A stretch of 63,998 nucleotides of DNA, the filler included, from Streblomastix strix (taxonomy: Eukaryota): NCBI GenBank assembly GCA_008636045.1. It is 3 parts of 3 records of this genome, joined end to end, with 100 filler letters (N's around TTAATTAATTAA, not from the genome) between each part and the next. Parts side by side here need not be neighbours in the genome. Positions count along the whole stretch, not along the records: positions 42,803 to 63,998 come from SNRW01000390.1; 2 more parts are not named here. One strand, written 5' to 3'. Positions 1-63,998 of this stretch are shown piece after piece; within the stretch, counting starts at the first letter, position 1, and every line of letters starts with the position of its first letter. Both the position numbers and the translations under genes were made by a program. Below the pieces are notes generated by a model. It worked only from the letters and a program-made list of their open reading frames with translations, did no database searches and was not told the DNA's origin.

Positions 1-575
1 TTATTTTTACAAATTAATTTTTATAAATTTTTTTCAATTTTTTGTAAATTATTTTTATAAATTAATTTTTATAAATTTTTTTTTCCATTTTTTGTAAATT
101 ATTTTTACAAATTAATTTTTATAAATTTTTTTTCATTTTTTGTAAATTATTTTTACAAATTAATTTTTATAAAATTTTTTTTTCATTTTTTGTAAATTAT
201 TTTTAAAAAATATTTTTTTATAAAATTTTTCATTTTTTGTAAATTATTTTTACAAATTAATTTTTATAAAATTTTTCATTTTTTGTAAATTATTTTTACA
301 AATTAATTTTTATAAAATTATTTTCATTTTTTTGTAAATTATTTTTACAAATTAATTTTTATAAAATTATTTTCATTTTTTGTAAATTATTTTCACAAAT
401 TAATTTTTATAAAATTTTTTTTTCATTTTTTGTAAATTATTTTTACAAATTAATTTTTATAAATTTTTTTTTCATTTTTTGTAAATTATTTTTACAAATT
501 AATTTTTATAAAATTTTTTTCATTTTTTGTAAATTATTTTTACAAATTAATTTTTATAAATTTTTTTTCTTAAAT
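1..575. repeat. Subterminal tandem array of ~58-61 bp units at the left end of the Polinton-like element
   Basis: About 10 near-identical copies of CATTTTTTGTAAATTATTTTTACAAATTAATTTTTATAAA plus a variable T-run. Each unit carries a TTGTAAA-TTATT-TTTACAA hairpin. No spacers. Confidence 0.9.
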
Positions 576-729
576 TTTTTTATAATTATTTTTTATTTAA
601 TTTTTAATAAAATTAATTTTAATAAAAAATAATTATTATTTATTTTCATTTCTCAAAAAATAATTTTAATATTTGTGAAAGTCAGGTTCGAAACAACATC
701 AATTTGCAATTTTATACACAAATTTTACA

Positions 730-3700
730 ATGACTAGCTAATACAACAAATCGTAAATTATCGAATTAGGTAACCTTTTCGGGGAAGATTTATCAAATTT
801 AACTAACCCAAGAGGTCGAGATTATTTATTATAATTACTTAATCGTTACTAAGTGAATAAACCGCATGCATATTCTGCATCATTGATACAAAGAATTACA
901 TAAGCAGTTGAAATACACTAACGAAGATAATAACAATTAGAAAAATAACGATTAAAATAATTGAAAAGATAACGATTAGAATAATTGAAAATATAACGAA
1001 AATAACGTTTCGGAGAATAACTATAATTATTTTATGAAGGTCGTATTAATCACGAGAACTTAAAATAATTTATAACTCGTGATGAGTAAGATAATCAAGA
1101 TGAATAAAGAGAATTGGAAGAATATAAGCAAGAACAACGTGAAAGAGAACAATAAGACGAAATCTAGAAATAAAATGAAGATATATAATTAGATGTGTTA
1201 TTTGATCCATCATAAGAATAAATTGACTAAGAATGGGAAAATATTACTACCACAGGTAACTACGAGCCGTCAGGTACAGGAATTACTAAGTCCGAAAAAC
1301 TAAAAGAGAAAGATAACCTTGATTAAGATGATAATAATTTAGAAGAATATTTTGATTCTATTGATAGATAAGATTTTGATGGTGAAGTATGGCAAAAAGT
1401 TAGAAGGATGGAAGAAAATGAATAACAATATTAGTAAGAAAGATTTTAGAGAATACATGATGAATTCAATAATATTCCTGAAATTGAAGCAAAAACATTC
1501 AAACTACTTGATGAAGAGATTGCCGAGGATATTAGAAAATTAGAATATAAAAATTTCAGAGAAATTGATGTTGAAGATGCTGATGCATTATTATTATCAG
1601 AACCATTTAATTAAGCACTATTTCGACATGAAGTCTAGAAATTTCGTTAAAGATATTCAAGAGATTAAGTTGAAAGATCATATAACAAAAGATAATCTGA
1701 TAATTTTGAACCAACTCGTCATTACTATCACAATCATATTACAAGTTAAGGAGATATTGAAAATCATGTTAGAAGTGTTGGAACACAAGAATTATAAATG
1801 AATCATTTTAAAATTGCTTTTGATTTTGGATTTATAGTCGAAATAGTTACTTATAATGAAGATTAAGTATAAGAAGTTCGCTACGATGTAAGATATCCTC
1901 ATAACAATATCTTAAATGCATTAAATCCAGAATCAATAATAGATTCCTAAGAAAAATTAGAAACATATATTAAATTCTTACCTGCAAAAATAATTGAAAA
2001 TTAAGAAAGAACTCTCGAAGATACTCATACAAGATTCGTTGCTATTGTTTCAATGGTAGTAGTTGCATATCGTGACAGATCAGGAGGAGCAGCTCCAGCA
2101 GAATTATAAAAATTTATTAAAAGATAAGAAGTTAAATTCGTTGATAACTTGAATTATAGAAATAACTGTTTATTTGATGCATTATCATTTATATCATTAC
2201 CTGAAGAATCGTTGAAACGAATATCTAATACTGGTAGAGTTGCTGAAGGAAAACGATTAATGAAATAATTTTATTCTGCAATTGGTAATGAATCAATTAA
2301 GAATTTTGGAGAGTTTCTTTAAAATTATCAAGGATTTGATCTTGCATCTGAAGGTAAGTAACTTGCAAATATATTCAATATTAACATTTGTGTATATGCA
2401 TATCATCATTTAGATTTTGAATCACCTTAAGATGACAATTAGGAAATTAAAATTTAACCATAACCGAAGTTAAATTCAAAAGACAATCGTATTCATCGTA
2501 AAAAAGAAGATAGAATTAAAGAAGAAAAGTACGATAATTATTTTCTTGATTTTGTAATAAAACAGGAAACTAACGATTCTCTCATTAAAGACTCACCTAA
2601 AGATTTCAATATCTTACTTGTTCATTTCAGAAATAAGTTTCACATCTTATATATTTCTGATACGTAAGCATTAACAGGTTTAGCTTATTGTCCGATTTGT
2701 AAGTTACATGCAGTTAAAGTAAACGATTTCAATGGTAATTGGGTACGTGATTTAAAAAGACATATCGAATAATGTAAATAAAACAATGGTAAATAAGTTA
2801 TGTTATCAGGAAATTAAATACCTTTTGCACCACATATCACTGGTAATAAAACTTACGAATATTTCTGGTCTCGATAAGAATTATAAAAATTTAAACCAAC
2901 TAAGTATTATATCACTTATGATTTTGAAACTATGGAAGAATAAATTAATAAATATTTTGGTAAATCTATTGAGAATGATAATAATATATGCAAGATTGCT
3001 TCGCAACCTGAAGGCTAATGCCTGAACTCATTTCAGAATTCCGCATTAGTTCCATTATCAGTTGCATCAACAATTAAATCAAAGAAAGGAATTAAAACAA
3101 TATATTTCGATGTTAGATCTAATATTTATTTAACTATCGAATCTGGCGAAAAAATATTGAAGTAAAGTTTCATTGAATAATGGCTTGAAGCAATATTTGA
3201 AGAAGCTCTTTAAGTTAAGAAAGATAATGATTACGGTGATCCCGAAGTTCCATATGACATTGCTGTTCCGGTTTTAGGTTTCAATTCAGCACATTTCGAT
3301 ATGATTTTTGTCTTACCATATTTGACAAGTTCTAAGTGGCATATTACCAATTATCTTGGTGATTTCTCTCACATTAAACGAGTAGAAGTTCGTCATAAAA
3401 TTACCGGCGTGAGAATTTAATTCTTAGACGCTGAGATGTTCGTTACAAAAATGAAATTGAAAGATTTTGTCAAAGATTTCGGGGATAAATCCAACAAAAA
3501 AAGTGACAACAAAGGAATATTTCCTTACACTGCATTCAATACAACTAACTATGATGAAGTTTTAAAAATATCTGAGCCATTTGAATAAAATTAGTTTTTT
3601 AATGAATTATCTCAACAAAAACTATCAAATACAGATTACTTTGATTATTTACTCGATTAAATGATAATAATTGTTAATAATGATGGTAAAGTTAATGATA

Positions 3701-5988
3701 CAATAAAGAAATTTAATAATAGATGGGATTATTTACAATATTACAATGAACTTGACACAATTATCATGATAAAACCAATCGATAATCTAATTAAAATGAA
3801 TTTTGATAATGATCTTGATATGTTTAATTACTTATCTATGGCAAGCTGTGCAAATGGAACTAAATACAAAATGTGTTGTGATGATTTAGATCTTAAATCA
3901 AGGTATACAACGAAAGATGATCCAACATTAAAAGAATTCAATCCATTTGAGTTGACATAAGAACATTGGAATAAGAAAGTTGCAAGTTATAATATGTAAG
4001 ATATAAAAGCTGGAAGATAAATAAAAGATAACGTTAAAGAATCTGATTTCGAATATTTTCGAGAGTTGATTCACGGTGGTTAATGCTGGTTCTGTGAAGT
4101 TAGATTTACTAACAAAAATCCACCAACACTTGATAGAATCGATAATAATCTTGGTCATAGTAAAAATAATGTGTAATTAGCTTGTTCATGGTGTAATGTT
4201 AAAAGAGGAAATAGAGATCTTTTCATAACTAAAGGATTGATATAATTGAAAAGATATTATTTAGCAAAAGGTTTACCAATGCCATTGACAGATGAAGAAA
4301 CATATCATAAATTAAGACCAAATATTACAGGTGGATTAGCAAATTCATTTCATAGATATAATGTAAAAGATGAAACTCATATTAATAAACTAAAATTAGA
4401 AGGTTAATACGTCGTAAGTTATGATCTTGATTATGTAATGACACATGTTACTGGTTATGATTTTAATTCATTATATCCATCTGTTATGAGCGGAATTCCT
4501 CATGATTTTATTAAATATACTGGTCACAGAATTTATATGCCAGGTTATGAATTAGATAGAATTGAAAACGTTAGTGAATAATAAAAACAACTTTGTTTGA
4601 AAATTATAGATAATCCATTAAGATTCTCTAATAAATAATCCGAAATTGATAAAGTAACAATGTTCATAGCTGAAGTCAAAGGTCATATCGATTATAAATA
4701 TATTAACGATTATATTAATTGTCCGCCTATAATTAGAAAATATAAATATAAAACATTAGAATCTGTTATTGGTTAATTTATGCATTAGCATATGAAAAAT
4801 AATAATTTGAAAACTGATGGAGATGAAAATAAACTAACTGTTTTATTATCTACAATGGGAAAATATATGTGTTTCTATTCGTATTATCTTTGGTTACTTA
4901 TTGATGATTGTCATTTCATAATTGATGATGTAAAATGTGTTATGACATTTTCTAAACATATTGGTTTTGAATCATTTGTCAGGAAATTTATGTAATAACG
5001 AATATAATCTAAGATTGAAGGAAATTCCGGAGGAGAATAATTTAGTAAGATCACTATGAATTCATCTTATGGAAGTGATGGTATGAATCAAGAACATTTC
5101 ACAGATATTAAGTTATGTGATATACATGAAACATTCAGGAAACATCTCAATGGTAAATTCAAAAGTGATCGTAAATTAGGAGATAACTTATATGCTGTTG
5201 AGTTTGAATAATAAAAATTTAATTGTAAAACTTGCTTATAAGTTGCATTTGCAGTATTAGATTGTGCAAAATATTGGTTTATGAATTTCTATTATAATTT
5301 CTTAACTTCTATGATAGATATGAATCGAGTTCATCTCATTTATTGTGATACAGATTCTATGATGTTAGCAGTTGCTGGCGATCCTAAATAAAATTATAAA
5401 TAAGGATTCTCTGCTGTAATTAAAGATTAAAAATTCTATGATTAAAATTTCTATAAGTTCTTCCCAAAACCTAAATAAGTAATAACTTAAGAAAATAAAC
5501 CTTAACTTAGCAAAATTGTTGATGAAAGTTAAAGAAAACTTAAAATAAAAAAGTTACAAATATAAGATGAAAAGAAACCATTAGGAGTTGCGTATGAACA
5601 TTGTGGTTCAACACTTATAGCTTTAGCACCAAAGAATTATTGGTTAAAATAAGAATTTGATAAGAAAGATCCAATAGTTGTTAAACTTAAAGGAATGAGT
5701 TTAAAAATGAATCCTCAAATTAATAAAGATGCTTATGAAAACAATATTAAAAATGGAACTGTTGTAAAAGGTAAAAATACTTCGTTACGATAACATTAAG
5801 AAAGAAATAATGATGATGAAATATTTAGTAAGATGAGTAGAATTAATACTACTAAGAATGGAATTACTGGTGTTCATACAAAAATGATTGTATTAGAAAA
5901 TTAATGCTGTTGTCCATATATTGATGGAATAACTGCTGATAAATATAAAATTTAATATAAAATGTTGATGCCACCATAAAATAAATGA
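730..5988 (+). CDS. polB: Protein-primed family B DNA polymerase polyprotein (1752 aa): terminal protein, OTU-like domain, Zn finger, exonuclease, HNH insertion, polymerase
   Basis: Code 6 ORF. ExoI YITYDFET (~2910), ExoII GFNSAHFD (~3277), KGIFPY, ExoIII YYNELD, motif A GYDFNSLYPSVM (~4453), motif B KITMNSSYG (~5047), motif C YCDTDS (5341), APKNY. Confidence 0.96.
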
Positions 5989-6036
5989 TTGAAAACTTGC
6001 AATACATAATTTATTTTTAGTCCTTGAAAGCAACTT

Positions 6037-7365
6037 ATGTAACAAAATTTACGTATTCGTAAGAGTAAAACTCCAGCATAAATTCTTGATGATCTCTTAA
6101 AAAGATTTGATTAAAATGAGATATAGACTAGTATTGCAGAAGATTCCATGAAATTTTCAATAAATGAAATTTTAAAATAGCCCCGAAGATTAAATATAGA
6201 AGAATTTGTAAATAGAATCGAAATTCAGGACAATGATAATGAAATTTAAGTTATAATAGATAATGTCGATAAAATACAATACGGTGACAAATCAATTAAC
6301 GAATGGTATGAAGATTATCTTACGTAAGAGATGCAAAAAGGAAAGAAAAGATAAAATATTAGGTAAAATTTAAACATTTCTAATTAATAATTACCACAAC
6401 ATATAAATTTCCCATTCAAATCCAAAGTGAAAGCTTATGAAAAAGTTCATGGTATTAAATTAAAACAAAACAAAAAATCACCTATATTGAAAGTTCCTGA
6501 TTATTAAATTAAGTAACTTCCTGAATAATTTGGAAGACCATATTTCTCGTATCATATTGGCTCATGGGAAATTGATATTGTATTCTCAATGAATCCTGAG
6601 TTAGTACGGATCAATTAAATTTATTTATTCTGCATCAATATCAATACAAAATATCTTGTTGTCTATCCATTACATGATAAATCTTAAGAAGAAATTAGAA
6701 AAGCTTTATACAATTTAGTTCAACATCAGAATGTTACACATATTAGAGGTGATGGTGAAAAAGGATTTGCCAGTAATTATCTTATGTAATTTTATAAATC
6801 ATTTGATATAGAAACATATTTTGTAGATGGTTCAATTGAAATGACTAATCACAATCGTGTCGTTGATTCTGTTATAAGAACAATTAGAAATGCATTTGGA
6901 TTAGATGAGAGATAATTTGCAAGTCCAAATTTGATGTAATAAATGGTAGAAATCTATAATAATACTCCTCACAGTGCATTTGACAATTAATTTACACCAA
7001 GATAAGTTAATGGATAACAATAACTTGAAGCATATTTCATACGAAAAAATGATAAGAAACTAAGATAAATTAAAGCATAATAATAAATATCAGGATTACG
7101 TAAGTATTAACGAGGAAATATTATTATGATTCATGTCGATTATTCAAGAACAAGTCATCGTTTTATGAAATAAAGACGAAATTTCAATGAATTAGCAATG
7201 TTTTTAAGATATTCCAATGGTAATGTTGAATGTTTATTATTAAAACCATTTACTGATTTAGATAGAATTACAGTACCAATATATTATACTAAATTTGTCT
7301 GTGAAAATGAATAATAATTAAATTCACCAGAATTTAAATAATATAAATAAGTATTTAATTTATGA
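6037..7365 (+). CDS. Retroviral-like (rve) integrase, 442 aa
   Basis: GSWEIDIVF (D, 6574), HIRGDGEKGF (D, 6751), NRVVDSVIRTIR (D at the usual E position, 6865), YNNTPHS. Confidence 0.88.
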
Positions 7366-7426
7366 ATTTATTATAATAAACTTATTCATCTGTGAAAAGT
7401 TTATTTTTGAAATATTCCAAAAGGAA

Positions 7427-7840
7427 ATGGAAAAGGAATAAATTTAATAAATTGTGCTTGAAACATTGGCAGCAGTTAAAAATGTTCCAAAATAACCTAA
7501 AAAATAAAAATTGGTTAATTAGCCAGAAATAATTTCGGAAGAAACGATAAAATCGGTTACTCAAAGAGGACGATAATGTAAATACGAATCAAAAGAAGTA
7601 GCAATTGAAGTTGCAAAGAAATAAAGAAAAGTTTTAGCTGTAAAATATGCATAATAAAAATTAAATTTCAGAAAACAAGCTGATCCATCTTAACTACATT
7701 TAATAAAACGATTATCAACAATAGTAATTACAGATGATGCATAACTTTAAACAATGCATAAAATTCTAAATTAATTTGAGCCTGCTGTATTGGATAAACC
7801 TATAGAAAATTTATCCATAAATGAAGAAAAATAAGAATGA
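7427..7840 (+). CDS. Small basic hypothetical protein (137 aa), possibly DNA-binding
   Basis: Code 6 ORF from ATG to TGA; Lys/Gln-rich with an RGRQCKY segment. Confidence 0.7.
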
Positions 7841-7884
7841 ATACATTAAAAATAAATATGGAAATTATTTTTCTACCATTAGGC

Positions 7885-8961
7885 TCAAATTAGTTCTGAA
7901 ACATTAAACAAGAAATTATTTTACTTATCTTTTCCTGAAAGGATTGCGTTTTTAACTGCTTGAGCTATTTCAATGTCAATTTATGTAGGAGCTCTAATTA
8001 ATCTTCCACTTGGATCATACTCGAATAAACTATCGAAATATGCTTTTGCAGCATCATTTACTTATTTATATTTACCTGGATCATTTTTATCTAACTCTGA
8101 TAAATCGACTTAAGCGTATGTATTTGCAATTTCCGGAGTTAAGAAATTTGGCATCAACTTCTTAATAAAATGATCTCTCCAAATAACGCTTGGCAAAATT
8201 GTATAAGCATTTCTTTATTTATTATGAATATCTTCACCTACTTCTTAAACTTTTTGTATTCGATGTCCAAAACCTTTGAGAGTTTAAGCAACTAATTTCT
8301 TAAAGTAATTCCATGGAGAAACATATTTAGTTGGTCTAACATTAGCATCATACCAAGTTTTCATTGAAGTTCTTTTACGATCTTGTTTTGTTGGATTAGC
8401 TTCTTCATATAACATTGTTTAAAATCTCTTTTTAGGTGCTGTAGTACGATAACCAGCAATTGAATATACTTTTCCTTATTTATTTCTTACTATTGTATCA
8501 TTTGGAGTTGAAACATCATTATCATAATCTTCCGAAGTTACTGTCCATCCTTTCTGATCCAATTTCTTTTCTCTCAACCAATCTAAAGCACTTTATGGCT
8601 GAATAAGTCTATCAACTTTAGAAATATCTCTATGAAGTTTTCCTGCAACAATATATCCTAATTATGTCATTGCTTCATCTATATCAGTCTTTGGACCTAA
8701 ACCTTCTCCACGTTTTCTCGGAGGCTTATAATCAAGCTATTCATACGCAGGTAATTGAGAAATATTTATAGTTTTCCTTTTTGGTGCAGGTTTTAACATT
8801 CCAATATCATATGCATATTTCAATTTTTAATTATAAGCTTACATATCAAATGGTGTTTTAGTATCAACTTCAAATAAATTTTATGCAGGTTATTGGAATG
8901 GATTCTCATCCCATGGCATATCATCTGATGCTGGACCCCAATTTTATGTTGGTGCTGTCAT
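7885..8961 (-). CDS. Hypothetical element protein (358 aa)
   Basis: Uninterrupted code 6 ORF MTAPTQNWGPASDDMPW...SELI*; no motif recognised. Confidence 0.8.
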
Positions 8962-9067
8962 TGATAGTTTGCTAACTTTGTGTCAAAGTTAAAATCAAAA
9001 CAATGTTCAATAATTAAAAACGAAATGTCCAAATCCATTTTAGAATGGATGAAACAATTTATAACAC

Positions 9068-9748
9068 ATGGATGACTCTTTAGAGCGCGAACGTAGAGAG
9101 TAAAAATAATCTGTTTAATCTCTTCACTCTTTAGAGCGCTAACAGAGTTAGTAGAGTGCGAACGTAGCGAGTTCCGCGTGGACAAATACTAAATAAATAA
9201 ATGTGAGTTAAACTTTAAGGTCATCGTCTCCATCTCATATTGCTACACCAAGGGCAATTGCAGAAGTAAGTTCACCTTTTGAAAAGGAATCCTAGCCTAT
9301 TTAATCTTAACCTCGAAGACGATCTTCAATATTTGAAGAAACAATCACTCCAGATCCAACAGTTTGCAAATGGTTACTTGATATCATAAGCGAAGATGAA
9401 CATATGGCAAAAGAATCAGCACATTTTATTTTATCAGGGCCTTAATTAATAAGAGTTGTTGCATTTACTTACGAAGTTCCTGAAAGTTAAGTTGAAATAG
9501 CTGTTGAATAAGAAACTTGTTGTAATAAATTCTGTCATGATGGTACTGAAACTATTACTGATATTACAATTTCAAACGTTAATATCTTGACATTAGATGT
9601 TGATAAAGTTAATTTATTTAGAGATTCTTATAAAATATGTCTGTAAAAAGTTCGAAAAATATCGTCAATACTTGATTTAGGAGATATTTCATCAAAGATT
9701 ATGAGAGCTGTATCATCTGGATTAATGTAAGTTCTTTCAAAAGTTTGA
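9068..9748 (+). CDS. Conserved hypothetical element protein (226 aa)
   Basis: Code 6 ORF. A clear homolog lies at 21712-22255 (PDPTVCKWLLDII vs PDPSVC*WILDII), also directly upstream of a fibre gene. Confidence 0.8.
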
Positions 9749-9786
9749 GGCTGCGCATATATTAGCAAATTTATTTTTGTTAGAAA

Positions 9787-12690
9787 ATGGCTGACGGTGA
9801 TTTACATATGTTAGATGTTGTCTTGAAACATGATGAAATGTTATATGGATCAACTCGTTATAACATTATAGGTTTAGTTGAATAAGTTACGCATATCAAT
9901 AATTAAATCAATAATATATCTAATGGACCTGCTGGTGATACTTACTCAAGACCTTAGATTGATGAAATGTTGAATGAAAAAGCAGACAAATCAGACATAT
10001 TAGACACATATTCTAAGTAAGAAGCAGATGAAATGTTGAATGAAAAAGCTGATACCGACTATGTAGTTAACAATTTTGTTGGTAAGTCTGAATTAATTGA
10101 TTCTTACACCAAAAATGAAACAGATGCATTACTTGATGAAAAAGTTAATGAAGCAGTGCTTGATGATTACTATAGTAAAATAGAAACTTATGCTAAGATA
10201 GAAGTCTATAATAAAACAGAAGTTGAAGCGTTTCTTGATGAAAAGGCAGATATTGGTAATTCATATTCTAAATCTGAAGATGATGCGTTATTACTTGCAA
10301 AAGCTGATAAATCAACGACATACACAAAATCTGAAGATGATGCATTATTGTTATTGAAAGCTAATGTTGATGATGTATATGATAAAACTGAAACATTTAA
10401 TATGGTTGAATAAGGAAAGAAAGATGTAGGTATATTGATTGAAAATAAGGCTGACAGAACAGATTTAGATAACTATGTTGATCTATCATCTGCTCAAACA
10501 ATCAGTGGTGCTAAATAATTCGGAGTAATTTCTGCTACAACTATATCGAAACTAACTAAAAATGATGCATCAATATTATTAGCTGGTGGTGGTGATATGT
10601 TGGTAAGTAGTTTAGTTAATTAACCATAATTATAAGAGGTGAGAGATATTGCAACAGGTCGATCGAGAGGATACGTATTCAATACATTAGCAGAAATGAA
10701 TAATTGGATGGCAATTCCTGATAATGTAGCAAATTTAGTGATTGGTGATAATTTATATATAGTAGATTCACAAGTTACTGATTATTGGTGGGATGGAACA
10801 TAACTCAGAGAATTAGAAACATAATTACCTGATTTAACTAATGTTGTAACAACACTTGGTACTGCTACTGGTAATGGAAATGCTATAACAGATTTGTCAA
10901 TAACTGGTAATACAATCACTCCTGCAAAAAATATGACATTTGTTAATACTGATTATGATCAAAATATTAGTGGATCAAAGCTTTTTACAAGTACAATTCA
11001 TTCATATGGTATTAATTATTAAGGTTACGATAATTCATCTGTATTCCTTGCTGGAGGTGGAGTACGATCAATTGCAGATATACAAAGTAATTCATATTCT
11101 AAATCAGAAGATGACGCATTGTTGTTATTGAAAGCTGACAAAACATAATTGATTGATGCATATTCTAAAACAGAAACTAATAATCTCTTAAATAATAAGG
11201 CAGATACAGGTGTTTCATATTCTAAATCTGAAGATGATGCATTATTATTATTGAAAGCAGACAAAACTTAATTGATTGATGCATATTCTAAATCCGAAGA
11301 TGATGCGTTATTGTTACTGAAAGCTGATGTATTAACAACATATGATAAAACAAAAATAGATGAAATGATATAAAATAAAGTTGATAATTAAACATTAGTC
11401 AATTTAGTAAATACAACTGAAGATCAAATTGTTAATGGAAATAAGACATTTACTAGTAATATTAATGCTGTTGGATTCGCTAAAACTGGTAAAGATAATA
11501 CGTCAATTCTATTAGCTGGTGGAGGTGATATATTGCTATCGTCATTGTAAGCAGGTGATGTAGATCTATCAAACTACTATACGAAGACATAGGATGATGC
11601 TCTGCTTTTGTTGAAGGCTGATAAATCAACGACATACACTAAAACGGAAACTGATAATCTATTAGATGGAAAGTTAGATAATGGTTTTACATATTCAAAT
11701 GAAAAAATAGATGATATGATGACTTTCAAAGCTGATACAGACGCATTAGCTGATTATGTTACTTTAGGTACAGCATAGACAATAACAGCAAGTAAAACGT
11801 TCCAGAACAGTTGCAGATTCATTGGTACTATTAATGGAATGTCAACAGTAACTGGGACATCATTTATTAAATCAGGTGCTGATGATAGTGTTGTATTACT
11901 TGGAGCTGGTGGTACAAAACCAATATCTGAATTTGTTAGTGCACCACCAGATCTATCAAATTATGTAACTACAAATACAACTCAAACTATTTCAAGCGCC
12001 AAAACATTCAATGCAAACGTTACTGCTGCAGGATTCAAAAAAACAGATAGAGATGATACATCAGTTCTATTAGCTGGCGGTGGAGATATGGAAATAAGTG
12101 AAATATAAAGTGCAATTGATTTATCAAATTACTATACAAAAACATAAACATACTCAAAAACTGAAACAGATAATCTTTTAGATGATAAGATGGATTCAAG
12201 TGTATTAGATAATTTGGTGAATAAAATATAAGACTAAACAGTTGGAGGATACAAAACATTTGCTCTAAACGTTACTGCTGCTGGATTTGCAAAATCAGGT
12301 AAAGATGATACATCAGTTCTATTAGCAGGCGGTGGTGATATGTAATTGTCTTTATTTGGTGGTGCTGTTAACATTACAAACGTACTTTATGATAATCCAA
12401 CATATTTAAATACCCAAAACTTTACATTCTATGATGTATTATTCTATAAAATTGGTACTCTACACATATTTTCTGTATAAACGGCTCCTATTATTACTTT
12501 ATCTAATCCAAGTGTTGGAATAGTAATAATTCCTACGTAATACTAGCCAATAAATAACTATTAATTTTCAATCTCTGGTTATTAGAACAATATTATTAGT
12601 TCAAACTTCGAAAATAGCAATGTTAAAGTAAATATTGTTTAATGGTCAAATATGTAAATACTTCGAATTTCAGGTATGTGGGTTAAATGA
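9787..12690 (+). CDS. Long tail-fibre-like repeat protein (967 aa)
   Basis: Many YSKxEDDALLLLKADK repeats, about six QTIxGxKTF...SVLLAGGGD repeats, and a distinct beta-rich C-terminal domain. Confidence 0.8.
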
Positions 12691-12793
12691 AAATACCAAC
12701 TTTGTTGGCACCAACGGAGTTAGTACAATGTAATAATTTATTTTTGTTAGATCTCAAATCAAATCCCTACATTCTTCGTGAATTACTACATAA

Positions 12794-14374
12794 ATGACAG
12801 TATATATTGACAAAGCATTACTTGATGCAGCTGGATTAACGGATTTTCCCGAATTGTATGCATATATTAGAGAAAGAGATTCTTAACCTCCTGTTGGAGA
12901 AGCATCACCAGTTCCTATTGGCGAATAAACATTACAAAAATAAGTGAAAGATAATGATGATGCACTCGCTGGACCAATTGATCCGGTACAACCACCAACT
13001 ATAGAAGCTATGCATTATGAGACATTTGGTTTTATACTATTAACTCCGGGGTTATAGTTATATGATTCTTCATAAAGTACTTTTCGATTTGCTGTATAAG
13101 GTAATAAAGTCACGTTTAATCTTGGATTGAAAACAGCAACAACATTTAAAGGATATATCATGGGTGGATTTCCATACAGATTAGTTCCAACTAAACGAGA
13201 AAAACCAAGTATTATTGTTGGACATGATTGCGATCGTGGATATCATCTATAATGTTTTATAGACGATTAAGGACCATATATTTCAACATGGAGTGATGAT
13301 GCTATTCCATAAAACGTTCATATTGCATTGTCAGGAACATATTATATCGATTATGAATTGTATAAAAGAGCCACAACAGATGTAAATAATGACGGCTAAA
13401 ATGATATCATGGATGATTGGCATTAGAACTCACAAGTTGCTGAAAGATAGACAGAATCATGGGTATATGATGTCGTAAAGCAACAAACCGATTAAATTGC
13501 ATCTGGTGGTGCATAACCAGCATCAAAAACTATAAGTAATTACTTAAATAATAACACAAAATTACGAAGTCCATATCAATAATTTACGGACGATCGCGCA
13601 GCATATTTTGTTAAAGAAGGACCACAATGTACATTTAACTTCAGAACTAGAAAAATTACTCCAGCAGGAAACATTAATGTAATATTTGGAACAATTGATA
13701 AATAATTAAAAACACCATTGGATACATGGTTTCCAGTACATTCAACTATATCAGGATAATTTGTAAGTTTTGAATTAAATCAAGAGAATAAAGTAATTTT
13801 CAATTCTAATTCAGGTCTTTCGGTAGATATAGATTTTGCTGGAACGTATATTATTGCACCATAGACAGATAATGATAACTCAAATGGATTACCATCAGCT
13901 CCAGAAGAACCTGATTCGCATATAGATAAAGTGATAATTGATCAAGATACAATATTACGAGGAGGAATACCACCACCTATATCATAATATACAATTAAAA
14001 ATCGTTTTGATGATATATTACTTACTGTTTCATATATTGATACAATTGATAGAGTAAATAATTAGTTCTATGAAATATTCGATGGAGTAAATAAATACGT
14101 TGTATTCAATGTTCATCTATCAATATACAGTTTCAATGAAAAATTTATATAAATTGGTTCTTTACCAACAGATTTATTATCAGATTTTCCTGTATATTTC
14201 CCTCTCACTTGTTTGTATGAAAAAGAGAAATACTAAACAAGACCACCTGCAGGATACACCGCTATTGGCACTGAAACTAACAAATAACGATGGTATATAT
14301 ATCTATCAGATCCTCCAGTTCTTTCATAAATGATACATTACTATACTAGTGGAAGTTATTATCTTCCAGCTTGA
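12794..14374 (+). CDS. Putative fibre/receptor-binding protein with three tandem beta-rich domains (526 aa)
   Basis: Three repeats ending in SGTYYI, AGTYII and SGSYYL, separated by Pro/acidic linkers; they resemble the C-terminal domain of the upstream fibre. Confidence 0.65.
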
Positions 14375-14508
14375 TATCAATATAGTTGATGAGATACTCA
14401 CAAAGTGAGCGCTCTAAAGAGATACATATAATGATGAGGTAAGTTAAAAGCAATTAACAACAAAAGTTAGTATTTTTGTTAAACCGAAACAAGAATACTA
14501 TTAAAAAG

Positions 14509-14832
14509 ATGGCTGTCGGGATATTCTCAAAAATCAAAACTCTTGCGTAAAAAATTGGACACGGATTATAATGGGTGAATGATAAAATTGTTAAACCTTA
14601 TGTGATTCCAGCTGCAAACTTAATTGCACCAGCTCTTGGACCAGCCGGTGGAATGATTACTAAAGGAATTAGCTTAGGATCATCTACAATTGATGCATTT
14701 GGAGGTAAAGGATCAAAATAAAAAGTAAAAGAAAATTTTAATGATTTTCGTAACGATACATTTGTTAAGTAGAACTTACCTATTGAATCATTGAGTAGAA
14801 GGATAAAACTAATCGGATAAGAGAATAAGTGA
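14509..14832 (+). CDS. Small protein with an N-terminal amphipathic helix (107 aa); candidate membrane-penetration or core protein
   Basis: MAVGIFSKIKTLAQKIGHGLQWVNDKIVKP followed by a Gly/Ala/Pro-rich segment; lies directly before the capsid gene. Confidence 0.65.
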
Positions 14833-14887
14833 GCATCTGTAATCAAATTGTAATTAATCGATTATTTTTGTTGTTTCACAAATTAGC

Positions 14888-16600
14888 ATGAATCGTTTTC
14901 TATCAAAAGCCATATAAGTGCAATCGTTGAACACAATTGAAGGAGTATTGGAATCAAATGCCGTTACGCCGTTCAAAAATGATGGTGAACATCATTATTC
15001 AATTAAGGAGATTAAACCGGAAAGTTAGATGCCAGCATTATTTGATAAAGAAATTATGATAAGTTTATCAGACAGTGATCATGATATTACTCAGATATAG
15101 AATTCATTCTTATCCATAGTGATGACTGCAAATCTATTGTTTGATAACAAGTTTGAGGAATTTGATGAATCTTACAAAGATGGAGTTGTATTATTTGTAG
15201 GATTGAAGTCAGGAAGTAATATAATTCGTGAATATACAGTTTATCATCGTGGTAGAACAATTGATGGAAGCTTATAGAATGATGCAACAACTGAATCATT
15301 CATCTACAATACAATTAAACCAAAGTCTGAGAAAAATAATAGAAAACATATCCATTCATTGTATGATAACATCCATAAATTTGATACTTCAGCATGTGGA
15401 ACTTATATTACAATGAGAGAGATTGAAGAAGCAATTGCAGATTAAGGTAATGTTCCTTACAAAATGCCTGTAAGATTCAGAATATCTGTTCCATTAGATG
15501 ATTTACTTATATTCTCAGCTTTTACAGATTATCCCAATGGAATTTTTGGAGATCTTAAGATTAAATTCAAGATAAATCCAAATGCTTTCGTATTTGCGTA
15601 AGTTAATCCAACAATATCTCTTGCAAAATATTATACAATGAATAAAGATGAATTACTGAGTTCTGGATAATAAAAATTGATGGATATTGATCTATTCTTT
15701 AGAAATTGGAGCTTAACATTCTAATATACAAATCAATTTACATAGCTTGGATGTACAGCTGATTTAATAACTGGGATTAATGTAAAAAATTTAACAGAAT
15801 CAGGATTGAAAAATTTGATTTGTAATATTAATCCAGTAACAATTTCAATGATGAATTATGTTGTAACTGAAGTTACTGCAAATATGGCTGGATATAAAGC
15901 AACTGATGAATGTCTTGCAAGAGTAAGAGCATTTTATGCAACTCGTCCATTTGTAGTTCCGGCTTAAAGAGTTGAAATATGGCCATTCCCAACTAGTGCA
16001 ACACTTACTGGAATAAGAACTTCTTAAAATATTCCATTATCTCATGTTACTGATTTCTGTCTTCTATTTCCAAAAGATGCTAGAGCAACAACTTGCTTTG
16101 AAAATCCATGTTATTAAAATATGTAATTGACAACTTGTGGAAGAAACTTCCCAGATATGCCTATGAATACTACTGATTAATAATTCTTCCAATTATAATT
16201 GAATGCAAGTAATTTAGATCTGTTATTTGAAGCAACTGATGAATTTGAAGATGCATTGACAACTCCAAGAAATACTGCAACAAGAAGACTTAATCCTCAT
16301 ACTGATCTAACTTCTTTCATGATTACTTTATAATGCGAGCGTAATTCTAACGGTGCATTAACTTTTGATGGTCTTGATACAAAGAACCAAAATACTTCTG
16401 TTGAATTAAGAGGTGCTCCAATTTATCAAGGTGTTACAGATTCGTACTTTAACGTAGATACAAGTGGAAAAAGACCTCCACCTCCAATTCTGTGTACAGT
16501 TCATGATACATTCTGGCTATTTAGTCCTAATCAAGGAGGTTCATGTATTTATGATACAACTCATTCATTTGATGAGGTAATTGGAAGTGTTACTGGATGA
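14888..16600 (+). CDS. Putative double jelly-roll major capsid protein (570 aa)
   Basis: Size, beta-strand-rich pattern (FVGLKSGSNIIREYTVYHRG, FRISVPL, LKIKFKI) and position in the structural module. Fold inferred, not searched. Confidence 0.75.
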
Positions 16601-16661
16601 AAAAAATCGAAAAATATTATGAATTTTACTTATTTTTGCTATTAACGAAATAATCCTTATA

Positions 16662-17105
16662 ATGTCTTATGTACCTTCGGCAATGATTGTTGCGGAAAAT
16701 AAAAAGCATTTTATTATAACTCGTGAACAAACTTAAGTGGAATAGCATTCATTCCAAAGAAGATTACCAACAGATTTCGTGAATTCATAGAATGAAAGAA
16801 AAATAACATTTGTTTAATGTATAATACCTTGGAAAGTTAAGAAATATTTCTATGATTTGAAATTATAAAATGATCCTGACACAACACCAATTGAGCATAT
16901 AAAGATATCATTTCATTCTACGCTTGTACAAGAAGAGTAATATAATGATTATTATGTTGGAATGTGTGATGAATAAAGAACTTAAAAAGTATTTCAATAA
17001 ATGAATCGTCGACCTATGATCTACTTTTGGTTTAAGGATTAAGATGGAAATGAATTTGTTATTACTCATATGGAATTTATAATTGAATTGGAGCTAGAAT
17101 TTTGA
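16662..17105 (+). CDS. Putative minor capsid (penton, single jelly-roll) protein (147 aa)
   Basis: Follows the MCP; C-terminus IYFWFKDQDGNEF...FIIELELEF fits the Polinton penton pattern. Confidence 0.6.
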
Positions 17106-17205
17106 GCCTACCAACGTCGGCGCCAAATCGTTAACGATTCGGAAGAATTTTGGAGAATAAGTTATTTTTCATTGAAAGAAACATTGCGACACATTGTGAC
17201 TCAAT

Positions 17206-17604
17206 ATGACTCGAGTTATCTTTGATAATCGTGCTGGAAGCCGCACTCGTACTCCATTAAAGTCATCTGTTGAAACCGTTCCAGATGTATATATCATGGA
17301 AAAATTTAATCCAGATCCAATAGTTTTTGAAAATGTGAACGAGTTTAAGTAATATCTAGCATTAAATAAGGAAGAAATAGAGAAATTATCAACACTTAAG
17401 TTGAATATGTAATATAAAATAAAAGGTGGTTATAGAATCACCAGATTGAAAGGTAAGATATCATTGAGATTATGGCCTAAAGAATAAAAACTGGAAAAAT
17501 AATCTGAAACTATTGAGTAGATGTAGAATATTGATTAAAGATTGGAAAATTTAATAAATACATTGTTGAGTAAAAATATTATATCAGAAGAAGATTTGAT
17601 GTGA
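17206..17604 (+). CDS. Hypothetical element protein (132 aa)
   Basis: Code 6 ORF with TLKLNMQYKIKGGYRITRLKG and a C-terminal coiled coil. Confidence 0.75.
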
Positions 17605-17606
17605 AA

Positions 17607-18383
17607 TCATGATACGATTTCTATCGTAGTTCCATCTTCATTATACTTAACCAATAATGCTTCTCTTTTTGGAAGTTATACATATTATTGCCAAAGATCT
17701 TCTTTATCAATTGGAATTGATGATTAATAAAAGAATAAATTGAATTTTTACCTATTAAATGCACCGAAGAAATATATTGAATCAACATTTGATTTAATTG
17801 CTGCATCAAGCCCAATAATATCTTGCAAACAAAGAAAATAAGTAATTCTTGGTTATCTATTTTTGAATAATTTCTTGAAAAGAGGGCTCATTTTATTTTT
17901 GAAAATTGACATTGCATCATCGAATAAAACAATAGTGTGTGGCGATTTAATTTTGAAATCTTATGCACCAACAGTTTCAAGAATTTCTTTTCGAGACGTT
18001 TCATCTAATTTATCATCAATATGTTAATCAATTACTTAATCATAGGCTTGCTTACATTCTATCAAATCATCTAATGTAGCATCTGCTTATGAATATGTTA
18101 CTATTTTTGTTGTTATTTTCATCAAATGTTTCATTTTCTTATAAATTTAGTCATTATTAGTATCAGTAACGTAGATAAATAAAGTATAGCTATGATTCTT
18201 TAGTTAACTTAACTTAATTATTTCTTTAAAGACGTTATAAGTTTTCCCACTACTACGTTATCCAATGAGAAGATTAATGGAGTTATATGTGAAATTGATT
18301 TCAGGATGAATTATAGATTAAGTATCATGTCTATTTTCATTAATATTTTCTAAAAGTGAGTTCACATGCTTAGTTAATGACAT
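17607..18383 (-). CDS. A32/FtsK-family genome-packaging ATPase (258 aa)
   Basis: Walker A LLIGQRSSGKT, Walker B HTIVLFDDA, then KNRQPRITYFLCLQ...AIKSNV. Confidence 0.9.
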
Positions 18384-18619
18384 TTCAATGTAAAATTCTT
18401 ATTGTTGAAGCACTTTGCTACTACTTTAAAGATCAAATGAATGTAAAAAATAGCTTAGTAATTCCAAAACGAATAATCTAATGAAATTAATTATTTTTAT
18501 CAGAAATGCGAAACATTTATAAAAAGTTTTTTTCAGAATTTTATTTTTTTAAAAAAATTTCACTCAAGAACTTTTTTAATTGAAAATTCATTTTAATTTT
18601 CTTCGAAAGACAACAAAAA

Positions 18620-19351
18620 ATGAAATCATCAACTTCAGATCTATCTTATACAAATAAATTTGCTAGCAATTCCATTGCCGGTCTAAAGACTATTACTTTT
18701 ATCGATAATGTTATAAAAATTAAATAAATCAATTTAGCCTATAGAAATTACATACTTTCCCGTGAAAATCTAGATGAATTAAATAAATTGATATAGACGA
18801 CTGACGTAATGAAAATTAGTATTCAAAATCTAGAATAAATTAATAAAAGAGCAACGTATCTAAGTAAAAGGGCAAATGATTATGGATATGATTATGATAA
18901 TGAATACTCAGAAAAATGTTTTAGTATTTATAACGTTATCGATCTAAATATATAACGTACAAAATTTATTTTATAAAAATTCTTAAAAATTTCTGATTCT
19001 TAAATTAAAATAATATTTGACAACAACAAAGACAAAACAATGTATTAATTGTTAACTATCTATAATGTTCCAAATGAATTGAATGAAATTAAAGGTGATT
19101 AAGATGGTTTTTACTATGAAAATGATAAATCTATCTTAGTACCAAATGATTATGCTGTTCCTAATAAAATACCTAATAAAATCTAAGATGTTGCCATAAA
19201 TCCTAATCCAAATGAACACTCACAACAGTTTCGGTATTAAATGTTAAATGATCCATTAGATAATTAAGAATTTGAATTTTAAGAAGATGAAGATGATTCT
19301 GAAGCAGATATTGATTAATATTATTCAGAAGAAGATGAATCTGATAATTGA
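18620..19351 (+). CDS. Hypothetical protein with acidic tail (243 aa)
   Basis: Code 6 ORF from ATG to TGA; last gene before the putative right terminus. Confidence 0.7.
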
Positions 19352-19464
19352 AAATCTTAGTTTCAACATTATTTTTGCTAATTTATTAGGCAATTAACAC
19401 AAAAATTTGCAGAAAACACAAGAATTCCAACAAATTTGTACTGATACCCCCCCTTTACCATCAA

Positions 19465-19597
19465 ATGCAAAGTTTTGAAATTTTGATGTCTGAGGACATG
19501 CAAAGTTTTGAAATTTTGATGTCTGAGAAATTTATGAAAGTTCATTTTTAATGCCTGAGATATGCAAAGTTTTGAATTTTTGATATCTGTGGAATTT
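19465..19597. repeat. Four ~30-36 bp direct repeats, probably subterminal repeats of the adjacent hAT-like element
   Basis: ATGCAAAGTTTTGAAATTTTGATGTCTGAG repeated with variation. Confidence 0.7.
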
Positions 19598-19848
19598 ATG
19601 GCACAATGGATTTGGAATGGAATCGAAATTTTTTAGCTCTTTTTTGAAGGAATTTGCAATAAACATGGGCGAATTAACCGATTTATATTTCAAAAGCTTC
19701 AAAATCGATGATTTACATCAAAAACATGGGAAATTTAAACTCAGCTCAGCGCCCGTGTTATCTATATAATTTTTGGTAAAAATCGGGCCATTTTGGCAAG
19801 CTTAGGCCATCATAATTTTCAACTATATAATTTGATTTGTAATTTAAA

Positions 19849-21307
19849 ATGAATCATTTTTTAATTTATGATTACCCAGGCCAAAGCCTTCCTTAAATAT
19901 CAGACGTTTAATAAAAAATTAATGAAAATAGACAAAAAGAATAAATGAGTTTGAACTACATTATTATTTATTAAAAAATATTATAAATCGTTTTAATAAT
20001 AATTTTAAAGTTTCTGCAACAGATACACCAGCATAATCGTTGCATTCGTTATAAACAAAAGATTCTACACCAGTGAATACTGCGAGTTTTTCATCAACTA
20101 ATTTAAACGCATCGTATAATGACTCTATTATTAACTATTAAACATTGGATGGAGATTAATTTGAAGGAAAGCCACATCCAAAAAAATTTCATAAAATGAA
20201 AGATTGCTTAATAATAAAATTTAGAAAGACAAATTTTACGATTCTGTAATAGAAATTAATAAATGAATATAAGACACATTCAAGAACACATTTGATGTGT
20301 TTATAATAAGAAGGGAACTTAAGATGTAACTTCGACAAAAGAAAAGGATGGATTTATTCATAAAAAAATAAAGAAAAGGTACCAAAAAATTTTGATGAAT
20401 AATTGGCAATAAAAGAAGAAGGAATAAAAGAAAAATATCTTATATTTTACCATAAATGCCGTTTCACAATTCCAATTGCTAATATAGCGTCTCCAACAGA
20501 AAATGAATTGAGAATTTTAATTGCACGATGTTTGATTTAAATGCGCACATCATATTCTTCTTCATCTATTCTCTTTAATGCATTTCATTCAGCAATGCAA
20601 TATTAATCTGATCATAATGATAAAACACCAGAATAAAACTTAAAAAATTTGGATGTAAAAGAAACTTCTGTGTTAATTATTGAAGTAGCTAGAATAATTT
20701 AATAGTAATAAATTCGTGCATTAAGGGGTTGTAGAGTAACCGTCTCTTTAGATTCAGCAACAATTCATACACATCATCTCATTGCTGTAATAATATCAAA
20801 TATCAACGATAATAATTTCCATCCAATTCTTTTTGCACTTGATAATTCTGGGACTTCAAAAGATGCAATTATGAATTTAGCAGCACGAATTATTGAAGAT
20901 TTGCATCATTTAGGGATCAGACCCGTTGCTTTCGTAACGGATGGTCTCCAAAGGCAGGTCGACGCTCTAAGTTTAGAATCTGAAATTAACTATTCTTAAT
21001 TATTAAATCAATACTTGATTGAAAATCCTAGCAGAATACAAAATCAAAAATAAATCCAATAAAAATCAGTCTCATCGATTTCATTCAGTCCAATGTTACA
21101 TAAAATATAATAGTAAAGACTTTAAAAAGGTCAATAACCATAATAGGAGTCTACTATTTTTGAATCAAAATCGAACTAAGATTATTTAACAACACCAGTA
21201 AGATAAGAACATCATATAAATAATAGTTTAATGTAAAAATCTCCAGAATCTTCTATAATTTAACAGCAACAATAACAACTTGAAGAGAATATTAAATAAT
21301 AATAAGA
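19849..21307 (+). CDS. hAT-like DDE transposase, 3' end truncated by the contig end; intron 19949-20010
   Basis: VTVSLDSATIH (first D) and PVAFVTDGLQRQ (second D). Removing the GTTTGA...AAAG intron joins the ATG exon in frame. Confidence 0.65.
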
Positions 21308-21407
21308 NNNNNNNNNNNNNNNNNNNNNNNNNNNNNNNNNNNNNNNNNNNNTTAATTAATTAANNNNNNNNNNNNNNNNNNNNNNNNNNNNNNNNNNNNN
21401 NNNNNNN
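21308..21407. other. Artificial contig linker
   Basis: N-run, TTAATTAATTAA, N-run. Confidence 0.97.
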
Positions 21408-21684
21408 CATCAACTTCTGTTTTATTATATACTTCAACCTTAGCATAAGTTTCAGATTTAGTGTAGTAATCATCAAGATCAGTTTTGTCTGCTTTCTCGT
21501 CAAATATTTCATTTGCTTCAGTTCTTGTATATATATCAGGTGCAGGTGCTTTAATTATATTATTAATTAGATTACTAAAGTTTATAAATTAATCAGTCAA
21601 ACCATCCGAGTTATTGCGAACGTTTTCGTACAAAATTTCATCGTGAATTAAGAGAATATCTAATGAGGGAAGAACTGCGTTCAT
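21408..21684 (-). CDS. N-terminal fragment of a tail-fibre-like protein, truncated by the contig edge
   Basis: LDILLIHDEILY and DDYYTKSETYAKVEVYNKTEV match the 9787-12690 protein. Confidence 0.85.
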
Positions 21685-21711
21685 TCAATTACCAAAAATA
21701 ATATAGATCAA

Positions 21712-22255
21712 TCAATGAACCTGAGATAGAAATGTCATTAATACTTTACATGCCGCAGACATTAGTTTAGACAATATATCTCCAAGATCAAGGGCATTAG
21801 TAATTTTTCTAACTTTTTATAAACATAATTTCTATGAATCACTGAGAAGATTGACTTTATCAATGTCATGAGTAAGTTTATTAATATTATTAATTATAAT
21901 ATTTCTTAATATTCAAATTCCATCATGCATAAATTTACCTCAACATCTTTCATCTTCTGTATTAAATTCAACCTAGTTTTCCACTACTTCAAATGTTTTT
22001 GCAAAAACTCTTATTAATTAATGTTCAGATAATATGAACTAGGCAGATTCTTTAATCAAATTTTCATCCTAACAAATTATATCAAGTATCCATCAACATA
22101 CTGATGGATCTGGAACAACTATTTCTTCAAACATAGAAGATCCTCTTCTTGAACGAATAGATTAAATAGAAATTTTATCAGGTTCCTATTTTTTCGAATG
22201 GAGAATTAACTTTAGCAATTGCTGGAATTATTGGTATTGAATCTCGAGGTGACAT
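21712..22255 (-). pseudogene. Disrupted homolog of the 9068-9748 gene
   Basis: Alignable throughout, but has a frameshift in an A-run near 22190 and three in-frame TGA codons. Confidence 0.8.
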
Positions 22256-22421
22256 GGGATCTTTATAAGATTTTTTTCCTGTTGGTGAAACTGACCTTTT
22301 CTACAATATTTATTATAATCAAAAATAATAGGAGTATACAAACGAATAAAATGATAAATTTATTGAAGTCTTTTGCTAATCCTTAGTTAATGTATTATAT
22401 GCACTAGCAGCAATAAGAAAC

Positions 22422-23078
22422 ATGCCAATGTTTGCAACTGCGATAATTAATTTTGAAGTTCAAACAACTATCTCGTATAATATTTAATTCATTATTCAAA
22501 AAGAAGCGTTTATGCATTGTAATAGGTATGTTTGTGATAAGAATAATTCAAAAATAACCTCACCTGCAAATGTTGGAATCTAGTATGTAAATTTCTATCC
22601 AAATGAACTATAGTAATTAGTGAACTTCGCATATAAATATAAAGACGAAAATAAGATAATGATTATGTTTACATGATATCTATTATATGAAGGCATTCAT
22701 CCGCATGAAAATGAAAATGGAAGAATGGGAAGATTATTATTCTAATAAAATATATATTAATTAATTGATACATTTGAATTTCTTTCAAATACATTACGAT
22801 ATCGTAAGTATGCGAAAAGACTAATGAATGAAATATTCTTATTCATTAATTTTGGAGAAATAATGAAGAAACGTTAGATCAAAAGTGGTGATGCTGCGAT
22901 TTATAGTGAAGAAATAAAGTAATCAGATATCAATAAATTTTATGATATAATTAATAGTAATTAGCGAATTAAATAATAATATTATATACAAAACTTAGAT
23001 GAAGATACATGTTATCTGATTACAAAACTATTGAATGTAACTATTCTTTAGAACTGCAACAAAGTTGCTAATGTTTGA
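22422..23078 (+). pseudogene. Fic/Doc-domain protein, disrupted
   Basis: YEGIHPHENENGRMGRLL at ~22686-22740 matches HPFxDGNGRxxR. In-frame TGA at 22674. Confidence 0.75.
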
Positions 23079-24159
23079 GCTTGAAACAAGTAGAACGTAT
23101 CGCAGCAGAATAGTGTTAACGTGCCCAATAACGATATAGATTACAATGTTAAACTTTCGTGCTTAAGCGAATGATTTAAAATTATTCTTGAAACGACGAC
23201 TTCAGAAAATTGTCTTAAATAATATGCAAGATTTATAACAAATTAATGAAATAATTGATCAAAATAAGATAATATAAGCAATTGAATTTGATTGATTTTG
23301 AATGAATGCTTATTTGTGCTTTCTTGAATACGTTAATTTGTAGGTTAATGTATAAGTTTATGATTGGATTAATGTGAGCTTTAATGCTATTCTATTAATG
23401 AATGAGATAATAATAATTAACTTTATGGCAGATATCCAATAATGATTAGTTCCATTTAGCCCCACTTGTCTTATAAAATTTGTTGTATTAAGTGTCAGTA
23501 TGCTAGAATTCTATAAAATTTCCCTCAATAATATAAATGTATTGATGAAATAAGTAAGCAGGATGTAGGAACAATGAAACGGAAGTTTCGTGATCTTGTT
23601 GAAATCGTCTGCCATACTGCAATAATGCTATTCCTTCAATTTGAATCTAATTCTCAATGGATAGTGAACAATCAATTTAAATTCATCTACTGTTAGATTC
23701 TAATTATGGCAGCCATTTAGAAATCATCCTTCTAATCTTGTCCTACATTCATTTTCACAAATATATTGAAGAATTCTCAAAATGCTTAGAGTCATTCAGT
23801 TTTAAATTAGATATCTAGTTGGGACAACTTTGAGAGCTGAATTTTGAAGTGTAACATAATTAATTTCATATAGCCGTCATATTTATTGAATTTTAGTCAG
23901 TTATTTACCAGCTATTGATATTTGGAACAGTTCTCAACAATTTGACAATTATGGCATATGGTTATGGCACCCTAAAAATTCCTGCGATCTTGGAAAGTTT
24001 TCACATCCCATGTTTTCGAACCACTTCTAAACACGGATAATGCTTAACATTTAACCATATCGCTATGATATATAATTTGACAAGGACGTGAATTTAGACT
24101 GAAAATTGTCCCATCATCATTTAGCCTGCCATTAATCTTTTGTTATATAAAAATATATC

Positions 24160-27150
24160 TCATTTAATCTTTCTTTTTTTTTAACGTCTATCTCATAATT
24201 CTTCTCAATATTCATCTCATTATCCTTTTCATCAGCGTATCCATTATCAACATTCGCTTACATATATCTCTTATAGTTTGCATTGGATATTTCAATATCT
24301 TCTTTACTCATCATTTTCTTTTAATTTCCTCTTTAATCTTCATTCAATGTAAATATTCTTATTTTTAATTTATTAATATATGGTCTTGATTCTGAGCACT
24401 TTTGTTCCAAAGCATTCTTATACGTTTTATTATCCAATTTGATGGTTTATATTAATTTGCAACTGATACTGGAATACCTTATTTGAACTGCTCAAAGTGT
24501 TCAATGATAATATCATCAACAGGAGATCTACAAACATTAATCAATTGATTTTTTGCCTTGGTCATAGGAATTAATCATGGTTTGAACTAAGAAAAATCGT
24601 ATTTAAGAAAATATGTCATTAAATTCTCATAGTACTCTTAAGTATAACCTTTATTTAATTTCTTAAAATATTTAATTTCTTCAGGATGTTCTTTAGTTAC
24701 TTAATGAACTGTCTAGTATGCACATATTAAATGACGTTTATCATCAATTTCCAGTTAAACAGGCATATCACTATTTGTTACATATATTACATTCATAACG
24801 TATTCAACAATTCTTCAAGGTTAATTTTTTTCATTAATTTTTATGGTTTAATCCAAAATTATTGATTTCATTACTATTGCAAAACCTTTCTTTGAATCAT
24901 TATAAATCAACATTTCATTTAATACTGAAAAAATCTCATATACAACTACTGAATTGGACTTTAGGGAGAATTCATCAATATTAATTATGTTAGAACAACT
25001 ATATCTATTTAGTAATTAAGCTATTACATCAGTGAATCAATTTTTGCCAATTAATTATTTTCCTTACAAAATGATTGCAGCTCTTGACTCTTTCCGGGAT
25101 TTTAAATCATTCATGCAATCCGATTTAGAATATATGCATTTACTCGTTCATCTCCTGCAGCAATGATTTCTTTAATTAAATCAATGTACATTTACAAACA
25201 ATTATAGTTAGTTTCATCATTCTCTAATCTCCTATACTTATACATTTAGAATGTACTGAGTATTATTAGATCTTCGCTTATGAATTTGCAGTTTTTCTTC
25301 GCAAACTTTGATGCATACTTCTTAAGGATATGTTTAGCAGTTTGGGGTTTAGATTCTTTTGGTTCATTATTCTTTTGATTAATTTTTTCACCACTTTTCT
25401 ATTTTTTGAAGCAGAAATTGATTTTCTCTAATTATTTATATGGCATTCTTTCAAATTTATGATACAAGACTTATGTGTCACAATTAGCATCATATCCTTT
25501 AATCGCATAAATATCTTCAGTTTCACATTCATAATATATTAGTTATCTTATTAAGCCCATCACCTTTTATTCTACATTTTCATATTCTCTATTAGTTGTT
25601 TTCTCTAACATATTGAGTAATGTGAAATCATCAGATAGATCAATCTTATTTAGAATCAATATTTAAACAATATTTATTTATTTTTCAACTTTCTTAGCTT
25701 CATTATTCTTTTTCAATAACAGTTTAATTGTATATTCATTTTAATCTTTGTTATGATATTTAAGGATTTTTGTTAGGATCCATATATTTGGTTTACGTTC
25801 GCCCTAACATAAAGCTTAACCATAATTCTTCTCAGCGTTTGGAATTAATGTATTAAATTTTTGAATATTCTCCAATCCTTAAGCTCTTATTTGTTCATTA
25901 AATATTACTTAAATTTCATTGAAAACACTTAATATTGATATTTTCATAACTATTGATTGAAGACATTTATGAATTGTTAAATTTTTCAGTATATCGACAC
26001 ACGCTTATGCAAGTTCATCATCCATTTTATCAATAGTTCCATCATTTGTAATTTATTAGCCATATACTCTTGTTATTTTTAATATTTCAAGTTCCGTATA
26101 TAAAATTTCAATATAAACATTCCTTGATTCTAATATATCTCTTAGATTCGCTAAATATGCCATGTTAGCACAGTCAATAATCGTTTCATACTTAAGTGTT
26201 TCTCTATCATTATTTTAGTTTTTCTAATGCTAGTGTTTGGACTATCTACATGATTTTACATAAGTTCCGTTTATGTTGGATCATCTTCAAATTTTTACCA
26301 TTTGTACATTTATGGATATATATTAATTTCAATGCTATCCGACACAATACATTTCACATATCAATTAATAAGCAGACGATATACATTTTTATTTCAATAT
26401 GCATATAATCCTCTGTGAGCTGTTCAACTAATCTAACATTAGCAGGTAGCATATTATCTATTATATTTTAACGAATTTCATCAATCTTCTTTTTTAATAG
26501 ACTCTTTTTAATATTGAAATCAATCACTCATAAATCGCCATCTTCTATCAATGTTAAATCAACTAATTTACCTGTAACTTATTTTTTTCACCTTCTTTTT
26601 AGCCAATTTTAGAATAATTTACTATGTTAACCATTACATCATTAATTCTTTCGTTAATAATTCTAGTCAATATCCCTGCTCTCATTTAAACGACATATTT
26701 CTCAATTATATTATCCAAGCTTTATCGAATAACATTATCCTTATCTTTTCGTCTTCTTGTACCCATTTTTTTTCTAATCAATATATCTCTTATTATTTCG
26801 CAACTCGTGTTTCCTGATTTCGTACAGCATTATTTTAATCATATAAAATTTTCTCATGTTTTTCTTTGATTATTTATTCATTTTTCTTTTCATTTGTCTA
26901 TATATTATTAGTTTCATTATAGAATGATGCGTTCACCATCTCATTAACGATTCGATTAACAATTTCGATTGCTTCTTATTTCTTTTCTTCTTTTGCTTTA
27001 ATCATTTGATCAGCTAATACTTTAGCAGCATTAACTGTTTTAGTCTTATGCAAATACTATTTTTTAGTCTCTTTTTCAATTGTCGCTAGTTAGATGTTTT
27101 GTTGGTTTGCCTCAACGCTTGAAGATTCTAAAGTTGATATTTTGGTTTAC
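24160..27150 (-). pseudogene. Decayed PrimPol plus SF3 (D5-like) helicase fusion; start approximate
   Basis: Relic motifs VIDFNI..., LVE/TAHRGLYAY, AIILQGKQLIGKN*FTDVI and LIPMTKAK align to 44215-46886. Many TGA codons and frameshifts. Confidence 0.75.
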
Positions 27151-28404
27151 AATTAAAATGATAGGTTAGATTATAAAAATAAATTTATTTAGATTAATCA
27201 GTTCATTAATCACTTCGTTAATTTCACACACCAATCCCAATTAAAACATACATAAGTTTGTTCTCTGAATAGTTAATTAAAAAAAGTGTTGCCCGAACGA
27301 CGAAAATGACAATATTTTTTCCTAAGACCAATCACAAGATTGATTATTACAAGTTATATTGTTCATTGCTGATTTTCATTATTCAATCATATTGCTTAGG
27401 TATTCATCTTCAATATCTGTACAAGATTGCTCAATAATTCATTAATGTCATTAATCTCCACAACTTAACTAATTATCTTGACCATTCAAATTATTTCATA
27501 AAACTAATATCAAAACAACACAAGCCATATTCACGGGTTCCAACAATTCATACCATAAGTTCCATAATTGCTGAACACCAATGTTTACATGATTATGGCT
27601 TAGGCAAATGAGGTTATTTTCTATGTTAGGACAGCACTCTTTTTAACTAAATACTAACGCATTCGTTGATTGTTTTATTTGCAGAAAATACTATTCTATG
27701 AATTTTCTCTAGATAAAATATTTATGTTTGAAAGGTTAGATCATGAATCATTCAAAGAAGATGAGGAATCGAAGGTTGAATTATTTCTATTAGTTTTAAA
27801 CATATCGATCGAATCATAGACTGTTTCCCTGCAATTTCAAATATAAACAGAATTAATAAAAAAAGAAATACTGATATGGAAAATTCGGTCAATTGTCAGT
27901 GAATTTTGTACTTCATACAATCCATTCAATCCTAATAATAACAAACTTAAAAAAAATTTTTAAAAAACTTGATATTTAATAACAAAAATATTTAGAACAT
28001 TAATTTCATTAAGGCAAAATGGGGTTTAAGTCATTTTAAAACTGTGCTTTTATTGTGTTTTTATTTCATTTTCAAAATTTTTACAATAATACAGTAGGTT
28101 TTATAATGCATTTGAATCTTGCATGAAGTTATGAGCAGCGTAGGAGCTATGCTTCCAAAAAAACACGATTATATTTTGAATGTCAACTTTGAACATTTAA
28201 AATTATATTTCATCTGTTTTTGTTTTTAAAATTATGAAATATTTACATAATCAGAAATCGTTTTCTCTGAGAGAGAATATGATTATTTTTTATTTTTTAT
28301 TTTAATAATGCTTTGCTTTGACTTCCTTTTATTCTAACATTATTTTTTACTAAATGATATATATATTTTATTTTATTTTATAATAAACATAGAATTTCAA
28401 CAAA

Positions 28405-31400
28405 ATGACGTATTCATAGCTGAAATCACTTCAATTTTTGCTACACGAACGAACAACGATGGATAGAATATCAGTAGGTTTAAATCAAAATTATTTTTTT
28501 ATTTTTATATTTATATAACCATTATAAAGAGAGTGAACTTGATCGAATTTCTGATGAACATTCACGACTATTGAAGTAAAGGCATGTTCTCGACCTAGAG
28601 TCTGCTACACTTGATTTGTTAGGTAAGATGATTACATAAAAGAAACCTGTGTTTGATTCACTTTCCAATGACATTGAACAATTCCAACACACATATCGCC
28701 AAACTGCCAATCCTCTTGGAAATTACGAAATTGTATGTAGTTATTTTTTGTGTTTATATAGATTTTATTGTATCATGCACACAGCGCTACTCGCACATGA
28801 TATGTATACTCCGGATGTTTCCACAACTTTTGCTCTAGATGATGAGTGAAGTTCCAAATTTAGATGATTTTATCAAGAATAGTATTATGCCATTATTCTG
28901 CTGCTCATTCTTAGGAAATGTTGCAAATTCTGGGTCTGATGGATCATCTTTGCATGGAAAGGGTGAAATTCTTTGCGCTCACCCTGTTATCGAGGATGAG
29001 CTACTTCTCCGCCTTGTAACTGTATGACTGCACTTAATTTCTTAACCAATTTTTAACTTAATCTCAACAGCTTGCCGTGAGTTAAGAAGTTAATAGCAAT
29101 ACTTCATCGAACTTTGCAACACTATTTCGTACAGATTCTATGGCTACTAAACTGTTGACTTGTTATGCAAGGTTTGAAAATTTCTATCATTTTGTAATTA
29201 AATATATTATTCCATTTAATGAATATTCATAGAACTGGTGAAGGAATATCTTATTTGCGGGGTGTTCTACATAAGCCCATTAAAGATATTATATCAGATC
29301 CATCACTGAATCTGGAAATTGATCCTATAACAGTATGAAAAATCAATAGTTCTTTAGCATTGAAATTATTCTTATATATTATTTATTAGATACACAAAAA
29401 TATTAATACTAAATCGCAACCATCAGTTAATGCAGGTGAAGCTCTCTCAGATCCAAAAGTAAGATTAATAGTTAAAAAGCATCGTCTACAGTTAGAGAAG
29501 GCAGTTGCATCAATATTAACTTCAATATTTGATACAGTTGCTTTGATACCATTTGGAATCAGATTTCTTGCAAAAGCAATTGCCAATTGTGTTTCTATGC
29601 GTATGTTACAAAATGCAATGCATCTCAATACTGAAGAAAGAAACAAACTCATTGGTGGATTTTTCTTCCTTAGATTTATCACACCAGCTATTTAGAATCC
29701 AGTTAAGGATGGTATTATAAAAGAATTAATAGTTGATCCTTCAAAAGATACTCATTCTAAAAGTAAAGGAATTGGAAAGAGTGCAGAAAAGTAAGTATTA
29801 AAACTTAAAACTATTGCTGATATTACTCCATAAGCTCGTCGTAATTTAACATTGATTGCTAAGGTTATATAGGCAATTGTTAATGCATCTTCAGAATTAT
29901 TTAGTAAAGAGCCATATCTTACAATGTGCGAATCCTTCTTTAATGTTACAAGGCCACTTCTTACTCCATTCTTCTCAAGATTAATTGATATTGGAAAAAT
30001 GAAAACATTAGTTGAATAAGTTGATGATTAAATTTATTAAAATTAAGGATTAGATAAAGGAATTAATGCTATTTTTGGTTAATCAAAAAGAATGAAAGCT
30101 TAATATGCAACAATGCAATTGGATGAAATTAAATCATTTGGAACTGTCCTAGCTCCAATTACTTCATAACCAATCCTATGTCCAATATTTCATTCAAATC
30201 AAGATTAGTTAAATTAAGAATAAACATCCGATGAAAAAGCTAGTACATCAAATACATTAAGAATTAAAACTCAAATTTCCCCGACTTCATATTAATCTTA
30301 ATTCACACCAGGAGTATTTATCCGTATAAAAATAGAATCACTATAATTTTTTCATAGATGTCTTCTTAAATAGGGTGGAACTTTCCCATCTGAATCTGTT
30401 TGTGAAAGAGTAGTAAAAAATTTAGGTATTCAGATTCCAACATTTAACATAGATTAGATATATAGAAAACGTTAACCACTTAAACAACTTTAATAACCAA
30501 AAGGAATAAATGCCTTTAATGCAGCACTTGCACCATAAACAACTGATATATCAAGTGAGTATTGGAGAAGAAAGACGTTAATGCTATAATTAGAAAAGCT
30601 TAGAAACGATGAAGATGGAAAAGGGTATGATTAAGTAGTTGATAATGATTAAGGTATTCTGATCTATGTTCCATACACGATCTCATTTACATCAGATTAA
30701 TCCACTTCACAACCATAATATCCTTCATTATACAAGAAACCAGTTCCTCCTGCTCCTCCTCCAATGCCACATTTAATTGGGGAACTTTAACCATCATCTT
30801 CATAATAATCTCAAATTAATAATTATGGAATTCATACAAGAAAACATCTGACAGCTTCATCACCATCTGGTTTATTATGCAGAAGCCACCTATTATGTTC
30901 ATTCTCATCATTTCCTGTATGGAATCCTCTTCATCGCATTTGGATCGAAGTATTCTAATTAACTCATTGGAAAATGGAAGGATCGGAGTTATCAAAATGT
31001 TATGGCATTCATATTGCTCCTCAGTTAAAAGCTGAACATTAAATAAAAGAAGGAGATCCTGACGATCCTCTTAATAAGTTAATAAATCCAAAAGAAAAAG
31101 GAAAGGAAGACTTTTCTAAATTATTCACTTCCATAATTGATTAAGCATAATTAAAGACAAATAATAGTCTTATTACTGATACTTAGAAATAATAGCAATA
31201 ATCTCCAAATGATAACACATTATTATATTAACTTGAACTTTCAATGCTACCATTAACAGCTGAATTATTAACATCTGCAATATCTTTCCTTAATTAATAT
31301 TCATCGACAATAACTTGTACATGTGCAAGAATACCTCTTTCTCTTCCATCTACAATGAATGGACCTAAAGATGGTTCTGTTACAATATCTGATTCTACAT

Positions 31401-34400
31401 TCGCTCATATTGAACCATTTTATGTTAATCCAGCTTGTTTCTTTAATATTTATAGATAAGAAATGATTATTCCATCTATATTTCCAGTGAGATTAATTGG
31501 AAATGAGCCTCCCAAGCCAATATATAAATTAGGGAAAAAAATTACTAATGGAAAGGATAATGAAATATAATCATAAGATGATTAATAATCAGATGATATT
31601 CTTCCAGCTATTTGTGATAAATTTAATGAATAAATATGGGAAGGATTATTTATTTCATCTCGTAAATGGAATCGTGAAGGAAAAAGACTATAAAAGAAAG
31701 CAGAAAAGAAAGGAACATCTTCTTCTACGACACCTTGTTAAGTGAAAAATAAGAAATCAAATATTTATTATGAATATATATTATAATTAAGAAAAGATAA
31801 AAATTAAAAAGACTTCATTTAATAACTTGCATAAGAATCATGCTAGGAGATTCTTGGATATACTGAATTCACATAAACTAAAAAGTAAGACAATATTAAT
31901 GATGGATTAAGTTTAAAAAGTGATAACACACTTACATAATTAAATAAATCAACATCAGAAAAAATTCTTCCAGTATCTAAACCCAAATTGAATTTATTAC
32001 CGAATTAAGCTTTATAGGATATTAAATAGAGAGATAATGCTAATATTCAACTTGCTACTCGATTGAGTGCCACTGTGCGTTTTCTATCTTCATTCATGAT
32101 TCTTCTTCCACATTCAATACCATTACCTCCTCCTTTAAGCTAACATTATTTAATGCAAAAGAAAGGGGGATGGAATATGTCATTCTTAAAAGGATCATCA
32201 GTTGCATATAATGGTATTGAAGATGAATAATAATAAAACAAAAGAATTGATGATGATGATTATGGAATTGGAAGTGAAATAAGTGAGTATTTTGATGATG
32301 ATTAAGATAACATAAAATCAGAAGAGAGTATTGAATAATTAGAGAAATTATCTAAATTCTCAGAAACTGGGTCATCTGAATAATAAAGAGAATAGAAGTG
32401 GAAAGATGCTTGGTCTAAATGGGAAAGAAATGAAGAGAAACAGGAAAATGAATTAGATTATTGGAAAATAATACTATAGGAATAAAAAGGATTTGGCGAA
32501 TTTGCTTATGCTGATTTTAATTCGTAATTATAATTGAAATAAGAATAAGAATTAATTTGGAAGGCCAGGAATTCTAGTGAAGGAAATGGAAGTTTTAATC
32601 AGCCTATTGTAGATAATGAAAGAAGATATAGCGGAGGTGAAATACCATAAAGAACTCTATCATTTGGAGGAAGTGTTGGTGGTAGATTAGTTGATGGAAT
32701 TCCAAGATCAGAGTCAGATATTTAAGGAAGGACAAATGCAGGGTTGGATTATGGCAATTTGATGCCACTCGCTGATTAAGCAAACTTAAAATTCTATTTA
32801 AAAGTGACTCCATTAATAACAGTAGCTGGTGAAGAAGGATGGAGAAGAAAATATTGCAGAATGATTCCAGATGGGAAAGAATATTTTATTGATGAAGATG
32901 GTATGGGGGGTGATGATGAAAATAATAATATAAATGATCAATAAATAAATAATTAAAATAAGAGTAAATTTCAAACACATGATAAAGATGATTCAACTGA
33001 TGGAGTAATATTTGAAGATGAAATATCAAATCCAGAGTTGGTTGTAAAATAATAAAAAACTGGAGGATTAATTAATTCATATATTAATTAAGGATTTGGA
33101 ATTGGACAAGGAATTAGACCAAATACTGGCTCAATTTCAATTCCAGGAAAATTGGAAGAAAAAGGAATAGAAGAAGAAGAAGAAGATATTTCATGTAGCT
33201 CTGGAGATGAATATTGGCGTCAATGGAATATTAATACAAGAAAAGAAAGAAAGAATAAATCTAAAGCAGGATTTGAGATTAGTGATGTTTCTTTATCATC
33301 TGCATTCTTTTTGCCTCCTGAACTTAGGCCCGAAAGAAACTTCCGTCAAACTGGAATTTCACTTTCCATTGATCGAGTTTTAGGTAAAACAATTGGATCA
33401 CAAATAAGAACTTCAATTAAACCAGCCAATTATTTATCTGGCTTAACACAATCATTATCTGGATTGAATTTAAAGAACGAAGATAAAGAATAGAATTATT
33501 TTGATGTTTCTAGATCTTTAAAATAGCCTCAGTGTGATAAGATATAAGGATAATAACCTCTTTGGACTAAAGTTCTAATTGATCATCCAATTGTATTTGC
33601 ATTAAAATCAGCTATTATTGAAGAAGGAGTATAAATAGATGAAGTTGAGAAGGTTGAAATTGATAAACCATTGAGATAGAATATATTTATGAAACCTGTT
33701 AATGATAAAGAAAAAGAAAAAGTGAAAGTTTCTGAACCTAAATAAAGAATTTGGGAAATATTAGAAGAAATTGTTTTTGATCCAAAATATAATAAATCAG
33801 AGTTAATTTAAGTTATAAACTCACTATCATCTTAATAAATTAATGAAGATTTAAAAGGTTCTAACAATATTAAATAAAATTCTTCTAATATTTAAAATGG
33901 ATGTTTAAGCAAAGGATAATAGATGCTTCTCAAAGGATTAATTCTTCTTGCTTCAATGCCCATCAATTGCATGAGACTTCCAACACCTGGATTAATATTA
34001 TCATCTAAATCAGTTATACATCCTCCACCAAGTGATTTTGCTCCTCTTATTAATACCATGCTCAGACTATTGGCAAGATCCCGCGCTTCAATTCGTCCAA
34101 AAGTGTTCAGTCTTCCTCATTTTGCTGCAGAAAATAGAGTTTTAGCAAGAAGAATTGCTGCATAGACAAATGATTGTAGTATGCTTTATTTATATGAATT
34201 CCACAATTTTATTTTTTTTGATAGGAATATTTTCCCATTAATTAATTAATTAATTATTACTATTATTAAATTTATTGCATTTAATAGTTACATAGACAAT
34301 TGTATTACACACAAATGCTAAGATTGTCTTTAGGATGTTGTATGATTCTCAAAAAACTAAAATAAGTAAAGAGAAACTTAGTGAATAAATGGGATAAGGA

Positions 34401-35405
34401 GAAGGATTGTGGAATTTGATGTAGAGATGTTGGAGAACAACAGGAATAAGAGCATCTTAATAAGGAGGAGTTTATTTAATTGTTGGACCATAAATTTGGA
34501 CATTGAACAATCTTAAATAATTTGGTGTTATTGATTAATCAAAATAAGCATAATGGGATTAATATTGGGAAAGAACAAAAGAGGAATACAAAAAGGAGAA
34601 AGATGAAAGAAAACGTTCAAAAGCAGAAAAAGATCTTGAAGCAAGTAAATAAAATATAATATTTAATTTGTTTGCAGGGAATAGATTGCCGAAATTAGTA
34701 ACTGATGAAGATCAGTATGCAGAAGTATGTCGTAATTTAATAAAAGAATCAGATGAACCCAATGGACCTCCCATTGGCTTAAATCTTGGAGGAGATGAAC
34801 CTGAAGGATCGTGGCCTGGAGCAGCAAAAGCAATAAGTAAACTTGGTTGGGGTGGTCCACTCGAAGCTGAGATCCATGAAGTAGAAGATGAGCATAATGT
34901 TTAGAATAGTGAACGTCGTAGAAGAGAAGAATTGTTTGGATCATCTGTTGCAGTGCGTTCAAAAAGAAGATTTACTCCATGTTCCTCTAGATTCTTTCTT
35001 CCAATAGATCCTCCAGTTGAACCAGATATGCCAACGACTGATTTATCAGAAAAAGAAAAGAAATAAAGAAAGAAAGAAAAAGAAAAGAAAGCTGTTGATG
35101 AAGGAGATTCATCCAGAGCTCGGCTGATTGTATTCTCACATTCACCTCACTCTCTGATCATTGTATATACGCTTCACTCTCAGCAGAGCTCGTCTCAGGC
35201 AATAGCATCTGCTGCAGGACACGACTCATTTGAAAGAGCACGTCACACACCTGGCCGTCATACATTTGTCGTAAATGCTGGTCGTCTTTGTGCTGCAGCT
35301 GTTGAGAATGATTGTCTTCGCATCGGCGGTTTTTGTCTAAACACTGCTAGATTCATTGCGCTTTTATCAACTACTTTCTTTTCAACATCACAATAACCAT
35401 CCTGA
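28405..35405 (+). CDS. Host RasGAP-domain protein with an IQGAP/RasGAP_C-like C-terminus, multi-exon
   Basis: LFRTDSMATKLL (~29124), IGGFFFLRFITPAI (~29651), RRNLTLIAKVIQ. Short GT-AG introns. C-terminus LNTARFIALLSTTFF. Confidence 0.85.
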
Positions 35406-35628
35406 AAAACAAAATATAATCATAGCTGGAAATTCAAATCACACCATTTTTTATTATTCCTTATAAATATTATTAAATGAATAAGGAAATGATTAAATAA
35501 ATATTGAAATAAGTCATTTATTTGTTTTAATCTGATTCATAATAACAATAACCAATAAAATATTATGCTTAAATTTATTTCAAATTTTTCAATTCTTTTT
35601 ATAATGCCATATTTATATTATTACTTAA

Positions 35629-38600
35629 TCATTTTGATTAGTCCAGTTAATAAAATGACTCAACACTTATTCGATTAGAAAATGCGAGTTACTTTTATTA
35701 TGTGGGTGGACTTGAACTACCAAATGAAGTAATAGATGCTTTTGAATTAACAAATTCGTGATTTAAAGGAGTATGCTATGAATGTACAAAATTATTTCCA
35801 CTTCTTGTTGTTAAGCTGTTATCGTAACTATTTGAAAATGTCTTTTATACCTAAGCTGCAATAGTAAGTCTTGGAGATGATGTGCTTTCTGGTATATTTT
35901 CACTAATCTTCTAATTTCTTTCAATTAAATGATGTTTAGTTGAATTCGAATGAGGAGATCCTTCTGAATTGTACTAATTTGAGAAAATTTGTGTAGAATC
36001 ATTAAGATTTCTTATTGAAAAAGTTATTTATTTTTAAGCAATTGGTTGTTCTTGATAGGGAGACTACTGATGAATATATGGTGAAGATTCAAATGGAAGT
36101 AATGGATACTTTAAATTACCTTCATCTATTGAACTACTTGTTCTACTAGAACTAATTGACCTTTTATTTTCATTATTATTTATTGAATGAAATGGAGTTT
36201 GTTATTTTTCATCAGCTGAAAGAAATTTGGGAGGAGACTAATAATTATAGGAATAATTATGATGCTATTTTGATTAAATTGTATTTTCTTTTTCTTAGTA
36301 TCCCCTATCTGAATTAATTTTATATTTAAGGATATTATTCTAATCAAATTAATCCTTTTATTACTTATTTTCTTATAATTGTTAATTTGAGAAACTTTAT
36401 TAAAAAATGAATAATTAAGTTTTTTATTCTTTATTTTCCTTATGAAGTTGGTTAATTGAAGAACATAATTTAATTATTTCATTTTTAACTTCTTCAGTTT
36501 CATCACATATTTATTAATATCTACTTGAATGAATATGAACAGATTTTTAATTATTATCAATTTGAGATTAATAATCTAAAGATTGAGAGTTAGAATGTAT
36601 AAGAGATGAAGAATTAGAAGATATAGATTTTAATAATTCTTATTTAATGAATTTAAAAGCATTCCATAAAACAATGAATGCTTATTTAGCTGCTTAATAT
36701 TTTTCAAATAAGTCATTATTACTATTATTAATATTATTAATTTCTTCTTTTTTAAATTAATTTACTTCATCTGTATCTTTCTTTTAATTTATAAAATTTA
36801 ATGGTTTATCATTACTAAATATATTTTCACTATAATAAAGTGCTTCTTATCTTAATTGGGTAATTGATTCTTTAATGATTCTCATTATCTATTCTATTTA
36901 ATTAAATATATAATCTTCTTCTTTATCTCTCCATAAACTTTATTTTTTCTCTTATTAGTTATTTAGTTCTATTTAAGATATAGCATTTTTAGAATTCAAA
37001 TTCGCACCATTTACAAATTATTATTATTATAATTAATTAAATTAGTCGTACATTTAATTAATTAATAATTGTGTAGTAGATTAAGAGGGTATAGATTTCT
37101 CAATTATTTAATTATTTTAATTGATTTAACGAATATCTTTCATGGATCTAAATTCTTTTAATCCTTTAAGAATTTCTATTAAAGATTGTGATGTTTATTT
37201 AAGTATAATTATATGTTATGTTAATTCTTTTTTTGTATTACTATGTATTTATTACATATTTTAAACCTATTTAAGAGCCTCAACTGCATTTTCTGTTTCT
37301 TATTTAATTAGAATTCTAAGTATAGATTCTTTTTAATTAGCTTTCTCTTGAATTTCCTATAATTCATATTATTACATTCTTTATTCATATTAACTAGGTT
37401 TTTCTATATCTTTGTTAATAATTGATTTTATATTGATTTCATGCTATTTGGCTTCATATTCTAATCTTACAATATTTCTTTCTTTCTATTTTTCTTCTTC
37501 TAATAATTATTCCCTTTCAGATTCTCTTTCTTTCATATATTCAACTTTCTCTCTTTCTATTCTTAATAGTCTCTAAGTTCTTTATGATTCTTCTTCTGCC
37601 CATTTCTTTTACATTTATGATGTTTATAATTATGATTCAAGCTCATCAATTCTAAGTTAAGAAATTGTCTATTCTAACTGATTTTATTTATTATTATCAA
37701 TATTTGGATTTACAGTTTATATATTTTATTAATCTATCCTTCTATTCTTTTATCTAATTAATTTAATATCTTCAAAATATTATTTATTTTCTTTATTTAA
37801 AATATCTTTCTCATATTCAATAACTTTAATTTTATCTTATAATTTCATACATTATTATTATTCATTATAAAGTTTTGATTGCGTTTATTGAAGAGATATT
37901 TCATTTTGTTATAATCTATCTTCAATGGATCTTCTATCAAGATCTTTTAGTTATTATTATTATTATAATTATTTTCTTTCCTATCCTAATTGAAACTTTT
38001 ATTCATATTTTTCTTCATTCATTAATCTTTCAATTTATTTTATTTCATTTTATTACCCCTTTCCTTTTTAATTATTTGAAAATAATATTTATTCATAATT
38101 GGTCTTATTCTCTTTTTCTTTCTCTAGTTCTTTCATTCAAATTTATTATTATTATAATTAAATATCAAGATTTCTGTTTTTCATTTTTTCATATTCAAGA
38201 TCTTTTAGTATATTTTTGTATTATTAAGTGATATAGTTCATTTCTTCATTATCCTCTTAGTTCAAAGATGATGCGAATGTTAATTCTTTATTTTTATTCT
38301 TTATCTAATAACTATTTTAACTAAAATCTACTAAATTCAATTATTAATCCAATTAGTAATTAATATTTTAATTTTGTTATCCTTTTATTATTTCTTCTTC
38401 ATCTCTTATTTTCTATTAATCTTTGTTTATTTTTTAAATTTAATTAATTAATAATGTAAATTTTAATTTTAATTAGCTAAATGTTCTTTCAATTTTTATA
38501 AGCCATTATGAACTATCTTCACCTTACTAAACAGGATGGTCATTAATTAAATATAAATCTTTTTCACTTATAAATGTTGATAATAGTTCATATATAATTG

Positions 38601-39480
38601 TTTTATTAGTTGATGAGTCAATTTATTAGCAAACACTTGTTCATTCTTCTCTTTCAAGCATTTATATTGTAGACTTAATTAATCTTTCTATTTCTAATCT
38701 TTCTCTGGTTATTTAATTAATAATAATTTTCATTTTTGTATTTTATTCTTCTTAACAAATCTTTAATTAATTTTATGAATTTTCAGGTGAAATTAATTGT
38801 TTCCGAATTTAAGTCAATTCTTTTTCATTTTCTTTCTCTTTTTACTTTAATATTTCAATCTCTTTCTATCTCTCTTATACTTATTGTTTTGAATTTTCTC
38901 TTTCAGTTATCAATTCAACTTCCAATCCTTATAATGCTCTGAGTTATGTACGAATATCAATATTATTTTATATACATTATGAAAGTTCATTTTTAAGTTA
39001 ATTTAATGCATTTTCATTATTTTAAATGCTATTTTAATTATAAAATAATTATAACTTTTATAATTCAGCATTTTCTTCTTTTAAGGATTTAACAACACTC
39101 TCAAGAACTCTTTTTTCTCCTTATATTTCTCTAAATTTTAGTTATTCTTTATCTAATTAATCTTATAATTATTTAAAATTATATTTTTCTTACTAAATAA
39201 CCATTTTCTCTCTTTCTAAATCTTTTGTTTTGTTAACAATGTCTTCTCTGTTATTTTCAAGCATTATCTTTGCTTCTGCAATTTCTGATTGAATTCTAAG
39301 CTTTTCAACTCACATTTATTCTTCTTATTCACGAAGTTTAGCAGCCCAAAAAGCAAACAAGTCAGATGGTGATGAAGGTGAGATTTGAATATTTGACGAT
39401 AGAGGAGAATCTATAGAAACAATCCTTCCTTATATTTCAATTCCAATTTGTGGGATTGCATCATCTGAATGTTCTTACAT
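35629..39480 (-). CDS. Host long coiled-coil protein (~1283 aa, apparently single exon)
   Basis: Start and stop share a frame; spot checks show an open code 6 frame. E/Q/K-rich heptads and a Ser/Pro-rich tail. Confidence 0.75.
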
Positions 39481-39939
39481 ATTTTCTGAGTGTGCAATAG
39501 TTGTAAGTAGAAAAAAATGTAAAATAATTAAAGTCTAATAATTATTAAAATAGAATAATTGAAATAGATCAAAAATATTTTATCTGATAAAATTAATTAA
39601 TTATCATCAAATCTGACTCTAATGTTATTTAATTCTAACATCGTAAGCAGAGGAAAAAATCTCGGAATTTATTGATCTTAAATACATTATATTGGACTGT
39701 TTATCTTGAATGTTTCTGTAAAGTTTCAAGATACAATGAAAATATACTTGAAATTTGTGAGAAAATTTGAAATACATTTAGAATTGGAGGTTTATTTAAC
39801 CAATTTTAAAAATTTATCTTAGCCAATTTTATAGTAATTTTGAGCCATGAGTTGAAAATAAGTAATTTAAATTATATAAATTCTAATTTATTATTCGATG
39901 CCCACTCTGGCAACGATTTAAACTTTGAAACCTGTTTAA

Positions 39940-42702
39940 TCACCATTACCATGAATTTTAACTTTGGTTAAACTCTTTCCAGTTAGTACTCCCACTTCTT
40001 TCAGGCAATGTATGAATCGGCACTTAATTCTAAGTGCTTAAATTTGGTGTTTGATACATCGGAATATGACCTTGGAAGAAATTTTACATTGTCTATTAAG
40101 GAGGATTTATTGATGGATATTCTATTGGATGTTGGTATAAGTTTGGAAGAAACTAATATCCTGTTTGAGGTGTTTGCTGCTATTTGATTTATATTTTATT
40201 TTACATTATAGGTGTAAATTCAGCTGCAGAAGCTGATAGAGTAGAAGTTTCAGGTTGAGAACCAAAGAAAGACCTTGATTATTAGATTTATTAATATCCT
40301 TAATTCTATATTATTGGTTTACTTGAAAAAAGAGGTTCATTAATATTGGTATGAATATTTGCTTATGAAGGTGTTGGAGCTGTTAGTTAAGATTTTGTAG
40401 AAATGAAACCATTTGTAGATGAATTTTGAGAAATGATTGAATTTGTTTTATTATTTTTTCTTGTTTCAATATTTAATTATTCATTTATTTTATTATTTTA
40501 TGTCCAAATAGGTTCAGATAGTGAAATATCATTTACTATAATATTATTATTTAATTCATTAGTTAAATTATTTGAAAAAGAGTCTGTATATGAATTAAGA
40601 GATTAAATATTTTGATCATTGAAATCAATTCCGAGAATTTGATCTAATTCAAGTCTTTCTGGAAGAGAAGGGAAATGATCATCTTCAGTGATAATATTAT
40701 CACCAACTACATTTTATTTAAGGAAATCAGATTGTTAATTTTATATATATTTAAAATTTTATTCAAATAATTTATTATTATTAAGATTATTATTAGTAGT
40801 AGCAGAAAGATTATTATTATTAGTAGAAAGATTATTTTTATTATTAGAAAGATTATTTTTATTATTATTATTATTATTAGTAGTAGTAGAAAGATTATTA
40901 TTATTAGTTGAAAGATTATTATTATTAGTAGAAAGGTTATTATTATTAGTTGAAAGATTATTTTTATTAGTAGAAAGGTTATTATTATTATTAGAAAGAT
41001 TATTATAATAAGCAGTAGAAAGATTATTATTATTATTAGAAAGATTATTTTTATTAGTAGAAAGATTATTTTTATTAGTAGAAAGATTATTATAATTAGT
41101 AGAAAGATTATTTTTATTAGTAGAAAGATTATTATAATTAGTAGAAAGATTATTTTTATTAGTAGAAATATTATTATAATTAGTAGTAGTTGAAAGATTA
41201 TAATTATTAGTTGAAAGATTGTAATTATTAGTAGAAAGATTATTATTATTATTAGAAAGATTATTTTTATTAGTAGAAAGGTTATTATAATTAGTAGAAA
41301 TATTATTATAATTAGTAGTAGAAAGATTATTATTATTAGTAGAAAGATTATTATTATTAGTAGAAAGATTATTATTATTAGTAGAAAGATTATTATTATT
41401 ATTAGAAAGATTATTATAATAAGCAGTAGAAAGATTATTATTATTATTAGAAAGATTATTTTTATTAGTAGAAAGGTTATTATAATTAGTAGAAAGATTA
41501 TTTTTATTAGTAGAAAGATTATTATTATTTGTTGAAAGATTATTATTTTTATTAGTAAAAATGTTATTATTATTATTTGTTGAAAGATTATTATTAGTAG
41601 TAGAAAGGTTATTATAATTAGTAGAAATATTATTATAATTAGTAGTAGTTGAAAGATTATTATTATTAATAGAAAGATTATTATTATTAGTAGTAGTTAA
41701 AAGATTATTATTATTAGTAGTAGAAAGATTATTATTATTAGTTGAAAGATTATTTTTATTAGTAGAAATATTATTATAATTAGTAGTAGTTGAAAGATTA
41801 TTATTATTAATAGAAAGATTATTATTATTAGTAGTAGTAGAAAGATTATTATTAGTAGTAGTAGTAGAAAGATTATTATTATTTGTTGAAAGATTATTAT
41901 TAGTAGTAGTAGTAGAAAGATTATTATTAGTAGTAGTAGTAGAAAGATTATTATTATTAGTAGTAGTAGAAAGATTATTATTAGTAGTAGTAGTAGAAAG
42001 ATTATTATTAGTAGTAGTAGTAGAAAGATTATTATTAGTAATAGTAGAAAGATTATTATTATTAGTAGTAGTAGAAAGATTATTATTATTAGTAGTAGTA
42101 GAAAGATTATTATTATTAGTAGTAGAAATATTATTATTATTAGGAGTAGAAAGATTATTATTAGTAGTAGAAAGATTATTATTATTAGTTGAAAGATTAT
42201 TATTATTATTAATCATTTAAATTTATTTCTGTTCTGTTAAATGAGATAATTACTTTACAATTTCTATCTTTTTTATATTTATTCTCTTTGATTGAACTAT
42301 CATATCTTCATCATCTTCCACATTATCATCATTCTAATTTTATTCTTATTCTTGATTTTTTAAATGTGAATGTAAAATAATTTATTTCTTTTTCTTTTTC
42401 TTTTTTAAAAATTTCACAGAATTCAATTTTCTTTTTACTTCAAATCTTATTTTCTTTTCTGAAAATGGGTAAGGTTATTAATTTAAATTTATTAACTTTA
42501 TTTCATTTTCAATTAAAGTCTTATTGAGCAGTTTATCTTCATTAATTTAATATTTTGATATTTCTGATTTTTATTTCTCTAATTTTAACATTCTTTCTTT
42601 GCTCAATAATAATTCTTCTTCAACAATTTTTATTTCAGCTTACTTATTTATTATATTTTGATTATCTATTAAATGTTTTTGTTATCTTTGAAGTTGATTT
42701 AT
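39940..42702 (-). CDS. Host low-complexity protein, 5' truncated, with an Asn-rich repeat block and a PAM2-like motif
   Basis: The 485-aa ORF-track frame continues in both directions in code 6. STLSASAAEFTP at ~40210-40245. Confidence 0.7.
40770..42213 (-). repeat. Coding minisatellite encoding NNNNLST(T)n
   Basis: Dozens of 21-30 bp units (AGAAAGATTATTATTATTAGT on +), varying by whole triplets. Confidence 0.92.
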
Positions 42703-42802
42703 NNNNNNNNNNNNNNNNNNNNNNNNNNNNNNNNNNNNNNNNNNNNTTAATTAATTAANNNNNNNNNNNNNNNNNNNNNNNNNNNNNNNNNNNNNNNNNN
42801 NN
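42703..42802. other. Artificial contig linker
   Basis: N-run, TTAATTAATTAA, N-run. Confidence 0.97.
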
Positions 42803-43941
42803 CTTACGTATTGTTTGAATTCATTAATAGATTTTCTGCTGTAAAGTATAGTTGGAGCATGATTTTACACATGATTCTCATCAGGAAGCATAATTCTGTA
42901 TGTTACTTATTTATTACTCACTGAATCTTATTCAACTTCCATTGGAGTTCTATATTTACTCAAGGCAGTAGTCTTGTATGGTTTATAACGAATTCTTCCT
43001 GGATTTAATACTTCCGTTATATCACGACCAACTGTATTAGGATCTATCATTTATTCGCTTCGTTAAATTGCAGTTCCGAAATCAAAAGCACACTTAAATA
43101 ATCTACCATTCTCATGCTAATATAATCTCTCAATAAAAGCATCACAATCTTCTGATGAAGTAATATTATTATTAAAGAATTCAACTGTAGGAGATGTAGT
43201 TTCAGTAGCAGCGATATAATTTATAGTTTCACCAGCATAATGAGCTCATTTATCTTCTATAACTTGAGATAATAGATCATATGTTGCTGGTTCTGTCAGA
43301 AGAATGAATTATTGATTATCATAACCAAATTCTTAGATATCTCTATCAGAATATTATTGATTCATCCGTTGAATTTCTAATCTATTTCATATTAGAATAT
43401 CACGTTCTTAAGGCGATAAACCTGATTCAAATCTCTAGAATCTAGCATATAATTATTCTTATTCCATCATTTCCATCGAGAATTCTTATTCCAGACGTTA
43501 TTCTAGATTTCTAAATTCTCTTTCTTATTATTTCTACTAAGATTTTATTTAATAATGTTTTCTGCGTTTCTCAATAAATTTCTATTGCTTATTAACAATT
43601 CTAATAGGTTATACTGGTTTTTCTCTTTATTTCTTTGTTGTTTACTGTTATTTAACGAAATCTTTAGGTTAAGCTCTTGGAGATTGTTTCTTAACAGCTT
43701 GTTGAGCTTGAGGTTTAATAATTTGCCTAGGTTATGGTCTAGGAATTTGCCTTGTCACAGGTTGAAACTACTTCGTAGTTACTAAATCTTGACGATTTTG
43801 AGGTTAAATAATAAGTTATTTTTAATCTTTAAGTCGTTCTTTATGTGTTTGTGGCTAATGTTAACGACGATTTTACTGTAGTTTTTAGTTCTTAGGTTTA
43901 TTTTTCAAAGCTGGTCTAGCTTATTATTTCTTTCCTGCCAT
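42803..43941 (-). pseudogene. N-terminal (terminal-protein) region of a second pPolB, disrupted and truncated by the contig edge
   Basis: FKCAFDFG...QVTYRIMLP...INEFKQYV aligns with FKIAFDFG...EVRYDVRYP...LETYIKF in the contig-1 pPolB. In-frame TGA codons present. Confidence 0.65.
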
Positions 43942-44049
43942 TTTGGATAATTGAAAAATGGAATATTATTATTAATAAATAGTAATTTAAAATAAATTAA
44001 TTTTTCTTATTATTAATAGTTAAAAATAAGAAAATTAAAATTAATTTGA

Positions 44050-44076
44050 TGGTGCTCTAGTGCTTGGTGCTCGAGG
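44050..44076 (+). repeat. Left arm of a perfect 27-bp inverted repeat
   Basis: TGGTGCTCTAGTGCTTGGTGCTCGAGG is the exact reverse complement of 47191-47217. Confidence 0.95.
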
Positions 44077-44214
44077 TCAAATGAGTTCTTATTTTTATTA
44101 AAATACTTAATTTCCATTTTTTTATTTTTTTTAATTATTTCCATTTTTATTATTTTTTATTATTATTTTAATTAAACTATTTTTTTAGAAACATCATTTT
44201 AGGTAGATTGCAAA

Positions 44215-46886
44215 ATGGCACAAAGTTAAAAAGTCTTATAATTAACTCCCAAAGAATTACAAATCAGATCAAAAATCACTGAGTATTCTCCATAATAACG
44301 AGATTAAATAACTGTACTCTACTTTAAAATGGCTGATAGACTGCATCTTGACTATAATAAGATGCTTGAAAAAGCTGAATCACATAGTAATGATTCAGTA
44401 GAAGCGCTTAATATATTCATCTCTAGTAAGTTTTCAGGTTATCTTCTTGCTCTAACAGAAGATTATGAATATTATACATCAAAAGAACTTATTCCTCGAA
44501 TTTCCGAGAAATTGATATAATTATATGATTTCAAGAAATTCAACGATGAAATTACTCCATTATATGATGTATAGGAAAAACCAGTAAAAACTAGAAAAAT
44601 TACTGGAAAAGCTATAAATAATGCAGATTGCCCATACTTAGCTATTGTTGATATTGATATTGACAAGAAATTAAGTGAAGAAGATAGAAATCACATAAGA
44701 AATGAACTCTTAGAGAAGATTTATCATTCAGAATTAAACGTAGCCTTAGTTAAAACTGGTCATGGTGGTTTACAAATATATTGTAATATGGATTCTCTAA
44801 TTCTATTTGCTGGGAATTCAATAGTTAAAAAAATAACCACTGATAAATACGATGCAGATATATTTGCTTGTGTAGATTACAATGAAAGTAAGAGATGTAT
44901 TGTTTACCTGATTCAAGAATCAAAGACTTTGAATATGATACAGTAAATAAGAGATAATAACCAAAATAACCAAATCAAGTATTTAAGTACGAGAAGTTAG
45001 GAAAGACAAAAATAAAATTTGATAAAAAGAAAGATCTAAGTCTCATATCATAAGTATTTTAAGTATTTGGATTTGAAATTGAGCTTATAAAATATCATGA
45101 ATAACCAGAATAAGATGCTTAAGCTAGTTATGATGTTAATATGACGAAATAATAAGCTGATATATTAATAAATGGCCTTAATAATCTAATTATTCATAAT
45201 TATGCTGCTAAATCAGAGAAAGAAACAACTCTATTTAAGTTATTTTCATCAGTTAATGGCATGAAAGCTATTGCTGATGTTGATTTATAGTGGATTAATG
45301 AAGCTTATAATAAAATTAGTTAAATTCAAGGTCTAACTATCAAAGCTAGATCGAACTTCGATAGAACTCGTATTAGACTCGCTGAAAGATCATGTACACC
45401 TCATTACCTAGAGAAATTAGTTAGATTAACTAATGAAGAGTATTACAATAGTGAATACTTACCAACTGAAGTTAAATCAGAAGATACTAAATCACAATTA
45501 AGTAGTAAATCTTAGAATGATGATGATATCATTGATCTAGCAAAAATTACTGTAAATAATATTGATTTAACAGATTAATTTGAGTTAGCAGATATATAAA
45601 CTAAGATTAGTAAAGGAGAATATGAGTGTGTTGAGGATATTATATCTGATATGACTAAGATAATGAGATATATACACTCTGATACTATAACATTCTTATT
45701 CAAATAATACGATAGTCTGGAAAAGATATATATCTTCGTTTGGAAAAGTAAATCATATGCATAAGATATATTAAACATGATTCCAGCACATTTCAATAGA
45801 AAGAAGTCTAAAACACTGCGGTAATTAGCTATAGCATGTAATTATATATTCTTAATTAAGAAAATAGAGTTTAAAAGTGATGATACAGATGTGTTTTCTA
45901 TGTTTTAAGGCTGGAAATGTCATGAACTTGAGCAAATTAACACGAATTTAATATAACCATATCTAGATCATATAAAATAAGTAATTTCTTCCAATGATAC
46001 AACTGTTAATGAATATATTTTGAAATGGTTTGCATTAAAAATATAACATCCAGAATAACAGATACATGTATCAGTGATATTAAGAGGTGGATAAGGCTGC
46101 GGTAAAAATACTTTTACTGATGTACTATCTGAGTTAGTATCTGGATATTCGTTAAGAAATATTACTTCATTAACATCAATGACTGGGTAATTCAATTCTA
46201 TCTTGAGTAATAGAGTATTTATAGTGCTAAATGAGCTCACAACATTCAGTTCTTCTATTGGACACGAAGTTGATAAGCTAAAATCATTGATTACAGATCC
46301 AACATTAGAAATTCGTACTAAATTCTCTAGTTCACATGTTGAAAAGAACTTATTAAATTTCATCTTCATATCCAATCATTTAGATTCTGTTCACTTAGAT
46401 TAAGATGATAGAAGATACTTAGTATGTTAATGTGATTCTAAATATACGAAGAATACTTAGTACTTCAACAATCTATTTCAACATATAAATCAAGAAGGTT
46501 TCTATGATAATTTCATAACTTACTTTCATAAATTAGATATTTCATAATTTGACGCTAGAATCATACCAATGACTGAGGCTAAAAAGGAAATTATCGAGAT
46601 ATCATTAACTGACATTGATAGATTCTGTATTTAATATTTCAAATAGTTAAAAGTTGGTTGGTTATGCGATGAAGCACAACGATATTGTCCAGATCCTATT
46701 AAATCAGGAAATTTCAGATTATAAATTCATAAGAACTGTGAAACTATAAGACAACATCGTATGATGAAACAATTTAGATTGTATAAGATTAAGGAAGATA
46801 TAGTAGCTGAGCTAGAATAGTATGTTGAAGATGATGTTAACGAAGAGATTATTAACAAGATTAACGAAGAAGAGTATAATACATGA
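44215..46886 (+). pseudogene. PrimPol primase plus SF3 (D5-like) helicase fusion with one frameshift near 44903
   Basis: LAIVDIDID, VKTGHGGLQIY, DADIF; Walker A GGQGCGKN, Walker B FIVLNE, NFIFISN, DDRRY. Confidence 0.85.
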
Positions 46887-47190
46887 TGATATTATAATTT
46901 CATAGTAAATTCATTAAAATTATTATTTTTATACAGAAGGGACTTATGATGAGGTTATAAAGCAAACTAACATAGCGATACATATAATGAAACACACAGG
47001 AATTCATAAAGAAAAATATTTTTGCACCATGTTTTCAACTTACAAACTCTTATTCTATAGTCAAATCTCTTACTTATCCTATTCCTAACAGTCATTTCTC
47101 TTATCAGACACCATTTTCAAGTATGCACATCATCATACGTATTATCTCATGTCAATACTAGCTAATTCAAAAATTTATAAACTCAAACAC

Positions 47191-47222
47191 CCTCGAGCAC
47201 CAAGCACTAGAGCACCACTACT
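47191..47222 (-). repeat. Right arm of the inverted repeat, extended by a Polinton-type terminus
   Basis: CCTCGAGCACCAAGCACTAGAGCACCA followed by CTACT; the minus strand starts AGTAGTGGTG. Confidence 0.9.
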
Positions 47223-47499
47223 TTTCCAATATTTTATCACAAATCACTTATTACCAAATTTTATCATTTATTTTTCTAATTTACATTATTAATAATTATT
47301 TTTCGTCAAATCCAATCTTTCTCCAATTTCATCAACTTCACCGATAATTCACGCATTATTTCATTTTTCATTACTTTTCTCATTATTTATCATAAATCAT
47401 CGCAAAATTAACACTTGCCATAAGCTTCGTCATAAGTTCCTTCTATTATTGCATTAATCAAACAAGCACAACTAATACAATAGCAATAATATCAAACAT

Positions 47500-49480
47500 T
47501 ATGAAGCGTAAAAAGGTTGATTGAACAAATCTAATATCTATGAGTTCAATACACGCGAAGAGGTCTTCACATCACATCACCGAACCAACAAATAAATATG
47601 AAAGCAAGAAATGCAGGATAGGATAGCCCCATCAAGTAATCGAGAAGAGCTTTAATAGAAGTGAAGCGGTTGCTTGATTAGACTAAAAATCAAAAAATTA
47701 AAAACCAAGGAACATAGAATAATCGATGATAGAAGCAAATATAGCAACGGAAGCTTCCCTGAGGGTATGGGAAGCAATTCTGCAAATACCGAGAGTTGAA
47801 ATTTTGAGAGTAACCGAACCATGGAATATGAAGATCACAACTACAAATTGAAGAGAAACAACTACATTTTTATTAACATTGAATCATTTTTAGCCAATAT
47901 TGCAACGCAACCAATTACTGTACCTAAATGTAAGGACGAATAATACAACAGTATGCACCAATCTAACCAAAAAGAAAATTATAGTACGATTGATGAGACT
48001 AGCGAAGTAAATACTCTTGTATATCGAAAAACAAAGAAATAGATTCATTTTCGAGGCTTGCAATTTCGGGAGATTATTTAATAGATAAATAATTGATGCA
48101 TCAAATGATAAAAGAATGGAAAGTTTAAATCGCAGTGGATTGTTTCGCGTCTAGAAGAAAAGTATAATACAAAAAGCACTTTTCTATAGAGAGCGATACA
48201 TTAACGGAGAACTAGGCTGAGATAGAATAATCATGGGAATGCGAAATATCACTGCAACATTGCCCAATCTCATTGATTCTGGCAATTATATATAAAGTGG
48301 AATTGGAATAAGTAAATGGAGTGATAATTGCATAAGAATGGAAAGAATAAGTATGTTGGACTGCCTTAACGCGAATCACAGTGTATTGGAAAGTATTAGG
48401 AAAGAGCTAAGACGTCCTTAAGGAAGGAGCATGGATGAAAAGGAATAAATAGAAACAACCTCCGGGGAAGATTGTGATTTTCTTGGTAGACGGGGAGAGA
48501 AGGGAGAGCAACTATTCAAAGAATGTCTATTAAATATAGGACTTGCAGAATAATCAATATAAGAAATAATAGATTGATGACATGGATGTTGGAAGAGAAA
48601 CGCCTGTTCTCTAACAATATTTGCAGAGTATTGGGTTTAACAATAAAGAACTGGTTTATAACTATCATCACTGGAATAACCATACTTTACAATAGCTAAC
48701 TGCATTAACTATCTCAAACCATTAGAGTCAGATTGCATGTATAATATAAACAAGAAACTTTATTTAAAGATTTTTCGAACTAATGAAATAACAAATGGAT
48801 TCAGTAAGAAATAAGGTAATCGAGTAATTAATGAAAGAACATGTTGATAGAGCAGCAAAAGCTAGGAAAGAAATAAATAATTTAAAACTGAACCAGTTAA
48901 TGCAATATATAAGTAATTATGCAGCTTGAAGAGATGAAAGCAAACTAAGTGTAGAGTAGTTAACAAAAATGTCACTCAAACTGACCATGGTTTATACTGT
49001 ACTAAGAATGGCAGAAGTACAAAGAGCAGAGCTGAAAACTGAGAAAATAAACCAAGGAGAAATTATAATAGCAACAACGACCATGAGGAAGCCACGATGA
49101 CCATTGGAAAAGATCAAAAAGGCTGTTTTGGATAGAACTGTGTGATCATTCGTAAGGACACAGAGCATGTTGGAAAATGAGTAGTGAAAGGAGAGTTAAA
49201 ATAAGGATAAACGTGGAGAAATTATACGAAGAAGAAAGTGTAGAAAGCAAATAAGTGTAGAATGTGAGTCAAATAAGTATAGGCGGAAACTTGGAGTGAA
49301 GTATATAATATAACATCTATAAAAAAGGCGTCAATATCAGAAACTATTTATAAGAATAAGATACAAATATAAATAAACTGAATAAGTAGGCACAGCGAAG
49401 CTTCGGCAACTGTTAGAGTAAATTATGATACAAATAATAATGATACAATAAGAAATATATTAGAATAAGCAGAAAAACAA
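47500..49480 (+). mobile_element. Degraded DIRS-like (tyrosine recombinase) retrotransposon relic; boundaries approximate
   Basis: RNase H relic IATEASLRVWEA, methyltransferase-like relic (CPISLILAII...VIIAQEW), YR motifs TVLRMAEV, TSIKKAS and SRHSEASATVRVNYD. Stops and frameshifts throughout. Confidence 0.7.
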
Positions 49481-50732
49481 CCCAGTTTTAATTCATCCCT
49501 TATATAAATTCAATCAATAAATATAAATATCAAACAATAAATTAATAAATTAGTGTAAATTTAATACAATAAAGCAATAACTGGTGTATTAATTGATGGA
49601 AAAGCACTAATAACTGCAAAAAAACATTACATTTGTTACTTCTGGAACAGATCCATCTATCATATGGAAGAAAGCATTTACAAGCACCATTATGTCAAAT
49701 AAAATTCAATTCTCAGGGAATAAAAATGGTTATGTATTTCATGCTGGAGGTGATGCGAAAGCGATATCAGAAATTATTGTCTATTGGTTCATAAGTCAGA
49801 GGTTTAAAGCACTATTAAGCAAAATGGGCTTCAATATCATGTTTTCATACGAATTACAGCTCAAATAATGCATTTTTATCTTCCTTAAAGGCAAACGGAC
49901 TTCGGTCTTGGGAAAAATTCTATTGTTTTTCTTTTTAAATCATGAAAATGATTCTTTTGATCTTGATCCATTGGTGGGTGTCTTGAGAGTCAATACACAT
50001 CCAAAGAACTCAATAAATCTGTAGTAGGTGGTTTATTACCCGAAGGAATACGTTTTGTTACTTCATTTGCTTAAGTAATTGCACTCAATAACTAAACATT
50101 TTCTTATTTTAATCTAATTTAATTTATTTCTATTGCTTGAGTAGAGTTTAAAATTTAAAAGTAAATACTAAATTATCTAGCAAACTAAAAGTTTTTATTT
50201 CTCAAATCTTCTCATTTGCGTTCCACAAGCACTTTTTTATTTGTTCACATTATTTAATAATGAAAATATTATGTCTATGTTCCTTTTCTATAATAATTAA
50301 ACAGATTATGTCTTATAAACAGAACAAACTGAATATTATGTTGTACTCGATACACTGCCATATTTACAGTATATAAACACAGTTTCTATTTCATAAACAA
50401 ATTATATTATGCTATACACAATTATTTAATAATAACTACTAACAATTACATTACTTTTATCCAAGATACAAATATTTTATTCATCCAACAAAAACAAGTT
50501 TTACTCTCTTATTAAAATGCTAGACAGTTATTTATTTGAATAACTATGAATATATATCGATTTCAACAAAATTGAAACTAAATAATTACTATATTGTATT
50601 ATCCAGATAATTGCGTTTGTTAAACAAATTTATTGAGCAAAACACATTCTGATTCTTTAAATTTTAAATATTACAATATTAAAAGCTAGATAATATTCAA
50701 TTCATATTTTATTCTTCTTATTTTAGTTGAAA

Positions 50733-53700
50733 ATGGCTACATCAGGGATGAGCTACGATGAGTATGGAAGCGATATTGCATTTTTGTGGGATGATAAGTC
50801 CGTTGAAAGTACTCTTGAGCTTCTCCATCCAAAAATACCAGCAGGAGCGATTTCCAAACGCCAGAGGAAGAAAATAGCAGGAATTCGAAAGAATATAGCA
50901 TAATCTGGGGATAAATCACATATTTAGTCAGATAGTATCACCAAGCAATAAGGATCAATAACGAATGGTAGTGTTGATGAACTTGAAATAGCGAGAAAGA
51001 TGGGATTATTATATGATGAATAGAAGAGATCACCACCACCACATTCTATATAGTCTCCCCATTCAAGATCACCTCCATCAACAAAAGGACTGCAGAAGAT
51101 TGGATAAAGTGGATTGGGTCTTCCAAGTGGGACTAAAAGGAAGATTGTTTAACCTCCAATTCTCTCTGGAAAGGATGAGAAGTCTCAATTGAAAGTGAAA
51201 TAAGCGGTCAAATTGGATGATAAACCAAATGGAGGAGATGAAGTTATTCTTCCTCCTGCATAACCTGAGCCTCTTCTTCCTGGAGAGAGACTGATTCCAA
51301 TTGATGAAATAGACTCATGGGCAAAACCTGCTTTATCTGGTCTGACTAATTTAAATAGAATACAATCACGTGTCTATGAAACAGCATTTCGCACAAATGA
51401 GAACTTACTTGTATGTGCACCAACAGGAGCTGGGAAGACAGTAATTGCTGTATTGGCGATGTTGCATACAATTAAATAGTTCTATTTTAGTGGGAATGAT
51501 GATGAATCAGAATAGAATACAAATAAGAGCAGAAATGAAGGAATAGATGTTGATGATGATCCAATAAGTAAAGTGTATCTAAAAGATGCTAAAGAAGATG
51601 GAGAAGATAGTGACATATTATTTGGATCATCATAACAGAGAAATGAAAAGAGAAGAAACAATTCATCACCACCTGGATATGATACTAATTAATCCAATCA
51701 TCGATAACCTCCTCCAGCCACAGCAAAGATGATATACATTGCACCAATGAAGGCACTTGCTGGAGAGATGGTTGCTGGACTTGGAGCTCGATTGGCCACA
51801 CTTGGACTCGTATCACGTGAACTGACTGGTGATTCTTAGCTTACACCAACTGAGATAGCAACAGCGCATCTGATAGTTGTTACTCCTGAGAAATGGGATG
51901 CTGTAACTAGAAAGGGTTAAGAGGCTGTAGCTTCTGTTGTGAGCAGTACTGCTCTTCTTATTATTGATGAAGTGCATCTGTTGAATGATGATAGGGGACC
52001 TGTTATTGAAGCAATTGTAGCTCGTACGCTTAGACAAGTGAACTCAACACAGGTTTGATTATTTAATATAGTACCATTATCATAATCTATTAATATTATA
52101 TATATATTATATTATATAGTAAATGATTCGAATTGTTGGTCTTTCAGCTACTCTTCCCAATTATAAGGATGTTGCAAGATTTCTCAGAGTCAATCCAAGT
52201 CGAGGACTATTCTTCTTCCCTGCTGATACATACAGGTTAAATATTTGTTATTTAATCATATTAAATATTTTATTATTTAATCTTCTGGTGTATATTTATT
52301 AATAGAGCTGTTCCACTTCAACTTAGATTCATAGGATTAAAAGAATAGAAGAAAGGAAGTGGGAATTAAGGGTCAGAATAAGAATAAGCCAATTTTTCAT
52401 ATTAATCACCATCACTTCAAACACAATAACGTCAATCATCCTCCAGACCATCTGAATAGATGAGACAGTTTATGAATGAAGCTGCATTTAGAGTAGCATT
52501 CAATTCATTGAAGAAGAATCAGCAAGTTCTGTGTTTTGTATAGTCACGTGCAGATACAAGGAAGACTGGATAATAATTCATTGACTTTGCAAGATTGGCG
52601 AATAGTTATGCATCAAGAGGGATTGACTTTGGATGTGGTGTTCCCTGGAATAAAGAAGATGAAGAAGATGAGAATGTGTTTGAATAGAATGAGAAGGAGA
52701 AAAGAGAGAAGGAAAAGAAAGAATTAGAATAATAATAATAATAATAATAGGAATTTGAATAATAACAAGAGAAAGATAAATAATCAGATAAACAATCAGA
52801 TAAACAATCAGATAAACAATCAGATAAACAATTAGATAAACAATCAGATTCAAATGGTTAGAAAGTCAGAGATGAGTTTGATGAATTGTTTGGATGGGAT
52901 GATTTTGAAGATTTAAAATAAGGAGCAATAATTGCTGGGAAAAAAGCATAAGAAAGTAAAAATGAAACAGATAAATAATAAGATAAAGAACTTAAAGAAT
53001 AAAAAGGGAAGAAACCAAATAAATAAAGCAACAAAAGAAGTATTGATAAAAAAGATTAGAAAGAATAAGATAAATAAGAATAATAAGAAGATTGGAGGAT
53101 GTTGGGAAGGTCCAAAGATGGTAAGATAGTACAACCAGAAATAGTTAAAGAGATGGAGAGAAGAATGAAATATAAATAATAAGGATATAAAACAAATACA
53201 AATAATTAAATTCCATCTCCTTCTGCTTCTCCTTCTTCATTATCTTCATCAACTCCTCCTCCAAATAATCAGATGCAGAAATATCCACCTTCATTATTAT
53301 CATTAGCTAATAACCCCAATTTCAATCATAGCTATAATTAATAGAATATGAACAATATTCCTTCTCCCTCTTCATCACCTTCATCTAATTAATATTATTC
53401 ATCATCTTCATCACAATTATCTTTTATTAGTATTAATACTCCATTATCTCTATTCTAACCTCCTCATCATTTATTAAGAGATAATAAATACTAGAGACTA
53501 ATTTAGAGATTAAGAGCTAATGAAATAAAAGAATTGACATAATATGGAGTTGCTATTCATCATGCAGGATTATTGAGAGGGGATAGAAATATTGTTGAGT
53601 AATTATTTAGAGATGGGTTTGATATTAGTTCATTGATATATTATGTTATTATATCTTTATATTCTATTTCAGTTATATAAGAGTACTTGTATGCACCGCT

Positions 53701-56700
53701 ACATTAGCTTGGGGAGTCAATCTTCCAGCTCATACAGTTATAATTAAAGGACTTGAATACTATAATCCAAAAAGAGGTAAATTAGATGATATATCAGGAT
53801 TGGATATTATGCAGATGGTTGGAAGAGCAGGTTTGTATTAAAATTTATAATTATATTAAATTAGTCTATATTTAATATACTTTATTAATTCTACTAAAAG
53901 GTCGACCCTAATATGATACATTTGGAGAAGCAGCATTGATTACTACACAATTGAAGCTAAATAATACAATAAGATCAGTTACATCAGCACAACCAATTGA
54001 ATCCTAATTGAAGAATGAATTGGCTTCTCATTTAAATGCTGAAATTACATTGGGTACAGTCGGAACAATAAAAGAAGCAATAAAGTATATATTGAAAGAA
54101 ATTAATAAATAAAAAAATAAATATGAATATAAACAAAGAATTATTATTATTATATTTTCTATATAATTTCTTTCATATATTCAATAAGATGGCTTCAATA
54201 TACTTATATGCACATAAGAATGAAAGCAAATCCAAGTGGTTATGGGGTAACAACTGAAGAAGCAGAAGATGATCCATAATTGGCTTCCGTTTTGGATACA
54301 ATGGTGAAGAGAACTGCAAATGAATTGAAGGAAATAAAAATGATAAGGTAATGAAATTATATGATTATATGAAATAATAATAATTATTATTTCATTAAAT
54401 TCATTGTATTTTAAATTTGATTAAATAGATTTAATGATGAAACAGGTGTAGTCTCTCCAACAGAATTTGGAAGAGTTGGATCTCATTATTATGTTCATCC
54501 AGATACAATGGCTTTATTCTGTCAGGTTCAATTTCAGTCTTTATTTATTAATTAATTTATTTATATTTATTCATTCAGACTCTCACAGCGCATCTTGGAG
54601 ATGCAGGAATATTCCATATGCTTTCATAGTGTTAAGAATTCTCATAGTTTATTGAAAGAGAAGATGAAACATTAGAATTAAAGATGATATCAAATGATGG
54701 GACATGTCCAATAAGGATATTAAGCAGGTACAAACCCAATGTGAATATAACCATAGATTTAATCGGTGGAATAGCTGGAGAATAAGGATAAGATGTAGGA
54801 GAAGGATAATAAGATCTCTAATTGGGTAAGAATATAATACAATAATTGGAGAGAGACACTCCAGGAGGGAGATGGGAAGGTAAAGGTGGGAAAAGTGGTA
54901 AAGGAGATGCAAAAGGGAAAGGAGGAGAAGGAATGAAGAAGATTTAATAGAAGAATCAGAAATCAGGTTAATTTGGTTCTAATATGATTGATACTAATAC
55001 AGCTGAAGGTGCTGGTGCAGGAGGTGGAGGTGGAATGACTGCAGATTTCAAAGCTAATGTCCTTTCATAAGCATATATCAGTGGATACAGGCCATAATCA
55101 TTCTCTCTTTCAAGTGATATCAACTATGTAGGACAGAATCTCCCTCGTCTAGCTCGTGCACTGTTTGAGATATCGCTTAAGAGAAGATGGGCAGCTCAGA
55201 CTTTGAGATTACATGAGATATGTCTATCTGCTGAGAAGTAGATGTGGTGGTGGGCTCATCCATTCTGCCAATTACCACAGAAGATATTCCCATCTGAAGC
55301 TGCTAGAGTATTAGGAGAGAAAAGGATGGGTATTGAATAATTGAGGGAGATGAACTCTGGAGATCTTTTGGCTATTCTCAGATCAAGACCGGCTGTTACT
55401 TCTGTTAAGGAAGCACTCCAATATTGGCCACATGTTGATATAGATTGTGAGATTAAGCCCATAACACACAATGTGCTCAGATTGGATATTGCATTGAGAT
55501 CCAAATGGAAGTGGGATGGAGAAGGAAGTATTCATGGAAGGCAGGAATAATTCTGGCTTGTAGTTGAAGATCCATTAGAAGATGAAATATTGCACAGTGA
55601 AATGGTTATATTCAGGAAACCAGGATTAAAAGGAAAGAAACAGAGAGGAGGAAGAAATAAAAAAAAGAATAAAGGAAAGAAAGGAAGTAATACTAAAGAT
55701 GATGATGATGAGAAACCACTTCCATTCTCATCTGCATCATCATATTCATCTTCTTATTTCACAACAGCTGCAGTATCACTTTTAGAGATGAATAGTAAAA
55801 GAAGAAAATAATCTGATAATGGAGATGAAGATGAAGATGAAGAAGAAGATTATGATGAATAACTTACATATGCGTCATCTAATAATACAACTCCTTCACT
55901 TACAACTCTTGCACAGATCGCAGCTTCATCTCTTCCACCCAACTGTGAGATGATTACAATAGTAGTTCCACTTCATGATCCAGCTCCAGATGAATATGTA
56001 ATAAGAGTCTTCTCAGATAGATGGATGGGTGCCACTAATGCACTCCCTATATTACTCTCTAAGATTGTCAGACCTGGATAAGGATCAACTGGGATTGGAA
56101 TCACAACGTCAGGTGGACTACAGAGACACTCAATCACACACCAACATACATCACTACTTCCTCTACAACCACTTCCTAAGACAACTTTGGAGAATCAAGA
56201 ATTGGCCAAATTTTACAGATTTTCTTTCTTCAATCCAGTTCAGACACAAGTCTTCTACACTGCACTTCACACTGACAACTCAATCCTTCTTGGTGCTCCA
56301 ACTGGATCTGGTAAGACACTCATTGCTGATTTGGCTATTCTAAGACTGCATAAAGAATACCCTGAATAATGCGCTGTATATATTGGCCCATTAAAAGCTC
56401 TAGTACGTGAACGTATGGAAGATTGGACAAGAAGATTAGTTCCCTCATTGAATATATAAGTAGTTGAATTAACAGGAGAGACCACACCTGATTAGAGAGC
56501 ACTTGAATGCGCATAAGTTATTTGTTCAACTCCAGAGAAATGGGATGGTGTATCAAGAGCTTGGGGAGCAAGAGCATATGTTAGACGTGTGTCTCTGTTG
56601 ATTCTTGATGAAGTACATATGCTAGGTTAGGATAGAGGCCCTGTTATAGAGGCTATTGTATCCAGACTTAGATTCATCAGTGCTAGAACAGGAAGACCAG

Positions 56701-59700
56701 TGAGAGTCATTGCACTATCAACAGCACTAGCCAATGCAGGTGATTTAGCAGATTGGTTGGGTGTGAATGAATCTGGATTGTTCAATTTCCGTCCTGATGT
56801 GAGACCTGTTCCAATAACAGTTCATATTCAGGGGTTTTCAGGAAGGCATTTCTGTCCGAGAATGGCAACAATGAACAGACCAGTATACAATGCAATAAGA
56901 GATTATTCAGGAGGGAAATCTTCATTAGTATTTGTTCCATCTAGAAGACAGACGAGATTAACTGCAGAAGCTCTGATAATGCTCAGTGCAGTTGATGAAG
57001 ATCCAACACAGTTCTGGGGAGAAGGAATGAATGATGAAGAAATGAGGAAGATTCTGTCAACTGTGAGAGACAATGCACTCAGACACACTCTATCATTTGG
57101 AATTGGATTACATCATGCTGGATTGGGTAAAGATGATAAAGGACTTGTTGAAGCTCTATTTGCAAGAGTTAGGATTAGAGTATTGGTTTCTACTGCTACA
57201 CTTGCATGGGGTGTGAACTTACCTGCAAGATTGGTTGTTGTAAAAGGAACCGAATTCTATGATGCACCAACTGAGAAATATGTTCCATATCCAATTACTG
57301 ATATTCTTCAGATGATTGGAAGAGCTGGTTTGTTTTAATTCTTAATCATGAATCAATTATAAATATCATCTTTCATTTCTATTTAATAGGTCGTCCTCAA
57401 TTTGATACTAATGGCTTTGCATGTGTAATGTGTGAATCCTCCCGAAAGGAGTTTTATCGTAAGTTTCTATATGCTCCATTTCCAGTAGAATCATCACTTC
57501 ATTTATAATTGCATGCTCATTTAAATGCTGAAATTGCGAGTGGATCTGTGAAATCAATAGCGGATGCATGCGCCTATTTAACCTGGACGTACTTATACAG
57601 ACGAATATTGGCTAATCCAGTTTATTATGGAGTACCATTGGGCAAAGATATATGGAGATAAGATAAAGGAAAGAAAGGGAGTGAGTAATAATGGAGTAGT
57701 GATGAGATCAGTGTAAGTGTAGAGAATCATTTAGCATAGATGTGTATTAACACTTTGAAGGATCTATATAGACATAAATGTATAGCTGTGGCTGGTTGGA
57801 GCAAGAAAAGAAATACATTTGAATAGAAAAATGGATAAAATGAAGAAATTAATGAAAATAAAGAAATTGTGAAGAGAAGAGGTATTAAGATGATAGTTGA
57901 AGAAGCATTAAAAATTGATGGATATTTATATGGTATTGATAATAATGGATCTGATGATGATGAAGAAGAAGATCAAAAAGATGAAATTATTCGTGCATTG
58001 GATAATGAGATTGATTTGATACTGACAACAAATCAGTCACAAATACCATTTAGTGACTTCATTGATGATATTCATGAGATCGATTAATTCTGTGAAGGAT
58101 CAACTATGCGTGAATTACTTGGATTGAATAGTGATGATTTAATTGGAGAATTAGAATTGGGAGATGAATTAGATGGTAAGAATGACTTGGATGAAAATAT
58201 TGGATTTGAGGATGACTTTGGAGAAGGGAATGAAGTTGGATATATGATGAATGAAGTTGCTCTACAGGAATTCCCTGAATTGAAGAAGAATTAATTAAAT
58301 TTAAAATAAGATGGAGAAACAAATAAATATTAGGAATAGAAGAAAGGAAAAGGAAATAAAAAGAAAAAGAATTAATAATAACAATAATAACAATAATAAT
58401 AAGAAAAGAAGTAATAAGATGGATAAAATAAAACTAATACAAAAGATTCATTTCAATACAATCCTAAATAATCTAATTCTAAATCAGATAAAGATTAAAC
58501 ATCAACATAACAATAATCTCAAACATAATAAACAAAGAATCTTCCTCAAATAATCCCTCTTCCATTGGGGAGAATCACTTCATATTATTATCTGAGACAT
58601 TAAACACCTACTTTCTTTGCTGCTAAATTATCTGATGCAGCCAAATAATAAATGAGAATAACATAGATAATGATTGGAGAAGATTTAAACGAGAAATATG
58701 GATAATAAAGAAGAGTAAATGTAAGTCTGAGTTGGATGAGACCTTCTTTCTTCTTCAATTATAAATCCAATGAATTATAGTCATCTTCATCTTCATCTTC
58801 AATATATTAACAACCAACCTCTCCATTTACACTTCTGTCTAATCTCTCTCCATTTGATATGTTATTCCTCAGTGCATCATGCTCTGAATTCAAATTACTC
58901 CCAGTCAGACACAATGAAGATGAAGAATGCAGAAACTTTGCTGAAGCTCTTCCATTTGTATCTTCACAATCACTCTCATAATCAACTCATTCACAATCTG
59001 TAATACATTCTACACTTTCATTCAATTCACCTCATACAAAGACTCTTCTTTTAGTACTTGCTCATATAACTCGAACTCCTTTGCCTTCACCTGACTTTGC
59101 TACAGACTTAAAATCTGTCCTTGATTCACTTCCACGTGTTCTCCAATCTCTTATTGATGTATCAGCTGAACTCGGATTACTTATTCCAGTTCTAAAGACT
59201 TTGAATTTGGGATAAATGATATACTAAGCTCAGATGGAAACAGATTCAACTCTACTCTAAGTGATCAAACCAATTATTGCATCTCATTTGGCTTCAGAGG
59301 CTGCGAATAGACAAGGAAAGTGGAAGAATAAGGATGAAGAAGAGAAAGATAATGAATTAAGAAGAGATTTAGAAGGTGTTGAGATTGAAGCTCAATATCA
59401 CTCAAGAAGAGCTTTGAGATAATTAGCAGAGAAACACGGCATAAAATTCTTACCATAACTTATATGGCTTGCAAATAAAAGAGACAATGATTCAAAATAT
59501 AATAAACAACAACTAACAGCTGTTGATGCATTGATCTCTGCTGGAATCGATTAATAGCAAAGTGAAGAGATTGACAACATCTTAGCAACAATTCCTGCAA
59601 TAACAGTTCGATGCTCATTAATTACTCTTGCTGAACCAGATAAGAAGGATGTTGATGCAAAATAAGAACCTACTTTATCAAAGAAAGAATAATAAAGACA

Positions 59701-60253
59701 GAATAAAGAAAAATAAAGTAAAGGATAATAAATACAGCAGAATGATAAATAATAATCAAATTCCATATAGAAACAAATAATATTCACTACACCTCCATCT
59801 CAAACAAATCCTCAATAAACATTAACAAACATTTCATTATCATCAATCACGCTTTAAATCACAATTACACTCACTCGTCATAATTAACAACTAACTTCAA
59901 GAGCTTTTGCTCCAAATTTCCCCAAACCAGTGCCTGTTGGATTTGTACTGATTGTTGGATGTCCAGCAACTGGTGAGTTATTTGCTCTGAAGCGAGCACA
60001 TTTCCCACCTTAAAACCGTAATTAAAATGTCACAGTAAAATTTGAGATGAGTATTAATAAAGCTGAGAGATTGAGACGAATGGAAAAAGTAATGAATGTT
60101 ATGATAGAAAAGAAAAGACGAAAGTCAAAAGGGAATTAAAATGATTATGAAAGAGGAAGAAATAATACCGCTAAAGGAAGTATATTGAGATTATTTATGG
60201 TCTGCGATTCGTATTGTGGGCTCGATGAAGAATACCCTCTTTATTTCAAATGA
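50733..60253 (+). CDS. ASCC3: Ski2-like tandem helicase ASCC3/Slh1, multi-exon; start uncertain
   Basis: Two cassettes: LNRIQS...[13 protein letters not shown] and [13 protein letters not shown]. Also [11 protein letters not shown], Sec63 domains and ASCC3-type [11 protein letters not shown] and [12 protein letters not shown]. Ends [15 protein letters not shown]. Confidence 0.92.
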
Positions 60254-60693
60254 GTTTCATTTCATCATTTTTGGATGAGTTTTTCAATAAATAGTATCAA
60301 ATCTTCACGCTTAAAACCAAGTTTATAATATTATTAATATTCACATTTTTAAAATTAATAATTTATAACTTATAACATATTCATCATGAATATAATGTTA
60401 TCGGTGGAGTTCAAACACATTTTTCTTAATTTAGCCGTAACATCACGTCTGCAGATCAAAATATTTTTAAATTAATATTATTGAAATTGCAAAATTTATT
60501 TAATTGTATTCTTATTGCTTTTGATAAAATTAAATAAGGATTTAAGTAATTAAATATATCACAAAATTCTACGAAAAAACACATTTTATTCAAGCTCATT
60601 TATGATCTGCGACTATTTTATGATACAATTTGATTTTAATAAAACATATTTTATTATATTTTATATACTTTTTTATTAGATATTATAAGTACA

Positions 60694-62426
60694 ATGACAT
60701 AAAAGAGCTCAAAACATAAAGAAAGTTAAACTCCTATAAAAAACAAAACAGTTTTAAAAGCTTTAACTTCAAACTTGGAAGATATCAATATAAATGATTA
60801 AGAAATAATTGTTGGGCGTGATGAAGAGTCGGATGTCATTGTTAACGATATGCGAATCAGCGGATCGCATATGAAAATAAGAAAAATGGGTAGTGATGTT
60901 ATAATAACAGATGTAAGGTTTTACTCTAATTATTTTTTAATAATAAATATATAAATATTTGATTTTTTATTATTTAGTTCCAATGGTACTTTTATTAATG
61001 GAAAAAAGGTTTGTATAAATAACAATTATTTCTATTTATTTATTATAATTTATTCTAAACAGCTTGGTTTTAAAAATAATCGCATTCTTCGAGATGGTGA
61101 TGTCATTGATCTCCGCATGCCTCCCAATTAATCAAATGAAGGTTATAATTAATATATTAACTTCAAATTCTTTTTAATTAAATCATTTTTTTCATTTTTT
61201 TTTCAGGAAGTATATTTCAATATTTATTTTAAAAGAATAGTATTAATTAATTCATAAGTTCATAATAAGTCACAACATAATCAAATCATACTATAATTAA
61301 TTCAAATATTAAAAAAGCCAGTGAAAAGAAAAAAATAAAAGAAAAGAAACAAAAGAAGAATAATTAACATCCCCATTCTTAATCACCAAAACATAATCCA
61401 ATCTCAAACAATTCTAATTACTCATCTCCATTTACTCCTAAAAATGATAAATTAAATAATCAAATATAAAATAATGATATGCATCCATAGCAGTAATCAA
61501 TTGATGCAGATGATCTTGAACAAGAAAGAATAAATCATATTGAAACTGATACTATAACAACATAAAGGACAATTAAGGAGGATAATAATGAAGATTTTAA
61601 TATTGATGAGATGAAAGAATCAAATGAAAATTCATACAATAGCCATTCTGAGAAAAGACATCGTGATCAAATTCATGGAAGTGGGAAGAGTTAACGAAGA
61701 AGTTTATGGTAAGATCCTTTATCCTAATATAACAAGGAAATTGAATAATATTCTGGGAATAGAGATGAAAATTGGAATGATTTAATTATTAATAAAAAGG
61801 AATAGAAAATTACAAAATAGATTATAAATGATTAAATGTCACATACAAAGATTTAATAAGACAATGATGGATAGAATAATCTTAATTAATTATCTATATT
61901 ATTATCACCTAATTCGCATTAATAACCTACAAATTAAACTTAATCTTAACACTCTTTAATTAATTCTTAGTTATCTAATTCGCCTTTTGGAATTGAAATT
62001 GGTGTTGATTAGGAAGAAAATAATAGTTTTGATAAATTAAAAAAAGATGATGATGATTAACTTGATGAATTGAATAACTCTTAATATTTAGATGAGATTG
62101 ATACTAATAAATCATTATTTGATAAATACCAATCATTTGATGAATAATGTTAAGAGATTGAAATTTCAAGCACACCTCAGCTTTTAATTTAAAAATAGAA
62201 AACAAAAAGAAATAATTAAGAAGTTCAATAGGTTTAAAAGAGGATGAAAACAACTGAAGAATCTAATGTTATAAAATTCAAATAAAATAAAAATGAAAAC
62301 AATAAATAACCATCTCCATCGAAGTTTTCTACGTTTGCAAAGTTCTTTATGCCAAAATCTGTATAAAACAAAATGCCAAATTAGGAAAACGAGTAGAAAG
62401 GAACGTTAAACAATAATCCATAATGA
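60694..62426 (+). CDS. FHA-domain protein with a long disordered tail, multi-exon
   Basis: IIVGRD...ISGSH...TD/SSNGTFINGKK/...LRDGDVI, split by short introns. Confidence 0.82.
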
Positions 62427-62578
62427 TAAGAACAGCAGCATTTCACATGTAAATATTTAACATTTTATTTGTTAACAATATATTATTATTTTCTTTTTAG
62501 ATTGAACAAGATTTTATAATATAAAAACATTTTTAAATACCAAAACAAATATGACGTGAACTCATAACTTTGCACTAT

Positions 62579-63078
62579 TCAGTAATCCTCAGCTGAAGGT
62601 GGAAGTGGTGAAGTGCCCCATTCTCTGTTGGCCTTATTTCCCATAACGAAGACAAATTTACCTCCATTTTCAATGTCTGAGTAAGTGAACCAGCATTTGT
62701 CCCAATCCTTACCATTGAAAGTAGCTGATCTGATATATTTGTTGTCATGTGAAACATTTTGTGCTTCTATTTCAAGATAGACATGGTTGTCTGCATTTGA
62801 ATCTTCATTATTATCTCCTTATTCTTTTTTAATTCTATTAATTATTTCTTTTGTCCTTTACCCCAAATCTAATTTGACTTTCGGGAAGAATGGAGAACCA
62901 ATTACATAAACATCCTACCCAACTCCAACTGGATAGAATCCAATCTTTATTTATTGCAAATAATGAATAGAAAGAGGATTAATAAGGAAATATTAATAAA
63001 TATAATCGTATACCATTGAAAAGACAACAAACGCAGACAATCCACCACCATCTTCATCACCTGGAACACCTGAACAAA

Positions 63079-63134
<56 letters not shown>

Positions 63135-63998
63135 TAATGAAATGTATTAATACAAACCAGCAACATCATTTCTGAACCATTATTCAACAAGACTCCTCAC
63201 TCGCTTCTATGTTTTCCAAGGTTGACCTAAAATTAATGAAATTAAAAATGTGAATAAAAATAAAAACTATTAATAATTGGTTAAAGTAATATAATACCTG
63301 CATAACAATAGAGATAAGGAATATGCATGCTTGGTTCATTAGCCATTGTGAATTAACCAACATTTGCAGTTTGATCAGGCCATTAAGAGTAGAAAGATGA
63401 TCTTGTCTGAATAGTAATATGCGAAGAAAAAAGATTAAAATTAAGAGTTAGTTAATTGAAGAATCAATTCTATATTTCATACTCTTCCAAGAGGTTCACG
63501 GAAGAGTTAATCTAAACTTTCACAAAATGCTTCTGATCCCCCTAAATAACAAATAAATATAAAAATGAATTATTATTAATACAATATTATATTTCTATAC
63601 ATACCCATCATTCTTATAAGTTCTTTTGTATTGTGTTAAACATCCCATCTGTAAGTCCATCCATTATTCTCATCATAATAATCTCTTCCTCCTTATCCTC
63701 CTGAAAACTTATAATCAAATGGATTAACCTTATTAATAGATAATAAATATAATAAAAAAAAAGAATAACAGTAAAATTAATAAGAAAGATTTTCATAATA
63801 AATATAAACCCAATTCCCAGAACTGTCTTTTGGATGGAAGAATCCGCCTCCTGTAATATCTCCTCCTGCAATCAATAATATAAGATAATAAATATATATT
63901 AATATATATTAATAATACACTCACATTAAATATATATTATATTTGTATTTCCAATATTAATACCATTACTCCTAATTTAATATTTCATTTATCCTTTT
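62579..63998 (-). CDS. GH92 alpha-1,2-mannosidase, 3' part, multi-exon; the 5' portion lies beyond the window
   Basis: FFHPKD, RDYYDENNGWTYRWDVQH, NVGQFTMANEPSMHIPYLY, GVPGDEDGGGLSAFVVFSM, GFYPV...YVIGSP, YIRSATFNGK. Confidence 0.9.

Follow-up and report, generated by a model that had tools for sequence, protein, structure and literature searches.

The window, the whole 63,998-nucleotide stretch of DNA analysed, joins parts of three records of the Streblomastix strix genome (GCA_008636045.1). Because the contig on record that carries the exact MCP of ORF9 spans 21,307 nt, and the first N of the window lies at 21308, position 1 is the start of that contig; the N/12-mer/N blocks most likely mark where separate contigs were put together. 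The host is a termite-gut protist with an altered genetic code, and the element that fills most of the first contig is written in translation table 6, with 13 intronless ORFs making up 94.7% of positions 730–19351. The features are as follows.

1..614, no strand: 48-bp AT-rich tandem array at the contig start, 11.8 copies in 1–569
730..5988, plus strand: ORF1, pPolB with an EndoVII/HNH insert (PHROG DNA polymerase, E=1.8e-10; endonuclease VII, E=1.6e-11)
6037..7365, plus strand: ORF2, RVE integrase (442 aa) with a D180-D239-D277 triad
7427..7840, plus strand: ORF3, a small basic protein (137 aa when counted from its likely start) for which searches gave no homologue
7885..8961, minus strand: ORF4 (358 aa), conserved family gene (jackhmmer, 21 of 549 locus ORFs; 19 of 80 loci)
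9068..9748, plus strand: ORF5 (226 aa), likely conserved family gene; C-terminal half contains Cys
9787..12690, plus strand: ORF6 (967 aa), repeat-rich fibre-like protein with internal repeats (PHROG 5004, E=1e-12; tail fibre PHROG 10305, E=1e-6)
12794..14374, plus strand: ORF7 (526 aa), no family match
14509..14832, plus strand: ORF8 (107 aa), candidate membrane-active core protein that begins with an amphipathic helix
14888..16600, plus strand: ORF9 (570 aa), double jelly-roll (DJR) MCP by sequence identity; Metamonada group, Bellas cluster MMPC_40
16662..17105, plus strand: ORF10 (147 aa), predicted minimal single jelly-roll minor capsid protein/penton (model pLDDT 77.5)
17206..17604, plus strand: ORF11 (132 aa), conserved family gene (20 of 80 loci)
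17607..18383, minus strand: ORF12 (258 aa), A32/FtsK-type genome-packaging ATPase, by conserved motifs and profile
18620..19351, plus strand: ORF13 (243 aa), with an acidic tail; searches gave no homologue
19439..19442, minus strand: tentative right terminus, AGTA as at the ends of relatives
19465..19593, no strand: four copies of a 33-bp tandem repeat, either within the right end or just beyond it
20196..21296, plus strand: transposase-like table-6 ORF that runs off the contig (weak PF21787 match, E=0.0037)

All 13 ORFs terminate in TGA, contain no internal TGA and are open under table 6 only, which bears out the preliminary description of closely packed intronless frames rich in in-frame TAA and TAG. 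The longest table-6 frame reaches 1752 aa, whereas no frame in 100 shuffles exceeds 572 aa, and TAA and TAG account for 305 of the 378 Gln codons (TAA 271, TAG 34, CAA 63, CAG 10; counted with ORF3 starting at 7427 and ORF8 at 14509). In distant homologues the residue opposite the TAR codons of the MCP is mostly Gln (424, with the runner-up at 91), and the same test on the integrase gives a weak signal (K 164, E 134, Q 128). Gln enrichment was rejected as a sign of recoding, being present in integrases (mostly 6–12% in rows labelled S. strix and 2–7% in rows without that label) and absent in MCPs (5.1% versus 4.6%). The family and its code match are already in print, as Bellas et al. (2023; PMC10120064) reported 820 Streblomastix strix MCPs with table 6. 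In GenBank the genes of the element are translated with the correct code and labelled hypothetical proteins, and the element is not undescribed. What it adds is the gene map, the predicted very small penton and the D-D-D integrase.

The replication, integration, packaging and capsid modules expected of a Polinton/Maverick were all recovered, as pPolB, RVE integrase, A32-type ATPase and MCP. The exonuclease and polymerase catalytic residues of pPolB are conserved across all aligned relatives, and a vOTU protease domain is likely to lie within the same protein: Cys480 and His638 are candidate residues in a fitting context of motif and position, the His is kept in both relatives that cover the site, and a Cys motif was spotted by eye in the related locus L009. 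The ORF2 integrase matches retroviral integrase with an E-value of 0.047, and Pfam rve is matched by 15 of 41 family members, the window protein itself not among them. The third catalytic residue of retroviral-type integrases is Glu, whereas that of the element is Asp; among 120 homologues, 114, 117 and 114 carry Asp at the first, second and third triad positions, and the D-D-D character noticed at the outset is real. Conserved motifs of ORF12 include Walker A (G41-K47), Walker B (D155/D156), R176 and Q187, and its profile matches STIV B204 packaging ATPases (E=1.4e-6 and 8.3e-6).

Judged by its near-identity to published confirmed MCPs, ORF9 is a DJR MCP: it shows 94.9% identity over 570 aa to KAA6402169.1 (P0428) and 90.8% to KAA6397366.1 (P0001), both of which are confirmed MCPs in the MMPC_40 rows of the Bellas set, and all 120 of the MCP matches listed carry the S. 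strix name. The predicted model (pLDDT 42) is, taken alone, only suggestive of this fold. It matches nothing in the PDB at E<=0.001, although the 28 PDB rows shown are all DJR proteins (all E>=1.6e-3), the VIA comparison gives Z 6.2 and rmsd 5.5 with 183 aligned, and the alignment is confined to the N-terminal jelly roll. By the near-identity, the double jelly-roll assignment made initially for 14888–16600 is upheld. A BFVD search with this poor model was set aside, since capsid matches were mixed with unrelated ones.

ORF10 is predicted from its model to be a minimal single jelly-roll penton. When the model was compared with 48,161 chains, the best seven were capsid proteins of DJR viruses (Z 6.3–9.9), among them EhV-201 8rbt_S (Z 9.9, rmsd 4.1, 127 aligned) and the mavirus penton (Z 7.2, rmsd 4.5, 130 aligned); Foldseek gave only weak jelly-roll matches. 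Homologues of 111–114 aa lie immediately downstream of the MCP gene in relatives. On the other side of the MCP gene, ORF8 is a candidate membrane-active protein with an N-terminal helix whose hydrophobic moment (0.51) falls in the top 1.5% of 18-mers. Eighteen small ORFs with an ORF8-like start were found in 11 loci, adjoining the MCP gene in those that were mapped, and the PDB yielded no match of ORF8 to protein VI.

Two fibre genes had been proposed, of which ORF6 stands by its tail-fibre PHROG match. ORF7 does not: it has no Pfam, PHROG or PDB match and no homologue in 80 loci, and its reading as a second or three-headed fibre was rejected as unsupported, the test for internal repeats being weak (pairwise shuffles 12–482 of 500, the best being 12). 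Of the remaining genes, ORF5 alone among the 13 is matched by a profile built from 15 locus ORFs (E=1.1e-4). The 13 ORFs gave nothing above the Pfam cut-off, PDB sequence searches with pPolB, the integrase, ORF7 and the MCP, penton and ORF8 profiles returned nothing meaningful, and the window contains no tRNA gene. As in the initial reading, no standalone adenain protease was recognized at the sequence level: the 13 ORFs gave no Pfam or PHROG match and no motif of an adenain/Ulp1-type protease, although one may yet lie in ORFs 3, 4, 5, 7, 11 or 13, which were covered by sequence alone, or in DNA left of position 1; likewise no such maturation protease is recognizable in the sequence of the relative L048 (13 ORFs).

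The ends of the element are less clearly defined than its genes. The 48-bp array may belong to the host or to the subterminal part of the element, with the true left end outside the window. With the left end off the contig, no inverted match beyond AT-rich words of 13–19 nt was found as a TIR, which in a Polinton/Maverick would have AG...CT ends, and no TSD, expected at 5–6 bp, is visible in the window. The AGTA at the right is not above chance (2 sites in 19352–20195, with 5.3 expected). Completeness is thus unproven, since the left end is the contig end and neither TIR nor TSD was seen; the element had been called intact, which applies to its open frames and not to its ends. The transposase-like ORF, which also matches three locus ORFs (E 3e-4 to 9e-4), is the sole host-type flank on the same contig, where the flank amounts to about 1.9 kb. 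The RasGAP, DEAD helicase and FHA genes were rejected as flanking host genes, because their positions lie beyond contig joins, on other contigs. The next contig holds a copy that has decayed, its frames interrupted by TGA.

Nine genes (pPolB, D-D-D integrase, ATPase, MCP, penton, ORF4, ORF5, ORF8-type and ORF11) are shared with metagenome relatives, and all nine are present in 5 of 80 related loci (L037, L043, L047, L048 and L060). These five also have a gene in fibre position after the penton and AGTA termini, but differ from the element in using the standard code, in gene order, in having two ORF8-type genes and a 111-aa penton; no homologue of ORF3, ORF7 or ORF13 was found in them. An AGTA-starting terminus abuts unrelated flanks in 14 of the 80 loci, and we therefore conclude that the relatives integrate. 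Within S. strix, 23 of 170 examined MCPs of the cluster are full length, at 66–91% identity, and in a midpoint-rooted FastTree phylogeny (12 of the 23, with 49 distant representatives and 5 locus MCPs) 13 S. strix MCPs form one clade with support 1.0. This full-length set and single clade fit a lineage that has long been diversifying, under selection, within a single host lineage. For scanning loci, the deep MCP alignment proved too divergent. Pfam DUF4106 matched none of 44 MCP-family proteins, and no relative was found in a phage collection.

We consider it very probable that the locus is a nearly complete, open-frame copy of a Metamonada-group Polinton/Maverick of S. strix or a very close relative, using TAA and TAG for Gln, that is probably integrated into the nuclear genome and probably can, or until recently could, replicate itself and build particles. 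The MCP and the integrase are equal in length to their closest full-length homologues, so that no lesion is evident in either, in keeping with the initial impression. In the cycle that we envisage, pPolB would prime from its N-terminal terminal-protein region and then copy the linear genome, the vOTU domain likely releasing that region; joining of AGT-type ends to host DNA would fall to the D-D-D integrase; the capsid would be built of MCP trimers together with the small penton and the ORF6 fibre and would be filled with DNA by the A32 ATPase; and membranes would be breached by ORF8, with no maturation protease involved. More tentatively, and as a proposal with rather less than an even chance of being right, the Metamonada elements could constitute a distinct Polinton lineage, defined by a core of nine genes, a D-D-D integrase, a penton that is among the smallest (111–147 aa) and a ready-exposed N-terminal amphipathic peptide permitting protease-free maturation, of which the S. 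strix copy would be still competent and locked by host recoding to code-6 cells. Our literature search found no description of the nine-gene core, a family-wide D-D-D triad, a penton of 111–147 aa or the lack of a recognizable maturation protease, and, in literature other than the original 2006–2007 Polinton/Maverick papers, neither a D-D-D Polinton integrase nor an oxymonad gene map.

The same kind of element could instead be a dormant or dead insertion, or spread as a transposon only, its frames kept open by youth or intragenomic copying and no particles being made. The closest sibling MCP is 95% identical and none of the 170 examined exceeds this, many S. strix MCP homologues are short or partial, the neighbouring contig carries the decayed copy, the Mavericks of Trichomonas vaginalis are barely transcribed, with genes mostly silent in RNA-seq (PMC7845603), and IMG/VR scans with the L048 MCP and with alignments of the integrase and of the S. 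strix MCPs yielded no relative. A nearest copy at 95% identity does not demonstrate the recent activity first proposed. Against the dormant or transposon-only reading, all frames are open across 18.6 kb, and relatives retain MCP, penton, ATPase and ORF8-type genes at identities of about 25–45%, which intragenomic transposition alone does not require; we regard this explanation as rather unlikely. A chimeric assembly of several divergent copies is very improbable: the family is high-copy, its source is fragmented and the nearest identity varies by gene (95% for the MCP; 75% over the full length and 91% over a partial match for the integrase), but there are no frame breaks, GC is even along the element (23–31%), each core gene occurs exactly once and the MCP–penton adjacency is that of the relatives. 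A virus genome that was free, outside the chromosomes, and assembled along with that of the host, to which a contig that is nearly all element, classifiable host genes confined to other contigs and the missing TSD might point, is very improbable given the transposase-like ORF downstream on the same contig, the 820 MCP matches reported in the S. strix genome (PMC10120064) and the sharp element–host junctions in relatives.

For a Polinton/Maverick written in table 6, the TAA and TAG codons in every gene constitute a clean genetic-code barrier, so that transfer out of code-6 hosts would fail. A standard-code cell would cut every gene to at most 130 aa, the longest stop-free run within any of the 13 ORFs under table 11, and the sublineage thus needs a code-6 host. 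Confinement to such hosts, as first put forward, accordingly applies to the S. strix sublineage and not to the family, since standard-code relatives share the nine genes and the D-D-D integrase; those relatives would in principle still be readable in code-6 hosts. The D-D-D integrase serves as a marker that retrieves the family from metagenomes.

The closest known systems are the S. strix endogenous viral elements of Bellas et al. (2023; PMC10120064), with which MCP family (Metamonada group, MMPC_40), host lineage and table-6 usage are all the same; the available part of that source covers the S. strix MCP only, and the gene map, penton, integrase triad and protease status come from the present element. 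A family member was matched there to the Sputnik MCP (Foldseek E=2.6e-12; Table S3), and the MMPC_40 rows also hold MCPs of Trichomonas, Tritrichomonas and Entamoeba. The T. vaginalis and Tritrichomonas Mavericks thus fall in the same MCP cluster, at about 30% identity to S. strix MCPs (Table S5), and DUF4106 was named as the T. vaginalis MCP (PMC10120064). Like the element, T. vaginalis Mavericks carry polB, c-integrase and ATPase genes; unlike it, they use the standard code, reach 30 kb and are described with up to 20 genes, including KilA-N (PMC7845603), which was not recognized here. Animal group 1 Polintons/Mavericks/adintoviruses (Polintoviricetes) share the combination of pPolB, RVE integrase, A32 ATPase, DJR MCP and single jelly-roll penton. 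Polinton pPolBs have been described with a TP-vOTU-exo-palm layout and homing-endonuclease inserts (10.1101/2024.03.18.585575). Most group 1 Polintons have an adenain-like cysteine protease (10.64898/2026.06.19.733378), whereas none was recognized in the element. In the available text of the latter source, trichomonad and Metamonada elements are left out of any group for lack of genomes, and the element and its standard-code relatives now provide a usable gene map and a penton candidate for the Metamonada Polintons left unplaced there.

When the first record is translated with table 6, in which TAA and TAG (TAR) are read as glutamine, 13 tightly packed ORFs are seen within 730-19351, covering 94.7 % of that segment. 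Their preliminary description as closely packed frames ending in TGA is borne out, in that TGA terminates all 13 and occurs internally in none, while under table 11 no stop-free run in any of them exceeds 130 aa. The longest frame spans 1752 aa, and 100 shuffles gave no frame above 572 aa. TAA and TAG make up 305 of the 378 glutamine codons of these ORFs; in five ORFs of host type from other parts of the window they make up 266 of 371. TAR positions of the major capsid protein (MCP) are mostly glutamine in aligned distant homologues (424 Gln, the next residue 91), with 76 Gln versus 2 Asn at codon 286; the integrase gives a weak signal in the same test. With the host reading TAR as Gln, the AT-rich element genes may have drifted to TAA, and because of this drift they would now be blocked from expression in standard-code cells.

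Gene content, code and catalytic residues can be read directly from the DNA, and the assigned identity of the element, a Polinton/Maverick-type virus genome, is almost certainly correct; the gene set proposed previously was recovered as pPolB (ORF1), integrase (ORF2), ATPase (ORF12) and capsid proteins (ORF9 and ORF10). ORF1 is a pPolB with an endonuclease VII/HNH insert, and the residues of its exonuclease, polymerase and zinc site are conserved in every relative that covers them, apart from the unconserved position 1141. Cys480 and His638, located ahead of the exonuclease, appear to fit the vOTU domain that polinton pPolBs are described as carrying (available text of 10.1101/2024.03.18.585575). 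We note that in one metagenome locus (L009:1801-6664) the pPolB is broken within the putative vOTU, so that one ORF closes with the half carrying the Cys motif and another opens, about 50 nt later, with the half carrying the His, and that in a second locus (L010:1-3582) a stop and a fresh ATG occur at the corresponding position. ORF2 is an RVE integrase whose triad, D180, D239 and D277, is present in 114, 117 and 114 of 120 homologues among the matches listed, and these columns hold Asp in 73 of 76, 75 of 78 and 74 of 77 metagenome loci covering each; the D-D-D arrangement, rightly pointed out before, is therefore a family trait rather than a lesion. ORF12 encodes an A32-type ATPase.

The reading of 14888-16600 (ORF9) as a double jelly-roll (DJR) MCP holds: its own structure model is poor (pLDDT 42), and all 28 PDB matches listed are DJR proteins (best E=1.6e-3), with ASFV p72, poxvirus scaffold and faustovirus MCP at the top in VIA (Z 5.4-6.2, N-terminal half only). 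The model of ORF10, the predicted penton, is good (pLDDT 77.5), and of 48,161 chains compared, the seven that match it best are all DJR-virus capsid proteins (Z 6.3-9.9), including the mavirus penton, the only one of the seven whose entry title says penton; the other six are presumably pentons too. Two fibre genes had been proposed, of which ORF6 is indeed fibre-like and ORF7, given no assignment by the searches, is not sustained as a second. ORF8 begins with an amphipathic helix and is a candidate for a membrane-active core protein comparable to adenovirus protein VI (described as such in the available text of PMC11071296), to which it has no sequence match. In line with the note that no standalone adenain protease was seen, none was recognised in the 13 ORFs (ORFs 3, 4, 5, 7, 11 and 13 considered without a structure model), and no adenain-like gene was seen in metagenome locus L048.

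By extension from Polinton biology, the linear genome would be copied by protein priming, the vOTU domain would free the terminal protein, and the integrase would insert the element into host DNA. The capsid would be assembled from MCP trimers, small pentons and fibre, with the ATPase packaging the genome and ORF8 perhaps giving membrane entry without proteolytic maturation. It is about as likely as not that this element, or a close relative of it, is still able to form particles.

We infer that the window consists of separate contigs joined by linkers. A protein identical to the ORF9 MCP is recorded on a contig of 21,307 nt, and the first N of the window stands at 21308. Identical blocks of N44, a 12-mer and N44 at 21308-21407 and 42703-42802 separate segments of 21307, 21295 and 21196 nt. 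They look like artificial linkers placed between contigs sorted by length, so context across these gaps is not real linkage. The left end is thus a contig end, which falls inside a 48-bp tandem array, and for the same reason the RasGAP, helicase and FHA genes, which lie beyond the joins, are ruled out as flanks of the element. No inverted repeat linking the two element ends was found. The putative right end, previously placed at 19442, has AGTA on the minus strand, the same as the termini of relatives, but sites of this kind are frequent enough there by chance alone (2 observed against 5.3 expected). Past 19442 lies a 33-bp repeat and then a transposase-like ORF, the only sign of integration on the same contig; the element is very probably integrated in the host genome. 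Other sequences in the window are as follows.

21410-22167, minus strand, at one end of the following contig: degenerate duplicate of ORF5 plus the start of ORF6 (66 % nucleotide identity), its ORF5 portion interrupted by in-frame TGA
40654-42200: long array of 21-nt period, its minus strand reading as an Asn/Thr-rich repeat in a 1036-aa frame
44215-46886: table-6 primase-like ORF overlapping an SF3 helicase ORF out of frame (DUF5906 E=7e-20), probably left over from a different mobile element or virus
48096-48929: ORF with no Pfam match, whose start we take to recall a DIRS-type retrotransposon methyltransferase domain
50733-60253: DEAD/DEAH helicase gene split by introns (Pfam DEAD E=6e-24), presumably resembling Brr2/ASCC3

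All 120 MCP matches listed (the best 120 of 178) name Streblomastix strix, and a profile search gave 549 representatives. Among 170 S. strix-cluster MCPs compared, the closest is 95 % identical to ORF9, and full-length proteins number 23, with identities of 66-91 %; the 13 that were placed in a 67-row tree form one clade (support 1.0). The integrase scan yielded 80 metagenome loci, in 67 of which the integrase match has no TAR codon (19 TAR versus 935 CAR overall), and these loci therefore use the standard code. The nine shared genes (pPolB, D-D-D integrase, ATPase, MCP, penton, ORF4, ORF5, ORF8-type and ORF11) occur together in five loci, with ORF8-type genes recognised from their position and the pattern of their N-terminus and ORF5 from a weak match to a profile, and an AGTA-starting terminus is present in 14 of the 80. 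No relatives were found in IMG/VR with three queries. Two AT-rich loci (L011 and L020; 23-24 % GC) carry a D-D-D-type integrase and an ORF11 homologue without an MCP of the element's family, L011 having a different candidate capsid gene of 650 aa, a gene content that suggests module exchange.

The available text of Bellas et al. (2023; PMC10120064) places parabasalid, S. strix and amoebozoan MCPs in a Metamonada group, counts 820 MCPs in S. strix, one of them matched to the Sputnik MCP (E=2.6e-12), and states that the S. strix elements use the host's translation table; the match between the codes of element and host is already known. In the portions available, a 2026 preprint (10.64898/2026.06.19.733378) assigns Metamonada elements to no group and calls for additional genomes, and a second preprint places T. 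vaginalis MCPs outside the Maverick clade (10.64898/2026.10.13.758929). For the Metamonada group, the literature covered, mostly non-subscription and exclusive of the original Maverick papers, yielded neither a gene map nor a penton or D-D-D triad. The remaining value of the element is that it gives a lineage not yet placed a near-complete genome with annotation. The element is real and well preserved and belongs to a family already published; the confirmed MCP set of Bellas et al. (PMC10120064), as far as available, contains two proteins that share 94.9 % and 90.8 % identity with ORF9.

Follow-up and report, generated by a model that had tools for sequence, protein, structure and literature searches.

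The window analysed here is a stretch of 63,998 nucleotides of DNA from Streblomastix strix, an oxymonad protist of the termite gut, in which three contigs (1-21307, 21408-42702 and 42803-63998) are separated by N-spacers at 21308-21407 and 42703-42802. It is AT-rich, and its coding regions were read with TAA and TAG as Gln. A complete Polinton at 730-19351 lies on another contig than the 27-bp repeat described below, and is hence unlinked to it; a tie between this Polinton and the locus at 44050-47222 was dropped for this reason. On the third contig, the 5' part of a polB gene and a primase-helicase gene of the AEP-SF3 type stand head to head, and the latter is followed by what is very probably the right end of a Polinton. 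The features are as follows:

42803-43941, minus strand: 5' part of polB with two in-frame TGA stops, identified by its Streblomastix homologs; the contig ends inside the gene
43942-44214, no strand: AT-rich region between the divergent genes, with an A+T content of 91-92% next to the arm of the repeat
44050-44076, plus strand: 27-bp motif, internal copy; the ATG of polB lies 108 bp away and that of the helicase gene 138 bp away
44215-46886, plus strand: decayed gene for an AEP primase-polymerase, helical domain, SF3 helicase and C-terminal winged helix, as predicted from Pfam and fold matches
46935-46954, plus strand: inner inverted copy of the tip, beginning with AGAAGG, 48 bp past the helicase stop
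46935-47444, no strand: terminal unit of 510 bp with inverted tip copies at both ends, a putative right terminal inverted repeat (TIR)
47191-47222, minus strand: 27-bp motif, second copy, together with the hexamer AGTAGT; it sits midway through the terminal unit and is not an end, as sister pieces bridge it
47425-47444, minus strand: very probable element terminus, 5'-AGAAGG on the minus strand and ...CCTTCT at 47444 on the plus strand

The gene at 44215-46886 is the only one between the two arms of the repeat, as the initial annotation had stated when it described a single PrimPol-SF3 gene. Its product matched Pfam PF19263 (E 7e-20) and the NrS-1 helicase (E 6.5e-39), and its helicase half was 87-89% identical to Streblomastix strix proteins. 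Pfam contained no family for the primase half, nor for either polB. A first predicted fold, built from 7 sequences (pLDDT 48), gave weak Prim-Pol matches only. Its place was taken by a 52-sequence model (pLDDT 84) of P0002, a sister with an intact gene. This model matched the C-terminal region of NrS-1 (Z 26.0, rmsd 4.0, 367 aligned) and SaPI5 PriRep with its C-terminal domain included (Z 19.6, rmsd 5.7, 374 aligned), while its residues 55-261 matched the primase-polymerase domain of pRN1 ORF904 (Z 8.7, rmsd 4.2, 164 aligned). The modelled fold places the product in a family of AEP-SF3 proteins with a predicted C-terminal domain of the winged-helix type. The family has the DxD, His and Asp motifs of the AEP-SF3 type, followed by the SF3 ATPase; the window copy carries Gln for His and a frameshift. 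The Gln codon at 44773-44775 replaces the nearly invariant His152, which is kept in at least 90% of 52 homologs and in seven of the eight family copies that cover this column. A frameshift at 44903 had been flagged for checking, and near 44902 contigs in each of the four runs examined (13, 3, 1 and 2 contigs) indeed carry one more base than the window copy. The missing base may be a genomic frameshift or an assembly error of the window copy. With the frameshift, the change of the catalytic His to Gln and the two polB stops, we read the window copy as decayed. In the Streblomastix copies, the wing (residues 810-822) ranks in the top five for variability when 735 windows of eleven residues are compared, with 0.22 versus 0.075 for residues 90-760.

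The polB part has 21 Streblomastix homologs at 57-97% identity, one of which is named DNA-directed DNA polymerase. Polymerase motifs are present in the sisters P0069 and P0075, and P0069, a longer sister, matches the polB of contig 1 with an E of 1e-105. As regards the polymerase by which Polintons are recognised, its 5' part is thus present at 42803-43941, and both P0069 and P0075 match the contig-1 polB. The start codons of polB and helicase share the context CAAAATGGCA.

Next, we considered the gene order in sister copies. A capsid gene adjoins the helicase gene, or is fused ahead of it, on 5 of the 14 other helicase contigs. Three of these are neighbours by locus tag (019530/019531, 020019/020020 and 023470/023472) and two (P0007 and P0015) are fused models. 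In P0007, the front part is a major capsid protein by its Atlas features (0.92-0.93), and the source names agree. P0013, from a subfamily with 35% identity, was left out of this contig count. As sister helicase genes adjoin major capsid genes, the gene in the window is part of a group already reported, the Streblomastix strix Polintons that encode capsids. From these sequences, the usual order in the family looks like capsid, then helicase, then terminus. An unknown gene in the same orientation precedes polB in five fused models, and a search of the Atlas gave no usable match for it. An integrase gene follows polB in four fused sister models (P0024, P0031, P0035 and P0075), and P0031 is named integrase catalytic domain; for the window copy, this position lies beyond the end of the contig. 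None of the 14 other helicase contigs coincides with any of the 32 polB contigs, in a comparison where the sister lists are bounded by protein length and clustering, contigs are equated by their size in bp, and fused gene models reveal co-oriented neighbours only. The fragment in the window has no capsid gene, and its contig ends inside polB. The head-to-head layout of polB and helicase looks like a minority arrangement.

More distant relatives place the gene in similar positions. In L001, from another organism, a family B polymerase with motifs A and B lies head to head with the AEP-SF3 gene, 84 bp from its start, so the head-to-head placement is natural in at least one relative. We found 41 loci in metagenomes, of which 13 were examined for genes. 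In the gut-metagenome loci L004-L023 (e.g., L004, L015 and L021), the AEP-SF3 gene is the last before a repeat-rich terminal region, and elements such as these three carry an A32-like ATPase. The terminal region of L004 was compared with all 41 loci, and the gut relatives revealed no clear motif common to both sides of the AEP-SF3 gene. A protein-based locus search found no relative in viral contigs (P0002, P0058 and P0231) or in prokaryote genomes (P0069), and an alignment search of viral contigs found 27 loci with 24-31% identity over the helicase domain.

The two arms of the repeat are exact reverse complements over 27 of 27 bases (44050-44076 and 47191-47217), with 59% GC, which bears out the perfect, GC-rich repeat first described. 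About 1e-5 perfect inverted repeats of 27 bases would be expected by chance in the window. The exact match extends no further on either side, and the window contains no third copy at up to 6 mismatches. Likewise as described, ACTACT (AGTAGT on the minus strand) follows the right arm only, at 47217-47222, and the left arm has no such tip. The 27-mer is composed of three GTGCTY hexamers, which begin at 44052, 44060 and 44067 in the internal copy. This copy lies about midway between the divergent start codons of polB and helicase, in DNA with 91-92% A+T on both sides; around the right arm, the A+T content is 70-81%. The identity of the arms ends abruptly. In five tests against dinucleotide shuffles, 103-552 of 1000 shuffles reached the score of the flanks. 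With flanks that resemble each other no better than shuffled sequence does, the internal copy is no decayed terminal repeat; together with the non-terminal position of the right arm, this ruled out the left arm as a decayed TIR or the relic of a terminal tip. No target-site duplication was found at 2, 3, 4, 5, 6 or 8 bp for four candidate units, in agreement with the initial annotation, nor for three boundary choices of a stand-alone 44050-47222 unit. The exact 27-mer had no matches in viral contigs, metagenome contigs or prokaryote genomes, and Rfam had no match in 43900-47600.

To place the locus within its family, we used DNA assembled as contigs, rather than raw reads, from four runs (X1-X4) of three studies, in which X1 and X4 are one sample. 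X1 may be the source of the window copy, as it contains letter-identical pieces of its flank. Six copies of the family have pairwise identities of 85-92%. Summed contig depth served to place boundaries only and has no meaning as a copy number. For the left arm, the evidence comes from a different study: X3 record 18 covers the polB start and the left arm (43898-44082) and then continues for 171 letters that have no match within 42803-48600. As this record carries the arm beside polB, the left arm is a family feature that adjoins polB, and is not, as had been considered, unique to this locus. Among the listed pieces, none runs from the left arm on into the helicase gene. Among the 40 best-supported of 141 differences between copies, none falls within 47163-47231.

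The right arm had been taken for a Polinton-type end, a view that the sister pieces overturn. Piece counts in 46900-47600 come from 27 of 287 pieces listed. At least five of these, from two studies, run across ACTACT, reach over 31 letters past it in either direction and have 23-31 differences each (X1 records 3 and 4, X2 record 13, X4 records 22 and 23), and at least five stop at 47443-47445 (X1 record 7, X2 records 14-16, X4 record 21). The family sequence runs 222 bp beyond ACTACT, to 47444. Behind this position X2 has a different flank, and the cover of X2 and X4 is zero from 47452. The tip at 47444 has an inverted copy at 46935-46954, which agrees with it at 17 of 20 bases and has no better rival anywhere in the window. 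X2 record 10 starts exactly at 46935, and the inner tip is kept in the loose-end letters of X2 and X4. When the whole region was tested, the tip repeat was weak, with 10 of 500 shuffles reaching its score, so its case rests on the 17/20 core and the contig ends. The 510-bp unit between the tips (46935-47444) is probably the right terminal inverted repeat, and the contig contains only this right end of the element. The tip AGAAGG starts with AG and is none of the end motifs described for vertebrate Mavericks, namely (AGT)2, (AG)3 and (AC)3A (PMC8097293). The internal AGTAGT was taken for an end because the canonical motifs come from these vertebrate elements. We are confident of the Polinton end as a part of our explanation, and the terminus, terminal-unit structure and internal motif of this family seem to be undescribed in the searched literature that pairs Streblomastix strix with Polinton or Maverick.

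Within the terminal unit, the 27-mer lies 227 and 256 bp from the two ends. The centre of the unit varies between copies. The deepest X4 contig (record 21) joins the helicase gene to the same terminus, with 169 unlike letters replacing 47107-47277, and the 27-mer motif is thus not common to all copies at 80%, which speaks against a universal role. A long terminal hairpin was ruled out, as the fold of the unit has -19.4 kcal/mol versus -26.1 +/- 4.0 kcal/mol for shuffles. On the minus strand of the unit, a short, interrupted frame begins some 78 bp to the inner side of the right arm; it has a hydrophobic stretch and two stops.

What is the 27-mer, then, if it is not an end? A short, exact and sharply bounded hexamer repeat that lies in AT-rich DNA in two unrelated settings points to a protein-binding site, and the abrupt loss of identity between unlike flanks is expected of a binding site and not of a duplicated end. 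On balance, we slightly favour the explanation that the locus is a decayed endogenous Polinton-like virus with its right end at 47444, in which the pair of internal 27-mers served as loading sites for the primase-helicase, as an iteron-like origin. In an active element, a hexameric AEP-SF3 protein would bind the three GTGCTY hexamers via its C-terminal winged helix, melt the adjoining AT-rich DNA and prime internal synthesis, which would add to the protein-primed synthesis by pPolB from the tips. Such a loading role would keep two identical 27-mers in otherwise unrelated flanks. The recurring gene placement in distant relatives and the absence of differences within 47163-47231 among the 40 best-supported speak for this explanation; against it stand the unlike centre of the deepest X4 contig, the gut relatives with no clear motif in common on both sides of the gene, the dissimilar layout of SaPI origins and an AGAAGG tip that is none of the vertebrate end motifs. 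Recombination at the 27-mer could have removed or displaced the capsid genes, which would have created the head-to-head junction of polB and helicase. The variability of the wing and the differing centres of the terminal units would fit recognition specific to each subfamily; as a counter-reading, the wing could be a loosely constrained surface loop. One of the readings first offered for this locus, a module captured by terminal recombination that left an internal origin copy, survives in part. The recurrence of the arm beside polB in X3 record 18, the iteron-like cluster and the minority gene order speak for it, and the internal copy as a relic of the terminal tip does not stand, with flanks that resemble shuffles. 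In our analysis, a helicase-loading role of the 27-mer is likely; it is also the uncertain step of the explanation, and a promoter role is its main rival.

Under that rival, the 27-mer would be a promoter or transcription-factor site for the divergent polB and helicase genes, with the terminal copy driving transcription inward. In its favour are the nearly central position of the left arm, 108 and 138 bp from the two starts, a family that encodes no recognised recombinase for the 27-mer, and the interrupted minus-strand frame near the right arm, with its hydrophobic stretch. However, the motif is directional while the genes diverge, and the frame within the terminal unit has two stops. We regard a promoter role as appreciably less likely than a loading role, and still as the alternative to be taken most seriously.

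For the loading-site explanation, the nearest analogue that has been solved is the PriRep of the SaPIs. It is reported to load itself on iterons downstream of its own gene, and the wing of its C-terminal domain to read iterons of five to seven bases downstream of rep (PMC9371898; 10.64898/2026.10.17.759575). The family in the window resembles SaPI5 PriRep and NrS-1 in domain order and fold, and in short repeats that lie within AT-rich DNA some 300 bp beyond the stop (304 bp here). Unlike in those systems, the host is eukaryotic, the element is an integrating virus, each cluster has three hexamers, the clusters lie on either side of the gene and the binding is putative. In a SaPI origin, 6-12 iterons face in opposite directions across a single AT-rich centre, all within about 300 bp just downstream of rep; the window locus departs from this, its hexamers forming two clusters of three at a distance of 3.1 kb. 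A more speculative extension, which we consider rather unlikely, is that metamonad Polintons have SaPI-like internal origins in which a fast-changing wing reads subfamily-specific iterons in the terminal repeat and in promoters. These iteron blocks would also be sites of recombination, dropping or swapping the capsid module and yielding capsid-less derivatives with two replicases like the window locus, and the 510-bp unit might move alone as a minimal satellite.

Another explanation for the paired motif is a replicase module that was once mobile: the primase-helicase, between repeats of its own, would have been captured by a pPolB Polinton, and the internal 27-mer would be the remnant of its left boundary. 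A preprint of October 2026 describes repeats that bracket the second replicase in two-replicase genomes of Polisuviricotina; these repeats are reported to be apart from the TIRs, and one element with an AEP only is reported as well (10.64898/2026.10.13.758929). Those genomes, as the available part of the preprint describes them, and the window locus both combine an AEP-SF3 gene and pPolB in one element with short repeats flanking the AEP-SF3 gene, but here one repeat lies inside the terminal unit and the mobility of the module is only presumed. A mobile module would also agree with the different genes that the helicase follows in fused models, which are capsid genes in P0007 and P0015 and structural genes of another family in P0124 (a 32-residue piece), and with the departure of X3 record 18 from the window sequence just past the left arm. 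Against capture, the right arm is inside the terminal unit instead of at a boundary, target-site duplication and flank homology are both absent, and the terminal or head-to-head placement recurs in distant relatives, suggesting an old resident gene. Capture of a mobile module is improbable on this evidence.

The head-to-head locus itself may have arisen when the capsid module was lost between two motif copies in direct orientation; it may also be a natural isomer or an amplification chimera. In the last case, the left-arm junction would have joined a polB promoter to a helicase promoter via their common motif during amplification or assembly. Amplification chimeras are reported to be mostly inversions that are primed at complementarities of 2-21 nt (PMC1855051), and the separation of the 14 other helicase contigs from the 32 polB contigs, with polB following an unknown co-oriented gene in five fused models, would fit a chimera. 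However, the head-to-head layout recurs in another organism, at L001, fused models reveal co-oriented neighbours only, both hit lists are bounded by protein length and clustering, and the motif would still need to sit beside both genes. We consider a chimera quite improbable.

Largely refuted, and the least probable, is the reading of 44050-47222 as a satellite or invertible cassette that moves alone or flips between its arms: its perfect arms and canonical AGTAGT hexamer are suggestive and rare forms could hide beyond the listed joints and loose ends, but at least five sister pieces pass through ACTACT and at least five stop at 47443-47445, no loose end lies at 47217-47222 (22 of 92 listed) or at 44050 (24 of 682 listed), no strand-changing joint between the arms is found among those listed (5 of 5 in 46900-47600, all of them skips, and 15 of 73 in the polB-helicase region), and there is no target-site duplication. 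Both the transpoviron-like mini-replicon and the invertible segment of the initial annotation find no support on these grounds, the former all the more because neither arm is an end and sister helicases adjoin capsid genes, and the stand-alone copies that it had proposed to look for left no loose end at either arm among those listed. The locus does resemble transpovirons and non-autonomous Polinton derivatives in having replication genes without an intervening capsid gene; unlike them, 44050-47222 has no termini of its own.

The family to which the locus belongs has been met before. Endogenous Polinton-like viruses of Streblomastix strix, which read its genetic code, were reported as part of a Metamonada group (PMC10120064; Bellas et al. 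2023). A supplement row for this species gives the figure 820, which we take as a count of capsid genes (PMC10120064). The window family is like these viruses in its species, by homolog names, in reading TAA and TAG as Gln and in the double jelly-roll capsid, pPolB and integrase of its sister copies; unlike them, the window copy is a one-ended, decayed fragment. The available part of that description gives no termini, internal repeat or gene order (PMC10120064). The Mavericks of Trichomonas vaginalis (Tv1.6), likewise a metamonad, are reported to have an ORF with a DNA primase domain beside pPolB, with 2,716 primase ORFs counted (PMC7845603), and a review notes Polintons with D5-like primase-helicases (PMC4405056). 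Likened by description only, the Trichomonas elements share with ours pPolB, a primase gene and fused, nested or fragmentary copies (PMC7845603); the portions of both sources at hand describe no paired internal motif (PMC7845603, PMC4405056). AEP-SF3 modules are reported to be common in Polinton-like viruses, among which the Metamonada group is still unplaced (10.64898/2026.06.19.733378).

Our analysis corrects a boundary in one dead copy of a known and abundant family, and supplies the terminus and terminal-unit structure of that family. The 27-mer may be a candidate cis site for the Polinton primase-helicase that also marks rearrangements of modules. If it is indeed a helicase-loading site, a defined cis target would be at hand for the AEP-SF3 proteins, which many Polinton-like viruses encode in addition to pPolB or in its place. 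Two questions would then become testable: why a primase-helicase is retained by an element whose polymerase is protein-primed, and in what way replicase and capsid modules change places.

The terminal unit (46935-47444), which forms the right end of the decayed Polinton-like element on the third contig, carries a tip at each end. Record 10 of X2, a contig piece of the family, starts exactly at the inner tip, which is consistent with this position being the inner edge of the terminal inverted repeat. Solo copies of the 510-bp unit are possible. Beyond both arms of the 27-bp inverted repeat that flanks the AEP-SF3 primase-helicase gene, TGAGTT recurs after five differing bases (44077-44087 and 47180-47190). 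This suggests that the site may span 38 bp with a variable spacer, rather than 27 bp. An ATTTGA/TCAAAT frame surrounds the left arm only, where the two motifs could pair.

The window joins three unlinked contigs, in descending order of length, through two spacers of the form N44-TTAATTAATTAA-N44 (21308-21407 and 42703-42802), so features on separate pieces should not be taken as neighbours. By window position, these features are:

1-600: AT-rich array of a 48-nt unit
730-19351: contig-1 Polinton, with pPolB (1752 aa, with an HNH-like insert), an integrase gene, a 967-aa protein rich in repeats, a capsid candidate (570 aa) and an A32-like ATPase gene
19468-19590: three short repeats
24300-27570, minus strand: remnant of a second primase-helicase subfamily
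47500-49300: remains of a decayed retroelement, right flank
50733-60253: large host DEAH-box helicase gene with two helicase cassettes, split by introns

Ahead of the primase-helicase remnant on the second contig, 27331-27529 shows similarity to the terminal unit's outer half, with a score of 75 that none of 500 shuffles reached, but the AT-rich array at 1-600 scored even higher (78). GGAACTTATG is found near 27560. The region at 27331-27529 may be a related terminus, with the remnant gene pointing away from it.

The contig-1 Polinton is near-intact and belongs to a different family from the terminal-unit element. It has no recognised primase-helicase gene, and comparison of its capsid candidate with the helicase-linked capsid gave no match. 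A frame directly to its right (20196-21307) matched the transposase RNase H domain PF21787 weakly, under the Pfam cut-off (E 0.004). On the third contig, 48096-48926 in the retroelement remnant aligns with the C-terminal portion of P0018, a protein model that bears a reverse transcriptase (E 1e-21), and the DEAH-box helicase gene is one that we take to be Brr2/ASCC3-like.

The ends of Polinton relatives from gut metagenomes consist of variable, TGGCCA-rich 300-bp units, arranged in tandem or inverted, and also have a CACACAC/TGTGTG end. End regions with such units lie at:

L004:9390-10358, apparently with two back-to-back ends
L005:5300-5968
L006:2910-4040
L022:2745-3510

At another metagenome locus, the AEP-SF3 relative L002:1597-4065 requires the TAA/TAG=Gln code for an open frame. 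As judged from this reading frame, the AEP-SF3 family is carried by another protist that uses this code.
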